From an uncultured Chloroflexia bacterium (GTDB lineage Bacteria > Chloroflexota > Anaerolineae > Anaerolineales > UBA4823): a stretch of 64,000 nucleotides of DNA. The position numbers and the translations under genes are program-made. Below, in pieces: positions 1-64,000 of this stretch. The stretch lies in the NCBI GenBank assembly GCA_963774935.1, contig CAVZGO010000007.1, positions 407,861 through 471,860 on the forward strand, given 5' to 3'. How positions within the stretch are numbered: position 1 is the stretch's first letter; every line of letters starts with the position of its first letter. The notes below the pieces were generated by a model. The model was not told the origin of the DNA. It did no database searches and was given only the letters and a program-made list of their open reading frames with translations.

Positions 1-253
1 GCATCTCTGCCTGTGTGACAATCAAGATCTCCCGTCCGCGCGCCAGTTGGATCGTTGACCGGGTGTATGGCTCGAGGTGCCCGGCTTTCCGTGAGCGAGG
101 CTTGCGAACCCCTTTGGCAACAACGCGAATTTTTCCAATCTCCAAACTGAACAGTGTGAGCAGACGATCTGCTTCACCCCAGTTGGTATGCCTCAGCACA
201 ATGGCTTCTACCCGAAATGACCGTTGCCGGCGGGGTATGAGTGAGTCTTCCAT
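1..253 (-). CDS. recO: DNA repair protein RecO, N-terminal part (gene runs off the left window edge)
   Basis: Reverse-strand translation from the ATG at 253 reads MEDSLIPRRQRSFRVEAIVLRHTNWGEADRLLTLFSLEIGKIRVVAKGVRKPRSRKAGHLEPY..., a typical RecO N-terminal OB-fold. The frame stays open to position 1. It is absent from the ORF track because it has no stop inside the window. Confidence 0.75.
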   Translation of the reverse strand, partial: MEDSLIPRRQRSFRVEAIVLRHTNWGEADRLLTLFSLEIGKIRVVAKGVRKPRSRKAGHLEPYTRSTIQLARGREILIVTQAEM

Positions 254-391
254 CCATGGATTATATCAACTGCAAACCACTATGCTATCCGGAATATATC
301 TGGTAAAATCGTTCGGCTTGGCGCGTTGTACCCTTCGCCCAGGCACCCCGCGAGTTGCGCGGGCAATCTGCAAGCTGAAAGGGCTTGAACC

Positions 392-907
392 ATGAAAGTA
401 CTTTTACTCAAGGACGTTTATAAGTTGGGCCGCGCTGGGGATGTAAAGAAAGTGGCCGATGGCTATGGTCGGAACTACTTAATTCCGCAAGGGCTGGCGA
501 TGCTGGCTACCCCCGGAGCATTGAAGCAATCGGAACAAATTCGTTCTACTGCCGCAACGCACCGCACCCAGGCGAATGAGCAACTGGCTGGCATCGCTGA
601 ACAGCTTAACAAGCTGGTGCTTACCTTCCCCGCTAAAGCCGGCGAAACCGGCAAGCTGTATGGCTCCATCACACCGGCGATGATTGCGGATGCCATAAAA
701 GCCAAAACCGGCGTCGAAGTAAACCGCCGCCAGATGGATTCTGAACCGATCCGCACCCTGGGAGAATTTCCGCTGCACATCCGCCTGACCCTTGACCTGA
801 TCCCGGAAATCACCGTGATCGTCCACCGCGAAGGCGAAAACCCCACCCTGCCACAAAGTGCAGTTGTCAGCGAGGCAACCCCTGTAACAGAAGCTACCGC
901 TGAATAA
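392..907 (+). CDS. rplI: 50S ribosomal protein L9 (bL9)
   Basis: MKVLLLKDVYKLGRAGDVKKVADGYGRNYLIPQGLA... is the canonical L9 N-terminal domain. The ORF is 171 aa. Confidence 0.95.
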   Translation: MKVLLLKDVYKLGRAGDVKKVADGYGRNYLIPQGLAMLATPGALKQSEQIRSTAATHRTQANEQLAGIAEQLNKLVLTFPAKAGETGKLYGSITPAMIADAIKAKTGVEVNRRQMDSEPIRTLGEFPLHIRLTLDLIPEITVIVHREGENPTLPQSAVVSEATPVTEATAE

Positions 908-1067
908 TCGCGTAACAGGCTGGAAAGGCTGTTCCCGTTCACACCGGCCCGGGGATATTGATAGCGAGCAAAAATCAATCCTGCGTATCACCCATAGCAG
1001 GAGGGTGCAGACCAGATTGGCCAGCTCGCTCATATGTCCCAGGCCGGTGCGATTTTTGCCAGCTAGC

Positions 1068-2342
1068 ATGAAAGAGTCAGTCGGTCAACAACTGCAGCAA
1101 GCGCGGGAAGCGCAAAAGCTCTCCCTGGAGCAGGTTTCTCAGGCGACCCATATGCGCATTCACAACCTGCGCGCCCTTGAGGCAGGCGAGTTTGACAAAC
1201 TCGCCTCGGCTACTCAGTTGCGCGGCTTTCTGCGCGCTTACGCCAGCTACTTAAAAATTGATCCCGAACCGTTGCTAGCCGGCATTGACCAGGTAGCAGA
1301 ACTGCCTGCTACTGAGCTCACACCAACCCCCCCCATCTCCAATGGGCAACCTTTGCCTCCATCATCCGAGCGCTACCAGCACGCCCAGGAGACTCTTGCC
1401 GGGCTGGGTCAAACACTGCGCACCCAACGTGAGCTGTTAGGCTTATCCCTGGATGAAATTGTTCGCTACACCCACCTTCGCCGCCATTATTTGGAAGCCT
1501 TAGAAGCAGGAAATCTGGAAGGGCTGCCCTCGCCAGTCCAGGGACGTGGCATGCTGAATAACTATGCCACCTTCCTTGGCTTGGACCCTGAGCCTCTATT
1601 GTTACAGTTTGCTGAAGCGCTCCAGGCACGTCTCGCCTCGCGCCAAAATGCCAGCCTTGAACCACCATCTCGCCCTGCCAGGCGCAAACGTCCCATGCCA
1701 TTGCTACTGCGCCGCATCCTTTCTCCGGATGTACTGATTGGACTCACATTTGCAATTTTCCTGGTAGCTTTTCTGTCCTGGGGCGCTGTCCGGATTTTTT
1801 CCCTGCGCGCCGGAGAGACACCTTCTCCGACAGCCCCCTCAATTGCCGAAGTGTTGCTATCAACACCTACCCAGACCCTTGCATCTTTACCATTAACCAC
1901 CAGTTCATCTCCATCAAGCACACTGCAGGTATTACCTCCCATCCAGATAGATGCCGGAACAGCCACACCTGCAGAGCTGCCTACCGGACTGGCGCCTGGT
2001 GTGCAGGTTTATGTGACTGTACAACAGCGCGCCTGGATTCGCGCCATGGTAGATGGAAAACTTGAATTTGAGGGGCGTGTGCTTCCGGGCAGTGCCTATC
2101 CATTTGTCGGCAAAGATCTTGTTGAGCTTCTGGTCAGCAATGGCGCCGGTCTAAGAATTTTCTTCAACCAGCAGGATCTTGGCCAACTCGGCTCATACGG
2201 TCAAGTTGTGAACCTGATCTTCACCCGCCAGGGAGTGCTCACACCTACCCCTACCATCACTCGCACCCCCACGCCAACATCGCGTTTCACCCCAACCCCA
2301 CCAGTCATACCGTCTACCCCAACGGTCCCTTCACTGCCCTAG
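1068..2342 (+). CDS. RodZ-like cytoskeleton/HTH membrane protein (two Xre-type HTH segments, one TM helix, RodZ_C/DUF4115-like C-terminus)
   Basis: HTH segments are LSLEQVSQATHMRIHNLRALEAGEFDKL and LSLDEIVRYTHLRRHYLEALEAGNLEGLP. The TM helix is VLIGLTFAIFLVAFLSWGAV, followed by a PT-rich linker. The C-terminal part reads VYVTVQQRAWIRAMVDGKLEFEGRVL... I prefer the ATG at 1068 (MKESVGQQ) to the track start at 1005. Confidence 0.8.
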   Translation: MKESVGQQLQQAREAQKLSLEQVSQATHMRIHNLRALEAGEFDKLASATQLRGFLRAYASYLKIDPEPLLAGIDQVAELPATELTPTPPISNGQPLPPSSERYQHAQETLAGLGQTLRTQRELLGLSLDEIVRYTHLRRHYLEALEAGNLEGLPSPVQGRGMLNNYATFLGLDPEPLLLQFAEALQARLASRQNASLEPPSRPARRKRPMPLLLRRILSPDVLIGLTFAIFLVAFLSWGAVRIFSLRAGETPSPTAPSIAEVLLSTPTQTLASLPLTTSSSPSSTLQVLPPIQIDAGTATPAELPTGLAPGVQVYVTVQQRAWIRAMVDGKLEFEGRVLPGSAYPFVGKDLVELLVSNGAGLRIFFNQQDLGQLGSYGQVVNLIFTRQGVLTPTPTITRTPTPTSRFTPTPPVIPSTPTVPSLP

Positions 2343-2363
2343 TATCCATTTAGCGTTATCATT

Positions 2364-3744
2364 ATGAACCCAAAAACCTATCACATGGTCTCTCTCGGTT
2401 GTGCGAAGAATACTGTCGATTCGCAGTCGATGGCACAATTACTCTCTACCTCCGGATTCCAAGCAGTGGATAAACCATCCAGAGCAAGTGTTTTGATCGT
2501 CAACACATGCGGTTTCATTGGCCCCGCAAAAGAAGAATCGCTGTCTGTTCTGCGCAGCCTGGCTGCGAACAAACGTAAAGGTCAGATGCTCATTGCTGCG
2601 GGCTGCCTGACTCAACGGTACGGGGCAGAAATTGCACATCAGGTTCCCGGCATCGATGGAATACTTGGAACCCGCCGGTGGATGGATATCATTGATGTGG
2701 TTCAAGACCTGCGCCAAAAAGGTCACCCGCAGCCACTCTACCATCTGCCTGTTGACCCAACGGTCAGAATGGACGACCACGGCGTGCTACATGCAGCAGT
2801 TCAAGGCACCAGTGCTTATCTCAAGATTGCTGATGGCTGCCGCAGACCTTGTGCCTTCTGTGCAATTCCTTTGATCAAAGGCACCGCGGTCAGTCGGCCT
2901 CTCCAGGTAGTCATTCATGAAGCTCAGCAATTGGAACAAATGGGTGTGCGCGAGTTGATCCTGATTGCTCAGGATACTACCGATTATGGGCATGATTTGG
3001 GATTAAAGGATGGACTGGCGCAGCTTCTCGAGCAACTCGTAATAGCCGCACCGGGCATTGACTGGATCCGTGTGATGTACGCCTACCCCGGCTACGTGAC
3101 CGACCGGCTAATCGATGTAATGGCCTCCCACTCCCAGATCCTCCCCTATCTGGATATGCCTCTCCAGCATGCTCATCCTGCCGTGCTTCGCCGGATGCGC
3201 CGCCCTGCTAATATTGAATGGGTGCACAGCACTGTTGCAAAGCTGCGCCAGGCGCTGCCGGGGCTCGCCCTGCGCACCACTTTTATCGTCGGCTATCCGG
3301 GTGAAACGGAAGAAGAATTTCAGAACTCTGCTAGACTTTATTCAGGAGATGCGCTTCGACCGCTCTGGTGCATTTCAATTTTCATTCGAGCCCGGCACGC
3401 CCAGTGAGCCGCTCGGTGATCCCATTTCTCCTGAGGTCAAGCAAGAGCGTTACGACAGGCTGATGGCGCTCCAGCAAAGAATCTCTCTGGAGGTTAACCA
3501 GGCTTTCGTTGGTCACCGGATGGATGTGCTGGTTGAAGGCAGCGCTGATGGTATCTCTATTGGGCGCTCCTATCGCGATGCACCTGAAATAGATGGCATG
3601 GTGATTCTGGATAGCGAAGTGACGGTTGGAGAAATTATCCCCGTACATATCACCGGCGCCATGGCTTATGACCTTACTGGAACAGTCGAAATTACACAAT
3701 CTGTTCTACCCGATTTACAACTTACAGCCAGACCGGGAGATTAG
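2364..3744 (+). CDS. rimO: Ribosomal protein S12 methylthiotransferase RimO, split by an apparent 1-nt insertion at the T-run 3318-3320
   Basis: The N-terminal part is YHMVSLGCAKNTVDSQ... with the radical-SAM motif CRRPCAFC, in frame 2364..3407. The TRAM/C-terminal part ([24 protein letters not shown]...) lies in frame 3169..3744. Deleting one T of ttt(3318-3320) gives [17 protein letters not shown], the expected RimO sequence. Confidence 0.85.
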
Positions 3745-3805
3745 CCATGACTGAAAGGCTGCAGGCTGGCTGCTTATACCATTTATATAAGGATACTTTA
3801 TCATC

Positions 3806-4799
3806 ATGATCGATCTTACCCAGCCCGAAGTCCAATTTGCTATGCAAGCTGTTCGCAAGGCGTCCCAGCTCGTTCGCCAGGTGCAGCAAACCATGGTCAC
3901 CCCGGCACTCACCAAAGACGACCGCTCCCCAGTGACCGTAGCCGATTTCGCATCACAGGCGATTGTTGGCCGCTTGCTCTCGCAGTCTTTTCCCGAGGAT
4001 CTGCTGGTCGCTGAAGAAGACTCGGCAGATCTGCGCAAACCCGAGGCAGCCGAGCTGCTCTCACGCGTTAGCGATTATGTCAGCCAGGCAGTACCAGGTG
4101 CAAATTCCAATCAGGTCTGCCAGTGGATTGATTTCGGTCGGGCAAACTCAGGGCAAGCGCTTCTGGACCCTCGACCCCATCGACGGCACCAAGGGCTTTC
4201 TGCGCGGCGAGCAGTATGTTGTGGCGCTGGCACTGGTTGAGAATGGTCAGGTCCAGGTAGCCGCACTGGGCTGCCCAAACCTGGTCAATGCCAGTCAACC
4301 ATTATTGGGTGGCGCGGGATCACTGATCCTTGCGGTACGCGACCAAGGCGCATGGACGACCCCTCTCGTGGGCGATGAAGATTTTCAAAAGCTACACACA
4401 TCCACAATCCAGGACCCTGCCCAGGCACGCGTCCTGCGCTCGGTTGAATCAGGCCATACCAACATCGGACAGATCGACCAATTCGCCCAGGTGCTTGGTC
4501 TCCAGGCGCCTCCAGTGAGCATGGATAGCCAGGGCAAGTATGCATTACTGGCTGCTGGTTCTGGCGAGCTGTATCTGCGCTTGCTCTCGCCAGATAAGCC
4601 AAACTATCGCGAGAAAATATGGGATCAGGCTGCCGGCTCACTTGTACTCCAGGAATCTGGCGGCATGCTCACCGACCTGGATGGCAAACAACTTGATTTT
4701 TCAACCGGACGCTCATTAATCAACAATCGCGGTATTCTGGCCTCGAATGGATTGCTGCATCCGGCGGCACTACATGCCCTGCGCGCAGTAGGAGCCTGA
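3806..4799 (+). CDS. cysQ: 3'(2'),5'-bisphosphate nucleotidase (CysQ/HAL2-type, IMPase superfamily), split by an apparent extra G at 4151-4153
   Basis: Frame 1 reads ...TKDDRSPVTVADFASQ... Frame 2 reads ...KRFWTLDPIDGTKGFLRGEQYVVALALVENGQVQVAALGCPNL..., the HAL2/CysQ signature. Removing one G of ggg(4151-4153) joins ...ANSGKRFWTLDPIDG. Confidence 0.8.
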
Positions 4800-4817
4800 G
4801 TTATTCGGCAATTTTCC

Positions 4818-6350
4818 ATGAGCCGCAGCGACAAAATTGCCCTTGCCCTCAGCTTGTTAGCCATCCTGTTCTCATATCTGGTGGCTGACCGCATCTTCGA
4901 ACGCATGGCGCACCTGGAAGATGAGATGGCCTATGTCTGGCAGGCACAGGCGATTGCGGGCGGCAAACTCACTGTTCCTTCTCCGCCTGAACCAAAAAGT
5001 TTCCTCTGGCCATTTGTCGTCGATTACAATGGCCAGCGCTTTGGCAAATATCCAATTGCCTGGCCTGCATTGCTTTCTCTAGGAGAACGTATTGGCCAGC
5101 GCAGCCTGGTAAACCCACTGCTGGCCGGTCTGGCAATCTGGCTGATCTACCGTCTGGGTAAACGCATCTTTGGTGAAACAGTCGGCTTACTGGCTGCCGG
5201 GCTGACCCTCACCTCGCCGTTTTTTTTGGTCAATTCCGGATCACTGCTTTCGCATCCTTTAGGGCTGGTGCTCAGCACTGGCTTTGCTCTCGCCTGGTTA
5301 GCCGCTTTCACTCCTCCGACTCCATCTCGTCCCTGGTTAGCGGTCATCACGGCTGGCTGTGCCTTGGGCTTACTGGCTTTAACGCGGCCGCTGACCGCGT
5401 TTGCGGTCGCCGTGCCGTTTATGCTACACGGTCTGGTGTTGTTTTTCAAACGAGATGGGCAGGTCCGCCGCAATCTCCTGGTCTTTATCGCGATTGTCCT
5501 CGGGATGGGGACGCTCCACTTCGTCTGGCAGTATGCGGTAACGGGTGATGCTCTGTTGAATCCTTACACACTCTGGTGGCCATACGACAAGATTGGATTC
5601 GGACCCGGTCATGGCCATAATCCCGTGGGGCACACCCTCCGCCAGGCGTGGCTTAACACCAAATTCAGCATAAAAGTAGGCGCTTTTGATTTGTACGGCT
5701 GGCCTAAGATCTCCTGGTTGTTTTTACCAGTTGGCCTGGCGGTCGCCATTCGCCAGCGAACCACGCGCCTGCCGGCACTGCTGATCTCTGGGGTCTTTAT
5801 CACCCTGGTGGCTTTTTATCTGGCATATTGGGTTGGCGCATCACTGTATGGGCCGCGCTATTACTACGAGGCGTTATACAGCCTCTCCATCCTGTCTGCA
5901 GCCGGGATCGCCTGGCTGGCTGGCTGGCCTACCCTCCCGGACCAAACCCGCACGCTTTTCCAGGGTTGGCAGCGCTGGCGTCCATTAGCCGTAACTGCTC
6001 TGCTTACCTTGCTGGTAGGTTTCAACCTGGTTTTCTATCTCCCTGCCCGCTTACAAGGGATGACAGACCTTTATGGCGTAAGCCGCGCAAATTTGGAGCC
6101 ATTTCTCACCGAGACAGCCCAGCAGATGACGCCCGCCTTGATCATTGTCCATCCCCAAGAAAAGTGGATCGAGTATGGCACACTCTTGGAATTGGAAAAC
6201 CCATTCCTGGATACCCCTTTTATTTTTGTTTATTCGCGCAGCGAGCGCTCCAACCAGTTGTTGGCATCCCTGTTCCCCGATCGGGCTGTTTACCATTATT
6301 ATGCCGATGAGCCTTACAAATTCTATACCGCTCCCCGGCACTCAAAGTAA
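4818..6350 (+). CDS. Glycosyltransferase family 39 / ArnT-PMT-like polytopic membrane protein
   Basis: The protein is 510 aa with more than 10 hydrophobic helices. Its N-terminal DE-containing loop (LEDEMAYVWQAQAI) is typical of PMT/ArnT-type lipid-linked sugar transferases. Confidence 0.7.
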   Translation: MSRSDKIALALSLLAILFSYLVADRIFERMAHLEDEMAYVWQAQAIAGGKLTVPSPPEPKSFLWPFVVDYNGQRFGKYPIAWPALLSLGERIGQRSLVNPLLAGLAIWLIYRLGKRIFGETVGLLAAGLTLTSPFFLVNSGSLLSHPLGLVLSTGFALAWLAAFTPPTPSRPWLAVITAGCALGLLALTRPLTAFAVAVPFMLHGLVLFFKRDGQVRRNLLVFIAIVLGMGTLHFVWQYAVTGDALLNPYTLWWPYDKIGFGPGHGHNPVGHTLRQAWLNTKFSIKVGAFDLYGWPKISWLFLPVGLAVAIRQRTTRLPALLISGVFITLVAFYLAYWVGASLYGPRYYYEALYSLSILSAAGIAWLAGWPTLPDQTRTLFQGWQRWRPLAVTALLTLLVGFNLVFYLPARLQGMTDLYGVSRANLEPFLTETAQQMTPALIIVHPQEKWIEYGTLLELENPFLDTPFIFVYSRSERSNQLLASLFPDRAVYHYYADEPYKFYTAPRHSK

Positions 6351-6426
6351 CTCCTTGCCGCAATCTCGATTGAAGTGTAAAATTAGTTCTTAATCGTTTA
6401 CGGGATTTTAATAAAAATTATATCTG

Positions 6427-8346
6427 ATGCTCTCAAAAGATCGCCCTTCAAGGCCTCGTCTCCTAAATACGCCTGCATCCATCGAAGCAAGCCAGCTATT
6501 ACTGCTGGACGATGATCCTGAACGATCCAGGCAGGTACGGGATTCCCTGCGCTCTGCCGGTTTTACCGTAACAGACCACCCGATTAAGAATTACACCAAT
6601 AATCACGAGCTCGCCTTGAAACAGCTTCAGAAGGAAGGTTACGACGCATTGCTCCTGGCAAGCCATCTGGACAATCCTGTTAATTCGGAAATGATTGAAC
6701 AGATATTAACCAGCGGGCTCCCCTTTCCGGTTGTACTTCTCGTAAATCCAGGTGAGGAGCTGCAAGCAGCCAGCTACCTGCAAAGGGGCGCTATGGACGT
6801 GATCAGCGCCAGGGGTGATTATCTCGCCAGCCTGCCAGCCCGCCTGTCAAAAGCGATTTCTGCTGACCAACTCCAGCGCAGCGTGGAGCAAATCAACTAC
6901 CAGGCGCTGGTTCTCAATAATGTCCGCGATGCAGTGGTTGTCTGGGATTTGGATGGCAATATCACCTACTGGAATCCGGCTGCCGAGGTGTTGTTTGGCT
7001 ATAGCGCACGCGATCGTCTGGGTAAGCCAATCCACGAAGTCTACCTGAGCTCCTTCGACCCGCCCGTCCACACACCAGGCCCTGAACAGACCACCGGTCA
7101 GTATGCTGAGAGACGCTACCTGACTCCCAGTGGCAAAGCGATCTGGATTAGCTCACGCCTGGCTGTCCTGCGAGAAACGAAAGCCCGCAATCGCCTGCTC
7201 GGTTATATGGACGTATCCCACGATATCACCCGCAGCCGCCAGGCCGAACAGGCGCTGCGCGAAAGCGAAGCTCGTTATCGCGCGATCGTAGAAGATTACC
7301 AAACCGAGTTAATCTGCCGCTTCACTCCTGAGGGAACACTGACCTTCGTCAACGAAGTCTACTGCCGCTACTTCGGCCTATCCCGTGACCAGCTCCTGGG
7401 CACCAACCTGATGGTCTATGTGAGGGAGTACGACCGCCAAAGACTGCGCGAGCACCTTAACAGTCTGAGCCCCAACCGCCCATACGGCACGTTGGAACAT
7501 TTGCTGGTACTGCCCACTGGCTCGGTACGCTGGTTCCAGCGAACGGATCGTGCAATCCTGGACCAGCACGGACGAATTTTTGAGTTCCAGTCCGTCGGAC
7601 GAGATATCACCGATCGTAAACGAATGGAAGCTCAGATCCAGGCAGCCCAGACCCAACTGGTTCAGGCAGCCCGCCTGGCTACTCTGGGCGAGCTGGCTTC
7701 CGGCGTGGCTCACCAGATCAATAACCCATTGACAACGATCATCGCCGATGCACAGCTCCTGCTGCGCACCCTGGATGAAGACGCTGCAGGCCGGGAATCT
7801 GCCGAGGCCATTGAACAGGCTGGCTGGCGTGTGCTCCAAGTAGTGCAGAGATTAATGGACTTCTCCCGCCCTTCTACCGATGCCATGCAGCCGATCTCGG
7901 TAAATGAGACCATTCGCCTGGCACTCTCGCTAGTCGGCACCCATGTTGCCTCGGATGGACTCAAGCTGATTTATGACCTGCAAGATGGCTTGCCAAACGT
8001 GCGCGGGCACTCACGCCAGCTTCAGGATGTGTGGGTAAACTTGATCCTGCTGGCTCGTGATGCGTGCACCGATGGCATGGATCACACCATCCTGATTCGC
8101 TCAATGTCTGACCCGGCAGGCTGGGTGCAGGTCGAAGTACAGGATGATGGCTTTCCCATCCCACCCAGAGAAATGGCCAGTATCTTCGAACCAAATTTCA
8201 TCGGACCAACCCATGGTCGGGGCACTGGGCTGGAATTGAGCATTTGCCGCGAAATTATTCGGCAACACAATGGGCGCATCTCGGCTGAGCCCACGCCGGA
8301 TGATCAAACCATCCTGCGAGTTGTGCTGCCTGCAGAAGAGGAGTGA
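6427..8346 (+). CDS. Sensor histidine kinase with N-terminal pseudo-receiver and two PAS domains
   Basis: The REC-like N-terminus (LLLLDDDPERS...YDALLLASHL) has no Asp at the acceptor position. PAS segments are VVVWDLDGNITYWNPAAEVLFGY and ELICRFTPEGTLTFVNEVYCRYFG. The HisKA H-box is ASGVAHQINNPLT, and the HATPase G-boxes are DDGFPIP and GRGTGLEL. Confidence 0.88.
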   Translation: MLSKDRPSRPRLLNTPASIEASQLLLLDDDPERSRQVRDSLRSAGFTVTDHPIKNYTNNHELALKQLQKEGYDALLLASHLDNPVNSEMIEQILTSGLPFPVVLLVNPGEELQAASYLQRGAMDVISARGDYLASLPARLSKAISADQLQRSVEQINYQALVLNNVRDAVVVWDLDGNITYWNPAAEVLFGYSARDRLGKPIHEVYLSSFDPPVHTPGPEQTTGQYAERRYLTPSGKAIWISSRLAVLRETKARNRLLGYMDVSHDITRSRQAEQALRESEARYRAIVEDYQTELICRFTPEGTLTFVNEVYCRYFGLSRDQLLGTNLMVYVREYDRQRLREHLNSLSPNRPYGTLEHLLVLPTGSVRWFQRTDRAILDQHGRIFEFQSVGRDITDRKRMEAQIQAAQTQLVQAARLATLGELASGVAHQINNPLTTIIADAQLLLRTLDEDAAGRESAEAIEQAGWRVLQVVQRLMDFSRPSTDAMQPISVNETIRLALSLVGTHVASDGLKLIYDLQDGLPNVRGHSRQLQDVWVNLILLARDACTDGMDHTILIRSMSDPAGWVQVEVQDDGFPIPPREMASIFEPNFIGPTHGRGTGLELSICREIIRQHNGRISAEPTPDDQTILRVVLPAEEE

Positions 8347-8349
8347 CGA

Positions 8350-9141
8350 TTGGAAGAACCGGTAGCCATCCTGGTCATCGAAGACGATCGTTTCGTCGCA
8401 CGCACAATTGAGCGCTGCCTGCGCAGCAATCATTTTGCAGTGACAGTCGCAAATAATGGCGCAGATGGTCTGGAGCAAGCACGCCTATCTCCGCCAGACC
8501 TTGTGATCCTGGATATTATGATGCAGGGCATGGATGGCTACGCAGTCTGCATGGCAATGCGCGCAGATCGCAGCCTTGCTCATGTGCCGGTATTGTTCCT
8601 CACCGCCAAGGTAAAAACCGAAGATAAAATTACTGGTTTCAGAGCTGGTGCGGACGATTATCTTTGTAAGCCGTTCAATCTGGATGAGCTGATGATGCGT
8701 CTGCAGGCTATCTTGAAGCGTACACTATCACCAGAACGTATGACCACCTTGCTACCCGTGTTTGCTGCTTCGGATCCGTCCATTGAACTGGATCCCAACC
8801 AGCCTCGACCGCACCATCTTGTCGCTGGTGAATACTCACTCGACACACACACGTTCGAGCTCCAAACCCCCACTCAAGGCAAGGTGCGCCTGACCCCTCT
8901 CCAATATGATCTTCTTTATCATTTGATGACCCACCCAGATGAGGTCTTTTCACCTTCCCGTTTACTTGCTGAGGTTTGGGATCATCCCGAAGGACGTGGC
9001 AGCGCTGATCTTGTGCGCGTCCATATAAAAACCCTGCGCGAGCGCATCGAAATTGACCCGCGTGCCCCTGGCTTCTTACGAACCGTCCCCGGACGCGGCT
9101 ACACCGTCGGCAGGAGCCAGCTTACTCAGGAGGAGAACTAA
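8350..9141 (+). CDS. OmpR-family response regulator (REC + winged helix, long interdomain linker); TTG start
   Basis: The REC motifs are ILVIEDD...[16 protein letters not shown]...[20 protein letters not shown]. The C-terminal part is [30 protein letters not shown]...[11 protein letters not shown]. Confidence 0.9.
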   Translation: [263 protein letters not shown]

Positions 9142-9142
9142 T

Positions 9143-11221
9143 ATGCCCTCGGGCCCCTCCACTCCCAGGCCAGAACCACCCACCGGTCAGGCGATTGAGT
9201 CCTTCAGCGACTTGCTTGCCGAATGCCCTGATCTTGATAGCGTCTGTCAAACCGCTCTCAGGTTTTCCCTCGAAACCATCAACCGTCAGGCAGGAGCTCT
9301 GATTGTTCAGTCGCAGCAGGACCGCGAGCCGCTGCTGCTGGTTGAGCACGACTTGCCTCAGGAATGGATCGCCCAGCTCGATGACCCGCAGAGCTTCCTG
9401 CGCAAGGTCGCCTGGAACAAGCTACTTTCCGGGGGCTACCTGATTGGAGACGCCTCCATGCCCGACCTTGCCGCAGCGATTGCGATTCCAGCCCGCGCAG
9501 GTCCGCAGGGCATCTTACTGGCTCGCGGCACACCCTGTTCCCCCGTTGAAATCGACTGGCTGCTCAAGCTCTCTCGCCCAATGGGGCGCGCGCTGCGCAT
9601 GAGCCGCTCAAACCAGATCCACCAGCGCAATACCCAGGGGATTGGCAGCCTTCAAACCAGTTTAAACAACCTGCGAACGGAAGCCAACCTGGAGACCATC
9701 CTGCACCACCTGATACACGCGATCCGTAAGCTGCTGGATGCGGAACAGACAGTCGTCGCTTTGATCGACGACGCCGGTCAATGGATGACACGTCGTGCCA
9801 AAGACCAGGATGATAACTGGCTGATTCAGGTAGATTCACTCCACGGTGCGGGTTTACTGCGCGAGTGCATCCTGAACAACCAATCCATGCGAGTAAACCA
9901 GGTCGCCCAGGATGCACGTTTCAACCCTGCCTGCGATGCCCTGCCGGGCGAGTTTGTGAATTCACTGCTCTGTGTCCCCTTGAAGGTAGATGACCTTGTT
10001 TTAGGTGCTATCCTCGCAACCAATAAACGCTCCGCTGAGTTCAGCACCAGCGATCAGGACCTGTTAACCCTGGTCAGCGGTGTATCTGCTTCCACAATTC
10101 AGGGCGCGCGGCTGCTCCAGCAATTACGCATAGCAGAGGCAGACCGTGAAGCCAACCGTTGGGAGCTGGCACATTTTCGCCGCACCCTTCAGGCTTTGAT
10201 GGAAAATATTCCAGCCTGTGTTTATATCGTTGACTCTGCCCTGCAACTAACTTATCTGAATCCCATCGCCGCTGCCCGCTCAGGCCAACCATCTGGACAG
10301 TTTCTGGGCAAGCCCTGCTATGAAGCTATGTATCAGCGCCAGGAACCCTGCCCAGAATGCAAAATCACCGAATCGCTTGCCACAGGGGCTGCCACCTACC
10401 GCACCACCAGTCGCCCCCACGCTCTGGACGATAATACTGAATGGGAGATCTACAGTTACCCCATCCTGGATGAGACCAACCAGGTCAGGCAGGTCATCCT
10501 GTTTGAGCAGGATGTCAGCGACAAGACCCAGCTCGAATCGGTCTTAATTCAATCCAGTAAGCTGGAGGCGCTAGGGAAAATGACCGCCAGCGTAGCCCAC
10601 GAAATTAATAACCCTCTGACGGTGATCATTGCCAATGCACAAATTTTACAGCGTGAGCTTCCCGCCGGCGATGAACGCCTCGAGTTGGTCGATCTGATCT
10701 CCATGGCAGGTGCACGCGCGGCTCAGGTGGTGCGGAACCTGCTGGATTTCGCGCGCAAAGAACAGCCTCAGCACACCCTCACCAACATCAACGAAACGCT
10801 ACGCCACTCGCTTGTTTTGGTTCAGCACGAGCTGGCCACCCATGGTATCACCCTGGAATTCACCCCTGACGACCAGATCCCATCGATCCTCGCCAACGGC
10901 GACAGCTTGCAAGGCGTATGGGTTAACCTGCTGCTGAACGCAGTTGAATCAATCGATAAGTCCCCCGGAATTTTGCGCGTTTCTACCCAATATGTCGACG
11001 AGGAGATTCACATAACTATTGCGGATAATGGTCGCGGCATCCCAACTGAACGACTGCAGCGTATCTTTGAGCCATTCTATACCACCAAGTCACCTGGGCG
11101 TGGCACAGGATTGGGTCTTTCAGTGTCAAATCGCATTGTTCAACAGCACAACGGGCGCATTCTCGTCCAAAGCCAGGTAGGCAGCGGCACGGAATTTACC
11201 GTCCTCCTGCCGGTCCGCTAA
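9143..11221 (+). CDS. Sensor histidine kinase with GAF and PAS domains
   Basis: The GAF-like region is VALIDDAGQW...LCVPLKVDDLVLGAILATNKR, and the PAS segment is VYIVDSALQLTYLNPIAA. The H-box is ASVAHEINNPLT and the HATPase motifs are DNGRGIP and GRGTGLGLS. I prefer the ATG at 9143 (MPSGPST); the track start at 9053 overlaps the upstream regulator. Confidence 0.85.
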   Translation: MPSGPSTPRPEPPTGQAIESFSDLLAECPDLDSVCQTALRFSLETINRQAGALIVQSQQDREPLLLVEHDLPQEWIAQLDDPQSFLRKVAWNKLLSGGYLIGDASMPDLAAAIAIPARAGPQGILLARGTPCSPVEIDWLLKLSRPMGRALRMSRSNQIHQRNTQGIGSLQTSLNNLRTEANLETILHHLIHAIRKLLDAEQTVVALIDDAGQWMTRRAKDQDDNWLIQVDSLHGAGLLRECILNNQSMRVNQVAQDARFNPACDALPGEFVNSLLCVPLKVDDLVLGAILATNKRSAEFSTSDQDLLTLVSGVSASTIQGARLLQQLRIAEADREANRWELAHFRRTLQALMENIPACVYIVDSALQLTYLNPIAAARSGQPSGQFLGKPCYEAMYQRQEPCPECKITESLATGAATYRTTSRPHALDDNTEWEIYSYPILDETNQVRQVILFEQDVSDKTQLESVLIQSSKLEALGKMTASVAHEINNPLTVIIANAQILQRELPAGDERLELVDLISMAGARAAQVVRNLLDFARKEQPQHTLTNINETLRHSLVLVQHELATHGITLEFTPDDQIPSILANGDSLQGVWVNLLLNAVESIDKSPGILRVSTQYVDEEIHITIADNGRGIPTERLQRIFEPFYTTKSPGRGTGLGLSVSNRIVQQHNGRILVQSQVGSGTEFTVLLPVR

Positions 11222-11897
11222 CCCACTCACCCGATTCAATCCGCTCCAACAGCTCCACGAGCCGCACCTGCGCCAGCGAACTCAGCCGCAAATCTGCCTG
11301 GTCGAGTGCCAGGTTGTGCGTCATCACTGTCGGCACCGCCACAACATACAAACCCGCTCGTTTAGCCGCCAGGACGCCGTTTAGCGAATCCTCAAAGACC
11401 ACCGCCTGACTGGCATCCAGTCCCAGGCAATCTAGCGCTTTCAAGAACAATTCAGGATCTGGCTTGGTATGGGACACGTCATCTTCTGCCACAATGCAAT
11501 CAAAGTAATCCATGAGCACTAAGCGTTCCAGGTGACCGGTCACCCAACTGCACGGCGAGCTGGATGCGATGGCTATTTTCAACCCCATCTGCCGCGCATC
11601 ATCCAACATCTCCCGCACGCCTGGTAAAGGCGCCAGGCTATACACCACATCCAGCTCACGTTTGCGCCGCACCGGCTCCAGCTCACCCCAATTCAAATTT
11701 CTGCCTACCAGGCGTTCCAGCTCCTTTGCCGGATCAAACAACGCATCCGCATTTGACGTCCCAATGATCGCCTGCCAGACATCCAGCGTAAGCTGGCATC
11801 CGTAATCACGATACAACTCCTGCCAGGATATAAAAATGGGCTCTTCCGTCTCCAGAATTAACCCATCGAAGTCGAAAATCAATCCCTGAATGGACAT
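11196..11897 (-). CDS. HAD-superfamily hydrolase (beta-phosphoglucomutase/phosphatase-like, subfamily IA)
   Basis: Motif I is LIFDFDGLILETE, motif II is AIASSS, and motif IV is VFEDSLNGVLAAKRAG. Confidence 0.8.
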   Translation of the reverse strand: MSIQGLIFDFDGLILETEEPIFISWQELYRDYGCQLTLDVWQAIIGTSNADALFDPAKELERLVGRNLNWGELEPVRRKRELDVVYSLAPLPGVREMLDDARQMGLKIAIASSSPCSWVTGHLERLVLMDYFDCIVAEDDVSHTKPDPELFLKALDCLGLDASQAVVFEDSLNGVLAAKRAGLYVVAVPTVMTHNLALDQADLRLSSLAQVRLVELLERIESGEWVSGPAGGR

Positions 11898-11901
11898 TCA
11901 G

Positions 11902-12417
11902 CTAGCTCTTCCTGCCTATAAAACGTTGCACCAGCAGCCACACACCCAGCGCAATCAACAGCACTGGCCAATATGCGCCAAACTGCTCCATGCCGCCCAG
12001 CAGCCAGCCAAAGAAGAAGAACATGCTCAGGCTGATCAGAATCAGCAGCAAGCCGTCCTTTAGCTTGCTGAGAAACTCGCCCCCCAGTACCCCAGAAAGG
12101 ATGATCCCGGCTCCAACGAATCCCGGAATCAAAGCCCAGGCATATACCCAGGTATCCCAGCGTCCGGTGACCTGCTGCAGGTATAGCAGCATACCCAGAC
12201 CACCCACCACCGAGGCTGGCACCGCCAGGTCAGGCTCGCCGATGACTACACCCAGGAAGAGCAGTGCGATCCCCACCCCCACGATGATCAGCGGCCAGGA
12301 GAATTCCACCGGCGCCCAGAAGCGCAGCGCTGGGAAGAATTGCGCGGCCAGGAAATATCCTCCCATCAGGATCAACAAAAGCCCTCCAACCAGTCCTGTT
12401 CGTTGTCTACGGCTCAT
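11902..12417 (-). CDS. Small multi-pass membrane protein of unknown function
   Basis: The protein is 171 aa and almost entirely hydrophobic helices (LLLILMGGYFLAAQFF..., LIIVGVGIALLFLGVVIG...). GC-rich codon usage is consistent with the host. Confidence 0.6.
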   Translation of the reverse strand: MSRRQRTGLVGGLLLILMGGYFLAAQFFPALRFWAPVEFSWPLIIVGVGIALLFLGVVIGEPDLAVPASVVGGLGMLLYLQQVTGRWDTWVYAWALIPGFVGAGIILSGVLGGEFLSKLKDGLLLILISLSMFFFFGWLLGGMEQFGAYWPVLLIALGVWLLVQRFIGRKS

Positions 12418-12553
12418 ACTTCCTCCTCAGATAATCAATATTTCTTAAACTTTCACCCGAGATTATAATTTATCCCGAAAATAATCTGCCGTAAATATAA
12501 AAACAAGCTTCGCCTGATTTTATATTCGGTGGTAAAATAGCTTTCGCTTGCTC

Positions 12554-12630
12554 GCCCCAGTAGCTCAGTGGATTAGAGCACTTGCTTGCGGAGCAAGGGG
12601 TCGCGTGTTCGAGTCGCGCCTGGGGCACCA
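12554..12630 (+). tRNA. tRNA-Arg, anticodon GCG (CCA encoded)
   Basis: Hand-folded cloverleaf. Acceptor stem gccccag/ctggggc. D arm gctc-agtggatta-gagc. Anticodon arm cttgc-TTGCGGA-gcaag. Variable loop gggtc. T arm gcgtg-ttcgagt-cgcgc. Discriminator A followed by CCA. Confidence 0.85.
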
Positions 12631-12637
12631 CCATCCA

Positions 12638-12675
12638 CCCCTTACCGGTCTTTTACCGTCCGGTGAGGGGTTTTT
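12638..12675 (+). terminator. Intrinsic terminator after the tRNA
   Basis: An 11-bp stem ccccttaccgg / ccggtgagggg (one G.U pair) with an 11-nt loop is followed by ttttt (12671-12675). Confidence 0.6.
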
Positions 12676-12688
12676 CCTGAGTGTAACT

Positions 12689-13489
12689 ATGCCAGAACCT
12701 CAAATCCTGCTCACCAACGACGACGGCATCCAATCCCCCGGTCTTTGGGCTGCCGCAGCCGCCCTCTCGACCATCGGCTTTGTGCATGTCGTTGCCCCGC
12801 GCGACCAGTGGTCCGGCGCCGGGCGCAGCCTGCCCGGCACCACCGATGGCGTCATCCGCCCGGAGACCGTCCTGGTAAACGGTAAAAGCTGGCAGGTCTA
12901 TGCTGCCGGCGCCACCCCCGCCCAGGCTGTGCTCTATGCCGTGCTGGAGATTCTGCCCCAGCACCCCGACCTGGTCGTTTCTGGTATCAACTACGGCGAA
13001 AACGCCGGTTCCGGCGTCACCATCTCCGGCACCGTTGGCGCCGCCCTGGAAGCCGCCGCCGAAGGCATCCCTGCCCTGGCAGTCTCCCTGCAGACCGACA
13101 TCGAGCACCACCGCTCCTACTCCGACCAGGTCGATTTCTCGACCGCCGGCTACTTCACCGCCCTGTTTGCCCGCCGAATGCTCAAGGGCGCCATGCCCCC
13201 GGATGTCGATGTTTTGAAAATCGATCTCCCCTGGGATGCCACCCCCCAGACCCCCTGGCGGGTCACCCGCCTTTCGCGCCAGCGCTACTACCAGCCCACT
13301 GCGCCCGATCGCTCTGCCACCACCATCCCTGCCCCACTCGGCTACTACCTCTCCTACGACCCGGCGCTCGATCCGCCCGATTCCGATATCTACACCCTGC
13401 TGGTGCACCGCGAAGTCTCCGTCACCCCCCTCAGCCTGGACATCACCTCCCGCACCGACCTCGCCGCCCTGGCTTCCCTCTTAAAATAA
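12689..13489 (+). CDS. surE: 5'/3'-nucleotidase SurE
   Basis: MPEPQILLTNDDGIQSPGLWAAAAAL...VVAPRDQWSGAGRS is the SurE signature. The track ORF start at 12548 reads through the tRNA and is rejected. The ATG is at 12689. Confidence 0.9.
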   Translation: MPEPQILLTNDDGIQSPGLWAAAAALSTIGFVHVVAPRDQWSGAGRSLPGTTDGVIRPETVLVNGKSWQVYAAGATPAQAVLYAVLEILPQHPDLVVSGINYGENAGSGVTISGTVGAALEAAAEGIPALAVSLQTDIEHHRSYSDQVDFSTAGYFTALFARRMLKGAMPPDVDVLKIDLPWDATPQTPWRVTRLSRQRYYQPTAPDRSATTIPAPLGYYLSYDPALDPPDSDIYTLLVHREVSVTPLSLDITSRTDLAALASLLK

Positions 13490-13507
13490 TCACTGACAAT
13501 TTCTTCC

Positions 13508-14284
13508 CTATATGTGCTGAAATTCAGCAACCATTTCATCATAAATCCCGGCGCCCGCTGCCAGAATCGTAATCGGCGGCTGTAAAAAATCGGCCTCCCC
13601 CGCCAGGTTGGTCACGACAGCACCCGCTTCCCTGGCAATCAAGCCGCCCGCTGCCACATCGTACGCGTGCACGTGCTGCTCCCAGTAGCCGTCCAGCCGC
13701 CCACAAGCTACGTAGCACAGGTCGATGGCAGCCGAACCCAACCGGCGCACACCCTGGCAGCGCTGTGAAAAATGCGCGTACTCCTTCAGGTTGTTATCCG
13801 TCCGGCTGGCGATATCATACGGAAACCCTGTCACGAGCAAGCTCCGTCGCAGGTTGTCCACTCCCGAAGCCTGGATCGACCTGCCGTTGAGCGTTGCCCC
13901 CTGCCCCACCTGCGCGCAGAAGCACTCCTCCAACACCGGTGCGTACACCGCCCCCAGCCGTAGATGTCCATTCTCGGCATAAGCAATCGACACCGAGAAC
14001 AGGGGTACTCCATGAGCGAAGTTCACCGTCCCGTCCAGTGGATCGATATACCAGACGCTGCTATCCTCCCCATCCAGCCCCCCGGACTCCTCCGAAACCA
14101 CCCGCTGCCCGGGGAAGCGCCGCTGGATCTCGTCCAAGAGGAACGCCTCCGAGCGATGGTCGTATTCTGTCACCAGTTCAATCTCGTCTTTGTAGCGCAT
14201 CTGCATCTGCGCTCCCACCCCCTGGCGTAAAATTTCCCCAGCCCGCCGGGCCAGGGACTCCAGATCTGCCAATGTCGGGCTCAT
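13508..14284 (-). CDS. suhB: Inositol monophosphatase family protein (SuhB-like)
   Basis: The motifs VVSEESGG and WYIDPLDGTVNFAHGVPLFSVSIA are present. The ATG at 14284 is preceded by the SD caggaggg; the track start at 14356 is less likely. Confidence 0.85.
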   Translation of the reverse strand: MSPTLADLESLARRAGEILRQGVGAQMQMRYKDEIELVTEYDHRSEAFLLDEIQRRFPGQRVVSEESGGLDGEDSSVWYIDPLDGTVNFAHGVPLFSVSIAYAENGHLRLGAVYAPVLEECFCAQVGQGATLNGRSIQASGVDNLRRSLLVTGFPYDIASRTDNNLKEYAHFSQRCQGVRRLGSAAIDLCYVACGRLDGYWEQHVHAYDVAAGGLIAREAGAVVTNLAGEADFLQPPITILAAGAGIYDEMVAEFQHI

Positions 14285-14389
14285 TCGCCCTCCTGTCTTT
14301 TTCGCTTTTCTTCGGGTTGCCTGATGGGATTGCTCCGCATCGCCATCAGGGTACATGCTGCCTCGTGGGTTCTTAACCCAAGGGTTTCT

Positions 14390-15658
14390 TTACACCCTAT
14401 ATACGCGCCCCTTCTTGATCACCGACTGGACCAGATTCGCCCCAAAGCGGTAGCCCAGGTGGCGGTAATCTGCCTCCGTTAAAATCAGCAAATCCGCCTG
14501 CTTGCCCACCTCGATCGAGCCGATCTGCTCCGCCCGTCCGATCGCTGCCGCCGCGTTAATCGTCGCCGCCGCGATCGCCTGCGCCGGGGTCAGGCGCATA
14601 TAGCGGCATGCCAGTGCAATCGCAAACTGCATATTCTCGCACCACGCCGTGCCCGGGTTTAAATCGCTGGCGATCGCCAGCAGCCCGCCCGCCTCCAGAA
14701 TCGCCCGTGCCGGGGTGTACTCCCGCTCCGCCAACCCAAAAGGCGTGCACGGCAGCCCCACCGCCACCGTCTCCGACCCTGCCAGCGCCCGGATGTCCTC
14801 CGCCGAGGTCTTCACCAGGTGGTCCGCCGAAACCGCTCCCAGCTCCGCCGCCAGGCTGGCTCCCCCCAGGTTATCAAACTCATCCGCATGGATCTTCAGT
14901 GGAAAGCCCAGCTCTTTTGCCTTGCTCAGGATGCGCCGCGACTGCTCCAGCGTGAACGCCCCTGTCTCGCAGAACACATCCACAAACGGCAGCTCGTGGT
15001 ATGGCACCTGCGCCGCCCACCACTCCGCCAGCACCGGCAGCATCGTCTCGCAAATCTCCTGTGTGTACTCGTCCGGTCGCTCGCGGTACTCCGGGGCAAT
15101 GGCGTGCGCCCCCAGGAAAGTCGGTGCAATCTCCAGCGGTCCTTCCCGGTCCAGGGCGAGCAGCGCCTGCAGCATGCGCAGCTCAACCGCCGTGCGCAGC
15201 CCGTAGCCGCTCTTCACCTCCGCTGTGGTTGTGCCGTAGTTGAACATGCTCCACAGCCGCGGCCGCGTCTCTGCCATCAGCCGCTCCAGCGAGCTGGTGC
15301 GCACCGCCCGCACCGTCGATAAAATTCCCCCGCCCCCTGCCAGGATCTCCAGGTAAGTCTTGCCCTGCAGGCGCATCTCGAACTCTGCCGCCCGGTCGCC
15401 CGCCCAGATGGCGTGCGTGTGCGGATCGACAAAGCCCGGCATCAGCACCTTGCCGCCCGCGTCCAGCGCCGGCGCCTGTGGGTAAGCCGCCCGCAGCTCC
15501 GCCGTCGTCCCCACCGCCGCAATCTGCTCCCCTTCCAGCAGCACCGCCCCATCCTCGATAATCCCCAGGCGGCCCAAATCCGCGCCGCGCTGCGGCCCAC
15601 CAGCCAGTGTCAGCAGTTGAGAAGCAGAATGAATTAACATCACCTCAGATTCTACCAA
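14390..15658 (-). CDS. hutI: Imidazolonepropionase
   Basis: GFVDPHTHAIWAGDRAAEFEMRLQGKTYLEILAGGGGILSTVRAVR and ...KIHADEF... are HutI/amidohydrolase signatures. The start is either TTG at 15658 or ATG at 15640. Confidence 0.9.
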   Translation of the reverse strand: MVESEVMLIHSASQLLTLAGGPQRGADLGRLGIIEDGAVLLEGEQIAAVGTTAELRAAYPQAPALDAGGKVLMPGFVDPHTHAIWAGDRAAEFEMRLQGKTYLEILAGGGGILSTVRAVRTSSLERLMAETRPRLWSMFNYGTTTAEVKSGYGLRTAVELRMLQALLALDREGPLEIAPTFLGAHAIAPEYRERPDEYTQEICETMLPVLAEWWAAQVPYHELPFVDVFCETGAFTLEQSRRILSKAKELGFPLKIHADEFDNLGGASLAAELGAVSADHLVKTSAEDIRALAGSETVAVGLPCTPFGLAEREYTPARAILEAGGLLAIASDLNPGTAWCENMQFAIALACRYMRLTPAQAIAAATINAAAAIGRAEQIGSIEVGKQADLLILTEADYRHLGYRFGANLVQSVIKKGRVYRV

Positions 15659-15690
15659 AACTTATCGGATTTTGTTGCTGCGTCAACAGA

Positions 15691-17355
15691 TCATGGTTCC
15701 TGATACCCATTCCGAAGGAAACTTCCCCTCCCCGTTCCCCAGAGGATCCGCGCCTGGCTCGTGCCCGGCAGGTCGTAGACCACCGCGCCTGAATGCGCCG
15801 TCAGCAGCACCACCTCCAGGTCGGCGTCCAGGTCGATGTTCGCCAGCGTCGGCGCCGCCAGCGCCCCGTTCCAGTCTCCCGGGTATGCCGCTGGCAGCTC
15901 GACCTCCGCCAGCCGCCTGCCCAGGCTGTCCAGAATGTGCAGCTTGCCCGTCTTCTGGCTGCCCTTCTGCGTCCACGACGCGAAGATGACTTCCGCATCG
16001 CCATCGTTGTCCAGGTCTGCCACCACCGGCTCCGAGGCGAAGCGCAGGATGCCCTCCGCCGGGTCCGTCACCGCGTAAGGCCAGTCGCCTTTCTCCGTCT
16101 TATCCAGCCAGTAAGCGTGCAACCGCCCATCGTAAGACGGGAACAGGATTTCCAGCCTCCCGTCGCCGTCCAGGTCAGCCGGCACCGGGTTGGGCACCGC
16201 TGTCTCGATCAGGTTGTAATCCTCGCTCAAAGGCGCTGCCGCCCCATCCGGCGTGGGGAGGACCGTCCAATCGTAGCCCGACGCCGCCCAGCGGCTGCGG
16301 TCGGCGTTGAAGATAAATACCATCTGGTACAGGCTGGTGTACGGGTCTGTGCCGCAGTTGTACACATTCCCCACCACCACGATCTCCCGGGCGCCGTTCC
16401 CATCCAGGTCCACCAGGACCGGCGCTGAATCAGCAAAGTTCGGGCGGTGCTCGCTCCCGCAGTTGGCATAGCCGCGCAGGTCTACTGCGTGGTCCACGTG
16501 CACCCCCACCTGGCTCCAGACTTTTGGGCCAACTGGATTAAAGCCGTTGTACATCGCGTTTGCCGGGAGCTGGTTCCCACTCCGGTCCAGTGCCGTGATG
16601 TAGTGTGTGTCCGTCGGACCGATAATCTCCTTGAAGCCGTCCCCATCCAGGTCGCCCACCGCCGCGTTCTGGTTGTACATCCCCCAGCCGTAGCCCGGGT
16701 CGCCGTCCCGCCGCGCCGGCCAACCCGCCCGCACCGAGCCATCCGGCTCGTAAACGCTGAGCTGCTTCGTCGCCCCGCCGCTTGCCCTGCCCACGATGAT
16801 CTCCACCAGCCCGTCATCCTCCAGGTCCGCCAGCGCCAGGGTGCGGATCTCCCCCGCCCCAAACGGGCTGCGCTGCCAGTCGATCCCACCCGCACTGTTG
16901 TAAACCGTCAGCAGGTCCCCGCCGCGCCCGGCAACGATCTCCAGGTCGCCGTCGCCCTCCAGGTCTCCCACCCCGATCCCCGGCCAGACCCGGCTGCTGT
17001 TCTCCGCCCGCCATTCCAAAGCCCCCGTCTCCCCATCCAGCGCTGCCAGGTCATACGTCCCTGCCAGCACCTCCATCTGCGGGTCGCCGTCGATGTTAGC
17101 CACAGCCGGGGAAGAGTACCAGCCCGTCTCGCACCACGAGGCGTAGCACCCGCCGCGCTGCCATTTCAGCACCGGCGGTTGGAGACCGGTGAAGATCATC
17201 GGCAGGTAGATCGTCGAGCCGGAAGTGGGGGATAACGGTATGGCCTGGGCCGAGGGAAATATGGGACCTGGTAGAGCTGCAATTAGAATCGCCAGGAACA
17301 TTGATCGCAGTACAAACCGCAGAGCAGATTTTTTATGGAGGTAGGAAGCTACCAT
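15691..17355 (-). CDS. Secreted FG-GAP/VCBS-repeat protein (beta-propeller type)
   Basis: The protein has a signal peptide (MFLAILIAALPGPIFPSAQA). It carries repeated D-x-D-G-D Ca-binding/FG-GAP motifs: ANIDGDPQMEVL, GDLEGDGDLEIV, ADLEDDGLVEII, GDLDGDGFKEII, VDLDGNGAREIV, ADLDGDGRLEIL and ADLDNDGDAEVI. Confidence 0.78.
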   Translation of the reverse strand: MVASYLHKKSALRFVLRSMFLAILIAALPGPIFPSAQAIPLSPTSGSTIYLPMIFTGLQPPVLKWQRGGCYASWCETGWYSSPAVANIDGDPQMEVLAGTYDLAALDGETGALEWRAENSSRVWPGIGVGDLEGDGDLEIVAGRGGDLLTVYNSAGGIDWQRSPFGAGEIRTLALADLEDDGLVEIIVGRASGGATKQLSVYEPDGSVRAGWPARRDGDPGYGWGMYNQNAAVGDLDGDGFKEIIGPTDTHYITALDRSGNQLPANAMYNGFNPVGPKVWSQVGVHVDHAVDLRGYANCGSEHRPNFADSAPVLVDLDGNGAREIVVVGNVYNCGTDPYTSLYQMVFIFNADRSRWAASGYDWTVLPTPDGAAAPLSEDYNLIETAVPNPVPADLDGDGRLEILFPSYDGRLHAYWLDKTEKGDWPYAVTDPAEGILRFASEPVVADLDNDGDAEVIFASWTQKGSQKTGKLHILDSLGRRLAEVELPAAYPGDWNGALAAPTLANIDLDADLEVVLLTAHSGAVVYDLPGTSQARILWGTGRGSFLRNGYQEP

Positions 17356-17380
17356 TAAGAAATTCCTGATAAATTGTTGT

Positions 17381-18068
17381 TGTCAATCTAAAAACCGACC
17401 ACCTTTGGGCGACCGTTCGAAATGAAAGACGAGAACAGGCATCTCTGGTAAGGTCCGGTTCCTGTCTCGGTTTGGGGGTAAGGTAATTGTAATCCAAGAC
17501 GTTGGCCTCCATCAGGCTTTTTGCCCTTCCAACATGCCCTGGCGAAAGAGGAACTACTCGCCCACCAGCTCTAGAATATGAGCATGGTGTGTAAGGATTG
17601 AATTCCAGCGGCAAGTCGGCTTCCCTTCGTCTGCGTTTTCGCCGCTCTTGGCTGACAAAATTGTGCACCGAACCGGCACTCCCCGGGTAGCCTTCGCTGC
17701 CTTGAATTTCGTACATGCGATAGGCGGTATAGCGCTGCTTGAGATGTAGTTGATCGCTCTCGTCCAGCAATTCAAGTATTCGTTGTTTGTAAGGTCCAAG
17801 TACCAGCTCAGCTCGTGGCTGTTTGAGTGTGTACGGCTCTGGCGCCGGATTCTGTGATTGCTTTTCGGATCGTCTCTCGATCAAAGCCTAACTTCCGATG
17901 GATGGCTCTCCTCCGTGTTTGTCGGGGAAGAATGCCACAATTCTCAAAGATTAACCAGTTACGTTTCGCTTTTCAGATTCCGATGGATGTCAGCCACCGA
18001 TTCCGATCTACCACCAAAAAGTGGCCGACATCGTCCGGAATCGCTGGCCGGTTTCTTCCGGATTCACA
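17381..18068 (-). mobile_element. Internally deleted, frameshifted IS21-family element (istA N-terminus fused to istB C-terminal tail) with imperfect terminal inverted repeats
   Basis: The reverse strand carries an IstA HTH (RRAIHRKLGFDRETIRKAI) and then LGPYKQRILELL...GYPGSAGSVHNFVSQERR. This jumps to an IstB-type tail (LTHHAHILELVGE-). The ends are 17381 TGTCAATCTAAAAACCGACCAC and, on the reverse complement at 18068, TGTGAATCCGGAAGAAACCGGCCAG. Several ATCGGAAT/TCCGGA sub-terminal repeats are present. Confidence 0.55.
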
Positions 18069-18442
18069 TGCACCAAAATCAATTTCTTTGGATTTATATC
18101 TTTTTTTAATAACAATTGTTTTGTGAAGATAATATTTTCAGATGTGTTGGTAGATTTATTTTCTATCAATATAGACTCTTCAGGGACACCAGAGTGAATT
18201 GCTACTTTGGCAAATTTATCTGCTTCTGGCTCAGACAATTTATTACGGGTTATTCGACCAAACCCGACTAAGAAGGCTATAATCGGTGCCTATTTGTCAA
18301 TAAATAGCTCTGTTCCATACTGAGCGGTTCTTATATCACTGTTTCCTAACACTAGTATACAATCTGATAGCTGAAGAGGCTGGCTTAGTTTTAAGTAATT
18401 CCATAACTTCTTTGCTAAATTATCAACAAAGTGATTATTCAT
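18008..18442 (-). pseudogene. DUF218 (YdcF/SanA/ElyC-like) gene remnant with an in-frame TAG and a truncated, decayed 3' end
   Basis: The reverse strand from the ATG at 18442 reads MNNHFVDNLAKKLWNYLKLSQPLQLSDCILVLGNSDIRTAQYGTELFIDK*APIIAFLVGFGRITRNKLSEPEADKFAKVAIHSGVPEESILIENKSTNTSENIIFTKQLL... The SEAE...GVP...E..S.NT.EN motif is the DUF218 pattern. The stop is at 18290-18292, and AT-rich coding ends at the IS end near 18068. Confidence 0.65.
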
Positions 18443-18454
18443 ATAACGAATCCT

Positions 18455-20497
18455 CTATTCTTGATTAGGGATTGACTCTAACAAAGCTCTGGTATACGCT
18501 GCTGCTGCGATTGATGCGTACTTTTGCCAATTATCTCCCTTGTTTTTATCACAATAATCACATATTCCTCGAATAACCAGATATCCTACTTGATGATTCC
18601 AAGTGGCATCAGCTATACCTGAACCTTCCATTTCCACTGCTTTAACATTAAATTGATTTCTTAATTCATCTCTTTTAAGAGGGTTTTTAAGAAGTTTGTT
18701 TGCCGATGCAATTGAACCAATAAAAATTCTTGGTTCCCCTTCAACTCGATCTAGATCGTATGGATGAGTAATAACTAGATTATTATTTATTGAGTTTACG
18801 AGAATGTCACTCTCACCTGAAGGGCGAGTAACTCCAAGTTGCTTTGTAGCATAATCGATATAATTTATCCAAGGTCGCTTGCCTTCTAACTCGGCGGCTT
18901 TTAACAATCGAACTCCTTCCAGCAAGAATGCGCTAGGAGGTCTAGGGGGATAACGAAATATTGTCTCGGTTATTGTTTCTTTGTCGAAGTCATATTGAAT
19001 AACACCTCTCTGATCAGATACAACAATGTCCCCCAAACGTACATGTTCAGAAGGTTTTTCGGGATAGGGGATGCCGCCTGCAATTCCGACCATTATTATC
19101 GAGTTTACAGAAGGGAAGTGCTCGAGAAGCATTGTGGCTCTACTAGCTGCTATGTTGTTTCCCATATCCGCAAGAGCTAAAATTACTTGATGAACTGAAC
19201 CCTCTTTCGAAGGAATTCCTCCTTGAAGATACCTTCTCCCTGCACCACGTCCCGGTACTTCTCTGTTTACTGGGCCATCAATAAGGACTTTAACTGCTAT
19301 ATATTCCTCTGGAAGAGCTGTTATTATTCCGACTGTGGGAATCAAGAGTGATTTATTAAAATTTCTTGATTCAGAGGGTGATCCATAAATATTAAGTTTT
19401 TTACTTGAGGCTGATTCTGCCATTTCAATAAATAATCCAATTCTTCCGTCTACAACTGCTTGCTTAATTAGCAATCTAATATAATCAGGATTTGAAGGTA
19501 CTATTGATTTATATTCAAATCCAAACCTGGATGCTAATTGTTCTAAAGTGTATACATCGAGCCTACTAGCAATTTGTTTCGCTTTATTTAATAATTCTCC
19601 TTCGGATGTATTAGATATATCTGTTCTAGACGCAAGTTCACCATCGGCGTGTTTATTAATTACATTGTATAAGGAAGAAAGTTGATGTGTAAATCCATAC
19701 TCTTGTGCAAGTGTTTCCGCCTTTGACGCAGCTTCCAAGCCGCCCGTAACTTCATCAGACGATAGTAGTAGATCCGCTAAGAGAATGTTAGTCTGTGTTA
19801 TTCGAAATTTATCTGTCTGAGGAATCACTTTTAAAGTGTCTGACACCAGGTTTTGAGCAATGTCGGTTTTCCCTTTTGTAAATTCAACAATAGCAAGTTT
19901 CTGTAAACTATATCCATAATCACCAGGCGTGACTCGACTTTCTAGTAATGAAAGACTTTCTCTTATTTTTTGCTCAGCTGAGGTGAAGTTCTCTAATTTC
20001 GTCAAGACAGTGCCAATTCTCAATAAAACTCTCCCTCTCAATATTTTGAGATCACCAATACTGTCTATTATTGTTAGAGCATCGTTATAATTTCTGAATG
20101 CCTGATCATAATTTTTTCTCATTTCGAAACACGCACCCAAATACCAACTTAAAATGGCCAATTTGTCTTTTTCGCCAAGCTGATTCCAAATAAATTGTGC
20201 TTTCTTATAAAGGGAATATGCCCCACCGGTTCCAGATATAATGCCCTGGTCTCGTCGGATACTTCCTAATTCAGTTAGGGCGCGGGCTTGTAACCTTAAA
20301 GCAGATGTGTGCTGTGTAAGTCCTTGTAACCCGATAATAATGTCCTGAAAAATATCTACTGCTCTTTCAAATTCAAACCGACTAGATAGCTGTTTAGCAG
20401 ACTCGAATGCGAATTCAAGATCCTGTACTCGAGAATTAAATACATTTTCTTGCTTAGCAACTTTATATAATTCTGTTAGCAAAGAGGATGGATCCAC
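18455..20497 (-). CDS. 680-aa TPR-repeat protein with a C-terminal nucleoside phosphorylase/nucleosidase-fold (PNP_UDP_1/MTAN-like) domain
   Basis: The N-terminal ~290 aa are helical-repeat/TPR-like (e.g. AYSLYKKAQFIWNQLGEKDKLAILSWYLGACFEMRKNYDQAFRNYNDAL). The C-terminal ~300 aa read VGIITALPEEYIAV...MGNNIAASRATMLL...IIMVGIAGGIP...LGDIVVSD...VEMEGSGIADA...VIRGICDYCD, the phosphorylase-superfamily pattern. Confidence 0.8.
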   Translation of the reverse strand: MDPSSLLTELYKVAKQENVFNSRVQDLEFAFESAKQLSSRFEFERAVDIFQDIIIGLQGLTQHTSALRLQARALTELGSIRRDQGIISGTGGAYSLYKKAQFIWNQLGEKDKLAILSWYLGACFEMRKNYDQAFRNYNDALTIIDSIGDLKILRGRVLLRIGTVLTKLENFTSAEQKIRESLSLLESRVTPGDYGYSLQKLAIVEFTKGKTDIAQNLVSDTLKVIPQTDKFRITQTNILLADLLLSSDEVTGGLEAASKAETLAQEYGFTHQLSSLYNVINKHADGELASRTDISNTSEGELLNKAKQIASRLDVYTLEQLASRFGFEYKSIVPSNPDYIRLLIKQAVVDGRIGLFIEMAESASSKKLNIYGSPSESRNFNKSLLIPTVGIITALPEEYIAVKVLIDGPVNREVPGRGAGRRYLQGGIPSKEGSVHQVILALADMGNNIAASRATMLLEHFPSVNSIIMVGIAGGIPYPEKPSEHVRLGDIVVSDQRGVIQYDFDKETITETIFRYPPRPPSAFLLEGVRLLKAAELEGKRPWINYIDYATKQLGVTRPSGESDILVNSINNNLVITHPYDLDRVEGEPRIFIGSIASANKLLKNPLKRDELRNQFNVKAVEMEGSGIADATWNHQVGYLVIRGICDYCDKNKGDNWQKYASIAAAAYTRALLESIPNQE

Positions 20498-20503
20498 AAC
20501 GTC

Positions 20504-21037
20504 TCATCCTTTAGTGTTAAGCGTATTCTGAATATTAGTGATAGCTTCATCCAATAATGCAGTTAGTTGTTGAGTTTCATCACGAAGCACACGTTTGAGA
20601 ATATTAACTTTTTTATCTAACAAACCAAAATCAGAAGCTGGGTTAAAAAACATATTCCATAAAGATTGAGCAATTTGATTTACGAAACCAATTTGCTCAT
20701 AAACGGTAATTAATCGTTTATGTAATAAATAATCGGATAAGCCGAACTGTACTCCTTCTTGTGCAGCTTGCCATGCGTCATCTGATATTAACGGATAGCG
20801 AATATCGTCTTCTGTTGACTCAATTGCGAGGAATTTTTCAATTTCGTTTTTATTCTTTTGCAACTCATCAAGTATGGTCCTTAATACCGTATTAGCACGT
20901 TCCTCTTGTTCCCTAAGCTTTATACGTCGGTCAAGCCAGAGACCGGTCGGTATGGCTAGGATTGCACCTATTAAAGCACCTACCATATTAGATAGGACAT
21001 TAATCCAAAATTCATTACCCAAATTAAGGAACCCCAT
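20504..21037 (-). CDS. 177-aa protein with one N-terminal TM helix and a long helical/coiled-coil domain; unknown function
   Basis: The TM helix is VLSNMVGALIGAILAIPTGLWL, followed by charged helical sequence (DRRIKLREQEERANTVLRTILDELQKNKNEIEKFL...). The gene sits 6 nt upstream of the TPR-PNP gene. Confidence 0.6.
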   Translation of the reverse strand: MGFLNLGNEFWINVLSNMVGALIGAILAIPTGLWLDRRIKLREQEERANTVLRTILDELQKNKNEIEKFLAIESTEDDIRYPLISDDAWQAAQEGVQFGLSDYLLHKRLITVYEQIGFVNQIAQSLWNMFFNPASDFGLLDKKVNILKRVLRDETQQLTALLDEAITNIQNTLNTKG

Positions 21038-21065
21038 ATTAGTACGATGATAGATAAAAATAGTT

Positions 21066-22399
21066 TTATACCCGTTGAATTACAGCACCAACTCCATTAA
21101 GCCTCTCATCAAAGGATTCATAACCGCGTTCTATTTGCTCAATATTTAACACCTCTGTTATATCCGAAGCTACAAGTCCCGCAATTACTAGAGCTGCCCC
21201 AGCCCGCACATCACTCGCACTAACAACGGTACCATTTAGTTTTGTTGGCCCATAAATTTTAACGGCATGGAATAATCCGGCAGTACTTTCATAAGGAAAA
21301 TTGTATATTTTAGGATCTACATCAGGATTGAAATACTCTATTTTGGCTTCCATTTTTTTTAATTCATCCAAATGAGTAAATCTTTGTGAAAATATTGTCT
21401 CGTGAAAAACACTCACACCATGCATTTGTGTCATTAAAACCTCTAACATTGGTACCCAATCCGTCGAAAATCCCGGATATGGACGACTAGTAACAGATAA
21501 CCCCGTTAATTTAAAATCGGAGCATTGAACCTCTAGAATTTGTGATTCGCCCTCATGACCTAGTTCAAATCTGACTCCTTTCTGGCTTAATATTGCCAAG
21601 AGGGGAAGTAGATGTTCTTCATTGACACCTTTGAGTGTTATTGGACCATGACCCAATGCCCCAGCAATTACAAATGTGGCAGCATCGTTTCTGTCGGGCA
21701 TGATTGTAATGTCAACATTAACAGGACTATATTCACCGGATACCCCCTGCACCTCAACAATCCCATTTTCGCCTCGCTTCACATTTGCACCCGCTTGTTG
21801 CATAAACAATATAAAATTATCAATTTCAGGTTCTAAAGCGGAATTTTGAATTATGGTCGTACCCTTTGCACATATTGAAGCAAGTATTGCATTTACTGTC
21901 CCATTTACTGTGGTTTTGGTGAATGTAATGATGCCCCCAGTTAATCCTTTTGATGTTATTTCGTAATACTCATCCTTTTCTATAACGGTTGCCCCTAGTC
22001 GTCTAAAAGCATCTAAGTGCCATGTCACTTTTCTCCTACCGATCTGATCGCCGCCAGGATGCCAAATTCTAGCACTACCAAACCTGCTCAATAATGCCCC
22101 CGCAAAAAGAAAAGAACCGGTAGATTTTGCTGTGACTTCAGGGGGAATTTCTTGAGGTTCAATATTAGTGGTGTCGATTAATAAAGTGTGTTCATCTAGT
22201 GAATTAATCTTTGCGCCTAAAAATGAAAGTATTTCAACCAATGCAGCCGAATCGTTTATTTTTGGAACATTTCTAAGTAAATACTCACCAGGAAACACAA
22301 TAGTCGCTGGAATAATTTTTTGTGCGGCATTCTTAGCGCCTTGAATTTTGACCTCCCTTTTAGAATAGGGCTATGATGGATTACAAACTTTGTAGTCAT
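21066..22399 (-). CDS. MurA-type enolpyruvyl transferase (EPSP-synthase fold) with Asp at the catalytic-Cys position; N-terminus split by an apparent 1-nt deletion at the C-run 22355-22357
   Basis: ATG 22399 (SD aaggaagga) gives MTTKFVIHHSPILKG. Adding one G continues this as EVKIQGAKNAAQKIIPATIVFPGEYLLRNVPKINDS... Other motifs are PGGDQIGRRKVTWHLDAF (E. coli MurA has PGGCAIGARPVDLH), GFSTDW and DVRAGAALVIAGL. Confidence 0.8.
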
Positions 22400-22416
22400 G
22401 GTGTATCCTTCCTTTT

Positions 22417-22956
22417 TCAATTAAATAGCCCGAGTTGTCTCACCCATAAAAGCAAAGTGATGCTAGGTAAGTGCGAAATTTCACCCTTCTCAATCATATC
22501 AAAAGCAGTTGCAATATTAAATTTGCCGATTTGTATTTTTTCTGTTGGATCAGGCTTTGGGTTACCTATAGAAAAATCTTTAACGACATAAAACCATATT
22601 TTACTTAGTAGTGTGTCTGTTCCCCAATCTGCAGATCCAATCGATATCCATGAAGTACTTGTAAAGCCAGTTTCTTCTAATAATTCTCTCTTAGCCGCAT
22701 CGATTGGTAATTCATCTTGGTCTATTCCCCCTCCAATAACTTCCCATGTTTCTTTTGCAATTGCGTAACGATATTGTTTTACTAACATTATGTTTCCACT
22801 GTGAGTTATAGGCAATATCATTACGCCTGGTTTCATTTCTAATACTAAATGGGAGGTTGTGTTTCCGTTATGCTCACACAACTTATCCTCACGAAGAGTT
22901 AACCAGGGCGATTTATAAATATTAGAACTTGATAATATTTTTGTATTGCTCACCAT
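22417..22956 (-). CDS. Nudix hydrolase, ADP-ribose pyrophosphatase (NudF)-like
   Basis: The Nudix box is GGGIDQDELPIDAAKRELLEETGF, preceded by LVKQYRYAIAKETWEV, the NudF-type pattern. Confidence 0.8.
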   Translation of the reverse strand: MVSNTKILSSSNIYKSPWLTLREDKLCEHNGNTTSHLVLEMKPGVMILPITHSGNIMLVKQYRYAIAKETWEVIGGGIDQDELPIDAAKRELLEETGFTSTSWISIGSADWGTDTLLSKIWFYVVKDFSIGNPKPDPTEKIQIGKFNIATAFDMIEKGEISHLPSITLLLWVRQLGLFN

Positions 22957-22979
22957 AATATCCCTTTGAATATTCTTTT

Positions 22980-23645
22980 CTAGATTGATTCGCCTAAAAC
23001 ACCCTTTACCACAACAAATGCCTCATAATACCTATTCTTTACATGATTGTCCGGATGTGCTTGGATAGCCCACCATTTTGCGCGGGTTGATACTACCTCC
23101 GGGTGCATGTATGATTTTCCTTTTTCAGAAAAATGTAGATTAATAGCCTGCCTCTTTATTTCAATAAAATTCGTGATATCTACAAAAATATTTGGGGCAA
23201 AATCCCCATTTTGGGTTGGTGGTTCTGAATATAGAATCCAAAATATATTGGAGTTGCGTCTTCCTGCATTTAAAACCGAAGAAGCAACAACAACATGATC
23301 TTGATGACCGTATCCCAATACTTGGGGATAATGTGTTATCAGAATAGAAGCAGAAGTCAGGGCAATATAATTTTCAACTATCGACACAATTTCATGGTTA
23401 TATAATAGCTCTCCATCAGGGAGATTCTCATTGTAAATTTGAAAGCCCCCAAGCTTAGCAGCTGCTTGGGACTCAATATGACGCTGACGAGATGATGTTG
23501 TTCTACTTTTTTCTCCATTTGTTAATTCTAGAACGGTTACTTTCCATCCAGCGTGACTAAGGCGTACAAGCGTACCAAAACATGTTAATTCATCATCATC
23601 GGGATGAGCAAAAACTGCTAACACATTAGGAGTATTATTTATCAT
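22980..23645 (-). CDS. PIG-L/LmbE-family N-acetylglucosaminyl deacetylase
   Basis: VLAVFAHPDDDELTCFGTL, the AHPDDE motif, is followed by ...HQDHVVV... (second metal-binding His/Asp motif). Confidence 0.8.
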   Translation of the reverse strand: MINNTPNVLAVFAHPDDDELTCFGTLVRLSHAGWKVTVLELTNGEKSRTTSSRQRHIESQAAAKLGGFQIYNENLPDGELLYNHEIVSIVENYIALTSASILITHYPQVLGYGHQDHVVVASSVLNAGRRNSNIFWILYSEPPTQNGDFAPNIFVDITNFIEIKRQAINLHFSEKGKSYMHPEVVSTRAKWWAIQAHPDNHVKNRYYEAFVVVKGVLGESI

Positions 23646-23651
23646 AGAAAA

Positions 23652-24635
23652 TCACCTATTGAATTTCACACCTGGTTTTATGCCATATTTTTTTGAAAAT
23701 GATACACTATCCATTTCTTCATCATCACCAAGTTGGAGTCGTTTTATTATTATAGATTTTGTAAGACAAGCAACCAATAACCCATTATCATTAATGTCAA
23801 TAATACTCCCTGGTTCATAATTTGTTACTTGCTCACCCATGGCGGCTTTCCAAATTATTACTTTTTCCCCGTTCCAAAATGTAAACGCACCAGGATATGG
23901 ATGGGTAAGTGCTCTTATCCAATTGTATTGATCTAAACTCTCCCGATACCAATCAATTACTCCATCTTCTGGCCTTCTTTTTTCCCAATATGTAACCTTT
24001 GTTGGATCTTGTGGAATACGAGGGGCAGTTCTATTTGCTAACAATGGTAGACTATCTTTGACTAACTGGTAATGGAGGATTGCTATTTTTTTATAAATAC
24101 TCGATGCATCATCATTGATCTCAATCATGTATTCATTCTGGGCTATCATGTCCCCTGCATCTGCCTCCTCTTCTAGATAAAACATAGTCACACCGCTTTT
24201 AGTAAAACCCTTGATAATTGTCCAGGGGATAGGTGCTCTACCCCTTCCTATCGGTAGTAAGGTGGGATGAATTCCTATGCAGCCATGAGTGTTATCATGG
24301 CGTTTAGAACTATTGTATTTGTTCTTTGGAATGTCTAGTAACTCACTAGGTGCCAATTCGGACCAGCCGATAATAAAGATAAAATCTGGTGATAGTTTCT
24401 TTATTTGATTGTATACGTCTATTGTCTTAATACTTGAAATCTTGAATAAGGGTGCTTTAGCTTGATTAGCTAAAGAATCGAAAGATGTGTATCCCGATGT
24501 TTTTTCGGCTTTTTCCTCTGATAAGCTAAAAACTGCAATTAATTTAGCCTCTTGACTCTTAAACACGTCTAAATCTATAAGTCCATTTAATGCGAATTGA
24601 CCTAACTCAACACCGCTTATGAATACAATATTCAT
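23652..24635 (-). CDS. Formyltransferase of the Fmt/ArnA type (N- and C-terminal formyltransferase domains)
   Basis: HGCIGIHPTLLPIGRGRAPIPWTIIKG aligns with the Fmt segment [20 protein letters not shown]. ...EEADAGDMI... holds the catalytic Asp region. The C-terminal part IDWYRESLDQYNWIRALTHPYPGAFTF is Fmt_C-like. Confidence 0.8.
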   Translation of the reverse strand: MNIVFISGVELGQFALNGLIDLDVFKSQEAKLIAVFSLSEEKAEKTSGYTSFDSLANQAKAPLFKISSIKTIDVYNQIKKLSPDFIFIIGWSELAPSELLDIPKNKYNSSKRHDNTHGCIGIHPTLLPIGRGRAPIPWTIIKGFTKSGVTMFYLEEEADAGDMIAQNEYMIEINDDASSIYKKIAILHYQLVKDSLPLLANRTAPRIPQDPTKVTYWEKRRPEDGVIDWYRESLDQYNWIRALTHPYPGAFTFWNGEKVIIWKAAMGEQVTNYEPGSIIDINDNGLLVACLTKSIIIKRLQLGDDEEMDSVSFSKKYGIKPGVKFNR

Positions 24636-25062
24636 CTTGGCTTCCCCTCTCGAAATATGAAATATGTGAGAGATTTTCTACTATTGTACAACCAATTACA
24701 TAACCAGATGTGCCTTTTGATAACTCTTGTAATCAAAACAGACACTCAGAATAAAACTCGGTTCTCATACCGATCCTGAAAACCCACTTAAGATTAAAAA
24801 AGGGGAAATGATAAGGATCATGGTCGTATTTAACTAGCCCGTATAACCTTGTAGTGAATATAAATTTTCTTCTTTATTGCGATCATCGAAATATATGACC
24901 TATGACCCGCTAACGATACCTTCCGCAAATTTTTCTGATTATATCGTAACTATCATCTTCGGTGGTCTAATTTGGGTAACAGCTATGTCTGGTGACTAAA
25001 AATATATTGTCAAATAATAGCGAGGGCATTGCCAAAGTGACTAAATGGATCATCCGGTTAGT

Positions 25063-25750
25063 TCAGGATACATTTGGACATAATCCGACACCGCAGCTAC
25101 GCACAAGTTTGTGACGACGGCGGCGGCCCCGGAAAAAGGGATGACGATGTTGGTACCAGTATTGGGTAGCTTCTCGAACAGCCTGACATACTTCTTCCCA
25201 GGTCTCAAAGCGTTTGCCTTTCAATGCCAGCGAACGCAGAATTTTCCACCACGGCTCGATCAGGTTGAGGTAAGCCGCATATTTGGGTTGAAAAACGAAC
25301 TGCCACCGGGGATGGTGCAAACTGAACAACAACACATCGGTCGCTCGGTGCGCCGGCAAGTTGTCCAAAATGGCATTGATCTGCAAATCGGCTGGCAGCT
25401 ATTGGTCTACTTTCTCCAGAAAATCCACAAAGTTCTTCGCCGAACGGCTCACATACGGTTCGGTAAAAACTTCTGCATCGCTTGGTTTGAGGGCTCCAAA
25501 GGTGTAACCTTTTCCACGTCGACCATAATCAATCTCTTGTTTGGCTCTTTTCTGTCAACCAGAAAATAAGAAAGGGTCTTCTGTCAAAGCCAGTTCGCCA
25601 ACGCTGGCTTTTCGTGCAACGGCTCGAAATCCACGTTGGTGAGATCAATATCATCACGCAGGTGCTGGAACAAATGCAAAAACCGGGGCATAGCGCACGG
25701 GGAAACCGGAGTAAGCCGCACAGCTTAACCGGAGCATGGCTCACACACAA
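25063..25750 (-). pseudogene. IS630-family (DDE_3, Tc1/mariner-like) transposase remnant with an in-frame stop and frameshifts
   Basis: The reverse strand reads ...DYGRRGKGYTFGALKPSDAEVFTEPYVSRSAKNFVDFLEKVDQ*LPADLQINAILDNLPAHRATDV...FQPKYAAYLNLIEPWWKILRS, the DDE_3 core. The upstream part is only recognisable in other frames (PFLIFWLTE). Confidence 0.7.
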
Positions 25751-25799
25751 ACCAGGATAAGGCGCTCACTTTTTTCAAAATCGGGGGATGTCAGTAAGC

Positions 25800-26131
25800 A
25801 TGATATTCGAATTCTGATTCGTAGACTTTTCATTTTCTGGTTGACATCTGTTCTCCAGTCACTACTGCACTCCGGAACAAGGACATTAAAAAGGCGGTGT
25901 TGAGAACGACGACGGGTACAGCGCAACTTCATGACACCCCTGCTGCGGGTCAATTCTTACGAAGAAATGAACGCCATCCTGCACAGGGCCTGCCAAGTCA
26001 ATATGCAGCGTCGAACCCGTGGCCATACTGATCGGGTGTATGAACTGTGGGAGGACGAAAAGCCATGTTTCCTGTTATTCAGCCTACTGATTATGTCCAA
26101 AATGAACTATTCTTCAGACCCTTCCCATTGA
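25800..26131 (+). pseudogene. IS21-family istA C-terminal fragment (stop + frameshift); no istB follows
   Basis: The forward strand reads ...HYCTPEQGH*KGGVEN, then after a frame change RRVQRNFMTPLLRVNSYEEMNAILHRACQVNMQRRTRGHTDRVYELWEDEKPCF. This matches the IstA C-terminal pattern C.P..P..KGKVE...Y....F...F.S.EELN..L..W......R.H. Confidence 0.6.
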
Positions 26132-26160
26132 AGCACTTATCAATACTGGTTACCTAACTC

Positions 26161-27303
26161 TCAAACCTTCCCCTCAAACGCGCGTCTCAGCAGCCCTTGA
26201 AACAGCATCTCTGCCTGTCTTTCTGTCTCGCGTTGCTGGATGCGTAGACGATCGTAGCGACGCACGACGTGTGCAAAAAGATCTTGATTTGCTAGAGGGG
26301 GCATAATAGTTTTGATCTTCTTGATGTCTTGAACATTGACATGTGGCGATGCAGAGCCACCAACCATTCTCTCAGCTTGTTTATAAATACTATCCAATTC
26401 AAGGACAGCCCATAAAAATTCGGGGGTTGCCTTCTGAGGATCCGCTCTAAATAGCATTATTCGTTGACCAAGACATATTTTCTTATTAGAATTTTCGGGA
26501 ATTCGTGCAGCATTTCCAAATCGAGCACCTTCACGACAATAAATCACATCATCTCCCATCGGAGTTCCTCGCTCTATCCTCTTGGCATATTCTTCGTATT
26601 CAACATATTTTGTGGTTGACCAGTCAAGGTAACCATTTTGTATATCAGAGCTTCTTACACTTGCATACTCAGTCTCGATTAAAGTATGTATTGGTGTTTC
26701 GTGTGGGCAATCCAAGATTGTTTCACACAAATCATTAATATGCCCGATTTCCCATCTTTTTAAGTTCGTTTCCGGCTCCCCAAACATCTCCACAAACACC
26801 GACTGCAAAAACGACTCCCCCAGCTCGCGCGCCGTGCGCCGCAGTTGCCTCAGTCGGTCTGCTTTCGCCAGGATCATCGCGATGCGGCGCTGCTCGGAGT
26901 GAGATGGAAGAGGAACAATCATCCTTTCAAGAAAATTTCGATTTACATGTGGTATTGTCGCCCCAGTACAATTGTCTTGAATTTCCTCGAATTTGCTCCT
27001 CAAAAAGTAGCCTAAATATGGACCATAAATAGTATCTTTATTTGGTCGTAAAATAGCCAGCGTGCTACCTGCATATCCTGTCAACCCGAAACCAATTGTT
27101 CCAGCGTTAGCACCATCCCAAGCAATCAGAACATCATTTACATTTGCAACAACAGCTTTTTCTACTTGTGCATACTTAGGTTTCCCGCCTGGTCGTAAAT
27201 CTTCAATTTGCAAATAAGGATACATTTCGGTTTTCGGTTTGCTAAAAACTTCGTCTGCTTTATTGCCTTTGATAATCGTGACCATTTCGCCAAGTGCTGT
27301 CAT
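26161..27303 (-). CDS. hsdS: Type I restriction-modification specificity subunit HsdS (two target-recognition domains)
   Basis: The protein is 380 aa. The conserved central helix is EQRRIAMILAKADRLRQLRRTARELGESFLQSVFVEMFG and the C-terminal helix is DRLRIQQRETERQAEMLFQGLLRRAFEG. These flank two variable domains. The gene overlaps hsdM by 4 nt. Confidence 0.9.
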   Translation of the reverse strand: MTALGEMVTIIKGNKADEVFSKPKTEMYPYLQIEDLRPGGKPKYAQVEKAVVANVNDVLIAWDGANAGTIGFGLTGYAGSTLAILRPNKDTIYGPYLGYFLRSKFEEIQDNCTGATIPHVNRNFLERMIVPLPSHSEQRRIAMILAKADRLRQLRRTARELGESFLQSVFVEMFGEPETNLKRWEIGHINDLCETILDCPHETPIHTLIETEYASVRSSDIQNGYLDWSTTKYVEYEEYAKRIERGTPMGDDVIYCREGARFGNAARIPENSNKKICLGQRIMLFRADPQKATPEFLWAVLELDSIYKQAERMVGGSASPHVNVQDIKKIKTIMPPLANQDLFAHVVRRYDRLRIQQRETERQAEMLFQGLLRRAFEGKV

Positions 27304-29042
27304 TTAAGCAACTCACCTAACTCTTTGATCTCCTCCTTCATCACCTGCTCCAGCCGCACCAGCCGCTCCAGCGTTACCTCCGGTTTCTCATAGTACACCT
27401 CGTCCGCTTCCACCTGCCGGTAGCGGCTGGCGGACAGGTCGTATTTATTCGCCTTGACCTGCGCCTTGCTCACCCAGAACTGCCGGCTGAGCTGCGCTAT
27501 CTCTGCCTGCAGCGGCGCGATCCGCCCCTCCAGCGCCACCAGCCGCTCCTGCGCCTCCGCCAGCTCCCCTTGCCCAGAATGGGGAGCGGCAACCTGAGCG
27601 TAGCTCAGGTCGGTGAGGGACTTAGGCCTGATCGCCGCCTCAAACCTCAGCCGGTTGATCTCTGCCTGCAGTCCCAACCGCTGCGCCTTGAGCGGCGCCG
27701 CCTGCGCTTGAAGCTCCTCCAGGCGCACCTGCCGCGCCTGCTGGAAGGCGGGCTCGCCGCGCTTCTGCCAGCAGGTCAGCACGTCCGGGATGTCGTTCTC
27801 TGCTACCGGCACGCGCTTGTCGTCCAGCGAGTAGCCGTCGTGCGCCATGTCGTAGAACCAAATCTCGCCCGTCTTTGCCCCGCGCGTGAACAGCAGCACC
27901 GCCGTGGATACCCCTGCATAGGGCCGGAATACCCCCGAAGGCATCGAGATCACCCCGTCCAGCCGGTTTTCTTCGAGTATCTTCTTGCGCAGCGCCACGT
28001 GCGCCTTACTGGAGCCAAACAGCACCCCGTCCGGCACGATCACCGCGCAGCGCCCGCCCATATCCAGGGCGCGCAGGATCAGGTGCACGAACAGCAGCTC
28101 GGTCTTGGTCGTGTCCCCCGGCAGCGTCGGGCTGGCGTCGCCCTTGTCCACCGCCCCCTTGAAGGGCGGGTTCATCAGGATCACGTCGTACTCGCGCTCG
28201 TCGGTGAACGCCTTGGAAAGCGTGTCCATGTAAAAGAACTGCGGTGAGTCGATCCCGTGCAGCATCAGGTTCATCGAGCCAATCCGCAGCATCGTCATCC
28301 CCGAATCGTTGTCGAAGCCGCGCAGGAACCTCTCGGATTTCATGAACTCCCGCTCGCGCTCATTCAGCCGGTCGCCGATCAGGTGATGCGGTAAGCCCTC
28401 TTCGTCGTAAGCCAGGATTTCTACCGAAGTGCCTTTTTCCAGCACGTACTGGTAGGCGTTCACCAGAAAGCCCGCCGTTCCGCCTGCCAGGTCGCCGATC
28501 CGCTCGGTGGGCTTGGGCGCTGCCATCTGCACCATCATGCGGATGATATGCCGCGGCGTGCGGAACTGCCCGTTGCGCCCCGCCGTGTTCAGCTTGCTCA
28601 GCAGGTATTCGTACAGGTCGCCCTGCACGTCCTGGTTCTGCTGGCTGATCTCCATCTGGTCGATCAGCTTGCAGGCTTCGATCAGCAGGCTCGCCTTGCT
28701 GATCTTGCACTCGGCGTTTGCCATGTAGCGCTCGAAAGAGCTGCCCTGTTCGCCCAGCGTGCGGAACCACGGGAAGATCGTCTCCTTCAGATGGCGCAGC
28801 GCCTGGCCCGCTTCGTACTTCGTCCAGTTCTGCCAGCGCATCTCAGCCGGGATTCTGCCCGGGTACTCCGCTTCGCGCCGCCGCGCCTGGCGCTCCAGCG
28901 CATTTTCGCGGTCGTCCAGGCGCTTCAAGAACAGCAAATACGAAAACTGCTCGATCGCGTCCAGCGGGTTGGTCAGCCCGCCCGACCAGAACTTGTCCCA
29001 CAGCGCGTCCACTTGCGATTTGAGTTTCGGATCAGTCAGCAT
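27300..29042 (-). CDS. hsdM: Type I restriction-modification DNA methyltransferase subunit HsdM (N6-adenine), with a long C-terminal coiled-coil extension
   Basis: The HsdM_N part is LWDKFWSGGLTNPLDAIEQFSYLLFLKRLD. The AdoMet motif is DLAGGTAGFL and the catalytic motif is VILMNPPFKG. Confidence 0.93.
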   Translation of the reverse strand: MLTDPKLKSQVDALWDKFWSGGLTNPLDAIEQFSYLLFLKRLDDRENALERQARRREAEYPGRIPAEMRWQNWTKYEAGQALRHLKETIFPWFRTLGEQGSSFERYMANAECKISKASLLIEACKLIDQMEISQQNQDVQGDLYEYLLSKLNTAGRNGQFRTPRHIIRMMVQMAAPKPTERIGDLAGGTAGFLVNAYQYVLEKGTSVEILAYDEEGLPHHLIGDRLNEREREFMKSERFLRGFDNDSGMTMLRIGSMNLMLHGIDSPQFFYMDTLSKAFTDEREYDVILMNPPFKGAVDKGDASPTLPGDTTKTELLFVHLILRALDMGGRCAVIVPDGVLFGSSKAHVALRKKILEENRLDGVISMPSGVFRPYAGVSTAVLLFTRGAKTGEIWFYDMAHDGYSLDDKRVPVAENDIPDVLTCWQKRGEPAFQQARQVRLEELQAQAAPLKAQRLGLQAEINRLRFEAAIRPKSLTDLSYAQVAAPHSGQGELAEAQERLVALEGRIAPLQAEIAQLSRQFWVSKAQVKANKYDLSASRYRQVEADEVYYEKPEVTLERLVRLEQVMKEEIKELGELLK

Positions 29043-29045
29043 AGC

Positions 29046-29429
29046 TTATCGATTGGCTTTCTTTTCGATATATTGCACGCCCTCAAGACCTTTGAAGTGC
29101 GCGTCCTGGGTCCACAGCGTGGCCTTATAAGCCCTGGCGCTCGCCAGGATGATGCTGTCTGCCATTGCCAATTTTAATTCGGTCGATAGCAAGGCCGCCT
29201 CAATGGCAATTTGCCTGTCTAAATCGATGACGTTTCCCACCACCATGCTGCCGGCAGCGTTCAAGGCTCGTGCTTCGCCAAATTCCGTTAGCACTCGCTT
29301 GAATACTTCGTACAGGCAGATGGTCGGCGTCACCAGGCTGTCCGCCTCCTGAATTGGCGCAGCAAAGAAATCGGCATTGACCCCGTCCGTGAGATATTCC
29401 AACCACCCAGATGAGTCAACAACGTTCAT
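29046..29429 (-). CDS. vapC: PIN-domain ribonuclease toxin VapC
   Basis: MNVVDSSGWLEYL... starts with the first acidic PIN residue, and LAMADSIILASA / TQDAHF carry the later ones. The protein is 127 aa. It overlaps vapB by 4 nt, and its stop lies 3 nt before the hsdM ATG. Confidence 0.85.
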   Translation of the reverse strand: MNVVDSSGWLEYLTDGVNADFFAAPIQEADSLVTPTICLYEVFKRVLTEFGEARALNAAGSMVVGNVIDLDRQIAIEAALLSTELKLAMADSIILASARAYKATLWTQDAHFKGLEGVQYIEKKANR

Positions 29430-29641
29430 TCGCGTTCCTCATCTTCTTCTTCACGGATACCTTCGATGTTCAATCCCTTCAGCATCCCACGTGCCTCTTC
29501 GATAGGCGGCACGATTACCACCCGTAAAGTCCCCTGATAAGGGATAAAGGCCAGCTTTTGCCCGGGCTTTAAGTTGAATTTTTCCCGCACTTCGCGCGGT
29601 ATAACCACCTGGAACTTGGATGAAATAGTTACTGCTTCCAT
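29426..29641 (-). CDS. vapB: AbrB/SpoVT-family antitoxin VapB
   Basis: MEAVTISSKFQVVIPREVREKFNLKPGQKLAFIP is a swapped-hairpin AbrB/MazE DNA-binding fold. The acidic C-terminal tail is EGIREEEDEERE. Confidence 0.85.
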   Translation of the reverse strand: MEAVTISSKFQVVIPREVREKFNLKPGQKLAFIPYQGTLRVVIVPPIEEARGMLKGLNIEGIREEEDEERE

Positions 29642-29679
29642 CGCTTTACGTCTCCTTATCGAACAGATAATGTAAGACG

Positions 29680-29708
29680 ATTATATCACCTTGTTAATTA
29701 ATTGTCTT
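29680..29708 (-). promoter_or_regulatory. Candidate sigma70-type promoter for vapBC(-hsdMS), with the TTAATTAA palindrome in the spacer
   Basis: The reverse strand reads AAGACA-17 nt-TATAAT (-35 at 29708-29703, -10 at 29685-29680). It lies in the AT-rich 114-nt gap between hsdR and vapB, and the spacer contains ttaattaa. Confidence 0.4.
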
Positions 29709-29755
29709 TTGATTCGCTAATGCATAAAATTGTTTCCACCGCTTGGAAGGGTTTG

Positions 29756-32494
29756 TCAGACCTCTAACCCCTGGGTGAAATGGATCAATTCAGAAACCTC
29801 GTTGGGCGAAAACCAGCGCTCTACCACATCCACGCCGAATTTGTCGAACGGCGCCTCGTACAAATCGGCGGTCTCCAGGCGCCGCTTCTGCAGGAACACG
29901 CTCTGCACCGCCCGCAGAAAGCGGATCTGGTCGCCATTGTACGGGTGGGCTGCGATGAACTGCAGGAATTGGTGCTGCACCACCTCGCCGTAGCCCGGGA
30001 TGGCATCTACCGCCAGCACCAGGCGCAGGAAGTCCAGGAAGCTATCCGCCTGCACCCCGTACGCCCGGCGGATGTTCTGCGGCGTCAGCTCCAGCGCGCT
30101 CCCCGCCAGCTCTGAGCGCAGCACGCGCTCCAGGTCGAGCAGCGCCAAATCGTCCGGGGTCTCGCCCCGCCCGATTGCTTGCAGCGCCGGGTGGCTTTCC
30201 ACAATCGCCAGGATGCGCGCTTCCACCCGCAGGCGGTATTCTTTGACGTACACCTGCTCGCCGCTCTGCGTCAGCAGGATGTAGCCGCTCAGGTCGATCC
30301 GGTCGGGCAGGTCCAGCATCAGGAAGTTGTTCACTCGCCGCCGGTTTTTCATCTGCGGCGCCAGCCCGGCTGCGATCTGGCTGAGCTCGGCAGGCTTTGC
30401 CTGGGCCAGGTTGTTGGGCGTGCACTGCCGCACCAGCGGCGCCAGCGCAGGGTCCTCGGTGACGAATTCTGGCAGGCTGGCGGCGTCCTCCACAATCGAC
30501 TGCACCAGGGCGCTCGCCTCCCTGCCTGTGCGCTGCGCCAGCTTCAAGCGCTCGATCTTGTGCTGGAAGGTCTCCGCTGGCACGTCCACCTCCGCCGCCA
30601 GGCGCAGCAGCGGGCCGACCTTCAGGCGCAGAAAATCGATCTTAGACGGGATCAGGTAGCCCCAAAACGCCTCGCCGAAGGCTTCTTCGATCTCGGGCAG
30701 CACCCGCCGCACCGAGAACGATTCTTTGGGGATGCGGTTGACCTGCGCCAGCAGGTCACCGGTCACCTGCTGGCAGCCGGGGTCGTTTTGCTCGCCCAGG
30801 TAGGTCTCCAGCAGCTTCAGGCGCGTGTTGAACAGCGCCACCAGCACCGGCAGCTCCTGCCTCAGCGCCTCCTCGGGCGCCTTGTTGAAATCGTTCTCCC
30901 AGAAGTCGATCACCAGGAATTCCTGCTTGCTCCCGCCCGGCAGCCGCTCGGGGAACCGGCAGGCCGCGTTCGAGCGCGTGCCCCGCCCGATCATCTGCTC
31001 CAGCTTGATGCGTGACTGCACCGGTTTCATGAATACCAGGTTGACCACCTCCGGCACGTCGATGCCGGTGTCCAGCATATCCACCGAAATGGCGATGCGC
31101 GGCAGCTCTTCCTGTTTAAAGCGCTTTACCAGTTGGCCGCGGTACTCGGATTTATACGTGATCACCCGCGCCAGGTTGGGAAACTGCGGGTACATTTCGT
31201 CGAAGGTATCTTGCAGCCGCAGGGCATGCTCCTGGGTCATTGCAAAAACAATCGTCTTACCGGGTAGCTGCCCGGACTGGTCATAGAAGCACTGCCCCAT
31301 AATTTCTTCCCACTGCCGGCGCAGCGTGTCCTTGTTGCTGACGTCTTTCTCGAGCTGCGTGCCTTCGAAATCGATCTCGTCCGGGTCAAAGCCCTGCTCG
31401 ATCAATTGGTTGCGGTCTTCGTCGCTCAGGTCGATGCCGCGGATACCCTGGCGCTGGAAGTGGGTTTGCGCTGCGTACAGGGTGTAATCCACCAGGTAGC
31501 CTTCTTCGATCGCCTGCTTGTAAAGATACAGGAAGGTCGGCTTGCCATCCCCGCAGTCGAAGACCCGGAAGGTGTCCCGGTCGATGAACTGCGCTGGTGT
31601 GGCGGTCAGCCCGATCATCCGCCCGTCGAAGTACTGCAGCACTTCGTTGAACTTGTTGAAAATCGAGCGGTGCACTTCGTCGAAAATGATCAGGTCGAAA
31701 AAAGCCGGCGAGAACTGCTCGAAGCACTGGCTGAGGGTCTGCAGGGTCACTGCATACAGCCGCTTGGTCTTATCAATCGTGTGTGAGTAGATCCGGTCGC
31801 ACGGCTCGTTTGGCAGGAACTTCTCGAAGCCGTCCGTCTTGGCCTGCTCCACCAGCGCGTCGCGGTCTGCCACGAACAGGATCGTGCGCGCCTGGTTGGC
31901 ACGCAGAAAAACGTCGATAATCGACATGGTGGTGCGCGTCTTGCCCGTGCCGGTCGCCATCACAAGCAGCGCCTTGCGTTTTCCCGCATCGAACGCTTCG
32001 CACACCCGCCGCACCGCTTCATGCTGGTAGGGTCGGTCGGTGATGCGGTTGTCGATAGCAATGCTGCTGAGCGGTTTCTGCTGCTGGCGCAGGAACAGCA
32101 GCCGCTCCAGGTCATCCGGGGTGGCAAAGCCGTACACCATCCGCTTGGGCGCTGCGCCCGCATCCAGGAAATAAATATCTGTCCCGTTTGCCAGGTAAGC
32201 GAAGGGTTGGAAGCTCTGGTGCTTATGGATCTCGGCTACGTAGTGCTCCGCCTGCTGCTGCGCCAGGCGCGGGTCGTGGCTGGTGCGCTTGGCTTCCACC
32301 ACCGCGATCACCTCACCGTTAGCCCGGTACAGGCAGTAATCCGTCACCCCGTTCCACGGCTCCTGGTCGTAGCCATCCACCGGAATCTCGATCCCCACCT
32401 GGGCGTGATTCCTCAAGTTCCACCCCGCCCGTTCCAGCGCCGGATCGATCATCTCCTTGCGCGTCTCTGCTTCCGAAATTCTACGCATGCCCAT
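29756..32494 (-). CDS. hsdR: Type I restriction enzyme R subunit HsdR (SF2 helicase/translocase + nuclease)
   Basis: The N-terminal part is AETRKEMIDPALERAGW. The Walker A motif is MATGTGKT and the DEAD-box variant is IIFDEVHRS. Helicase C motifs are TGIDVPEVVNLVFM and QMIGRGTR. The protein is 912 aa. Confidence 0.93.
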   Translation of the reverse strand: MGMRRISEAETRKEMIDPALERAGWNLRNHAQVGIEIPVDGYDQEPWNGVTDYCLYRANGEVIAVVEAKRTSHDPRLAQQQAEHYVAEIHKHQSFQPFAYLANGTDIYFLDAGAAPKRMVYGFATPDDLERLLFLRQQQKPLSSIAIDNRITDRPYQHEAVRRVCEAFDAGKRKALLVMATGTGKTRTTMSIIDVFLRANQARTILFVADRDALVEQAKTDGFEKFLPNEPCDRIYSHTIDKTKRLYAVTLQTLSQCFEQFSPAFFDLIIFDEVHRSIFNKFNEVLQYFDGRMIGLTATPAQFIDRDTFRVFDCGDGKPTFLYLYKQAIEEGYLVDYTLYAAQTHFQRQGIRGIDLSDEDRNQLIEQGFDPDEIDFEGTQLEKDVSNKDTLRRQWEEIMGQCFYDQSGQLPGKTIVFAMTQEHALRLQDTFDEMYPQFPNLARVITYKSEYRGQLVKRFKQEELPRIAISVDMLDTGIDVPEVVNLVFMKPVQSRIKLEQMIGRGTRSNAACRFPERLPGGSKQEFLVIDFWENDFNKAPEEALRQELPVLVALFNTRLKLLETYLGEQNDPGCQQVTGDLLAQVNRIPKESFSVRRVLPEIEEAFGEAFWGYLIPSKIDFLRLKVGPLLRLAAEVDVPAETFQHKIERLKLAQRTGREASALVQSIVEDAASLPEFVTEDPALAPLVRQCTPNNLAQAKPAELSQIAAGLAPQMKNRRRVNNFLMLDLPDRIDLSGYILLTQSGEQVYVKEYRLRVEARILAIVESHPALQAIGRGETPDDLALLDLERVLRSELAGSALELTPQNIRRAYGVQADSFLDFLRLVLAVDAIPGYGEVVQHQFLQFIAAHPYNGDQIRFLRAVQSVFLQKRRLETADLYEAPFDKFGVDVVERWFSPNEVSELIHFTQGLEV

Positions 32495-33302
32495 CTTCTC
32501 CCACCACCCGCTCCAGGTTCTCCTTCGTCAGCAATCCCAGGTCAAACCCCGGCTCGACAAACGGGCGCACATCCGCCCGGATGCTCTCCCAATCCAGGTC
32601 GCCCAGGCGCTCGTTCACCCGTGACCGCCAGTTGGCTTCGGTCAGCAGCCCTCCCTGCCAGCTCGTTTGCGCCAGGGCGTTGTTGAGCAGCACCAGGTTG
32701 GGCGGCGGCCAGGCCGGGTCGCTCAGGTACCAGAGCAGGTCGAATAGATCGCGCCCCTTGGTGTAAGGTCGTTGTAAGATCGCGTGCAGCTTTCCTGAAA
32801 GCAGCGAGGCCTTGTCGTGATGCTGGAGCTGGAGCACGAAATAACGCCGCACCACGCTGGTGGTCAGTCCCGCACCGGCTGGCGGGTGGGTATCCACTTC
32901 CAGCTTGATCGCCAGCACTTCGCTGCGCTGTCCGGACAAGCCAAGCTCGTAAAGCAAGCCGGGGAAGCGCACAAAGGCGCTGTGGACCGCCTTTTGATCG
33001 TTGATCTTTAATTCAACAGGATAACCTTCTGGCATCAATTCGGCCCGGATGGCCTGCAAATAGCCGCGGAAATCGTAGGCAGCCGGTTCGCCGCCTTCCA
33101 GGGCAAAATCCAGGTCTTCAGAGTAGCGCCCGTGGCCGTACAGGAAGCGCAAGGCTGTGCCGCCGTGAAAAGCCAGCGGCATCATTGCCCCTGCCCGCTG
33201 CAGTGCGGCCAAAATGCGCGCCTGCAGGTACTCACGCGCCAGGTTGCGCCCCTGCGCTGGCGTGCTCGCCTGCCGCACCAGCTCAGCCAGGTGCTCTTTC
33301 AT
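32481..33302 (-). CDS. abiEii: AbiEii/AbiGii-family nucleotidyltransferase toxin (type IV TA)
   Basis: LAFHGGTALRFLYGHGRYSEDLDFAL is the family signature. The gene overlaps abiEi by 4 nt and hsdR by 14 nt. Confidence 0.85.
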   Translation of the reverse strand: MKEHLAELVRQASTPAQGRNLAREYLQARILAALQRAGAMMPLAFHGGTALRFLYGHGRYSEDLDFALEGGEPAAYDFRGYLQAIRAELMPEGYPVELKINDQKAVHSAFVRFPGLLYELGLSGQRSEVLAIKLEVDTHPPAGAGLTTSVVRRYFVLQLQHHDKASLLSGKLHAILQRPYTKGRDLFDLLWYLSDPAWPPPNLVLLNNALAQTSWQGGLLTEANWRSRVNERLGDLDWESIRADVRPFVEPGFDLGLLTKENLERVVGEDGHA

Positions 33303-33949
33303 AATGGCTCATACTCCTGGGCTTCCGCTTCAGCCAGGCGCAGGATCGCCTGGACGGCTCGGCGCAGCTTGGGCGTGTTGAATCCTTCAGCTTGCTTTTG
33401 CAGCGCTTCCAAGTCCAATCTTTCCAGGTTCTGCAGCCGCAGTTCGCGCAGGTAGTCGGGATGATCCCCTCCAGGCTGCAGATACACCAGGTCAAGCAGG
33501 GCCTTTTCCGGAGTCGCGACGAGCGCATGCTGGCTTGGCTGCATGCGGTTCAGGTCGATCATGCGGTATCCGCTCAGCAGGTTTTGCTTGACGTGCCGGA
33601 ACTCGAACACGCCCAGGGGTGTTTCCCAGCGCCCTGGGCGGCCGGTGGTTGCACTGAGGGTGGCGTGCACAATATCCGGGATCAGCCCGTAAAAAGCCAG
33701 CGCCGTCTGGCAGCTCACGTAGGATGCCCGCTGCAGTTGGTTGGCGATTAAAAAAGGGTGCGGCTTCACCTTCTGGTAAGGCGGCGCCAGGGCATACAGC
33801 CCACGCCGCAGCTGGTACAACCGCCCACTTTTTGTCCAGCGCGTGAGCTGCAGCCGCACGATGTCCGGGTTCACCTTTCCCGCCAGCAGCATCGCGGTTT
33901 CAAATACCGGCTCGTCGCCGATCAGTTCCAGCAAACTTTCGAATTCCAT
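33299..33949 (-). CDS. abiEi: AbiEi-family antitoxin/transcriptional regulator (type IV TA)
   Basis: The N-terminal winged-helix part LQLTRWTKSGRLYQLRRGLYALAPP is followed by a C-terminal AbiEi_4-like domain. The protein is 216 aa. Confidence 0.85.
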   Translation of the reverse strand: MEFESLLELIGDEPVFETAMLLAGKVNPDIVRLQLTRWTKSGRLYQLRRGLYALAPPYQKVKPHPFLIANQLQRASYVSCQTALAFYGLIPDIVHATLSATTGRPGRWETPLGVFEFRHVKQNLLSGYRMIDLNRMQPSQHALVATPEKALLDLVYLQPGGDHPDYLRELRLQNLERLDLEALQKQAEGFNTPKLRRAVQAILRLAEAEAQEYEPL

Positions 33950-33955
33950 ATCGAA

Positions 33956-33984
33956 ATACTAGCATACATGCTAAATTAATGCAA
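33956..33984 (-). promoter_or_regulatory. Candidate abiE operon promoter with an overlapping 14-bp palindrome (possible AbiEi operator); probably a leaderless transcript
   Basis: The reverse strand reads TTGCAT (33984-33979)-17 nt-TAGTAT (33961-33956), with the ATG at 33949 only 6 nt downstream. The palindrome TAGCATGTATGCTA (33960-33973) spans the spacer/-10 junction. Confidence 0.45.
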
Positions 33985-34120
33985 TAAAACCAGCATAAAC
34001 TTCTCGATTCTAAAACAACTTGGGGGTCTGGGCTCAGTTGCGCAAGCTCCAGCCTGAACGCTAAGCTTGAGCCTGATCACCCTATGATTTCACGATACGA
34101 GCTGTATTTACTCGGGGTCT

Positions 34121-34157
34121 GGGGGAATGTGAGCGGTTTCACCGCTCACATTCCCCC
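34121..34157. repeat. Perfect 17-bp-stem hairpin (3-nt loop)
   Basis: The sequence is gggggaatgtgagcggt-ttc-accgctcacattccccc. Confidence 0.9.
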
Positions 34158-34168
34158 AGAATCCTCTA

Positions 34169-34222
34169 AAAGCCCATTCCATGGGTGCTGAGCGATAGCA
34201 CAGCACCCATGGAATGGGCTTT
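34169..34222. repeat. Perfect 22-bp-stem hairpin (10-nt loop)
   Basis: The sequence is aaagcccattccatgggtgctg-agcgatagca-cagcacccatggaatgggcttt. Confidence 0.9.
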
Positions 34223-34296
34223 AGAAACCAATGTTTTTATCTGCTATACTACAAGGGTGATCGAGCTTAACGCGACCACCCAAAGGAAAGGCACAT

Positions 34297-34521
34297 ATGG
34301 CCGACATCAAATTTGAAATCGTCAAAAAGATTGGAATTCTCTCCAAATCCAGCAAAGGCTGGGCAAAGGAGCTGAACCTGGTCTCCTGGAACGACCGTGA
34401 GCCAAAGTACGACATCCGTGAATGGTCGCCGGATGGGCAGACCATGGGCAAGGGGGTAACCCTGACAAAGGACGAATTGGCAGCCCTGCGGGAGTTAATG
34501 AAGGATCTGGATCTGGAGTAA
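34297..34521 (+). CDS. YdbC/PC4-like single-stranded-DNA-binding protein (transcriptional coactivator p15 fold)
   Basis: MADIKFEIVKKIGILSKSSKGWAKELNLVSWNDREPKYDIREWSPDGQTMGKGVTLTKDE closely follows the bacterial YdbC pattern as I remember it. An upstream tgcTATACT element is a candidate -10. Confidence 0.8.
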   Translation: MADIKFEIVKKIGILSKSSKGWAKELNLVSWNDREPKYDIREWSPDGQTMGKGVTLTKDELAALRELMKDLDLE

Positions 34522-34540
34522 ATGGGTTTTGGTTATTTGT

Positions 34541-36075
34541 CATTGAGCTCTCTTCCTCCTTACCGCCAATCCCCAGATCAACAGCGCTGCCCCCACCAAT
34601 ACCCCCGCGCCGATCCCCACCAGCAGCCAGTCCACTCTGCCGGCTTCCTCCGCCTCTTCCGTGCTTGATTCCGCAGGAGTTCCCACCGCCGTGGGTGCTT
34701 GCTGTCATGGTTGGTAGTGGGGTGGACGTCAGCCTCGGCTGCGGTGTGCGCCTCGGCGCTTCGGTCGGCGTGGCGCTTGGCGTCAAAGTCGGCTCGGCTG
34801 CTTTCACCACGATCTTGGTCACCCGGCTGGATCACCGACTGCATCGTCAGTCCGTTCAAATCCAGCAGCTCTTGCAGTGGAACCTCGTACACCGTGGCGA
34901 TGCCCACCAGCGTCTGCCCGCTCTGCACCGTGTGCACCAGCGAGCCATCCGGGTTGGGCGTGGCCTTCGATCCAGCCGATCGCCCCGCTTCCCGATCCTG
35001 TCCCCGGTGTAGTTGAGCCCCCCGGCGCGGCCTGATCCCAGCCCTCTGTCCACAGAAATGTCACCGCCACCCTGGTGTTGCCCGAAGGCAGCCCCAGGGT
35101 CTTCGCCAGCGAGCAAGAGATATCCAGTCCCACCGGGCTGGTCACCACCCGCCCATACTGGTCCAGCCCGCCGTTGTAGCCGTTGAAATAAGCCGCCTGC
35201 GCCTCCGGCACCCCCAGGCCCAGGTCGGCGAACATGCGCCGCGGCTGCGGATCGCTGAGCTTCGACCAGAAGTTATCGTCCACGTTCCACGGCCCCGATT
35301 CAGCCACCAGCGCCGCTACCAGCTTGCCCTGGTAGCCGATCATGATCGAGTAGCCCTGCCCAAAAGCGTAGCCGTCACACGCCATCGCCCCACCGTTGGC
35401 GAATTTCAGGCACTTGTCCGGGAGCGCCACGATCTCGCGCTCCCCTGCATCGTAGCAGGTGGCATAGACATCGAAGCTGCGCGCAGCGGACTTCGCCAAA
35501 ATAAGCGACAAGGAGAAACTATCAAGGCTCAATTCAGACTTTGTCTCAGGATTGCCCCCCTGTGGTCTCGATGCAACTTGCTTGGCTGCCCATTTCCTCT
35601 CGACCCATTCCACCAGTCGTTGGTAACCCGCTTCACCCAGAATTTTCTGCAGCCTGGACTGGTCCTTATCCAGGATGCCCCAGATTTGCACATTGTAGCC
35701 GCTCTCCGCAATTGCCGCTCTCTTTTCTGCTGCTCCTATCAATGGGTTGGCGAGAATTGTCCGGCTCTCTGCCTCCAACTGCTCGATTTGTTGTGCTTCC
35801 TGTCTGGCGATTTCGATTACTGCCTCTGCTTCTTGCCGGGTGAATCCCAGGTCTTGTGTCAGTGCATGTTTCCCACGCCCATCCAGCAGCAGCTGCGCCA
35901 GCACCGGTTTGCTCCCCCATACACCATCAGTCGTCTGCATCACTGAAAACACTGGCTGCGCTGTGCCCAACACCAGCACGAGCACTACCAGCGCGGCAAG
36001 CTGCTTACACCGTAATATCATCCGAAAACGCTCCACAAAACGATTATAAGCCATAATATTTCGCTGCCCGCGCAA
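34541..36075 (-). CDS. Secreted/cell-wall protein: signal peptide, RlpA/DPBB-like middle domain (tentative), LysM domain, PT-rich linker, C-terminal TM anchor; three apparent homopolymer frameshifts
   Basis: Frame 1 (36075->~34985) holds the signal LAALVVLVLVLGTAQPVFS and ...GKLVAALVAESGPWNVDDNFW... Frame 2 holds the LysM domain HTVQSGQTLVGIATVYEVPLQELLDLNGLTMQSVIQPGD. Frame 3 reads KIVVKAAEPTLTPSATPTEAP... The fourth piece reads APTAVGTPAESSTEEAEEAGRVDWLLVGIGAGVLVGAALLIWGLAVRRKRAQ*, with its stop at 34541. The breaks are at the C-run 34983-86, gg 34817-18 and tt 34699-700. Confidence 0.7.
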
Positions 36076-36082
36076 CGAAATA

Positions 36083-36111
36083 TTACCATTTTTGTCAACA
36101 AATATTATAAT
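36083..36111 (+). promoter_or_regulatory. Candidate sigma70-type promoter upstream of aspA
   Basis: The elements are TTACCA (36083-88)-17 nt-TATAAT (36106-11), 60 nt upstream of the ATG at 36172. Confidence 0.4.
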
Positions 36112-36171
36112 TTCTATAGGAAGCTCATCGTTTCGTGCCTAAGCCTTATTCACGATAGGATTATTAAAGAA

Positions 36172-37641
36172 ATGTCCTCTCAGACTTCATCACCTCCTCC
36201 TTACCGTCTCGAGCGCGACTCGCTTGGCGAGCTACCGGTACCACTCACCGCCCTCTACGGTGTGCAGACCCAGCGCGCCGTGCTCAATTTCCCCATATCC
36301 GGTCTAAAGCCCTGGCGTGCCTTCATCTGGTCGATGGCGATGATCAAGCGCGCCGCCGCCGAAGTCAACCGCGACCTGGGTTTGCTCGACTCCGACCTGG
36401 CAAACGCCATCGTCCAGGCTGCCCAGGAGGTTATCGACGGTCGCTGGGACGACCAGTTTGTCGTCGATCCCTTCCAGGCTGGCGCCGGCACCAGCCACAA
36501 CATGAACACCAACGAGGTCATTGCCAACCGCGCCACCCAGATCCTGGGCGGCTCGCTGGGCGAATATCGTGTCAACCCCAACGACCACGTCAACATGGCC
36601 CAATCCACCAACGATACCATCCCCACCGCCATCCGCCTGGGCGCGTTGTGGCGTTTGGATGAGCTGCTGGGCGTGGTTGCTGACCTTACTACTGCGCTGC
36701 GCCAAAAAGCTCACGAGTTCGATCCGATCGTCAAGTCCGGGCGCACCCATTTACAGGACGCCGTGCCGATTCGCCTGGGCCAAGAATTTGGCGCTTACGC
36801 CCGCGCCGTTGAGCGTGACGGCGAGCGCATCCAGCGCTCCGCCGAAGGCTTGCGCCGCCTGGGCATCGGCGGCACTGCTGTTGGCACTGGTTTGAACGCC
36901 CATCCCGCCTATCCCGCCGGCATGGTACAGCGGCTAGGTGAGATCACAGGGCTGGCGCTCTATCCCTCCGATGACCTGATTGAAAGTATGCAGTCGCTGG
37001 CGGATGTTGCCGATTTCTCCGCCGCCCTGCGCACCCTGGCGATCACCCTCACGCGCATTGCTAACGATTTCCGCCTGCTGGCTTCTGGGCCTTCCACCGG
37101 CCTGGACGAGCTGCGTCTACCGCCGGTTCAGCCCGGCTCCAGCATTATGCCCGGCAAGGTCAATCCTGTCCTGGCAGAGATGCTCAACATGGCTATGTTC
37201 CATGTCCAGGGCTGTGATCTGGTCGTTTCACTGGCATCCCAGGCTGGTCAGCTCGAGCTGAATGTGATGATGCCCATCATCGCCCACAACCTGTTCGAGA
37301 GCATGCAGGTCATCATTGGCTCGGTCAGCGCTTTCACAGAGAAGTGTGTGCGTGGACTGGTCGCCAATCAGACCAAAGCCGAAGCCTGGCTGGAGCAGAA
37401 TGCGATCATCGTCACGGTCCTTAATCCGCTCATCGGTTACGCAGCCGGTGCGTCGTTGGTGAAAGAATCGCTGGCAAGCGGACGCACCATCCGCGAGGTC
37501 GCCCTCGAAAAAGCAGCCGCCGGATTACTGCACCACAGCAACCAGGATCGCTTGGTAACGGTATTCGAGGTTGAAGCCGCCCTGCACGATATGCGCCGTC
37601 TTACCGAAGGCGGCATCTTCGGCGGAGCTGGCGGTGGGTAA
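36172..37641 (+). CDS. aspA: Aspartate ammonia-lyase (fumarase/aspartase family)
   Basis: The motifs are YGVQTQRAVLNFPISG, TGLNAHPAY and the signature GSSIMPGKVNPVLAEMLN. The V-x-x-E after KVNP favours aspartase over FumC, which has KVNPTQCE. Confidence 0.85.
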   Translation: MSSQTSSPPPYRLERDSLGELPVPLTALYGVQTQRAVLNFPISGLKPWRAFIWSMAMIKRAAAEVNRDLGLLDSDLANAIVQAAQEVIDGRWDDQFVVDPFQAGAGTSHNMNTNEVIANRATQILGGSLGEYRVNPNDHVNMAQSTNDTIPTAIRLGALWRLDELLGVVADLTTALRQKAHEFDPIVKSGRTHLQDAVPIRLGQEFGAYARAVERDGERIQRSAEGLRRLGIGGTAVGTGLNAHPAYPAGMVQRLGEITGLALYPSDDLIESMQSLADVADFSAALRTLAITLTRIANDFRLLASGPSTGLDELRLPPVQPGSSIMPGKVNPVLAEMLNMAMFHVQGCDLVVSLASQAGQLELNVMMPIIAHNLFESMQVIIGSVSAFTEKCVRGLVANQTKAEAWLEQNAIIVTVLNPLIGYAAGASLVKESLASGRTIREVALEKAAAGLLHHSNQDRLVTVFEVEAALHDMRRLTEGGIFGGAGGG

Positions 37642-37764
37642 TTAAAATCGATCCTTTTAACACTTACTTTATGGATTTTCTAGGCATCCTGTTTTAACAT
37701 AATGGGTACGGTGATATCTACTGCTTGTTATAATTTGAGTTGCAGCGCCTGAGGGAGGTGTCAT

Positions 37765-38577
37765 ATCAGTACCACCAATATCCTTGTCATTGAAGATGAT
37801 GATATTGTCGCCCGCACCATCGAGCGCAGTCTGCGTGGTGATGAATTCCGCGTTGTGCTGACAGATAATGGCGTGGAGGGACTCAAACAAGCTCGCCGCC
37901 GCCGTCCAGATCTTGTCATCCTGGATGTGATCATGCCTGGAATGGATGGCTATGCCGTCAGCCGGGAAATGCGTCGTGATCCGCTGCTGCAAGACTTGCC
38001 GATCTTATTCCTTACAGCCAAGGTAAAGGACGAAGATAAGATTGCCGGTTTTATGGCTGGTGCCGACGATTACATGACCAAGCCGTTCAACCTTGATGAG
38101 TTGATTCTGCGCATTCGCGCCATCTTGCGCCGAGCAGCCAGACGGACTGACCCCAACACTGAGGCCGAAATTAATTCTGTTTCGAATTCGATAGCTCGCC
38201 CCCCTGGATTCCGCCTGTCCGGTGCCAATTCAAACGCCATGTCTCGCAACCATGTCGAGGAAAAAATTGTCCTCGTGGTCGAAAATTACTCCCTTGACAC
38301 CCGCTCGTATGAGCTGACTACACCCACGCATGGCAAGATCCGCCTCACCCCGGTGCAGTTCGACCTTCTGCAGCACCTGATGAACCACCCGGGTGAAATC
38401 TTTTCTCCCACACGCCTGCTGGATGAGGTGTGGGATTATCCTTCAGACTCCGGCAGTCCGGACCTGGTGCGCGTCCACATCAAAAACCTGCGTGAGCGTA
38501 TCGAAGTCGACCCGCGTGCCCCCTCCTTCATTCGTACCGTGCCAGGATACGGCTACATCGTCGGCTCTGAAGCCTGA
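37765..38577 (+). CDS. OmpR-family response regulator (paralogue of 8350..9141); no canonical start codon ahead of the REC domain
   Basis: The in-frame sequence from 37765 reads ISTTNILVIEDDDIVARTIERSLRGDEFRVVLTDNG...PDLVILDVIMPGMDGY...GADDYMTKPF...LTPVQFDLLQHLMNHPGEIFS...IRTVPGYGYIV. The in-frame stop is at 37750-52. The SD gagggagg lies 6 nt before ATC 37765. The first ATG (37855) would delete strand beta1 and the acidic pocket. Confidence 0.8.
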   Translation: MSTTNILVIEDDDIVARTIERSLRGDEFRVVLTDNGVEGLKQARRRRPDLVILDVIMPGMDGYAVSREMRRDPLLQDLPILFLTAKVKDEDKIAGFMAGADDYMTKPFNLDELILRIRAILRRAARRTDPNTEAEINSVSNSIARPPGFRLSGANSNAMSRNHVEEKIVLVVENYSLDTRSYELTTPTHGKIRLTPVQFDLLQHLMNHPGEIFSPTRLLDEVWDYPSDSGSPDLVRVHIKNLRERIEVDPRAPSFIRTVPGYGYIVGSEA

Positions 38578-38663
38578 GCCCGCGTCCATTTTTACAAGCT
38601 CTTTATCCTGCTTTCACTCTCGCTTTATTACAAATCAGGGAAGCCAAATTAAAATGGGATCAC

Positions 38664-39227
38664 ATGGATCCCAGCCCTGATTTTATTTCTCATGCACCAA
38701 TTCCAGCCGCCAACATCGTTGAAGAACAATTGGTGCCTTTGTTTCGTGCTTTCCAGGCGCTTCACTGCCTGAGCTTAGATGAATTTGCTGCTTTACAAAA
38801 GCAAGAGCTCGATCGGTTAAAAGAAATTTCACGTGAGAAGGAACACTGGCTGAACATTGCCAATCACCTGCTTGCCAGGGAAATAACCGTGGAATTGCTC
38901 GCTGCGCCTTATGCAGGTCCTAAAGGAGCTCCAGCATGTGACAAGCTGGTGCACGGCATCCGGGCTCAAGGAGATCGAATGCATGATCTGCTGGTGGTCA
39001 ACCAGGCAGTCGCCGCCCGTGATCTCATGCTGGCAGTTAAAACCCAATCGATGATCCAGCGCCAGGGTGAGGCGTTGAATATGACTGGCGGTTTTGGAAC
39101 CAGCAGCCAGTCAGGCGTGCTGCGGTATTTGCAAGAGCAGGTGGAAGCGCTGCAGGCGATCTCGAGCGCGAATGAAAACCTGTTGCTACTCATCTGCAGC
39201 CTGGAAAACCTGTCCAAGCGAATTTGA
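38664..39227 (+). CDS. Hypothetical helical protein (187 aa)
   Basis: This is a long ORF with host-like composition, and I recognise no motif in it. Confidence 0.5.
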   Translation: MDPSPDFISHAPIPAANIVEEQLVPLFRAFQALHCLSLDEFAALQKQELDRLKEISREKEHWLNIANHLLAREITVELLAAPYAGPKGAPACDKLVHGIRAQGDRMHDLLVVNQAVAARDLMLAVKTQSMIQRQGEALNMTGGFGTSSQSGVLRYLQEQVEALQAISSANENLLLLICSLENLSKRI

Positions 39228-39465
39228 CACTTCCCATACGGTATTCTTTTTTAATCCCCCCACTGCACAGTTTAATACAGCCTGGATTTCAACCACATAA
39301 TCTGCTGCTTGCGCCAGAGGTGTATCGAGGGCACAACTGATTGCCGGGGTATGGCAGCTTTTCACAGGCTCTTCATCATACTTGCCCTACCACTCAGCGT
39401 TGTCGTATGTGTCTCGCATCGCGATATTCCTTGCTATAATTGATTAACCATCAAAGGAGTACAGT

Positions 39466-39849
39466 ATGAGCGATCAGAATACCACCCCACCCAACGTGGA
39501 TGACGAAATACCCGACAACGATAGCTGGCAGGAAGTTGGACACCAGTTCCAGATTCTGGGCGAGAGTCTGGCTGCCACGCTTCGTGTTGCTTTAGAGAAG
39601 GAGGAAAATCGGCAGCGGATGAAGGATATCCAGCAAGGGCTGGAGGCAATGATTGACAAGGTCGGCGAAGTAATTCAGGATGCTGCTGCCACACCAGAAG
39701 GTCAAAAAGTTAAGGAAGAAGCCAAAAAGGCTGCCAACACCCTCCAAGACTCGGCTGAGCATACCGCCCAGGAAGTTCGCCCACACCTGATTTCCGCATT
39801 GAAGCAGGTTAATATTGAGCTGGGAAAGTTGGCTGACTGGCTAAAATAG
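39466..39849 (+). CDS. Hypothetical acidic/helical protein (127 aa)
   Basis: The ATG is preceded by the SD aaaggag and an upstream TATAAT. The sequence is a low-complexity amphipathic helix (QGLEAMIDKVGEVIQDAAATPEGQKVKEEAKKAANTLQDSAEHTAQE). Confidence 0.55.
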   Translation: MSDQNTTPPNVDDEIPDNDSWQEVGHQFQILGESLAATLRVALEKEENRQRMKDIQQGLEAMIDKVGEVIQDAAATPEGQKVKEEAKKAANTLQDSAEHTAQEVRPHLISALKQVNIELGKLADWLK

Positions 39850-41152
39850 TCCCCTGCATCGACCACGGTCCCGTCCAGGTTATCCTCACGTTATGCACCT
39901 GACCGCGCAGATCGCTATCAGACGCGACGAACACCAGCTTATTGGTAGGAGTCCTGCCACGCCAGCGATCACGCACTTTCTCCTCGAATAATACATCCAC
40001 CTTCTGACCCAGGTAATGCGCATTGATCTCCCCCGCAATGCGCTCCTGCTGCTCTTCCAGCAGGCGGAAACGCTGCCATTTCTCCTCATCCGGCACATCA
40101 TCCGCCATGCGCCGTTCTGCAACCGTACCCGGACGCACAGAATAGCGAGCCAGATGAGCCACATCTAAACGTAGCTCTTCCAGCAGGTCATAGGTTCGCT
40201 GGAACTGTTCTTCGCTCTCCCCCGGAAAGCCGACGATCACATCCGTCGCTATCGCCACGCCTGGAATTATGTCACGGATTACCTTTACCAGCTGGCGATA
40301 ATCATCCGCTGTATAACCCCGCTTCATGTTTTCCAACACAAGGTCATCACCAGCCTGTACGGGAACCTCAATGTGCGGCATCACCTTCGGCAGCTCAGCC
40401 ACGGTTTCAAGCAGCTCTGTGGTCATCCAGTTTGGGTGGGAGGTTAAAAACCGAATTCTCTCCAAGCCTTCAACTTTGTCAATCTGATGCAGCAATGCAG
40501 CCAGGTTCGGCCCTTCGGGGATGTCTTTGCCGTAACGGTCGACAATCTGTCCAAGCAGGGTGATTTCTTTCACTCCCTGGCTGACCAGGGAATGCACGTC
40601 TGCAAGGATTTCTCCAACTCGCCGGCTGCGTTCCACTCCGCGCCGGTAGGGAATAATGCAGAAAGTGCACGCATGCGAGCAACCCAACACAACCGGTACG
40701 TAAGTGGAAACCAGCCGACCGCGCTCATCCAAAGGCAGGATCAGCTCATGATCTTGAGTTTTATAGCGCTGCTCTGTCTCGGCTTGCTCCAATGCATAGC
40801 TTTCGTCCTGAGTCAGGAAAGCCACCAGTGGGCCAGGATCGGACGGTGGCGAGAACACATCTACAAAAGGAAAATGCTTCGCCAGTCGATCATAGCCGTG
40901 AACCCCCACCAGACAACCCATCAGGTTTATTACCAGCTCGGGTCTCTTTTGTTTCAATGGACGCAAGGAATGCAGCCGTCCATAGGCTTTATCCTCGGCG
41001 CTTTGCCGGACCACGCAAGTATTCAATACGATGACATTCGCCTCTTCAGCCAGATCGGTGGGCTGGTATCCTAAATGCTCCAACGCCGAAGCAATCCGCA
41101 GTGAATCGGCTACATTCATCTGGCAGCCTTCTGTCCAAATGTGATATTTCAT
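39809..41152 (-). CDS. miaB: tRNA-2-methylthio-N6-dimethylallyladenosine synthase MiaB
   Basis: The N-terminal part is MKYHIWTEGCQMNVADSLRIASALEHLGY, the radical-SAM motif is CSHACTFCIIPYRRG, and a C-terminal TRAM domain is present. The upstream alternative ATG at 41197 is possible. Confidence 0.9.
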   Translation of the reverse strand: MKYHIWTEGCQMNVADSLRIASALEHLGYQPTDLAEEANVIVLNTCVVRQSAEDKAYGRLHSLRPLKQKRPELVINLMGCLVGVHGYDRLAKHFPFVDVFSPPSDPGPLVAFLTQDESYALEQAETEQRYKTQDHELILPLDERGRLVSTYVPVVLGCSHACTFCIIPYRRGVERSRRVGEILADVHSLVSQGVKEITLLGQIVDRYGKDIPEGPNLAALLHQIDKVEGLERIRFLTSHPNWMTTELLETVAELPKVMPHIEVPVQAGDDLVLENMKRGYTADDYRQLVKVIRDIIPGVAIATDVIVGFPGESEEQFQRTYDLLEELRLDVAHLARYSVRPGTVAERRMADDVPDEEKWQRFRLLEEQQERIAGEINAHYLGQKVDVLFEEKVRDRWRGRTPTNKLVFVASDSDLRGQVHNVRITWTGPWSMQGTILASQPTFPAQY

Positions 41153-41214
41153 GTCCGATATTATATCAAAAGGATTCTGGCTATCTCCGCTACTCATCTT
41201 TTGCTTAATTAAGA

Positions 41215-42489
41215 GTGATAAAATTTTCCCTTATGCGAAAATTATCTCGCAGAACGATATTGATCGCTATTAGCATACTGGTTTTGCTGTCTGGATTAGC
41301 TTTTATGGTTGGGCTGCTCCAGGACCGGCTCGCCTGGCGGGCGGACATGGCTTATACCTATGTGCGCGCCATTCTTAACCCTGCCGGCGCCATGCCCACC
41401 TCCCTGCCCGATCCACGCGTGGTCACCAGACGTGAGCCAACCGCCACCCCTGATCGGATGATCGCTCTGGCGCCTACTTTAGCACCAACCAACGGCCCGA
41501 CCCTGACTCCCACTGCATCGCCTACTCCCATCCCATCCGCGGCTTCACTGAACCCACCGAAATGGGAAAAACAAGACGCCAATAACTGCGGCCCGACCAC
41601 CTTGGCAATGTATTTGCGCTATTTTGGTTGGGAAGGAGATCAGTTCACAATATCCAATTTAATCAAGCCGAAGCGCGAGGATCGCAATGTAAATGTTGAT
41701 GAGCTGATCTATTACGTTCGCAACCACGCCGGCTGGCTGAACATCGAATACCGTGTGGGAGGCGATCTCGAAACCCTCAAACGCTTCCTGGCAGCAGGTT
41801 TGCCTGTGATGATTGAAGAAGGCACGCTACTGGACCAGACTTACTGGCCCAACGATGATCGCTGGGCAGCCCACTACCTGCTATTAACTGGTTATGATGA
41901 TACTGCCAAGACCTTCATCGGTCAGGACAGTTATTATGGACCTGATAAACGGATCCCTTTTCCTGACCTGGACAAAGCCTGGCAGACATTTAATCGCGTT
42001 TACATAGTGATTTATCCACCCAACCAGGATTCTGTAGTTAAATCAATTATCGGTCCTGATTGGGACGAAGCCACGAACCGCACACGTGCATTGGAAGTTG
42101 CCCAGGCAGAAACCTCATCTGATCCGGATAACCCCTTCACCTGGTTCAACCTTGGCACCAACCTGGCTTATTTCGAGCGCTACATTGAAGCTACCGACGC
42201 ATTCGACCGCGCCCGAAACCTGGGCCTGCCCCAGCGAATGCTGCGCTACCAGTTTGGACCTTTCATGGCATACTTCCACAGCGGTCAGCTTGATGAGCTG
42301 GCATCCTTGCTCGAATACTCGCTCAAGATCACCCGCAACTCCGAAGAAACTTTCTTATGGCGAGGCTGGATGGAATACCGTAAAGGAGATAAGGTTGCGG
42401 CTATTGCCGATTTCCGCCGCGCTCTGGATGAAAACCCGAATTATGAAGATGCCCTGTATGCGCTACGCTTCACCGGCGCCATCCCGTAA
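41215..42489 (+). CDS. Membrane-anchored peptidase C39-like domain protein with C-terminal TPR repeats
   Basis: The N-terminal TM helix is TILIAISILVLLSGLAFMVGLL, followed by a PT-rich linker. NNCGPTTLAMYLRYFGW carries the papain-like catalytic Cys context of C39-like/BtrH_N domains, and ...AAHYLLLTGYDD carries the His. The TPR-like tail is NPFTWFNLGTNLAYFERYIEATDAFDRA... Confidence 0.65.
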   Translation: MIKFSLMRKLSRRTILIAISILVLLSGLAFMVGLLQDRLAWRADMAYTYVRAILNPAGAMPTSLPDPRVVTRREPTATPDRMIALAPTLAPTNGPTLTPTASPTPIPSAASLNPPKWEKQDANNCGPTTLAMYLRYFGWEGDQFTISNLIKPKREDRNVNVDELIYYVRNHAGWLNIEYRVGGDLETLKRFLAAGLPVMIEEGTLLDQTYWPNDDRWAAHYLLLTGYDDTAKTFIGQDSYYGPDKRIPFPDLDKAWQTFNRVYIVIYPPNQDSVVKSIIGPDWDEATNRTRALEVAQAETSSDPDNPFTWFNLGTNLAYFERYIEATDAFDRARNLGLPQRMLRYQFGPFMAYFHSGQLDELASLLEYSLKITRNSEETFLWRGWMEYRKGDKVAAIADFRRALDENPNYEDALYALRFTGAIP

Positions 42490-42547
42490 ATTAAAAACCC
42501 GTCAAACTTTCGTGCTATACTGTAGAAAATAAAAGCAGGAGGAAACC

Positions 42548-44989
42548 ATGAATCTTGCAGCATATCGCAAACGCTCCACCAGGACAAAGTCGACTCGCCT
42601 GGATCGTCCATTAATATACCGGCTGGCAACGCTGTTCGTGATGCTTTCACTGGTTTTGACCGGTGTTCAAAGCACTGCAGCTCAAGAGCCAGAATCTGGA
42701 ACAGCATTCTGGAATATATACACTGCTGATGATCCCCCCTTATTCTCGAATATGACCAACCGAAGCTTACGCTTCGATGCGGCTGGCAATCCGCGCATCG
42801 CTTATGGTGGTGATCATCTCTATTATGCCTGGTACGACAGCGGCGCCGCAGCCTGGCGTCGTGTCGTAGTGGATCACGATACCCAGGTCGGGCAGTATGC
42901 TTCGCTGGCATTGGATGCTGCTGGCAACCCATACATCAGCTACTATGATGCCTATAACCGGCGCTTAAAATTCGCCTTCACCCTGGGCAGTCCTAATAAT
43001 CCCTGGAACATCCAGGTGGTAGATACGCCCAGCGTGATGGCAGCCAGCACGGTTAAGATTGATCCAGAAACTCAGATTTTCCAAAATTTTGAGCAGCAAA
43101 TGCTGCTGGCAGCCAGCGGGCGTGACCCAGCGTTCCAAGCTACGCCCGATGCGCCCCAGGCTCCTACATTAACTATAGGCGTGGGTGCATACAACTCCAT
43201 TGCGATCGACCAGCGCGGGTATGTCCACATCAGCTATTACGATGCCGATGAACAGGCACTCAAATACGCGATGTGGGATGGCTCCAACCCCTGGGTTATC
43301 CGTACCCCAGACGGTCCTCCACCCGATGACCCCGAATACAATGTCGGCAGGTACTCATCCATTGCAGTAGATACCAATAATCGGGCTCATATCACCTATA
43401 TGGATGAGAAATATGATGGATTACGCTACACTGTAGACCCGGGCGCAGGCGATTATTGGAACCATACCGACATTGAACGCTACAACTCCTGGGATAAGAT
43501 TCACTTCGGTCCATATAATTCACTGGCGCTTGACAGCTCAAACCGCCCGCACGTCAGTTATATGCCCTGGGTTGTGACCGAAGGCTCTGTCTACAATACC
43601 GCGCTGCGTTATGCAGTCCGAGAAAACGATGGTACCTGGACGAAATCTGACGTTGATTCCAGCACCCTGACCGGGTGGTATTCATCGATCAGCGTGAACA
43701 GCAGCGGTAAGATCATGATCAGCTACTTTGACAGCAACACAGCGGGATTGCGTTATGCATTCTCGACAAAGAAGGATAAGTGGACGGTGAACGCACTGCA
43801 AGATGAGGGTTATACCGGCCTATATACCTCTATTGCTGTCGACCCGAACGGCTACCCCGGCATTTCCTATATGAACGGCGGAAATGGGCAGCTCCAGTTC
43901 ATGCGTGAAAGCAGCGCTGGCTGGTCGATGACCGTGGTGGATACCTCGGCGGATGTGGGCATCGTCTCATCCTTGGGGCTCCACACCAGCACACCCTGGA
44001 TATCGTATTTCAACGATACCGGCGACCAGTTAAAGCTGGCGATTGGTCAATCCAGTATCTGGCAGCGCTACCTGCTTTACGAAGGAACCAGCTTTAGCTC
44101 CATGAAATTGAACAGCACCGGAGCCCCTCGAATCGCCTTATACAACACCTTTAACGGCGACCTGCAGTTTGCTTATCTAAATAATGGCATCTGGTATAAC
44201 CAGGTGGTGGATAGCGAAGGCGATGTGGGACAATACCCTTCGCTGGCATTAGACGATTATGGACTGCCTCATATCAGCTACTATGATGCCACGAACCAGC
44301 GCCTGAAGTATGCTTATTCCAACGGATCGACCTGGACGATTCAGGTGGTGGATAATACTGCCAATGTCGGTAAGTATAGCTCCCTGGCGCTCAGCGATGG
44401 ACCCTGGCAGTGTTTTTACTCGACCAGTGGAAATTGCCCGTTTATCGCCTACTTTGACGACACAAATGATGACCTGAGATTTGCTTTCAAGTCAGCCCTC
44501 AGCGCCTGGATTCCGATGACCGTCGATAGTGCTGGCGATGTTGGACGCTATGCATCCATGGCGCTTGGACCCACAGGTAACATGCACATCAGCTACTACG
44601 ATAACACCAATGATGACCTGAAGTACGCAGTCGGAAATCAAGGAGCTACCAGCTGGGATTGGTCCACCCCGAAAACGGTGGTCGACAGCTCCGGAGATGT
44701 CGGGCAAAGCACTTCGCTGGCAGCCGATCAATTCAACAAGATTCATGTATCCTATTACGATGCTACCAATGGCGACTTGAAATACGCCTTGCAGACCGGC
44801 GGCATCTGGACGACCGAAATCGTTGACAGCATCGGGAATGTCGGTTCCGGGTCTTCTCTGGCGCTCAATCCAAGTGGGCTGCCCGGCATCAGCTATTATG
44901 ACGCCACCAATGGCGACCTCAAATTCGCCGCTACATTTACCCTACCCACCACGGTTTACCGGGTGTACCTCCCATTTGCTCGTCGTTAG
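42548..44989 (+). CDS. Secreted 813-aa protein built from ~14 tandem ~45-55-aa repeats (propeller-like)
   Basis: The signal/TM region is LATLFVMLSLVLTGVQSTAAQ. A repeated core appears 14 times, e.g. VGQYASLALDAAGNPYISYYDAYNRRLKFAF, VGAYNSIAIDQRGYVHISYYDADEQALKYAM, DVGQYPSLALDDYGLPHISYYDATNQRLKYAY and NVGSGSSLALNPSGLPGISYYDATNGDLKFAA. Confidence 0.75.
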   Translation: MNLAAYRKRSTRTKSTRLDRPLIYRLATLFVMLSLVLTGVQSTAAQEPESGTAFWNIYTADDPPLFSNMTNRSLRFDAAGNPRIAYGGDHLYYAWYDSGAAAWRRVVVDHDTQVGQYASLALDAAGNPYISYYDAYNRRLKFAFTLGSPNNPWNIQVVDTPSVMAASTVKIDPETQIFQNFEQQMLLAASGRDPAFQATPDAPQAPTLTIGVGAYNSIAIDQRGYVHISYYDADEQALKYAMWDGSNPWVIRTPDGPPPDDPEYNVGRYSSIAVDTNNRAHITYMDEKYDGLRYTVDPGAGDYWNHTDIERYNSWDKIHFGPYNSLALDSSNRPHVSYMPWVVTEGSVYNTALRYAVRENDGTWTKSDVDSSTLTGWYSSISVNSSGKIMISYFDSNTAGLRYAFSTKKDKWTVNALQDEGYTGLYTSIAVDPNGYPGISYMNGGNGQLQFMRESSAGWSMTVVDTSADVGIVSSLGLHTSTPWISYFNDTGDQLKLAIGQSSIWQRYLLYEGTSFSSMKLNSTGAPRIALYNTFNGDLQFAYLNNGIWYNQVVDSEGDVGQYPSLALDDYGLPHISYYDATNQRLKYAYSNGSTWTIQVVDNTANVGKYSSLALSDGPWQCFYSTSGNCPFIAYFDDTNDDLRFAFKSALSAWIPMTVDSAGDVGRYASMALGPTGNMHISYYDNTNDDLKYAVGNQGATSWDWSTPKTVVDSSGDVGQSTSLAADQFNKIHVSYYDATNGDLKYALQTGGIWTTEIVDSIGNVGSGSSLALNPSGLPGISYYDATNGDLKFAATFTLPTTVYRVYLPFARR

Positions 44990-45014
44990 CCACGACCACG
45001 AGAAGGAGTCATTG

Positions 45015-45503
45015 ATGCTTCAAGAAGAAAATAACAGCACTTTAGAGATTCAGGACAATGTCGTGGTCACACTTGACTACATCCTGACTGTGGATGGCGA
45101 GATCGTTGATAAGTCAGACGATACCGGCCCAATCCAATTCCTGCAGGGGTTTGGACAAATCATCCCTGGCTTAGAAAATGCTTTGTATGGCATGGTGGTA
45201 GGCGAGAGCAAGCGGGTGCTCGTTTCCCCGGATGACGGGTATGGCGTTGAGGATGAAGATGCCTATGCAGAGATTCCACGCAGCGAGTTTCCGCCCGAAA
45301 TACCTTTAGAAGTGGGTGTGGAGCTGCAGCTGAAAGACCAGGATGGAGATGTCTTCGATGCCTATATCGAAGAATTACGGGAAGACACCGTGCTGCTCAA
45401 CTTTAATCACCGGCTGGCTGGCAAAGAATTAGAATTCTCGGTCAAAGTCGTCGATCTTCGATCTGCAACGGAAGAAGAACTCGATCACGGTCACGTACAC
45501 TAA
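45015..45503 (+). CDS. slyD: FKBP-type peptidyl-prolyl cis-trans isomerase, SlyD-like
   Basis: The ATG at 45015 follows the SD gaaggag. The sequence VVVTLDYILTVDGEIVDKSD...IQFLQGFGQIIPGLENALYGMVVGESKRVLVSPDDGYG has an IF-domain insert and a His-containing tail (HGHVH). The track start at 44823 overlaps the upstream gene. Confidence 0.85.
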   Translation: MLQEENNSTLEIQDNVVVTLDYILTVDGEIVDKSDDTGPIQFLQGFGQIIPGLENALYGMVVGESKRVLVSPDDGYGVEDEDAYAEIPRSEFPPEIPLEVGVELQLKDQDGDVFDAYIEELREDTVLLNFNHRLAGKELEFSVKVVDLRSATEEELDHGHVH

Positions 45504-45518
45504 GACCTCTTAATATCT

Positions 45519-45571
45519 AAGGGACTGGCTTGCCTATGATGATGGTAGGATTGCCAGTCCCTTATGTTTTT
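45519..45571. terminator. Hairpin terminator between the convergent slyD and luxR-type genes
   Basis: An 11-bp perfect stem aagggactggc / gccagtccctt with a 23-nt loop is followed by atgttttt. Confidence 0.55.
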
Positions 45572-45605
45572 AATGCATCGTGGTAGGCGAATGACCGGCT
45601 GCCGC

Positions 45606-46286
45606 CTATAATGACACAAGCCCTTTCTGCAGTCCCAGACGCACAGCTTCCGTACGATTGGCTACTCCGAGTTTGCTGAAAATAGACGAAACATGGAACT
45701 TAACCGTATGCTCACTGATCCCCAGCAGCACAGAAATTTGCTTATTCGCAAGACCCTCAGCCAATCGCTGCAGCACCTGGAGCTCACGGTCAGTTAAATC
45801 TTCCAGTTTACCCTCCGGGGAGATCGAATGGGTTAGCGTGTTCACCGAATACATCTGACTGATGGCTTGACCCATCAGTCCCGGATCGCCCACCAGCAGC
45901 CCCTCAGCGAGAGCCCTTATTGCCGCGATTAATTCCTCCGCACTGGCCTCCAGGGGTAGAATGCCCCAGGCACGCAGGTTGGTGTTTAAAAACGCCGGCA
46001 CAACTGGCGCCTGATCTGCCAGCATGAGCACAGCAAGGTTATTTATATCATATGAACCTGGATGCCTTAGCTCATCCAGTGCTCGTTCGCCAGCCAGCAC
46101 CAGGACATCGGGTGTGAAATCCAGCCGGGTCGCCTCCAGCAGGTTTCTTGCCTCCGATACATCCAGGTCGAGCGCATCCTGTGAAGCCATCCGCACAGAG
46201 CCATCCGAAGAGATCGACAACATCACTCTCAACCCGGTTCTCACAGCCTGAGCCGGCGATACAATCAGCACGTGGATCAATACCAA
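45606..46286 (-). CDS. LuxR/NarL-family regulator with a degenerate (pseudo-)receiver domain
   Basis: The C-terminal HTH is LTDRELQVLQRLAEGLANKQISVLLGISEHTVKFHVSSIFSKLGVANRTEA. The N-terminal REC-like fold lacks the acidic pocket (VLIVSPAQ instead of DD) and the acceptor Asp (PDVLVLAGE). Confidence 0.8.
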   Translation of the reverse strand: MVLIHVLIVSPAQAVRTGLRVMLSISSDGSVRMASQDALDLDVSEARNLLEATRLDFTPDVLVLAGERALDELRHPGSYDINNLAVLMLADQAPVVPAFLNTNLRAWGILPLEASAEELIAAIRALAEGLLVGDPGLMGQAISQMYSVNTLTHSISPEGKLEDLTDRELQVLQRLAEGLANKQISVLLGISEHTVKFHVSSIFSKLGVANRTEAVRLGLQKGLVSL

Positions 46287-46436
46287 GCCTCCGATTTCAT
46301 GAGCTTTTATTCAAGGTTACGCTTTGGTCACCATGATGCTCGAGGATTTGAATCTGCTCCACAAGATTACGCACCTGCATCTCCACCATCAAAATCAGCC
46401 GTTGCTGAATTTTCTATGAGCACCACTCCATTAATA

Positions 46437-47485
46437 TTATACATCGCCGGCGCCGGTGTTAAAAGTTGCTGTGGGCGTCGGCGTTGGTGAGGGGGGACAC
46501 GATTCCACTATAACCCTCTTATCGTCACTATCCCCGCAATCAGAAAATTTGTTACAGGGAAAACTGGTGCAATACGGGCTGCCGGTACAAGCATGACCGC
46601 CGTTATCCCATGCGTTCGCCCCCACGTAATAACTGCCGGTTTCATCCCAGCTTAGAACTTGCTGATAAGGGCTATAAATTTGGACCGATGTCCACACGGG
46701 CGTCGGTATCGCCGGGGTCCACCACATCTCTACCTTGTTGATTATCCCATCGTCACGACAATTTGCCGTATAAGTACCAGTTTGGTTTTGGCACAATGAC
46801 GTGAGCCCGCTAATTTCACAAGTTGGCGGATCATTGGGTACCGGTGTTAAAGTTGGCATGGGGGTCAATGTCGGCGCTGGGGCTGATGAACACCGGCAAC
46901 AACTTTTGTTGGGTCGTCTGGGGTACAAATTTTCCCATCATTCCCCCCGGTACCCTCACACCCAGCCGCCCCGCTATTATCGCAATTTGGATGATTGCCG
47001 CAAGCGCACTTGGTCCCGTTGACAGTACCAGAACAGCTATCGGCACAAGCGCCCCCGCCAACCCCACCCGGTGTTGGGGTTGGTCCCACCCCAGAATACC
47101 AACTACATGAATCCTTAAACGCACACTGACCAGAACAAGCGCTGTTATGGGAAGCCGTACAAGTAGATTGGGTAGTGAAATCCGGGCAAGATTCACTATG
47201 CGTCGCCGGGGAACCAGCTACACATTGCGGGCCGCAAACACATGCTGCCCCGCCACAATCGAAAGAACTACTACAATCCTGATTTGTATTATTAGAGTAC
47301 CTACAGTCATCCACATAAGTGCCGCACTCAATTACCCCTGAACAACTTTGGGCTGATACTGGAGGAGCTATCCAGTTTTTAATGTCGCGCCACAGGCTTT
47401 GGGCCGGGTTGGCCGCCTTGTCGCTTTCAACATTGATAGGCTGCTGGGTGGCTTGTTCCATTTCGTTTTTAATGGCATACATCAA
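46437..47485 (-). CDS. Cys-rich, PT-linker protein of unknown function; two frames joined by an apparent 1-nt deletion at the G-run 46879-82
   Basis: Frame A (47485->~46880) reads ...CSGVIECGTYVDDCRYSNNTNQDCSSSFDCGGAACVCGPQCV...CACGNHPNCDNSGAAGCEG... Frame B reads ...APAPTLTPMPTLTPVPNDPPTCEISGLTSLCQNQTGTYTANCRDDG...CTGSPYCTSFPCNKFSDCGD... Adding one C gives ...VVAGVHQPPAPTLTPMPT... Confidence 0.6.
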
Positions 47486-48060
47486 CTCACGGTTGGGACT
47501 AAGTTTGTTGCCGCAAACAGAGTCCGCAGCATCCGGTAAGATAACTCTAAAGCCACCTGGTCAGAATCAGATTTTGCCCAATCCTCTTTTAGAAAGATGG
47601 TATACACGGCCTCGTTGCCTACCAAGGCGCTTTGCATGCCAGCGATGGTTTCGCCCCCGGCTCTGGTCCGCTCGTACAAAGTGTTTTCCCGGGTAGTTGC
47701 CTCTATGGGGTTAATGGACTCAAACACAAAAGCCACCGCCTCGGGGTACACAGGTGTCAACCGGCCATTTTGGAGTACCACAAAGGATTTATCTGGTGGG
47801 TAATTGATCTGCTCCATCTTTTGCTTAATCCACTCAGTTCCCTCAGGACTCAAAGTAGCCGTAATGCCCGGGATGTTCGATGCCACCCGGAACTTAATTG
47901 CCCTTTCGGCCAAGGGGGTAAGCATCGGAGTTGGTGATGCCGCATTCTGCCTTGGCAGCTGTATTTGCCTATACCGTTGATAGCCTAACCCCGCCAGTAA
48001 CCCCAAGCCAAACAAACACCCCAACAAAACCATCACCCATACTATCCGCTTCTTTTCCAT
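47482..48060 (-). CDS. Membrane-anchored hypothetical protein (192 aa)
   Basis: The N-terminal TM helix is IVWVMVLLGCLFGLGLLAGLGY. The stop overlaps the start of the Cys-rich gene (ATGA). Confidence 0.6.
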   Translation of the reverse strand: MEKKRIVWVMVLLGCLFGLGLLAGLGYQRYRQIQLPRQNAASPTPMLTPLAERAIKFRVASNIPGITATLSPEGTEWIKQKMEQINYPPDKSFVVLQNGRLTPVYPEAVAFVFESINPIEATTRENTLYERTRAGGETIAGMQSALVGNEAVYTIFLKEDWAKSDSDQVALELSYRMLRTLFAATNLVPTVS

Positions 48061-48125
48061 ACCCTCTTAGTATGGCAAAAAATCCGCCCCCGTGCAATCC
48101 TTATGTAGAAATTTCGCTTTCCAGC

Positions 48126-49685
48126 CTACTTCACCGCCCGCCACTTAATCGGATAATTAACCAAACCAGACTGAAACTCATATTTCTCTGATGCAAGTGG
48201 CCGATTACTGCTTCTATCCATAACCAGCCGCCCACTCACTTGACTATCATCCGTGGGAAATGACGGAAAATTTAGGCCCTCAATTATCATCCATCCAGCC
48301 AGGTTAATCCCTCCACCATCATGACCATTTCGCATCCATTGGCTTGCCCAAGAATCATTTAGTTCACTAATAATTATTAAGCTCTCAGTTTGCGGATCGT
48401 AAACCATGCCAAAGCCGCGGCTTTCCTCCGGACTTGACGCGAAAGGCATAACAAGCGGCAGTTGCGGCATACCTGGTCGAAGTACTTGCGCTAGGTTGAA
48501 AAATTTCAATTGTCTGACGCGGAAGTTAGAGTAGGGCCCCAGCTGGCCGTCAGCAATGTCATTGGCCTTAAAGCTCAGAATCGTTTGATTGGGGTCACTG
48601 GATACTTCCCTAATAATGGAGTCAAAATAACTTATAATGGCACTCGGATTATCTACTACTCCCCTCAACTCACGCTTGGCGGGATCACCCCTTTCTAATA
48701 TTGACCGGCTGACAAATATTCCATCCAAATCTACGGTGGCTGCATTGGGTAAGTCTAAGAAAAATAAATCCGCCCGAGGCTCACCGGTATTCGGTTCATA
48801 CAATTGCCAATCAAGCCACGTCCGGCCGGTATCTACCAACCCGCCGTTTTCTAGGCGATAAACCTTGAATCCAATTTGGGCCTCACCCTTGTAGGCCGCC
48901 ACGGGGTGATTGCGGTCCACTACCGCGGTTAAGACGCCGTCCTGGGCATACACCACGCCCTGAGGCATTTCCAACCGCTGATTTGCGCTAATTGGCTGAT
49001 CCAGGGTGTCTTTAAGTGGCACAAACGACCGCCCGTCCCAATTGATTAGCTGCCCCTCCTTAATCTGCACCGGTTCAATCCAGGTGTGGTTTTCCCCGTC
49101 CCACACTACCAACGCTCCAGCTGGTGTCAAAGTAGTCTGATCTTTCAAGTAAATTTGGTTTAAAAGCGTCGTCGCCTCGCCCGTAGTTGGGTTTATTAGC
49201 GCTGTCGCGCCGCCGTTATACTCGGCTAACAGGCCTAACTCAGTTACATGCAGCTCCTGGGCTTTAACATTCTCCGGCTTACTGTTGATCTCGACCGTCA
49301 CCTGCCGGTAACGCCCGGCCTCCTGGTCCCAACGCCGCAGGTTGCCGCCGCTAGATTCAAATGCCTCAACTGGCTGGTTGTTAGCCGTATCCCAACCAAC
49401 TAACTGGCCATCCATCAGATACAAACCAGCGCCAGTTCTTGGGACTGGCTCATACGCTTCCTTTTCCTTGTTCCAATGGGCTAAAGTGCCGTCGTCCTGG
49501 ACTACAAACGCCTCTGGCGGAGTGGTGGGCTCAGGAGTGAACGTGGATAATGACGTCATCGTTGGAATAGCGCTGGGTTGAGCAGTAGCAGATGGCGCAG
49601 TAGTTTGCGTTGATTTTACAGTTGGTGTAGTACAAGCGCCGAGGAAAAAAGTCACTACAATAATCAGCATGAACCATTTTTTCAT
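48126..49685 (-). CDS. Lipoprotein of unknown function (~519 aa)
   Basis: MKKWFMLIIVVTFFLGAC has a lipobox (LGAC), followed by a PT-rich linker and a large beta-rich domain. The track start at 49703 (MNGDLF-) is less likely. Confidence 0.65.
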   Translation of the reverse strand: MKKWFMLIIVVTFFLGACTTPTVKSTQTTAPSATAQPSAIPTMTSLSTFTPEPTTPPEAFVVQDDGTLAHWNKEKEAYEPVPRTGAGLYLMDGQLVGWDTANNQPVEAFESSGGNLRRWDQEAGRYRQVTVEINSKPENVKAQELHVTELGLLAEYNGGATALINPTTGEATTLLNQIYLKDQTTLTPAGALVVWDGENHTWIEPVQIKEGQLINWDGRSFVPLKDTLDQPISANQRLEMPQGVVYAQDGVLTAVVDRNHPVAAYKGEAQIGFKVYRLENGGLVDTGRTWLDWQLYEPNTGEPRADLFFLDLPNAATVDLDGIFVSRSILERGDPAKRELRGVVDNPSAIISYFDSIIREVSSDPNQTILSFKANDIADGQLGPYSNFRVRQLKFFNLAQVLRPGMPQLPLVMPFASSPEESRGFGMVYDPQTESLIIISELNDSWASQWMRNGHDGGGINLAGWMIIEGLNFPSFPTDDSQVSGRLVMDRSSNRPLASEKYEFQSGLVNYPIKWRAVK

Positions 49686-50105
49686 AAATAGATCCCCATT
49701 CATTGGCTTTTCTTGGCTGAATTATGCCTTAAATCTCTGACAGAAAAGGAGGCTATCGATACACATTATAAATGCACATAGACGCAGTTTTGATATGCGT
49801 TCGTAAGTTGACTTCCCCAATTGGATGTGAGAGCATGATGGCATGCTGATGCGATTCCGGAATAGCAGGATTATGCTAAACCGTAAATACACAATAGTGC
49901 CAAGCCAATTAATTTAACCTTGGAGGTAATTTTTAAAATCTCGGAGATGCTATGCGCCAGATCGTATTTACAAATGACAGATGAAGTGCTGATGCAGTCA
50001 ACAGCTCCAGTTGTGCAGGGAATCCTGCTCGCCCAGGCTGATCCTTACTCGGTCACCTGAGATACTTTTTACAAGGCTGAAACTCCGACTATCATTCCAT
50101 GTTTT

Positions 50106-51014
50106 TCATCTATGCTCCCCTATTATAACTTCGACGAATTGCACCTGACCGCCTCGCAGCACCTGGACTGGTGTTGCCGTTCCAACCAGACCGCCTACCA
50201 GCATGATTGCCAGGTCATCAGGGTCGCTTACCGGCTGCCCACCCAGGCTGACCAGGATATCTCCCACCAGCAGACCGCCCTTATCTGCTGGGCTGTTCTC
50301 TTCTACCCCAACCAACAGGAGACCGCTCGCCTGTGCTCGTCCCAAAGCCTGACGTTGGGCAGCCTGTAACGCCACGGTCTGGCTGCGTACACCCAGGAAT
50401 CCCCGTTTAACACGCCCATCCTTGTCCAACACGTTCGCAATCGACCATGCCAGACCTGCCGGGATTGTCAGCGAGCCACCCTGCCACAAGCCGGAAGTAT
50501 TAATGCCCAATATTTCACCGCTGGCATCCACCAATGGCCCGCCTGAGAAACCCGGGTAAGGAATCGTGTCGGTGCGCAGGTAACGCTCGAGCATGCCACC
50601 GCGACCGGTGCGCACCGGACCGCCCAGCGCACTCACCACTCCCAGGCTTGCTTGAATACCCTCCGGGCTGGGCCGTCCTAAAGCGAGTACAAGCTGTCCG
50701 ACTCGAGCTTCGTCCTTGGATTGGACAGCCGAGGTTAATTTAACGTCTTGAAGGCGCAGCAGCGCCAGGTCGCTGCCAGGATCACGTCCTGCCAGGGAAG
50801 CGGTTTTCTCGCTGCCGTCCGGCAGCATAATGTGAATTTCTTCATCACGCTCAACAACATGGTCGGCAGTTAATACCAGCTCGGATGATATGGCAATTCC
50901 ACTGGCTGGGTGACGCCGGCGCGCATCCACTAATACTGTGGCAGCGCCAGCTCGGGCAACCGCTTCAGCCATCGCATCGGAAAAGGCTACCAGGGGGTTA
51001 TCATATTGTGACAT
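50106..51014 (-). CDS. S1C-family trypsin-like serine protease with one PDZ domain (HtrA/DegP-like)
   Basis: The catalytic regions are LVLTADHVV (His), ...SDLALLRL (Asp) and PGFSGGPLVDASGEILGINTS (Ser). The PDZ part is GLLLVGVEENSPADKGGLLVGDILVSLGGQPV. Confidence 0.85.
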   Translation of the reverse strand: MSQYDNPLVAFSDAMAEAVARAGAATVLVDARRRHPASGIAISSELVLTADHVVERDEEIHIMLPDGSEKTASLAGRDPGSDLALLRLQDVKLTSAVQSKDEARVGQLVLALGRPSPEGIQASLGVVSALGGPVRTGRGGMLERYLRTDTIPYPGFSGGPLVDASGEILGINTSGLWQGGSLTIPAGLAWSIANVLDKDGRVKRGFLGVRSQTVALQAAQRQALGRAQASGLLLVGVEENSPADKGGLLVGDILVSLGGQPVSDPDDLAIMLVGGLVGTATPVQVLRGGQVQFVEVIIGEHR

Positions 51015-51170
51015 CGGATATTTTCCTTTCGCAATACCAATAGGGTTATAGTTACTTCCTTGCTATCATAGCAAATGCATGGGTATGAATGCATCACCTA
51101 AAAGACTGGTTTTCTCCTGGAAATTCGTCGAGCAACCTGTATTTGTTCCGGAGTATACTTAAGCCTGCTT

Positions 51171-51959
51171 ATGCCTCACAATTTACAAGCTTACCTTGAT
51201 TTCACTATTGAAACTGTATTCCTGGCTGGAAAGCTCACCTTAGGATATTTTCAGCGAGATATTACACCGGATTACAAGAAGGATTCCTCCCCGGTGACCA
51301 TCGCCGACCGGCTGGCTGAAGAGCTGATCCGCAGCCGGATCGAGAAGAATTATCCTCAGCACGCGATCATCGGTGAAGAACAAGGCGTCAAAGAAAGCGA
51401 AGGTTCCTCTCATCGCTGGATTATTGATCCAATCGATGGCACGAAGTCTTTTATGCGCGGCGTACCGCTCTATGGCGTCCTTGTAGGTCTGGAGATCGAT
51501 GGTCAGGTGCAGGTTGGAGCCGCTTACTTTCCAGCGATGGGGGAGATGATATCTGCCGCGACTGGTTTAGGCTGCTACTGGAACGGGCGCCCGGCAAGAG
51601 TATCATCTATTTCGCAACTCAGACAGGCTTTTGTCTCTTGTACGGATCCTGGCAGCTTTTACAAATATGGTCGCCATAAAGTTTTTAAACGCCTGGCGTT
51701 AGCGAGCTATTTCCGTGCCGGATGGGGAGACGCTTACGGATATCTGCTGGTCGCCACTGGCCGGGCAGAGGTGATGCTCGACCCGGTGATGCACATCTGG
51801 GACTGCGGCCCATTTCCCCCAATCTTTCGCGAAGCTGGCGGCTACTTTGGAGATTGGCAGGGCAACGAAACCATTTATGCTGGCGAGGCGATGGCTACCA
51901 ATGGTGTGCTGCTGCCGCAAGTGCTAGCCATTATGCAAAACAAACAAGAATCCATCTGA
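51171..51959 (+). CDS. Inositol monophosphatase-family protein, histidinol-phosphatase (HisN)-like
   Basis: The motifs are PVTIADRLAEELI, IIGEEQG and WIIDPIDGTKSFMRGVPLYGVLVGLE. Confidence 0.75.
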   Translation: MPHNLQAYLDFTIETVFLAGKLTLGYFQRDITPDYKKDSSPVTIADRLAEELIRSRIEKNYPQHAIIGEEQGVKESEGSSHRWIIDPIDGTKSFMRGVPLYGVLVGLEIDGQVQVGAAYFPAMGEMISAATGLGCYWNGRPARVSSISQLRQAFVSCTDPGSFYKYGRHKVFKRLALASYFRAGWGDAYGYLLVATGRAEVMLDPVMHIWDCGPFPPIFREAGGYFGDWQGNETIYAGEAMATNGVLLPQVLAIMQNKQESI

Positions 51960-51977
51960 TCGAAGTTTAAATTAGAG

Positions 51978-52025
51978 TTTCTGAAACGCTTCTGGAAACG
52001 GCTGCTGAAACACCTCTGAAACGCC
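51978..52025. repeat. Four tandem imperfect 12-nt repeats with core CTGAAAC
   Basis: The copies are tttCTGAAACgc / ttCTGgAAACgg / ctgCTGAAACac / ctCTGAAACgcc. They lie in the intergenic region ~50 nt upstream of the 52072 ORF. Confidence 0.8.
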
Positions 52026-52071
52026 TGCCCGATAAACTACAGGCAGGATTAAGAACAAGAGGAGAGCAGCC

Positions 52072-52566
52072 ATGTTTATCACAACCAGCATTTCCCAGCA
52101 AACCGGTATATTCGCAAGTGACCGAGCGGAACACAATAACTACAATGCAAAGAGCCAGGCGAGCTCAATTTTCCAAGGAATCCTGGCAAAGGCTGCAATG
52201 GTACGCTGGATCTCCCGCCTGACCGGGCGTTCTAATCGCCTGATGGATCTGAGTGAGCTTCAGACCGCACATATCGTAAGCACCCGCCACTATGCTGGTA
52301 TCCAGTCTGTACAGATCCACCAGATCCGTGGCACTGAAGGACGCAGCAACGATTTTGACAACAGCTTCCGACCATTGAGCGAGAGAGCTCGCGATCGCTG
52401 GTCAAGCATCTTCGTCGCACGTCTGAACGGCACGGCAATGCCAGCCGTAGACCTGATCCAGGTAGGCGAGCGCTACTTCGTCCGTGATGGGCACCATCGA
52501 ATATCTGTGGCACAGGCTTTTGGCGAACAGGCAATCGATGCGCATGTGACTGTCTGGGGTTTCTAG
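52072..52566 (+). CDS. ParB/Srx-fold (ParB-like nuclease domain) protein, 164 aa
   Basis: The C-terminal half is VQIHQIRGTEGRSNDFDNSFRP...YFVRDGHHRISVAQAFG. The DGHHR motif is typical of ParB-N/sulfiredoxin-fold proteins. Confidence 0.55.
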   Translation: MFITTSISQQTGIFASDRAEHNNYNAKSQASSIFQGILAKAAMVRWISRLTGRSNRLMDLSELQTAHIVSTRHYAGIQSVQIHQIRGTEGRSNDFDNSFRPLSERARDRWSSIFVARLNGTAMPAVDLIQVGERYFVRDGHHRISVAQAFGEQAIDAHVTVWGF

Positions 52567-52702
52567 TGTGTTCTGCCTTGAGGAGTAACTCAAGACTTCG
52601 AAATGAGCCAGGTAAAAACCACCTGGCTCATTTCATTAAAAGGGTTAGTAGACTGACCTGATTTTAATAAGTGCAAATTTATGAGATGTTATACTATGCC
52701 AG

Positions 52703-53532
52703 ATGGATCGAATCTGTGAGGTACAGACCCTTGGGGTACTGCCATTTCCTCAAGCATACGAATACCAGGCACACCTCGCCAGGCAGATTGCCCAGGGTGA
52801 GCAGCCACCCACATTGCTGCTCTTGGAACATCCACATACATATACCTTTGGGCGGCGCGGCCAACCAGAAAATCTGCTCTGGAATTCAGATGAGCTGGAA
52901 CAACGTGACGTTCAGGTGGTTTGGACTGACCGCGGCGGTGATGTGACCTATCACGGACCCGGGCAGCTGGTCGGCTACCCGCTGATACCGCTGGCAAGAA
53001 TTAACTCCAAGAATGGAACAGATCAAATAAGCAGCCTCATCAACCAGCGCGCCGTATGCAGAATTATGTTGGCTACCTGCGCCAGTTGGAGCAGACGCTG
53101 ATCATCGCCCTGGAACGGTTTAATGTCCGGGCTTGCCAATTACCAGGATTGACGGGTGTATGGGTCAACCACCCATTTTTTATTCAGACATCAAGCCAGC
53201 TTCGCCCTGATCATAAAAACCATGCCAAGATTGCATCGATCGGTGTAAAAATTGATGCTCTGGGTGTTACCCGGCATGGTTTTGCCATGAATGTCAATCC
53301 TGATATGAGCTACTGGCGCGGCATCGTCGCCTGTGGAATAGCTGGCTGCCAGATGGTCAGCCTTGCCGAGATACTGGAACCCCCTCCCACCTTGACCCAG
53401 GTCAGCCAGTCGATAATAACTGCTTTTAGCGAGATATTTGGTTATACAATGGTAGAATCCATGCCACAAGGAGAGAAGAATGTCCCAACCAGCATACCAG
53501 TTGGTGATGCGCGCCGGTCCTACCCCGGATAA
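52703..53532 (+). CDS. lipB: Octanoyltransferase LipB, split by an apparent 1-nt deletion near 53045-53056
   Basis: Frame 1 reads LLLLEHPHTYTFGRRG...DRGGDVTYHGPGQLVGYPLIPL. Frame 2 reads YVGYLRQLEQTLIIALERFNV...LTGVWV...KIASIGVKIDALGVTRHGFAMNVNPDMSYWRGIVACG. Together these make a complete LipB. Confidence 0.85.
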
Positions 53533-54220
53533 GGCAATCGAGCTCAACCAGGATCGGATGACGATTGGCCGCGATGCCACCAACGAAATTGTTATCAATG
53601 ATCCTGAAGTTTCTCGCCAGCACGCACGTTTGACTGCCCAAATCGGCGGTTATATTCTGGAAGACCTCGGTTCTACCAACGGCACCTTTGTCGATGGCGA
53701 GAAATTGATTGGCCCCCACCTGCTCAAACCGGGTGAAACCGTCCAGTTGGGCGGCAATGTTATCCTGTCATTCCAGGCAGTTCAGTTTGATCCAGACGCC
53801 ACGATCGTTTCGTCATACGGATTGCCGGCATATCCGCCACAAGCCAGCCCAGGCGTGTACCCAGCCGGGCCTGCTGCTCAGAGCCCCCAACAGGTTCAAC
53901 CTTTCCCACAAGCTGTTCCCGCACAACCACAACCGGTTCCATATCAGGTTTACCCCGTCGCCCCGCCACCAGCGGCAGTGCAGACCCCTCCAACATACTA
54001 TGCCGGGCAGATCCCTCAAAATCCAGACGAAGCCGCGATAGATGAAGTTGAAGAAGAAGTACAACCCAGGCGTTCCAAAACCTGGATTTGGGTCGCAGGC
54101 GGTTGTTTGCTGGTTTTTCTTTGCGTATGCGTTGCCGCGACATACCTTTTTGATTATCTTAACTTGTATTGTTTTCCGCCGTTCGATAACCTCTTTAGCT
54201 GGTTGTATACCTGCCCATAA
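53480..54220 (+). CDS. FHA-domain protein with Pro-rich linker and C-terminal TM anchor
   Basis: The FHA core is MTIGRDATNEIVINDPEVSRQHARLTAQIGGYILEDLGSTNGTFVDGEKL. The PQ-rich region is AVPAQPQPVPYQVYPVAPPPAAVQTPP. The TM helix is TWIWVAGGCLLVFLCVCVAATYLF. Confidence 0.85.
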   Translation: MSQPAYQLVMRAGPTPDKAIELNQDRMTIGRDATNEIVINDPEVSRQHARLTAQIGGYILEDLGSTNGTFVDGEKLIGPHLLKPGETVQLGGNVILSFQAVQFDPDATIVSSYGLPAYPPQASPGVYPAGPAAQSPQQVQPFPQAVPAQPQPVPYQVYPVAPPPAAVQTPPTYYAGQIPQNPDEAAIDEVEEEVQPRRSKTWIWVAGGCLLVFLCVCVAATYLFDYLNLYCFPPFDNLFSWLYTCP

Positions 54221-54294
54221 TTGATATTTTGCATTGAGAAAACAATGAGCCGGCGGAACACAACTCCGCCGGCTCATTTTAGTGATTCAACCGA

Positions 54295-55947
54295 TTATTC
54301 CGCATTCGGCAGCCAGGCTCGGTTTTGTTGCAGAACTTCAAGAACAGCATTGACAGCATCGAGCAGGAATTCCATGCGGGCATAATTCCCTTCACTCATG
54401 GCATTGTTCGCAGAAACCAGCAACATTTCAAGTGCCACGTTTTCAGCGTTAGAAGGATGGCGCAGGTAGTCTGCTACAATCTCCCTCTGGCGCATTTCAT
54501 TTCCGTTCAACAACCAGGCGGTCAGGAAATAAGCGGAAGGGTCCAGCATTTCCTGGTAGCGCCGCACGGTATCATAATAATAAACAGATAGCCGCACATC
54601 ATCGACCAATTGGGGTGTGAGCGGCATTTGCCGTAGCGCCTCAACGAAGTTATCTTCCAATTCGTTGAAAGTGAGACCAAAATGCTTCTGTAAAGCCGCA
54701 TCGATAGCCGCCGCCTGGCTGTCTGTACCTTCCACTGGAGTAATATCACGATAAAAACTGGAAAAATCATCCCAGCCCCAGGTTTCCACCATGAATTCCA
54801 CCAGAGCTCCAGCCTGTAAATAGCCAATTTCGTGCTGAGCCGGGTAAAAGTCATCTGCAAGCTGTTGTAAGGGTATCCATCGTCCGAGCCCACATCCGGG
54901 AGTTGAGGGTGTTTCAGTGGCTGTTACGCCACCTGGCGCAGGCTGCTCGCAATTTTCAGCCGGCGAAAGCAGTCCCGCGGCGCGTTCCATCAACGGTTCA
55001 AGCTTGAAGTGTCCACCTGTCAGGTAAACAGCCAATCCTTCCACCAGCAGGGTAGGTCGCAGGTTGCCCTCAAGGCGCCCGTCCAGCAGGTGAACCATTT
55101 CATGCTGCAGGACCACTTGAGAGGCGCTGCCGGCATAATTTCGGTCCAGATAAGAAACCGTGATCTCACCCGCGGTGAAACCTCCATGCCCTAAAACTCT
55201 GGGTATAAACGCCAGGTCTACCTTTTCCTGGATTTCGGTACCCAATTGCTCACTCACATGCTGGGCGACCTCATCAGCCGTGCTCTGAAGCTGCTGGATG
55301 TCCCGCTCCGCTTCGGTACCAGTGATGTAATGAATCCGGCAGCATTCACTCTCCACCACAACCCATTGCGCCTCTGGCTCAGGTGGGAGCACCGCTTCGG
55401 AGGGCAGCAATTCCACAGTTTCCTGCCAGGATTTGCCCAGTGGTTCGACCTGAAATGTCAGGGTGTGCTCTCCGGCAGGCAACCCGGATGTATCCCATAT
55501 CCAAATGAAAGTCGCTTGTAATCGATGCCCTAAACCGAATTCGGCAAACGGAGAAGTTTCCGTTTGCAGCGTACCTTGAGCGGTTGGAACTTCTATCTTT
55601 ACCGCCTGGGCTTCGTCCTGCGTTCCTGCTGGAGCGATGACTTCGATGCTGACCTGATCGCCCACATACAACGGACCATCCGGGTGATACCGCACAGAAA
55701 AGTCATCCGTTGTAATCCAGACGGTTGGCGTGACGACAACGGTTTCCTCTATCTGGTATGGAGATGGGCTGGGGGCTAGTGTGGGCTCGATGGTGGCTGT
55801 GCGGATTGCAGGCTGATTTGTTGGACTGGCGCTTGGCTGGGTTGTGACAGGAGAAGGCGTAGCCTGTGAAGGAATCTGAAATGGTAATACGCCACAACCT
55901 GTCAACATCGACAGGATCACCAGGACTGGCAGCAGAGTTCGAGTCAT
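54295..55947 (-). CDS. Lipoprotein with an HExxH zinc-metallopeptidase-like motif
   Basis: MTRTLLPVLVILSMLTGC has a lipobox, and the HExxH motif lies in VVLQHEMVHLLDG. I recognise no other family signature. The track start at 55998 is possible. Confidence 0.55.
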   Translation of the reverse strand: MTRTLLPVLVILSMLTGCGVLPFQIPSQATPSPVTTQPSASPTNQPAIRTATIEPTLAPSPSPYQIEETVVVTPTVWITTDDFSVRYHPDGPLYVGDQVSIEVIAPAGTQDEAQAVKIEVPTAQGTLQTETSPFAEFGLGHRLQATFIWIWDTSGLPAGEHTLTFQVEPLGKSWQETVELLPSEAVLPPEPEAQWVVVESECCRIHYITGTEAERDIQQLQSTADEVAQHVSEQLGTEIQEKVDLAFIPRVLGHGGFTAGEITVSYLDRNYAGSASQVVLQHEMVHLLDGRLEGNLRPTLLVEGLAVYLTGGHFKLEPLMERAAGLLSPAENCEQPAPGGVTATETPSTPGCGLGRWIPLQQLADDFYPAQHEIGYLQAGALVEFMVETWGWDDFSSFYRDITPVEGTDSQAAAIDAALQKHFGLTFNELEDNFVEALRQMPLTPQLVDDVRLSVYYYDTVRRYQEMLDPSAYFLTAWLLNGNEMRQREIVADYLRHPSNAENVALEMLLVSANNAMSEGNYARMEFLLDAVNAVLEVLQQNRAWLPNAE

Positions 55948-56126
55948 TTGGAAATAACGGACAGAATGCGATCGTGAGGTGGCTGGGACAAGGTTCATAG
56001 AGAATATTATAGCAGCGCCTTTCTTTACTTAAGAAACCCTAAGATAGCTCATCCTGTTAAGCGAAGACAGCAGCGGGATCAAGCTGGTACAATTGATTGT
56101 CAAGTTACTTATTTCTGGAGGTATTT

Positions 56127-57203
56127 ATGCCGCGCATGTTTGTTCCTGGACCGGTCGATGTGGCTGACGAAGTATTGGCTGCCCAGACTTTACCCATGCT
56201 GCCCCACCGCAGCAAAGAGTTCGAAACCATATTTCAACGTGCATCCGAGAAAGCACGCGCCCTTTTTTACACCCAATTCCGAGTCTTCCTGGTCACCGCC
56301 TCTGGAACAGGACTGCACGAGGCTGCCGTGCGGAATTTCGCAAATCAGGATGTCCTGGCGTGCGTCAACGGTGCGTTTGCCAACCGGTGGTATGAGGTGG
56401 CTGTATCGAATGGAAAGGCGACAGATAAACTGGAAACACCCTGGAATGAACCGATTACTCCAGAGCTGGTGTCACGGGCGCTCAAGCAGCGCCATTATGA
56501 GATGATTACTATCGTCCATAACGAAACATCCACTGGGCTGCAAAATCCAATAGCAGAAATCGCTGCTGTAGTCCATGAGACCAGCCCCGATACATTGATC
56601 TGCGTGGATGCAGTTTCCTCATTGGGTGGCGCCAGGCTGGAGATGGATGCCTGGGGATTAGATATGGTGCTTACATCGTCGCAAAAGTGCCTGGGCTTAC
56701 CACCGGGTTTAGCTCTGGCGGCTGTTTCTGATCGTGCCATGGCGTATGCTGAACAGGTGCTGAATCGCGGCTGGTATTTCGACCTGGTGCGTATGGAAAA
56801 ACACCGCTTGAAAGACTCCACCCCTGCAACGCCGGCTTTATCTCTCATCTATGCGTTGGATGTTCAATTGGACCGAATATTTGCTGAAGGAATGGATCGG
56901 CGTTTTGCTCGGCATTCCGCAATGGCAGAACGAGTACAGACCTGGGTATTGGAACACGGATTGAAATTATACGCCCCCCCTGGTTATCGCTCACAAACGG
57001 TAACTACGATCGATAACCATCTCAATCTTGATGTAGGGGAGATGAATAAATATCTATCAACCCAGGGGATGCGAATTGCTAACGGGTATGGGATTTTGAA
57101 AGGGAAAACCTTTCGGATTGCTCACATGGCTGAAACCAGCATGCAGGACATAGATGATCTGCTCGTGGCTTTGGATGAATATTTGAACGGAAGGAACACC
57201 TGA
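56127..57203 (+). CDS. Class V aminotransferase (serine-pyruvate / alanine-glyoxylate aminotransferase family)
   Basis: The ATG at 56127 follows the SD ggagg. The sequence reads MPRMFVPGPVDVADEVLAA...; ...CVDAVSSLGG...TSSQKCLGLPPGLA contains the PLP-Lys. Confidence 0.8.
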   Translation: MPRMFVPGPVDVADEVLAAQTLPMLPHRSKEFETIFQRASEKARALFYTQFRVFLVTASGTGLHEAAVRNFANQDVLACVNGAFANRWYEVAVSNGKATDKLETPWNEPITPELVSRALKQRHYEMITIVHNETSTGLQNPIAEIAAVVHETSPDTLICVDAVSSLGGARLEMDAWGLDMVLTSSQKCLGLPPGLALAAVSDRAMAYAEQVLNRGWYFDLVRMEKHRLKDSTPATPALSLIYALDVQLDRIFAEGMDRRFARHSAMAERVQTWVLEHGLKLYAPPGYRSQTVTTIDNHLNLDVGEMNKYLSTQGMRIANGYGILKGKTFRIAHMAETSMQDIDDLLVALDEYLNGRNT

Positions 57204-57206
57204 TCC

Positions 57207-58433
57207 TTGGAGCATGTCGTCAGACTGACAAATTATATCTTCGGTGGGGATTGCCTGGGAAGGCTGCCGGATGGACGGGCAGTCTTCGTTCCATTTACAA
57301 TTCCAGGAGAATTAGTCCGCATCCAGTTGGTGGAAGAAAAACGCAGCTATTGCCGTGCGGCGGTCCTTGAGATAATTGAGCCATCACCGCAACGAATAAA
57401 TCCGCTCTGCAGCCATTTTGGAGAATGTGGTGGTTGCCAGTACCAGCATATCCCGTATACTGAGCAGTTAGCCTTGAAAACATCGATCCTCAGGGATCAG
57501 CTCGAAAGGGTAGGAGGATTAAAAGAGGTATGCGTTCTACCATGCGTTGCTGCTCCTGAGCCTTTTCATTATCGCAATTATGTACAATTTCACCAGACAC
57601 CAACAGGGCAGTTAGGTTATTTTAAGGCAAATCCGCATGAGGTGTTTCCGGTAAGGGAGTGTTTCCTGCTGGAAAAGGCGCTTGGTGAGTTGTGGCCGCT
57701 TCTTTCATTCGATGAATCTCAAGATTTTGAGCGAGTATCCCTACGCAAGGGGGCTGGAGATGATATCCAAATCATCCTGGAAGGAACCGAGCCTACCGCT
57801 CCAGAATTACTGGTGGAAGATTTACCGGTCTCGGTAGTATATAGGTTCGATGAGCAAGCTACGGTCTTGGCGGGGAGTGAGTTTACTACGCATGAGATAA
57901 ACGGAAATGTGTTTCTGGTATCCTCGGGCTCATTTTTTCAAGTTAACTCGATGGTCGCCGCCAGGATGGTTGAAAAATTACTTGCATCGTTGCGCTTAAA
58001 TGCGATTTCGAACGTGCTTGATGTATATTGTGGAGTAGGATTATTTAGCAAGTTTATCGCACCGGTTGTGGATCGGGTCGTGGGTGTCGAATCCTCGCCA
58101 GATGCTTGCAGTGATTTTGCGGTCAACCTGGATGAATTTGAGAATGTAGAGCTGTACCAGGCGCAGGCAGAGCAGGTATTGCCGTTATTAAAATATAAAC
58201 CAGATGTCGTTATCCTTGATCCGCCGCGGTCCGGTATAGGACGAAGAGCAATGGATGGTTTGTTGCAGCTTTCGCCTGCAACCGTCGCATACGTATCATG
58301 TGATCCTGCTACGCTGGCTCGGGATGCGCGCAAGTTGATAGATGGGGGTTATTCACTCATGGAGGTGACGCCATTCGATATGTTTCCGCAGACATCCCAT
58401 GTAGAGAGCGTCTCTCTCTGGATAAAAGATTAA
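57207..58433 (+). CDS. TRAM-domain 23S rRNA (uracil-C5)-methyltransferase, RlmD/RumA family
   Basis: TRAM strands are present. The Fe-S Cys cluster is CSHFGECGGCQYQH, the SAM motif is VLDVYCGVGLFS, and further motifs are ILDPPRSG and SCDPATLARD. The gene uses a TTG start. Confidence 0.85.
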   Translation: MEHVVRLTNYIFGGDCLGRLPDGRAVFVPFTIPGELVRIQLVEEKRSYCRAAVLEIIEPSPQRINPLCSHFGECGGCQYQHIPYTEQLALKTSILRDQLERVGGLKEVCVLPCVAAPEPFHYRNYVQFHQTPTGQLGYFKANPHEVFPVRECFLLEKALGELWPLLSFDESQDFERVSLRKGAGDDIQIILEGTEPTAPELLVEDLPVSVVYRFDEQATVLAGSEFTTHEINGNVFLVSSGSFFQVNSMVAARMVEKLLASLRLNAISNVLDVYCGVGLFSKFIAPVVDRVVGVESSPDACSDFAVNLDEFENVELYQAQAEQVLPLLKYKPDVVILDPPRSGIGRRAMDGLLQLSPATVAYVSCDPATLARDARKLIDGGYSLMEVTPFDMFPQTSHVESVSLWIKD

Positions 58434-58454
58434 TATAAATTAATCTTTTGCCTC

Positions 58455-58498
58455 TTGACTCGTGGAACATATCCCTTATAATAGAACATAAGTTCTAT
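58455..58498 (+). promoter_or_regulatory. Near-consensus sigma70-type promoter overlapped by a GAAC-N4-GTTC (LexA/Cheo-box-like) palindrome
   Basis: The promoter is TTGACT (58455-60)-16 nt-TATAAT (58477-82). The perfect palindrome ATAGAAC-ATAA-GTTCTAT (58481-58498) starts inside the -10, and the ATG is at 58512. Confidence 0.55.
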
Positions 58499-58511
58499 TT
58501 GGAGGTGAAAT

Positions 58512-59582
58512 ATGGCATCCAGAGTACAAGCACCCATTGGTAATTACCGACGATCTTTAATTTTAACTACCACAGAGACCTTTCTGGCGAAAGTTGCTCA
58601 TAAAGCACATCATCAGATCAGTCAAATCGAACAATTGCTGCAACAAAGATCGCCTAAATCCAGACCGACTGCCCAACGTGAGAAACGACCATCTGAGATC
58701 AGTACGATTGCCGCTTACAACGACAACATTACGACGTTAGAATTCGACGATCTCCCTCCCAATTCTTTACTACTTGGTATATGCGATGACGGTCTACCAT
58801 TACGCTTGGATTTGGATAATCCGGTCGCTGGATCCATTCTCGTTTCTGGTGATCCCGGTAGCGGAAAGACACAATTACTCCAGGGTATATTGACATCAAT
58901 CCTAGCTTTTGAACCAATCAAGGAATTGACCATCTCCATCATTGCCCACGACCCTCAGGAATACAATCAGATAACACAAACGCAGTATTGTCAGGATGTT
59001 AGCAGCCTGGTGCATCGAAATGCAAGGATGATCATTCGAACTTTGATGCTCGATGCTGAACAGCGTCGCAGCGAACCTGCTGGACCGATTAGATTACTTG
59101 TAATCGATGACCTGGCACGATTGCTTCAATCCGTCGACGACGAAACATTCGGATACCTGTACCGGTTAATCAAGCATGGCCCCCGGTACCATATATGGAC
59201 GATTGCATCCCTATCAACCAGATATGCAGAATACCTTGATCAGCGATTACTTGATGCATTCCGGACTCACATTTTGGGACACATAGACGACAAGAGAGTT
59301 GCTGAACTCCTGGGCAGGGATTCGGGTAAGCTTGTTCAAAGTCTCACTCCTCCTGACAATTTCATTGCCTCCCTTGGGATGGATTGGATATCCTTTATGA
59401 GCCCCAAGAATGCATTCGCCCAGGAATATCAAGAGGATGATCCTTCAGCCCCGAATTCCATCGATACTGTCGTGGAAGATACACCTGTTCCTATTATTAG
59501 CAGCAGCCCATCAGATGTGAAATCAGTTTCAGACCTGCCGGATCTGGAGTCACCATTTCTCAAGAAAGGAAATGTCAAATGA
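58512..59582 (+). CDS. P-loop NTPase of unknown function (FtsK/RecA-like core)
   Basis: Walker A is ILVSGDPGSGKTQLLQG and Walker B is RLLVIDDLARLL. The protein is 356 aa. Confidence 0.6.
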   Translation: MASRVQAPIGNYRRSLILTTTETFLAKVAHKAHHQISQIEQLLQQRSPKSRPTAQREKRPSEISTIAAYNDNITTLEFDDLPPNSLLLGICDDGLPLRLDLDNPVAGSILVSGDPGSGKTQLLQGILTSILAFEPIKELTISIIAHDPQEYNQITQTQYCQDVSSLVHRNARMIIRTLMLDAEQRRSEPAGPIRLLVIDDLARLLQSVDDETFGYLYRLIKHGPRYHIWTIASLSTRYAEYLDQRLLDAFRTHILGHIDDKRVAELLGRDSGKLVQSLTPPDNFIASLGMDWISFMSPKNAFAQEYQEDDPSAPNSIDTVVEDTPVPIISSSPSDVKSVSDLPDLESPFLKKGNVK

Positions 59583-59836
59583 ACGTCGGGATGCTGTGGT
59601 TCGATAACGATCCAAAAACAGCTCTGGTAGGCAAAATCGAACGTGCTGCAACTTATTACCGCTCAAAATACGGTTGCACACCTACGATCTGCTTTGTTCA
59701 TCCAAGCATGCTAGCTCAAAATACCAACGAGCAACGATCCGGAGATGGAACTCAAACCGACCCCATTGAAGTCAAACCAAACCGCTCAGTACTTCCCAAT
59801 CATTTTTGGCTAGGAGTCAATGCATCTGCGACTTAA
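59579..59836 (+). CDS. Small hypothetical protein (85 aa), translationally coupled to the ATPase gene
   Basis: Its start overlaps the upstream stop (ATGA), and an intrinsic terminator follows it. Confidence 0.5.
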   Translation: MNVGMLWFDNDPKTALVGKIERAATYYRSKYGCTPTICFVHPSMLAQNTNEQRSGDGTQTDPIEVKPNRSVLPNHFWLGVNASAT

Positions 59837-59872
59837 CGACATCAATCAATTCACTGTGTAAGATAACCAAAT

Positions 59873-59905
59873 AATCGGGTGGATTTGCAGTCTCCACCCG
59901 ATTTT
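59873..59905 (+). terminator. Intrinsic terminator of the 58512-59836 operon
   Basis: An 11-bp perfect stem aatcgggtgga / tccacccgatt with a 9-nt loop runs into tttt. Confidence 0.6.
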
Positions 59906-60016
59906 CTATCTCATACCTTACTAAAGTCCAAGATAAATAATTCCAATGCCAGGCGATCAGCCATATCACTTGTCTTAACCGCCTCGTCGAGTTCAACCAA
60001 TTGATGCATAACCTGA

Positions 60017-60904
60017 TCAAGCCGGTCGAAGTCTTAAATTCCTGGCTTGCTCGATCATTTTTTCCGCAACAAAAGGATGGATTTTCAGAATTTTTATTAC
60101 TTCATCAGATTTTCCACTACCATCCAGGATCTCTCTCACCTGAGATAACAATCGGAACTGACGAACGACCATAGAAAATATGAACTGAAATTCTTGCTGT
60201 TCACATAATCGTTGAAAAAGCGCTAATGCTTGTTTTGTATTTTGTTTCCCTAAGGCATCTACCAGAGCAAAGATATCTTCATCCGCTGTATTCGAGGTAA
60301 TATGCCGGACATCATCAACTTCAATCGTCCGCTTGTAATTGACATAGGCAAGTAGTTTCAGGATTTCCTGGTCAGCCTGGCGAGGTTCAGCGCCTGTCAT
60401 GGTTGCAAGGTATTTCGCTGCAGACGGTGTGATTTTTCCTCCATGGGATTTTACTCGCTCGATAATCCATGAGGTCAGATCCTTTGGAACCGAGTAACGC
60501 TCAACTTTTGCAAGAGGTTTCGCCGCCTCTGCCCATGCCTCCAACCAGTGAAACTCTCCTTTCCTCCGCTTCATCTCCGAGGTCAATTCTTGAAACTCAA
60601 CGAGAATTAGAACGGTGCTAGAAGGAACACCTTGAAGGTCCTTCTTGAAGGCCAATTCAGCACCTGTAGATATTCTCGCTAAGGGATTTTCCAGAATAAC
60701 TACTCTGCGATCTGCCAGGAACGGCATTGCCATTGTGATGGATTTTATCGTGTTCAGATCAGTGGTTTTCCCATCCAGACAAGTGACATTCATTGCAGCC
60801 AGTCCCGGATCACACAGACTGTCCTGCAGAGCCTTCACGCGTTGGGAGATTTCAAATTCATTTTCCCCAAAGATTAAGTATACATTCGGGGTTGATTCTG
60901 TCAC
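60017..60904 (-). CDS. holA: DNA polymerase III subunit delta
   Basis: VYLIFGENEFEISQRVKAL... is followed by the typical three-domain HolA layout (...ILVEFQELT..., ...LAYVNYKRTIEVDDVRHI...). The protein is 295 aa. Confidence 0.8.
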   Translation of the reverse strand: MTESTPNVYLIFGENEFEISQRVKALQDSLCDPGLAAMNVTCLDGKTTDLNTIKSITMAMPFLADRRVVILENPLARISTGAELAFKKDLQGVPSSTVLILVEFQELTSEMKRRKGEFHWLEAWAEAAKPLAKVERYSVPKDLTSWIIERVKSHGGKITPSAAKYLATMTGAEPRQADQEILKLLAYVNYKRTIEVDDVRHITSNTADEDIFALVDALGKQNTKQALALFQRLCEQQEFQFIFSMVVRQFRLLSQVREILDGSGKSDEVIKILKIHPFVAEKMIEQARNLRLRPA

Positions 60905-61446
60905 ATCGGAAACCGGGTGACCACCCTGTGGGCAGTCACTCGCCCTCGCTGCTCTTTGCGAATATCCACAATTTGAAGATTACCCGGATCACCTGAAGTG
61001 GTAACACGCGCTTGCAGCACTGGTCCCAATGGTCTCGCCAGGATCAGCGCCAGTGAAACAAGGCTGATCGCCAGGGGAAGGCGATCTAGTTTTTCCCGGA
61101 ACCGGTTATTCGTACCCTGTGTTGCCAGCACGCCAGCCAGCCCAGCCAATACACTGGAAGCTACCAGGTTTGTGCCGCAATTCGGATGAATGGCCAGCCC
61201 TGCTTCGCCACTACGTAGCCGTTGTAAGGCTTCCATTACCGCCTGAGAAAGATCGTCTGTCTCGATCTCACCGACGATCCAAAACCCTCCTGGATCAGAA
61301 TGTCCCGCCAGACGGCGGCGCGGAAATCGCCGGGTGAGCATGTGCAGGGTAGCATGTTCTAGACCATGGTTTCTGCGCGTTTTCAGTATAAAGGAGGGCT
61401 GCAGCTTATCATTAGGGATTAAAGATGATGTGTCCATGAGACTCAT
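60901..61446 (-). CDS. Conserved hypothetical membrane-associated protein
   Basis: The sequence NHGLEHATLHML...AIHPNCGTNLVASSVLAGLAGVLA has two hydrophobic segments. I prefer the ATG at 61446 to 61482, which overlaps the upstream gene. Confidence 0.5.
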   Translation of the reverse strand: MSLMDTSSLIPNDKLQPSFILKTRRNHGLEHATLHMLTRRFPRRRLAGHSDPGGFWIVGEIETDDLSQAVMEALQRLRSGEAGLAIHPNCGTNLVASSVLAGLAGVLATQGTNNRFREKLDRLPLAISLVSLALILARPLGPVLQARVTTSGDPGNLQIVDIRKEQRGRVTAHRVVTRFPM

Positions 61447-61453
61447 TTTACCA

Positions 61454-62179
61454 CTACGACTGGTTCGCAGCCGATGCCGCAAGCGCCTTATTTTTTACCG
61501 GTCTATAAGATGTCGCTTTAACGAAACCTACATACATCAAGATTACTCCGATCAGCTCACTGATGTACAATAAATCCACCACTCCAGAGCCACGTAATGC
61601 ACCTGCTATTGCAGGAAACATAGCGCCTGTAGCGATCAAAATATTTCCGATCATCCGGTCCAGCAATACGCGTTTACGCCAGAACAGGTAGGCTGAATAA
61701 AGTGCACCACCAACAAGAGTAATCGTTCCGTAGATATTGAGGAAGATTGTCAGAGCAATAATGGAATCACTTCGCGTCAAAATATCTCGATATTGTTCTG
61801 AAACAGGCCGGAGCAAATCATATCCACTTGCAGAAGGATTCAAAGCGGTGGAAAAAACCAGCCCCACGGACAGCAGCGATAAAGCCGTCAAGATCAACGT
61901 GAGCATCCGAGCAACGCCCGGTTTACGCACCAACAACCACACAGTTCCCTGCCCCAACCAGGCTGCCGTCAGCATTGCTCCACAAACGTACCAAAGCTTT
62001 AGAAACCACTCATTGAAAGTGAAAGCTAAAAGCATTTCGGCAAGAGTACCCATGCCAAAAAACAACAGGCCGATGCTCCACATCAGTAGATGGGTGCCTT
62101 TACGGCTGAGATAGCGGGTAAATACGGCTGCAGCAAAATAGAAAGTAATGATCGTAGAAAGAATGGGAATGTAGTGCAT
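61454..62179 (-). CDS. Polytopic membrane protein (about 7 TM helices), unknown function
   Basis: The protein is 241 aa and hydrophobic throughout (IPILSTIITFYFAAAVF..., LLMWSIGLLFFGMGTLAEML...). Confidence 0.55.
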   Translation of the reverse strand: MHYIPILSTIITFYFAAAVFTRYLSRKGTHLLMWSIGLLFFGMGTLAEMLLAFTFNEWFLKLWYVCGAMLTAAWLGQGTVWLLVRKPGVARMLTLILTALSLLSVGLVFSTALNPSASGYDLLRPVSEQYRDILTRSDSIIALTIFLNIYGTITLVGGALYSAYLFWRKRVLLDRMIGNILIATGAMFPAIAGALRGSGVVDLLYISELIGVILMYVGFVKATSYRPVKNKALAASAANQS

Positions 62180-62188
62180 TCAATCTCC

Positions 62189-62831
62189 TCACGATTTAGG
62201 CTCAAATACCCGGCTCTTCAAATATTGCTCATAAGTCTCAAGCAGTTTACTGAGGATCCTGTCCGTAAAGCCAATTATCCGCCGGAACATGTCCCCCCAG
62301 GCTTGAGGGGAGCGAACGGCACCTGTTTCATATACCCCTAAAATCGACTCCAAGAGTACATTGCGGAAAAACAGATAAGCGCTGGTAGCTTCGACACTGC
62401 TCAAACGATAACGATAGCCGCGAGATGCATACTCATAGCCGAGCGCATCCGCATCGATGTTGTTAATTTCATCACCGGTTATGGAGTTAATCAATCCCTG
62501 CAGTAATGCTCGCCCGCTGTGGCGATACTGTTGGCGGGCTTCTTCATCTAACTTGATATACCAGGATTCGTTGCTCAACCGTCCTTCGCTGATGCTGAAC
62601 CGCGTGTTGCGCAGTGCATTTTCGATGACCAGGTTAACTCCATTCATCTGGTCGCTCTGCGACTGAAGCCACGCATCGATCTCGCTGGATAAATATCGAC
62701 GATGCCCTCCCTGAGTGCGGTGGCAGGCAAGAAGCCCCCGATCTGTCCAGTTCCGCACTGTGCTGGGGTGTACACCCAGACGACGTGCAGCGCCTCCCAA
62801 ACTGAGCCACTCTCCTGGAAGGTCGTGTCAT
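62189..62831 (-). CDS. MerR/excisionase-type HTH regulator with a C-terminal helical domain; apparent 1-nt insertion just after the start codon
   Basis: The HTH is EWLSLGGAARRLGVHPSTVRNWTDRGLLACHRTQGGHRRY. Only the ATG at 62831 (MTRP...) is available, and it lies in the +1 frame. Removing one C of the reverse-strand run (forward gg 62821-22) gives MTRLPGEWLSLGGAARRLGV. Confidence 0.7.
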
Positions 62832-62837
62832 ATCGAG

Positions 62838-64000
62838 CTAAACCTCCCCATCCACAGCCGCCAGCCTGATCACCGAAGCCTCGGCTAAGGGCTCAGCTGC
62901 TTGTTTACGGAACGCGTCAACGCTGACCCGGCTTAGAATTACCAGTGAAATCCCTAGAAACAAAACCTGAGTAGCAAAAGCCAGTACGTAACCCGTAACT
63001 GCCGTCTCAGGGGATTGATTCACCATATCCCGCACGACCGCGGTGGTAAAGGAGCCAAGAAATCGCGCGAGCGCACTGGCTGTTCCCCAGGCGCCAATAA
63101 ACAAACCCACTTTGCCTGGAACGGTCATATCCAACATCAAGGACAGGTTGGCAACCGTTGCTGGACCAGTCGCCAGGCCCAATAAAACAACGCCAGCATA
63201 AAAAAGACCCAATTGCGTACTCAAACCGCTGGCGGCAATCAGCAAGAAAGCCAGGATTGCACCCAGGGAAGCCATGCGCACCACTGTAATTTTGGCTGCT
63301 TTTCCCTCAAGCAAGCCCGTGACCACGAGAGAGAGCAGATAACACACCCCCCAAATTGTTGTTATTCGCGTTGTAGCATTCACCGGTAATCCGAAAGCAC
63401 GCGCTGCAAATGGCTCAAGAAGCACATCTTGCCCCAGGATGGCGGCTAACATCATAATCAAATAAAGGAAGAAAAGAGTAGTCTGCTTATGGGATAAGAT
63501 TTCCCCAACAATACTGTGCAGAGAATATCGATGATCGGTCTTCGCAATCACCGAACGCTTTTCAAGGCCAATCAACCCGATCAAGCCCATTACCAATGCA
63601 ACCATGGCAATGATCACAAAAGAGCGCTGCAAGGCTTGATCAGAGAATGGCTGCAGCATGTGACTCAAGCCGGCGGACGAGATGATGATGCTAACGATCA
63701 TTATGAAGAACATTATTGCAGTTGTCTTAGAACGACCATTCTCTCCTGAAATCTCTGAAGCCAGGGAGAAATAAGCAACCGATGCAAAGTTAAATCCCAT
63801 ACCCCAGGCACCATAAGTCAGCAGACCCAGTCCCAGCCCTGCCCAGAAATTTTCTGATAGCGTCAGCGCCACCCGTGTAGACATCAGCAGCCCGGCGACA
63901 CAAAGCAAAAGACCAATCAGGATATAAGGAGAGCGCCGGTATCCCATCACTGGATGAGAATCCGAGAATGATCCTATTGCGATTTGAATGAAAGAAATCA
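62838..64000 (-). CDS. MFS transporter, BCD/PucC-like family (5' end beyond the right window edge)
   Basis: The frame stays open upstream of the track start (…IAIGSFSDSHPVMGYRRSPYILIG…) to the window end. At least 10 TM helices are visible. Confidence 0.7.
   Translation of the reverse strand, partial: ISFIQIAIGSFSDSHPVMGYRRSPYILIGLLLCVAGLLMSTRVALTLSENFWAGLGLGLLTYGAWGMGFNFASVAYFSLASEISGENGRSKTTAIMFFIMIVSIIISSAGLSHMLQPFSDQALQRSFVIIAMVALVMGLIGLIGLEKRSVIAKTDHRYSLHSIVGEILSHKQTTLFFLYLIMMLAAILGQDVLLEPFAARAFGLPVNATTRITTIWGVCYLLSLVVTGLLEGKAAKITVVRMASLGAILAFLLIAASGLSTQLGLFYAGVVLLGLATGPATVANLSLMLDMTVPGKVGLFIGAWGTASALARFLGSFTTAVVRDMVNQSPETAVTGYVLAFATQVLFLGISLVILSRVSVDAFRKQAAEPLAEASVIRLAAVDGEV

Follow-up and report, generated by a model that had tools for sequence, protein, structure and literature searches.

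Positions 26161-33949 of the window (the whole 64,000-nt stretch of DNA analysed here, which comes from a Chloroflexota bacterium of Anaerolineae type) hold seven intact genes on the minus strand, in the order abiEi-abiEii-hsdR-vapB-vapC-hsdM-hsdS. By sequence comparison, this locus is a composite of three separable units: a type I restriction-modification (R-M) core, a vapBC cassette and an abiE cassette. We consider it reasonably likely that an EcoAI-like hsdR-hsdM-hsdS operon captured two self-contained, independently mobile toxin-antitoxin (TA) cassettes, which would act as parallel and independent layers. For this comparison we used 43 related type I loci together with 80 that carry vapBC and 7 that carry abiE. 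Embedded genes are common in type I R-M, BREX and DISARM loci (Payne et al., bioRxiv 10.1101/2024.01.29.577857; Makarova et al. 2013, PMC3632139), and additional co-expressed genes have been described in R-M loci (Makarova et al. 2013, PMC3632139); one embedded example, in the account of Miller 2005 that PMC3632139 relays, is the rlo genes of Campylobacter.

Genes and junctions of the locus

All seven gene identities were confirmed by Pfam and PADLOC, and the ORF list recovered every coordinate, strand and junction given in a preliminary description of this DNA. The R-M core consists of the restriction subunit gene hsdR (29756-32494 from its first ATG), the N6-adenine methyltransferase subunit gene hsdM (27300-29042, 580 aa) and the specificity subunit gene hsdS (26161-27303, 380 aa). 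HsdR contains ResIII, Helicase_C, HSDR_N and EcoEI_R_C domains (Pfam; PADLOC REase_I 7e-114) with intact nuclease and SF2 helicase motifs (PD-(D/E)xK as D52...E67xK69; GTGKT182; DEVH), HsdM (Pfam N6_Mtase 2.6e-51 and HsdM_N) has an intact NPPF291 motif, and HsdS has two Methylase_S stretches (Pfam; PADLOC Specificity_I 1.3e-60) that correspond to two target-recognition domains; together these features identify, by sequence, a type I system. The best NCBIfam match of HsdR is the EcoAI/FtnUII family (NF046051), whose cut-off of 550 bits it misses with a score of 262. With EcoEI_R_C present, HsdR is by its sequence EcoAI-like (type IB-like) and not a certified member of that subfamily. The GC content of hsdS is approximately 45%, compared with 62-67% for hsdR and hsdM. 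All genes tested by dN/dS are under purifying selection, with values of 0.12 for abiEi (against the closest relative, L001), 0.12 for abiEii and about 0.10 for vapC (against L045).

The genes are tightly packed, with overlaps of 4 nt in the abiEi/abiEii, vapB/vapC and hsdM/hsdS pairs and 3 nt between the vapC stop and the hsdM ATG. The abiEii/hsdR overlap is 14 nt when counted from the first hsdR ATG, as in the preliminary description. However, in L001 hsdR begins at the codon matching M3 of the window, and both loci have a conserved GGGAG 9 nt before it, so the true start is probably the ATG at 32488, which shortens the overlap to 8 nt. For hsdM no obvious Shine-Dalgarno sequence was found upstream of the ATG, and homology starts at this ATG in all related loci. 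The earlier claim that two TA or abortive-infection (Abi) modules are fused onto the R-M genes is borne out by these junctions, which leave no room for separate control regions. Short same-strand overlaps are the norm in operons and unremarkable alone; the non-random element is the repeated adjacency of vapBC and hsdR, which 8 of the 43 related loci show, as do about 11 of the 80 metagenomic vapBC loci.

Two cassettes with candidate promoters

The vapB gene (29426-29641) encodes a 71-aa antitoxin of the AbrB/MazE fold (Pfam MazE_antitoxin 9.5e-09; NCBIfam AbrB-family domain 6.6e-12) and vapC (29046-29429) a predicted PIN-domain RNase toxin of 127 aa (Pfam PIN 1.4e-11), in which the four acidic residues D5, E41, D91 and D109 are intact and invariant in the alignment of relatives. 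An antitoxin-first overlapping bicistron, a four-acid PIN toxin and an AbrB/MazE-type antitoxin make this, by sequence, a VapBC type II TA system. The cassette is a unit of ~630 bp that runs from its own (TGn)TATAAT box to the vapC stop, and its homology edge lies at 29685 in roughly 90 copies. The proximal part of the AT-rich, 114-nt hsdR-vapB spacer (29642-29755) is a candidate vapBC promoter, PvapB, with an extended -10 TGaTATAAT (29688-29680) and an AAGACA (29708-29703) 17 nt upstream of it, which together scored 10 of 12 matches plus the TG extension in the promoter scan. At this position 71 of 78 cassettes have TAnAAT and 44 of 78 have TGn. The distal ~70 nt of the spacer had no homologue at any other locus.

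The abiE cassette comprises abiEi (33299-33949), which encodes a 216-aa antitoxin and predicted autoregulator matched over its full length by PADLOC AbiEi (2.8e-57) and marginally by Pfam AbiEi_4 (24.8 bits, cut-off 25), and abiEii (32481-33302), which encodes a predicted DUF1814 nucleotidyltransferase (NTase) toxin of 273 aa (Pfam AbiEii 1.2e-26; PADLOC 1.8e-63) with an intact GGT47...D63xD65 motif. The bicistronic pair, the NTase motif and the full-length AbiEi together mark it as AbiE, a bicistronic type IV TA/Abi system and an experimentally established defence family (PMC3985639). Relatives of AbiEii fall into >120 protein clusters at 77-84% identity. The window protein is 5 aa longer than the stand-alone norm of 268 aa because the end of abiEii runs into hsdR.

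Upstream of abiEi, 33950-33984 is a putative promoter and AbiEi operator on the minus strand. The candidate promoter, PabiE, has a -35 TTGCAT (33984-33979) and a -10 TAGTAT (33961-33956) separated by a 17-nt spacer, in which lies the palindrome TAGCATGTATGCTA (33973-33960). As the -10 is followed after 6 nt by the abiEi ATG and there is no Shine-Dalgarno sequence, the abiE mRNA is apparently leaderless. Homology at the DNA level, to L001 and six stand-alone abiE cassettes, begins exactly at the -35, the geometry from -35 through the 17-nt and 6-nt intervals to the ATG is invariant in all eight copies, and the palindrome covaries across them (TAGCAT..ATGCTA vs TATCAT..ATGATA). A sigma-70 consensus scan did not flag PabiE; promoter rules in Chloroflexota are poorly known. 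AbiEi is described as autorepressing through inverted repeats in its promoter (PMC7319586). Further upstream, between the preceding gene and PabiE, an inverted-repeat search found two strong minus-strand hairpins (34118-34222) with arms of 20 nt at 100% and 25 nt at 96% complementarity, which are likely terminators or an insulator at the 5' edge of the unit.

Both cassettes occur mostly away from R-M genes. In 5 of 5 other contexts examined (79-83% identity) abiE stands alone with no hsd gene nearby, and fusion to hsdR was seen only in the window, a near-identical strain (L131) and L001, with the loci L128-130 holding an abiE copy with an hsdR stub as a relic. In the window the abiE cassette has lost its normal 3' end: abiEii is fused to the start of hsdR, with any former hsdR promoter displaced. 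Approximately 85% of vapBC relatives are not beside hsd genes, among them the closest one with long flanks (L045).

The hsdR-hsdM cargo slot and its occupants

In related loci hsdR comes first and is followed either directly by hsdM (after 12-63 nt) or by variable cargo at the junction. The order hsdR-[slot]-hsdM-hsdS is kept in the 34 of 43 loci with an evaluable slot, which is empty in nine of them and otherwise contains vapBC, 23S_rRNA_IVP, TPR, Y1_Tnp, HAD, DUF6615, AIM24, PRTase, a Gabija-like OLD+UvrD pair, DUF3800, an NB-ARC STAND protein or UPF0175+DUF3368. This comparison shows a hypervariable cargo slot between hsdR and hsdM, filled in the window by vapBC, which abuts hsdM. Nearly every locus has unrelated genes upstream of hsdR, and homology between the window and L001 is confined to abiE-hsdR and hsdM, with the slot, hsdS and flanks differing. 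The recurrence of the exact seven-gene order, which the preliminary description had proposed to survey, was limited to this species (the window and L131, 93-97% identical), and not one of the 43 related type I loci shows this order. The cassettes are nested in or fused to the R-M genes in the same orientation and differ from one homologous system to the next, which are the properties of embedded defence genes.

A purely selfish or neutral origin, with addiction modules settling at permissive boundaries of an often-transferred locus, no defence role, and junctions produced by deletion-driven compaction, would account for the sharp cassette edges with their own promoters, the hsdR stub on the abiE relic and the fast turnover of slot contents. 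It would also explain why diverged copies of hsdR ends (direct repeats of 60-177 nt, 74-88% identity) often flank the vapBC that lies next to hsdR, a signature of recombination, and hitch-hiking has been discussed for embedded genes (bioRxiv 10.1101/2024.01.29.577857). We nevertheless regard it as quite improbable, given that AbiE belongs to an established Abi/TA defence family (PMC3985639) and that the other slot cargo is not random but mostly of defence type (Gabija-like pairs, STAND, DUF3800); it is also hard to separate from capture of the two cassettes by the R-M operon, which already contains hitch-hiking.

The adjacency of vapBC and hsdR is far above chance for any single gene neighbour, and the R-M-linked copies are spread over several VapC clades. 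This excess could reflect a functional interaction outside our preferred explanation.

PrrC, an anticodon nuclease in the type IC system EcoprrI, lacks an antitoxin; the R-M complex itself masks it. It is almost exclusively embedded (bioRxiv 10.1101/2024.01.29.577857), and it was the model behind the earlier idea of a back-up suicide layer at this locus, with which it shares an RNA-targeting toxin gene among hsd genes. A guardian arrangement of this kind (PrrC/PARIS-like), in which at least one of the toxins is functionally tied to the R-M complex and fires on phage anti-restriction as back-up abortive infection, has conceptual precedents (PMC12707154; bioRxiv 10.1101/2024.01.29.577857); vapBC lies between hsdR and hsdM, where a gene such as prrC would be embedded, and the above-chance adjacency across several clades points the same way. 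However, VapC and AbiEii have their own antitoxins, intact and under purifying selection, so neither toxin needs the R-M complex as an inhibitor, and most members of their lineages are not linked to R-M genes (0 of 5 other contexts examined for AbiE and about 11 of 80 for vapBC are hsd-linked). In addition, the dozen unrelated cargo types speak for a site that tolerates many genes, not for a specific partnership. The guardian arrangement is therefore very unlikely. The folds also differ, with PIN and NTase in the window and ABC-ATPase and HEPN in PrrC. The PrrC analogy fails at the points that define it, and PrrC-like coupling of toxin and R-M complex is not supported by the sequence.

Expression and comparison with known systems

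In the reading that we prefer, transcription from the AbiEi-repressed PabiE would produce abiEi-abiEii-hsdR and, as no terminator is present, probably continue into vapBC-hsdMS, and a second start at PvapB, repressed by VapB or VapBC, would give vapB-vapC-hsdM-hsdS. No terminator was found in the hsdR-vapB spacer (fold z-score -0.55), and promoter scan and fold analysis of the coding strand across 27300-33950 gave neither a terminator nor a further promoter-like site. Hence, expression of hsdR probably relies on PabiE, and that of hsdMS on PvapB together with read-through, with both promoters predicted from conservation and consensus. The preliminary description had tied hsdR to the abiE promoter and hsdMS to that of vapBC, which is a reasonable reading since each promoter is conserved in stand-alone cassettes; its single operon is better replaced by two cassette-borne promoters with possible read-through. 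A weak internal promoter may lie within abiEii or vapC. At the 8-nt overlap (hsdR) and the 3-nt gap (hsdM), ribosomes would start translation through coupling or re-initiation.

Other vapBC modules also adjoin hsd genes. In seven loci (L004, L027, L047, L055, L076, L080 and L082) vapBC lies 20-36 nt before hsdR, and in M. tuberculosis the gene order is hsdS.1-hsdM-vapC21-vapB21-vapC42-vapB42-hsdS. There too vapBC is directly beside type I hsdM/hsdS, and deletion of vapC21 raises the adjacent hsdM and hsdS.1 transcripts, consistent with transcriptional linkage (PMC7517352); in contrast to the window, the phylum and VapBC lineage are different and the described cluster has no hsdR, AbiE or 3-nt junction.

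That transcript effect is also in line with a selected regulatory design, in which AbiEi and VapB function in the manner of controller (C) proteins that set the R:M ratio or boost R-M when antitoxins are degraded in stress or infection. Such a design fits abiE lying 5' of hsdR in the window, L131 and L001, with a relic in L128-130, vapBC lying 5' of hsdR in seven loci and of hsdM in the window, and a promoter scan that gave no alternatives. We consider it unlikely, although less so than the two alternatives above: the same R-M operon has no TA leader in most relatives, which makes the arrangement dispensable; entry into a naive cell would fire both autorepressed promoters together, with hsdR upstream and no obvious lead for M; and insertion at the gene boundaries where it does least harm predicts the pattern equally. 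Neither the timing of restriction against modification nor the back-up suicide suggested earlier is favoured by the sequence over plain embedding or hitch-hiking.

The AbiE systems of Streptococcus agalactiae and Lactococcus (PMC3985639; PMC7319586) share the bicistron with a 4-nt overlap, the DUF1814 NTase and a palindrome in the promoter, in the window a putative operator, whereas the window operon is extended by a 2.7-kb hsdR fused at the abiEii stop and its mRNA is apparently leaderless. In the Immigration Control Region of E. coli, also a variable defence locus, TA modules (brnAT, symE/symR, rpn) lie alongside type I hsd genes, but there they have their own intergenic regions, are not overlap-fused and supply no hsd promoters (PMC12707154). 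Compared with embedded genes in type I loci generally, the window has the same same-strand nesting or fusion, content that varies between homologous loci and mostly defence or TA cargo; it differs in that abiE sits at the 5' end and not between components.

Under capture of both cassettes by the R-M operon, DNA restriction, the AbiEii nucleotidyltransferase and the VapC RNase would form three mechanistically independent parallel layers, each toxin held by its own antitoxin. Embedding would lead to co-transfer of the cassettes with the R-M genes and stabilise the locus, with expression of R and M/S under antitoxin-repressed promoters as a side-effect. Type I loci with embedded defence and TA genes have been described before, and this locus is a further example; it differs from them in having two different two-gene TA cassettes in one R-M locus, probably supplying the hsd promoters.

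A seven-gene array and its transcription signals

A six-frame list of open reading frames recovers exactly the seven-gene, all-minus-strand layout of the preliminary description: abiEi (33299–33949), abiEii (32481–33302), hsdR (29756–32494), vapB (29426–29641), vapC (29046–29429), hsdM (27300–29042) and hsdS (26161–27303), which ends the array. Overlaps of 4 nt join abiEi to abiEii, vapB to vapC and hsdM to hsdS; a 114-nt gap separates hsdR from vapB, and 3 nt separate vapC from hsdM. Counted from the first ATG of hsdR, its overlap with abiEii is 14 nt. The true start is probably the ATG at 32488, which would shorten the overlap to 8 nt, because hsdR of the closest relative (locus L001) begins at the codon matching M3 of the window protein and both share a GGGAG 9 nt 5' of that codon. 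All seven gene identities are backed by Pfam, PADLOC and NCBIfam. HsdR carries ResIII, Helicase_C, HSDR_N and EcoEI_R_C domains and is termed only EcoAI-like, since its top NCBIfam family, EcoAI/FtnUII type IB, scores 262 bits, below the 550-bit cut-off.

Motifs are intact in HsdR (D52...E67xK69, GTGKT182 and DEVH), HsdM (NPPF291) and AbiEii (GGT47...D63xD65), as are the acidic residues of VapC (D5, E41, D91 and D109). In pairwise comparison with the nearest homologues, dN/dS is 0.02–0.12 for abiEi, abiEii, hsdR, hsdM and vapC; for vapB, dS is saturated and dN is 0.07, so that dN/dS is not computable. That the toxin–antitoxin (TA) genes are decayed relics is ruled out by the intact motifs and a dN/dS of about 0.1.

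An inverted-repeat search places two very strong hairpins upstream of abiEi (34118–34160 and 34169–34222). Downstream of them lies a putative promoter, PabiE, consisting of TTGCAT, a 17-nt spacer containing the palindrome TAGCATGTATGCTA, and TAGTAT 6 nt before the abiEi ATG; reading of this upstream region revealed no Shine-Dalgarno sequence before the ATG. The top promoter-like site of the 10-kb region, the putative PvapB, falls in the hsdR–vapB gap (29708–29680; AAGACA, 17 nt, TATAAT with a TG extension), and over 27300–33950 the promoter scan found no further such site on the coding strand. No terminator-like hairpin was found in the gap, which folds no more stably than shuffled sequence (z = −0.55).

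PADLOC and Pfam searches of the genes on either side gave no indication of a larger defence island surrounding the locus. Rfam and tRNA scans returned nothing in or beside it, their sole match being a tRNA-Arg at 12554. Against plasmids, megablast gave only a 95-bp methyltransferase match and thus no sign of plasmid carriage, and the AbiEii, VapC-alignment and HsdR scans found no relatives in viral contigs and hence no sign of phage carriage. Exact-protein look-up returned no genomic record of HsdR or AbiEii (P0001). Directly downstream of hsdS, a 7-kb block (18000–25000) has a GC content of about 37%, compared with 50–66% elsewhere, and was probably acquired independently as an island. Its genes code for a formyltransferase, a PIG-L deacetylase, a NUDIX protein and an EPSP-synthase-like enzyme, as well as for a 680-aa TPR and PNP_UDP_1 protein that matches two PADLOC models, ‘PN-superfamily effector’ and PDC-M60C. 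In the non-coding DNA that separates hsdS from this island, 20-nt inverted repeats (TGTCAACCAGAAAATAAGAA, 90% complementary) enclose 254 nt (25553–25846), an arrangement that looks MITE-like.

Variable cargo between hsdR and hsdM

Scanning GTDB with HsdR, at one genome per species, yielded 43 related loci, mostly from metagenome-assembled genomes of Anaerolineae and other Chloroflexota, with the remainder from Pyrinomonadaceae (Acidobacteriota) and one Pseudanabaena. In tblastn searches with the seven proteins of the window, the order hsdR–gap–hsdM–hsdS proved to be conserved among them. The gap could be judged in the 34 loci with both gene ends present: it measures 12–143 nt in nine and holds variable cargo in the rest. 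Because its contents vary between loci of conserved order, the hsdR–hsdM junction is a cargo slot, and the right-hand edge of homology at this slot is exactly the hsdM ATG. The cargo is vapBC in six loci (L007, L010, L013, L017, L018 and L037); elsewhere it includes 23S_rRNA_IVP four-helix-bundle proteins, TPR proteins, a HAD hydrolase, AIM24, a phosphoribosyltransferase, DUF3800 and IS200-like Y1 transposases directly 5' of hsdM. L001 carries DUF6615 and no vapBC, and L026 an NB-ARC/TPR STAND NTPase (6569–8896). Several cassettes are piled up in some relatives: the L010 slot (12817–16707) holds vapBC with an OLD-like AAA_15 ATPase and a UvrD helicase (Gabija-like), and that of L037 (7293–12923) holds vapBC, two 23S_rRNA_IVP proteins, UPF0175 with DUF3368, DUF3800, a TPR protein and Y1_Tnp, interspersed with hsdR 3' and hsdM 5' fragments.

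The genes upstream of hsdR differ from locus to locus and are unrelated, and hsdR is therefore normally the first gene. Among the 43 loci, abiEi–abiEii precede hsdR in L001 only, whose HsdR is 86% identical; its DNA homology to the window is limited to two blocks, 33985–29789 and 29049–27364. As for recurrence of the exact seven-gene order, a point raised in the preliminary description, the order does recur once, in L131, and is absent from all 43 relatives. L131 is from the same species as the window, given its identity of 93–97% and shared chromosomal neighbourhood in a different assembly. At the corresponding position it has the start of the low-GC block (formyltransferase, PIG-L and NUDIX), and just 5' of the abiE locus it has an extra insertion of about 370 nt with a PhdYeFM-type antitoxin (L131 8422–8794, against window 34527–34553). 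Numerous indels (26–89 gaps in each aligned block), which most likely stem from errors in long-read assembly, disrupt the hsd, vapBC and flanking genes of L131.

Some further features of the relatives were observed. Y1 genes stand directly 5' of hsdM in L006, L007, L013, L022, L026 and L037. REP-like GC-rich hairpins (GTCCCGAAGG...CCTTCGGGAC) occur in the slots of L006 (~13380–13430), L010 (~12700–12770), L026 (~9600–9640) and L037 (~13040–13070), adjoining IS200-like Y1 transposase (RAYT-like) genes in L006, L026 and L037; gene calling yielded no Y1 gene for the slot of L010, and the hairpin was not found in the window. One Pyrinomonadaceae contig, DASVTY010000084.1, carries two restriction–modification (R-M) copies in opposite orientation (L021 and L029; 15283–38021 and 149796–172534) with identical ORF coordinates and an identical slot gene. 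hsdR or hsdM is frameshifted or internally deleted in L017, L034, L037, L040, L042, L043 and L068, the last joining hsdR residues 4–71 to 635–912, which reflects either common decay of the R-M core in these relatives or assembly errors.

Two toxin–antitoxin cassettes with putative promoters

When the VapC alignment was run against metagenomes, at least 558 relatives were found. Among the best 80, in which linkage was counted, about 11 adjoin hsdR or hsdM of the window's R-M family, which is far above single-neighbour chance yet a minority of copies. In all copies, vapBC DNA homology spans the TATAAT box through the vapC stop (window 29685–29058) and extends no further on either side. The consensus of 78 upstream regions is gtG.TATAAT-cGt.TTACgattt-TCGATA-aGGAg-GTaaa-ATG, with TAnAAT in 71 and a TGn extension in 44; 5' of the −10 box there is no conservation in these regions. 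Extended −10 promoters can function without a −35 element, and for this reason the cassette is predicted to be transcriptionally self-sufficient.

The edges of the cassette record how it may have moved. The TATAAT box of vapBC contains the hsdR stop codon in L007, L013 and L037, and in the relatives diverged copies of an hsdR end, 60–177 nt long, flank vapBC as direct repeats. Repeats of the 3' end are found in L007 (150 nt, 85%), L013 (109 nt, 88%), L010 (60 nt), L037 (85 nt) and L068 (81 nt); those of the 5' end are found in L004 (139 nt, 86%), L027 (175 nt, 84%), L055 (177 nt, 76%) and L080 (153 nt, 82%), where vapBC lies 20–36 nt 5' of a full-length hsdR. Such repeats suggest Campbell-type or unequal homologous recombination, not transposition. 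In contrast to these relatives, the window locus is without recombination scars: its vapBC is trimmed flush to hsdM, and tblastn with the seven proteins detected neither fragments nor duplicates of hsdR or hsdM in the window.

The nearest relatives of the window VapC (L044–L046, 75–78% identity) are not hsd-linked within the available flanks, which in L045 (4.6 and 6 kb) contain sugar-metabolism genes and an SNF2-Mrr protein. In a neighbour-joining tree, hsd-linked and unlinked VapC copies are mixed in several clades, which points to repeated movement of vapBC into or out of hsd loci and argues against a single ancestral capture. The direction may have been repeated escape from hsd loci instead of repeated capture; when the surroundings of unlinked cassettes were searched for hidden stubs of hsdR or hsdM, only known ones turned up. 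Tandem vapBC–vapBC arrangements of the same family also occur on metagenomic contigs (L067 1295–2545, L069 5786–7330 and L117 1–2146).

AbiEii has relatives in more than 120 protein clusters at 77–84% identity. Five contexts were examined, giving loci L124–L130, and all five contain stand-alone abiEi (217 aa) and abiEii (268–273 aa) amid unrelated housekeeping genes. Homology to the window begins in every copy at CATTGCAT, the −35 box, and the geometry of −35, 17 nt, −10, 6 nt and ATG is the same throughout. Between the boxes, the palindrome shows covariation (TAGCAT..ATGCTA versus TATCAT..ATGATA), as would be expected of a putative dimeric-repressor operator, and agrees with the published AbiEi autoregulation via promoter inverted repeats (PMC7319586, PMC3985639).

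Directly after the abiEii stop, L124–L127 have a hairpin, CCTGTC-N17-GACAGG, that is absent from the window and L001, in which abiEii runs straight into hsdR. It is also absent from L128–L130, where the stop is directly followed by about 36 nt from the 5' coding end of hsdR (…AAAATTTCCGAAGCTGAGACTCGCAA; L128 9808–9845, likewise L129 and L130) and no hsdR gene lies downstream. This stub, a remnant of an earlier abiE–hsdR junction, shows that the abiE cassette is able to leave an hsd locus.

A probable composite locus and its proposed regulation

The locus is best described as a composite of three separable units, in which an hsdR–hsdM–hsdS operon would have captured two promoter-bearing TA cassettes. 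The proposal that links hsdR expression to PabiE and hsdMS expression to PvapB appears reasonable, because the cassette promoters are conserved and no other promoters and no terminator were detected; read-through from PabiE would probably also reach hsdMS. In Mycobacterium tuberculosis, hsdM and hsdS.1 lie beside vapC21, and their transcripts increase on its deletion (PMC7517352), a precedent for such a regulatory tie. The suggested analogy to PrrC, a toxin wired to its R-M complex as a back-up, breaks down on two defining points: the window toxins have their own antitoxins, and the VapC and AbiEii lineages are mostly not R-M-linked, whereas PrrC is almost exclusively embedded (bioRxiv 10.1101/2024.01.29.577857).

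A more speculative reading, which we consider rather unlikely, is that hsdR ends are recurrent landing pads for the recombinase-less, promoter-bearing vapBC cassette and that the TA-leader placement is possibly selected. Campbell-type homologous recombination would then move vapBC together with a copy of the hsdR 5' or 3' end, which would account for both the direct repeats and the hsdR stub behind abiE. TA modules are promoter-proximal leaders of hsd genes in several settings: vapBC before hsdR in at least seven loci, abiE before hsdR in two lineages and one relic, and vapBC before hsdM in the window. Selection may favour such leaders if they gate the R and M subunits through antitoxin-repressed, stress-responsive promoters.

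Variable extra genes co-expressed with R-M subunits have been described by Makarova et al. (PMC3632139), and a guilt-by-embedding survey reported that BREX, DISARM and type I R-M systems contain 17,432 non-redundant embedded genes (bioRxiv 10.1101/2024.01.29.577857). A defence-island paper on Streptococcus thermophilus has no bearing on embedding of this kind. TA genes accompany hsd genes here as in M. tuberculosis and the Escherichia coli immigration control region (PMC12707154). Since embedding and TA–hsd association have already been reported, the window locus is a further case of a described phenomenon. Modestly new are the defined cargo slot in a Chloroflexota/Acidobacteriota type I family, the minimal, sharp-edged cassettes of a promoter and two genes, the hsdR-end direct repeats bracketing vapBC, and the recurrence of TA modules as promoter-proximal hsd leaders.

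If the promoter assignments are true, the R and M subunits of this organism would be expressed only via TA autoregulatory circuits, a concrete and testable regulatory entanglement between defence layers. The comparison provides a clean natural example of small TA cassettes entering or leaving R-M loci and exemplifies minimal mobile units of just an extended −10 box and two genes, and the slot could be mined for new defence genes. Current understanding is not overturned; instead, the phenomenon of embedded defence genes is extended to a poorly studied phylum.
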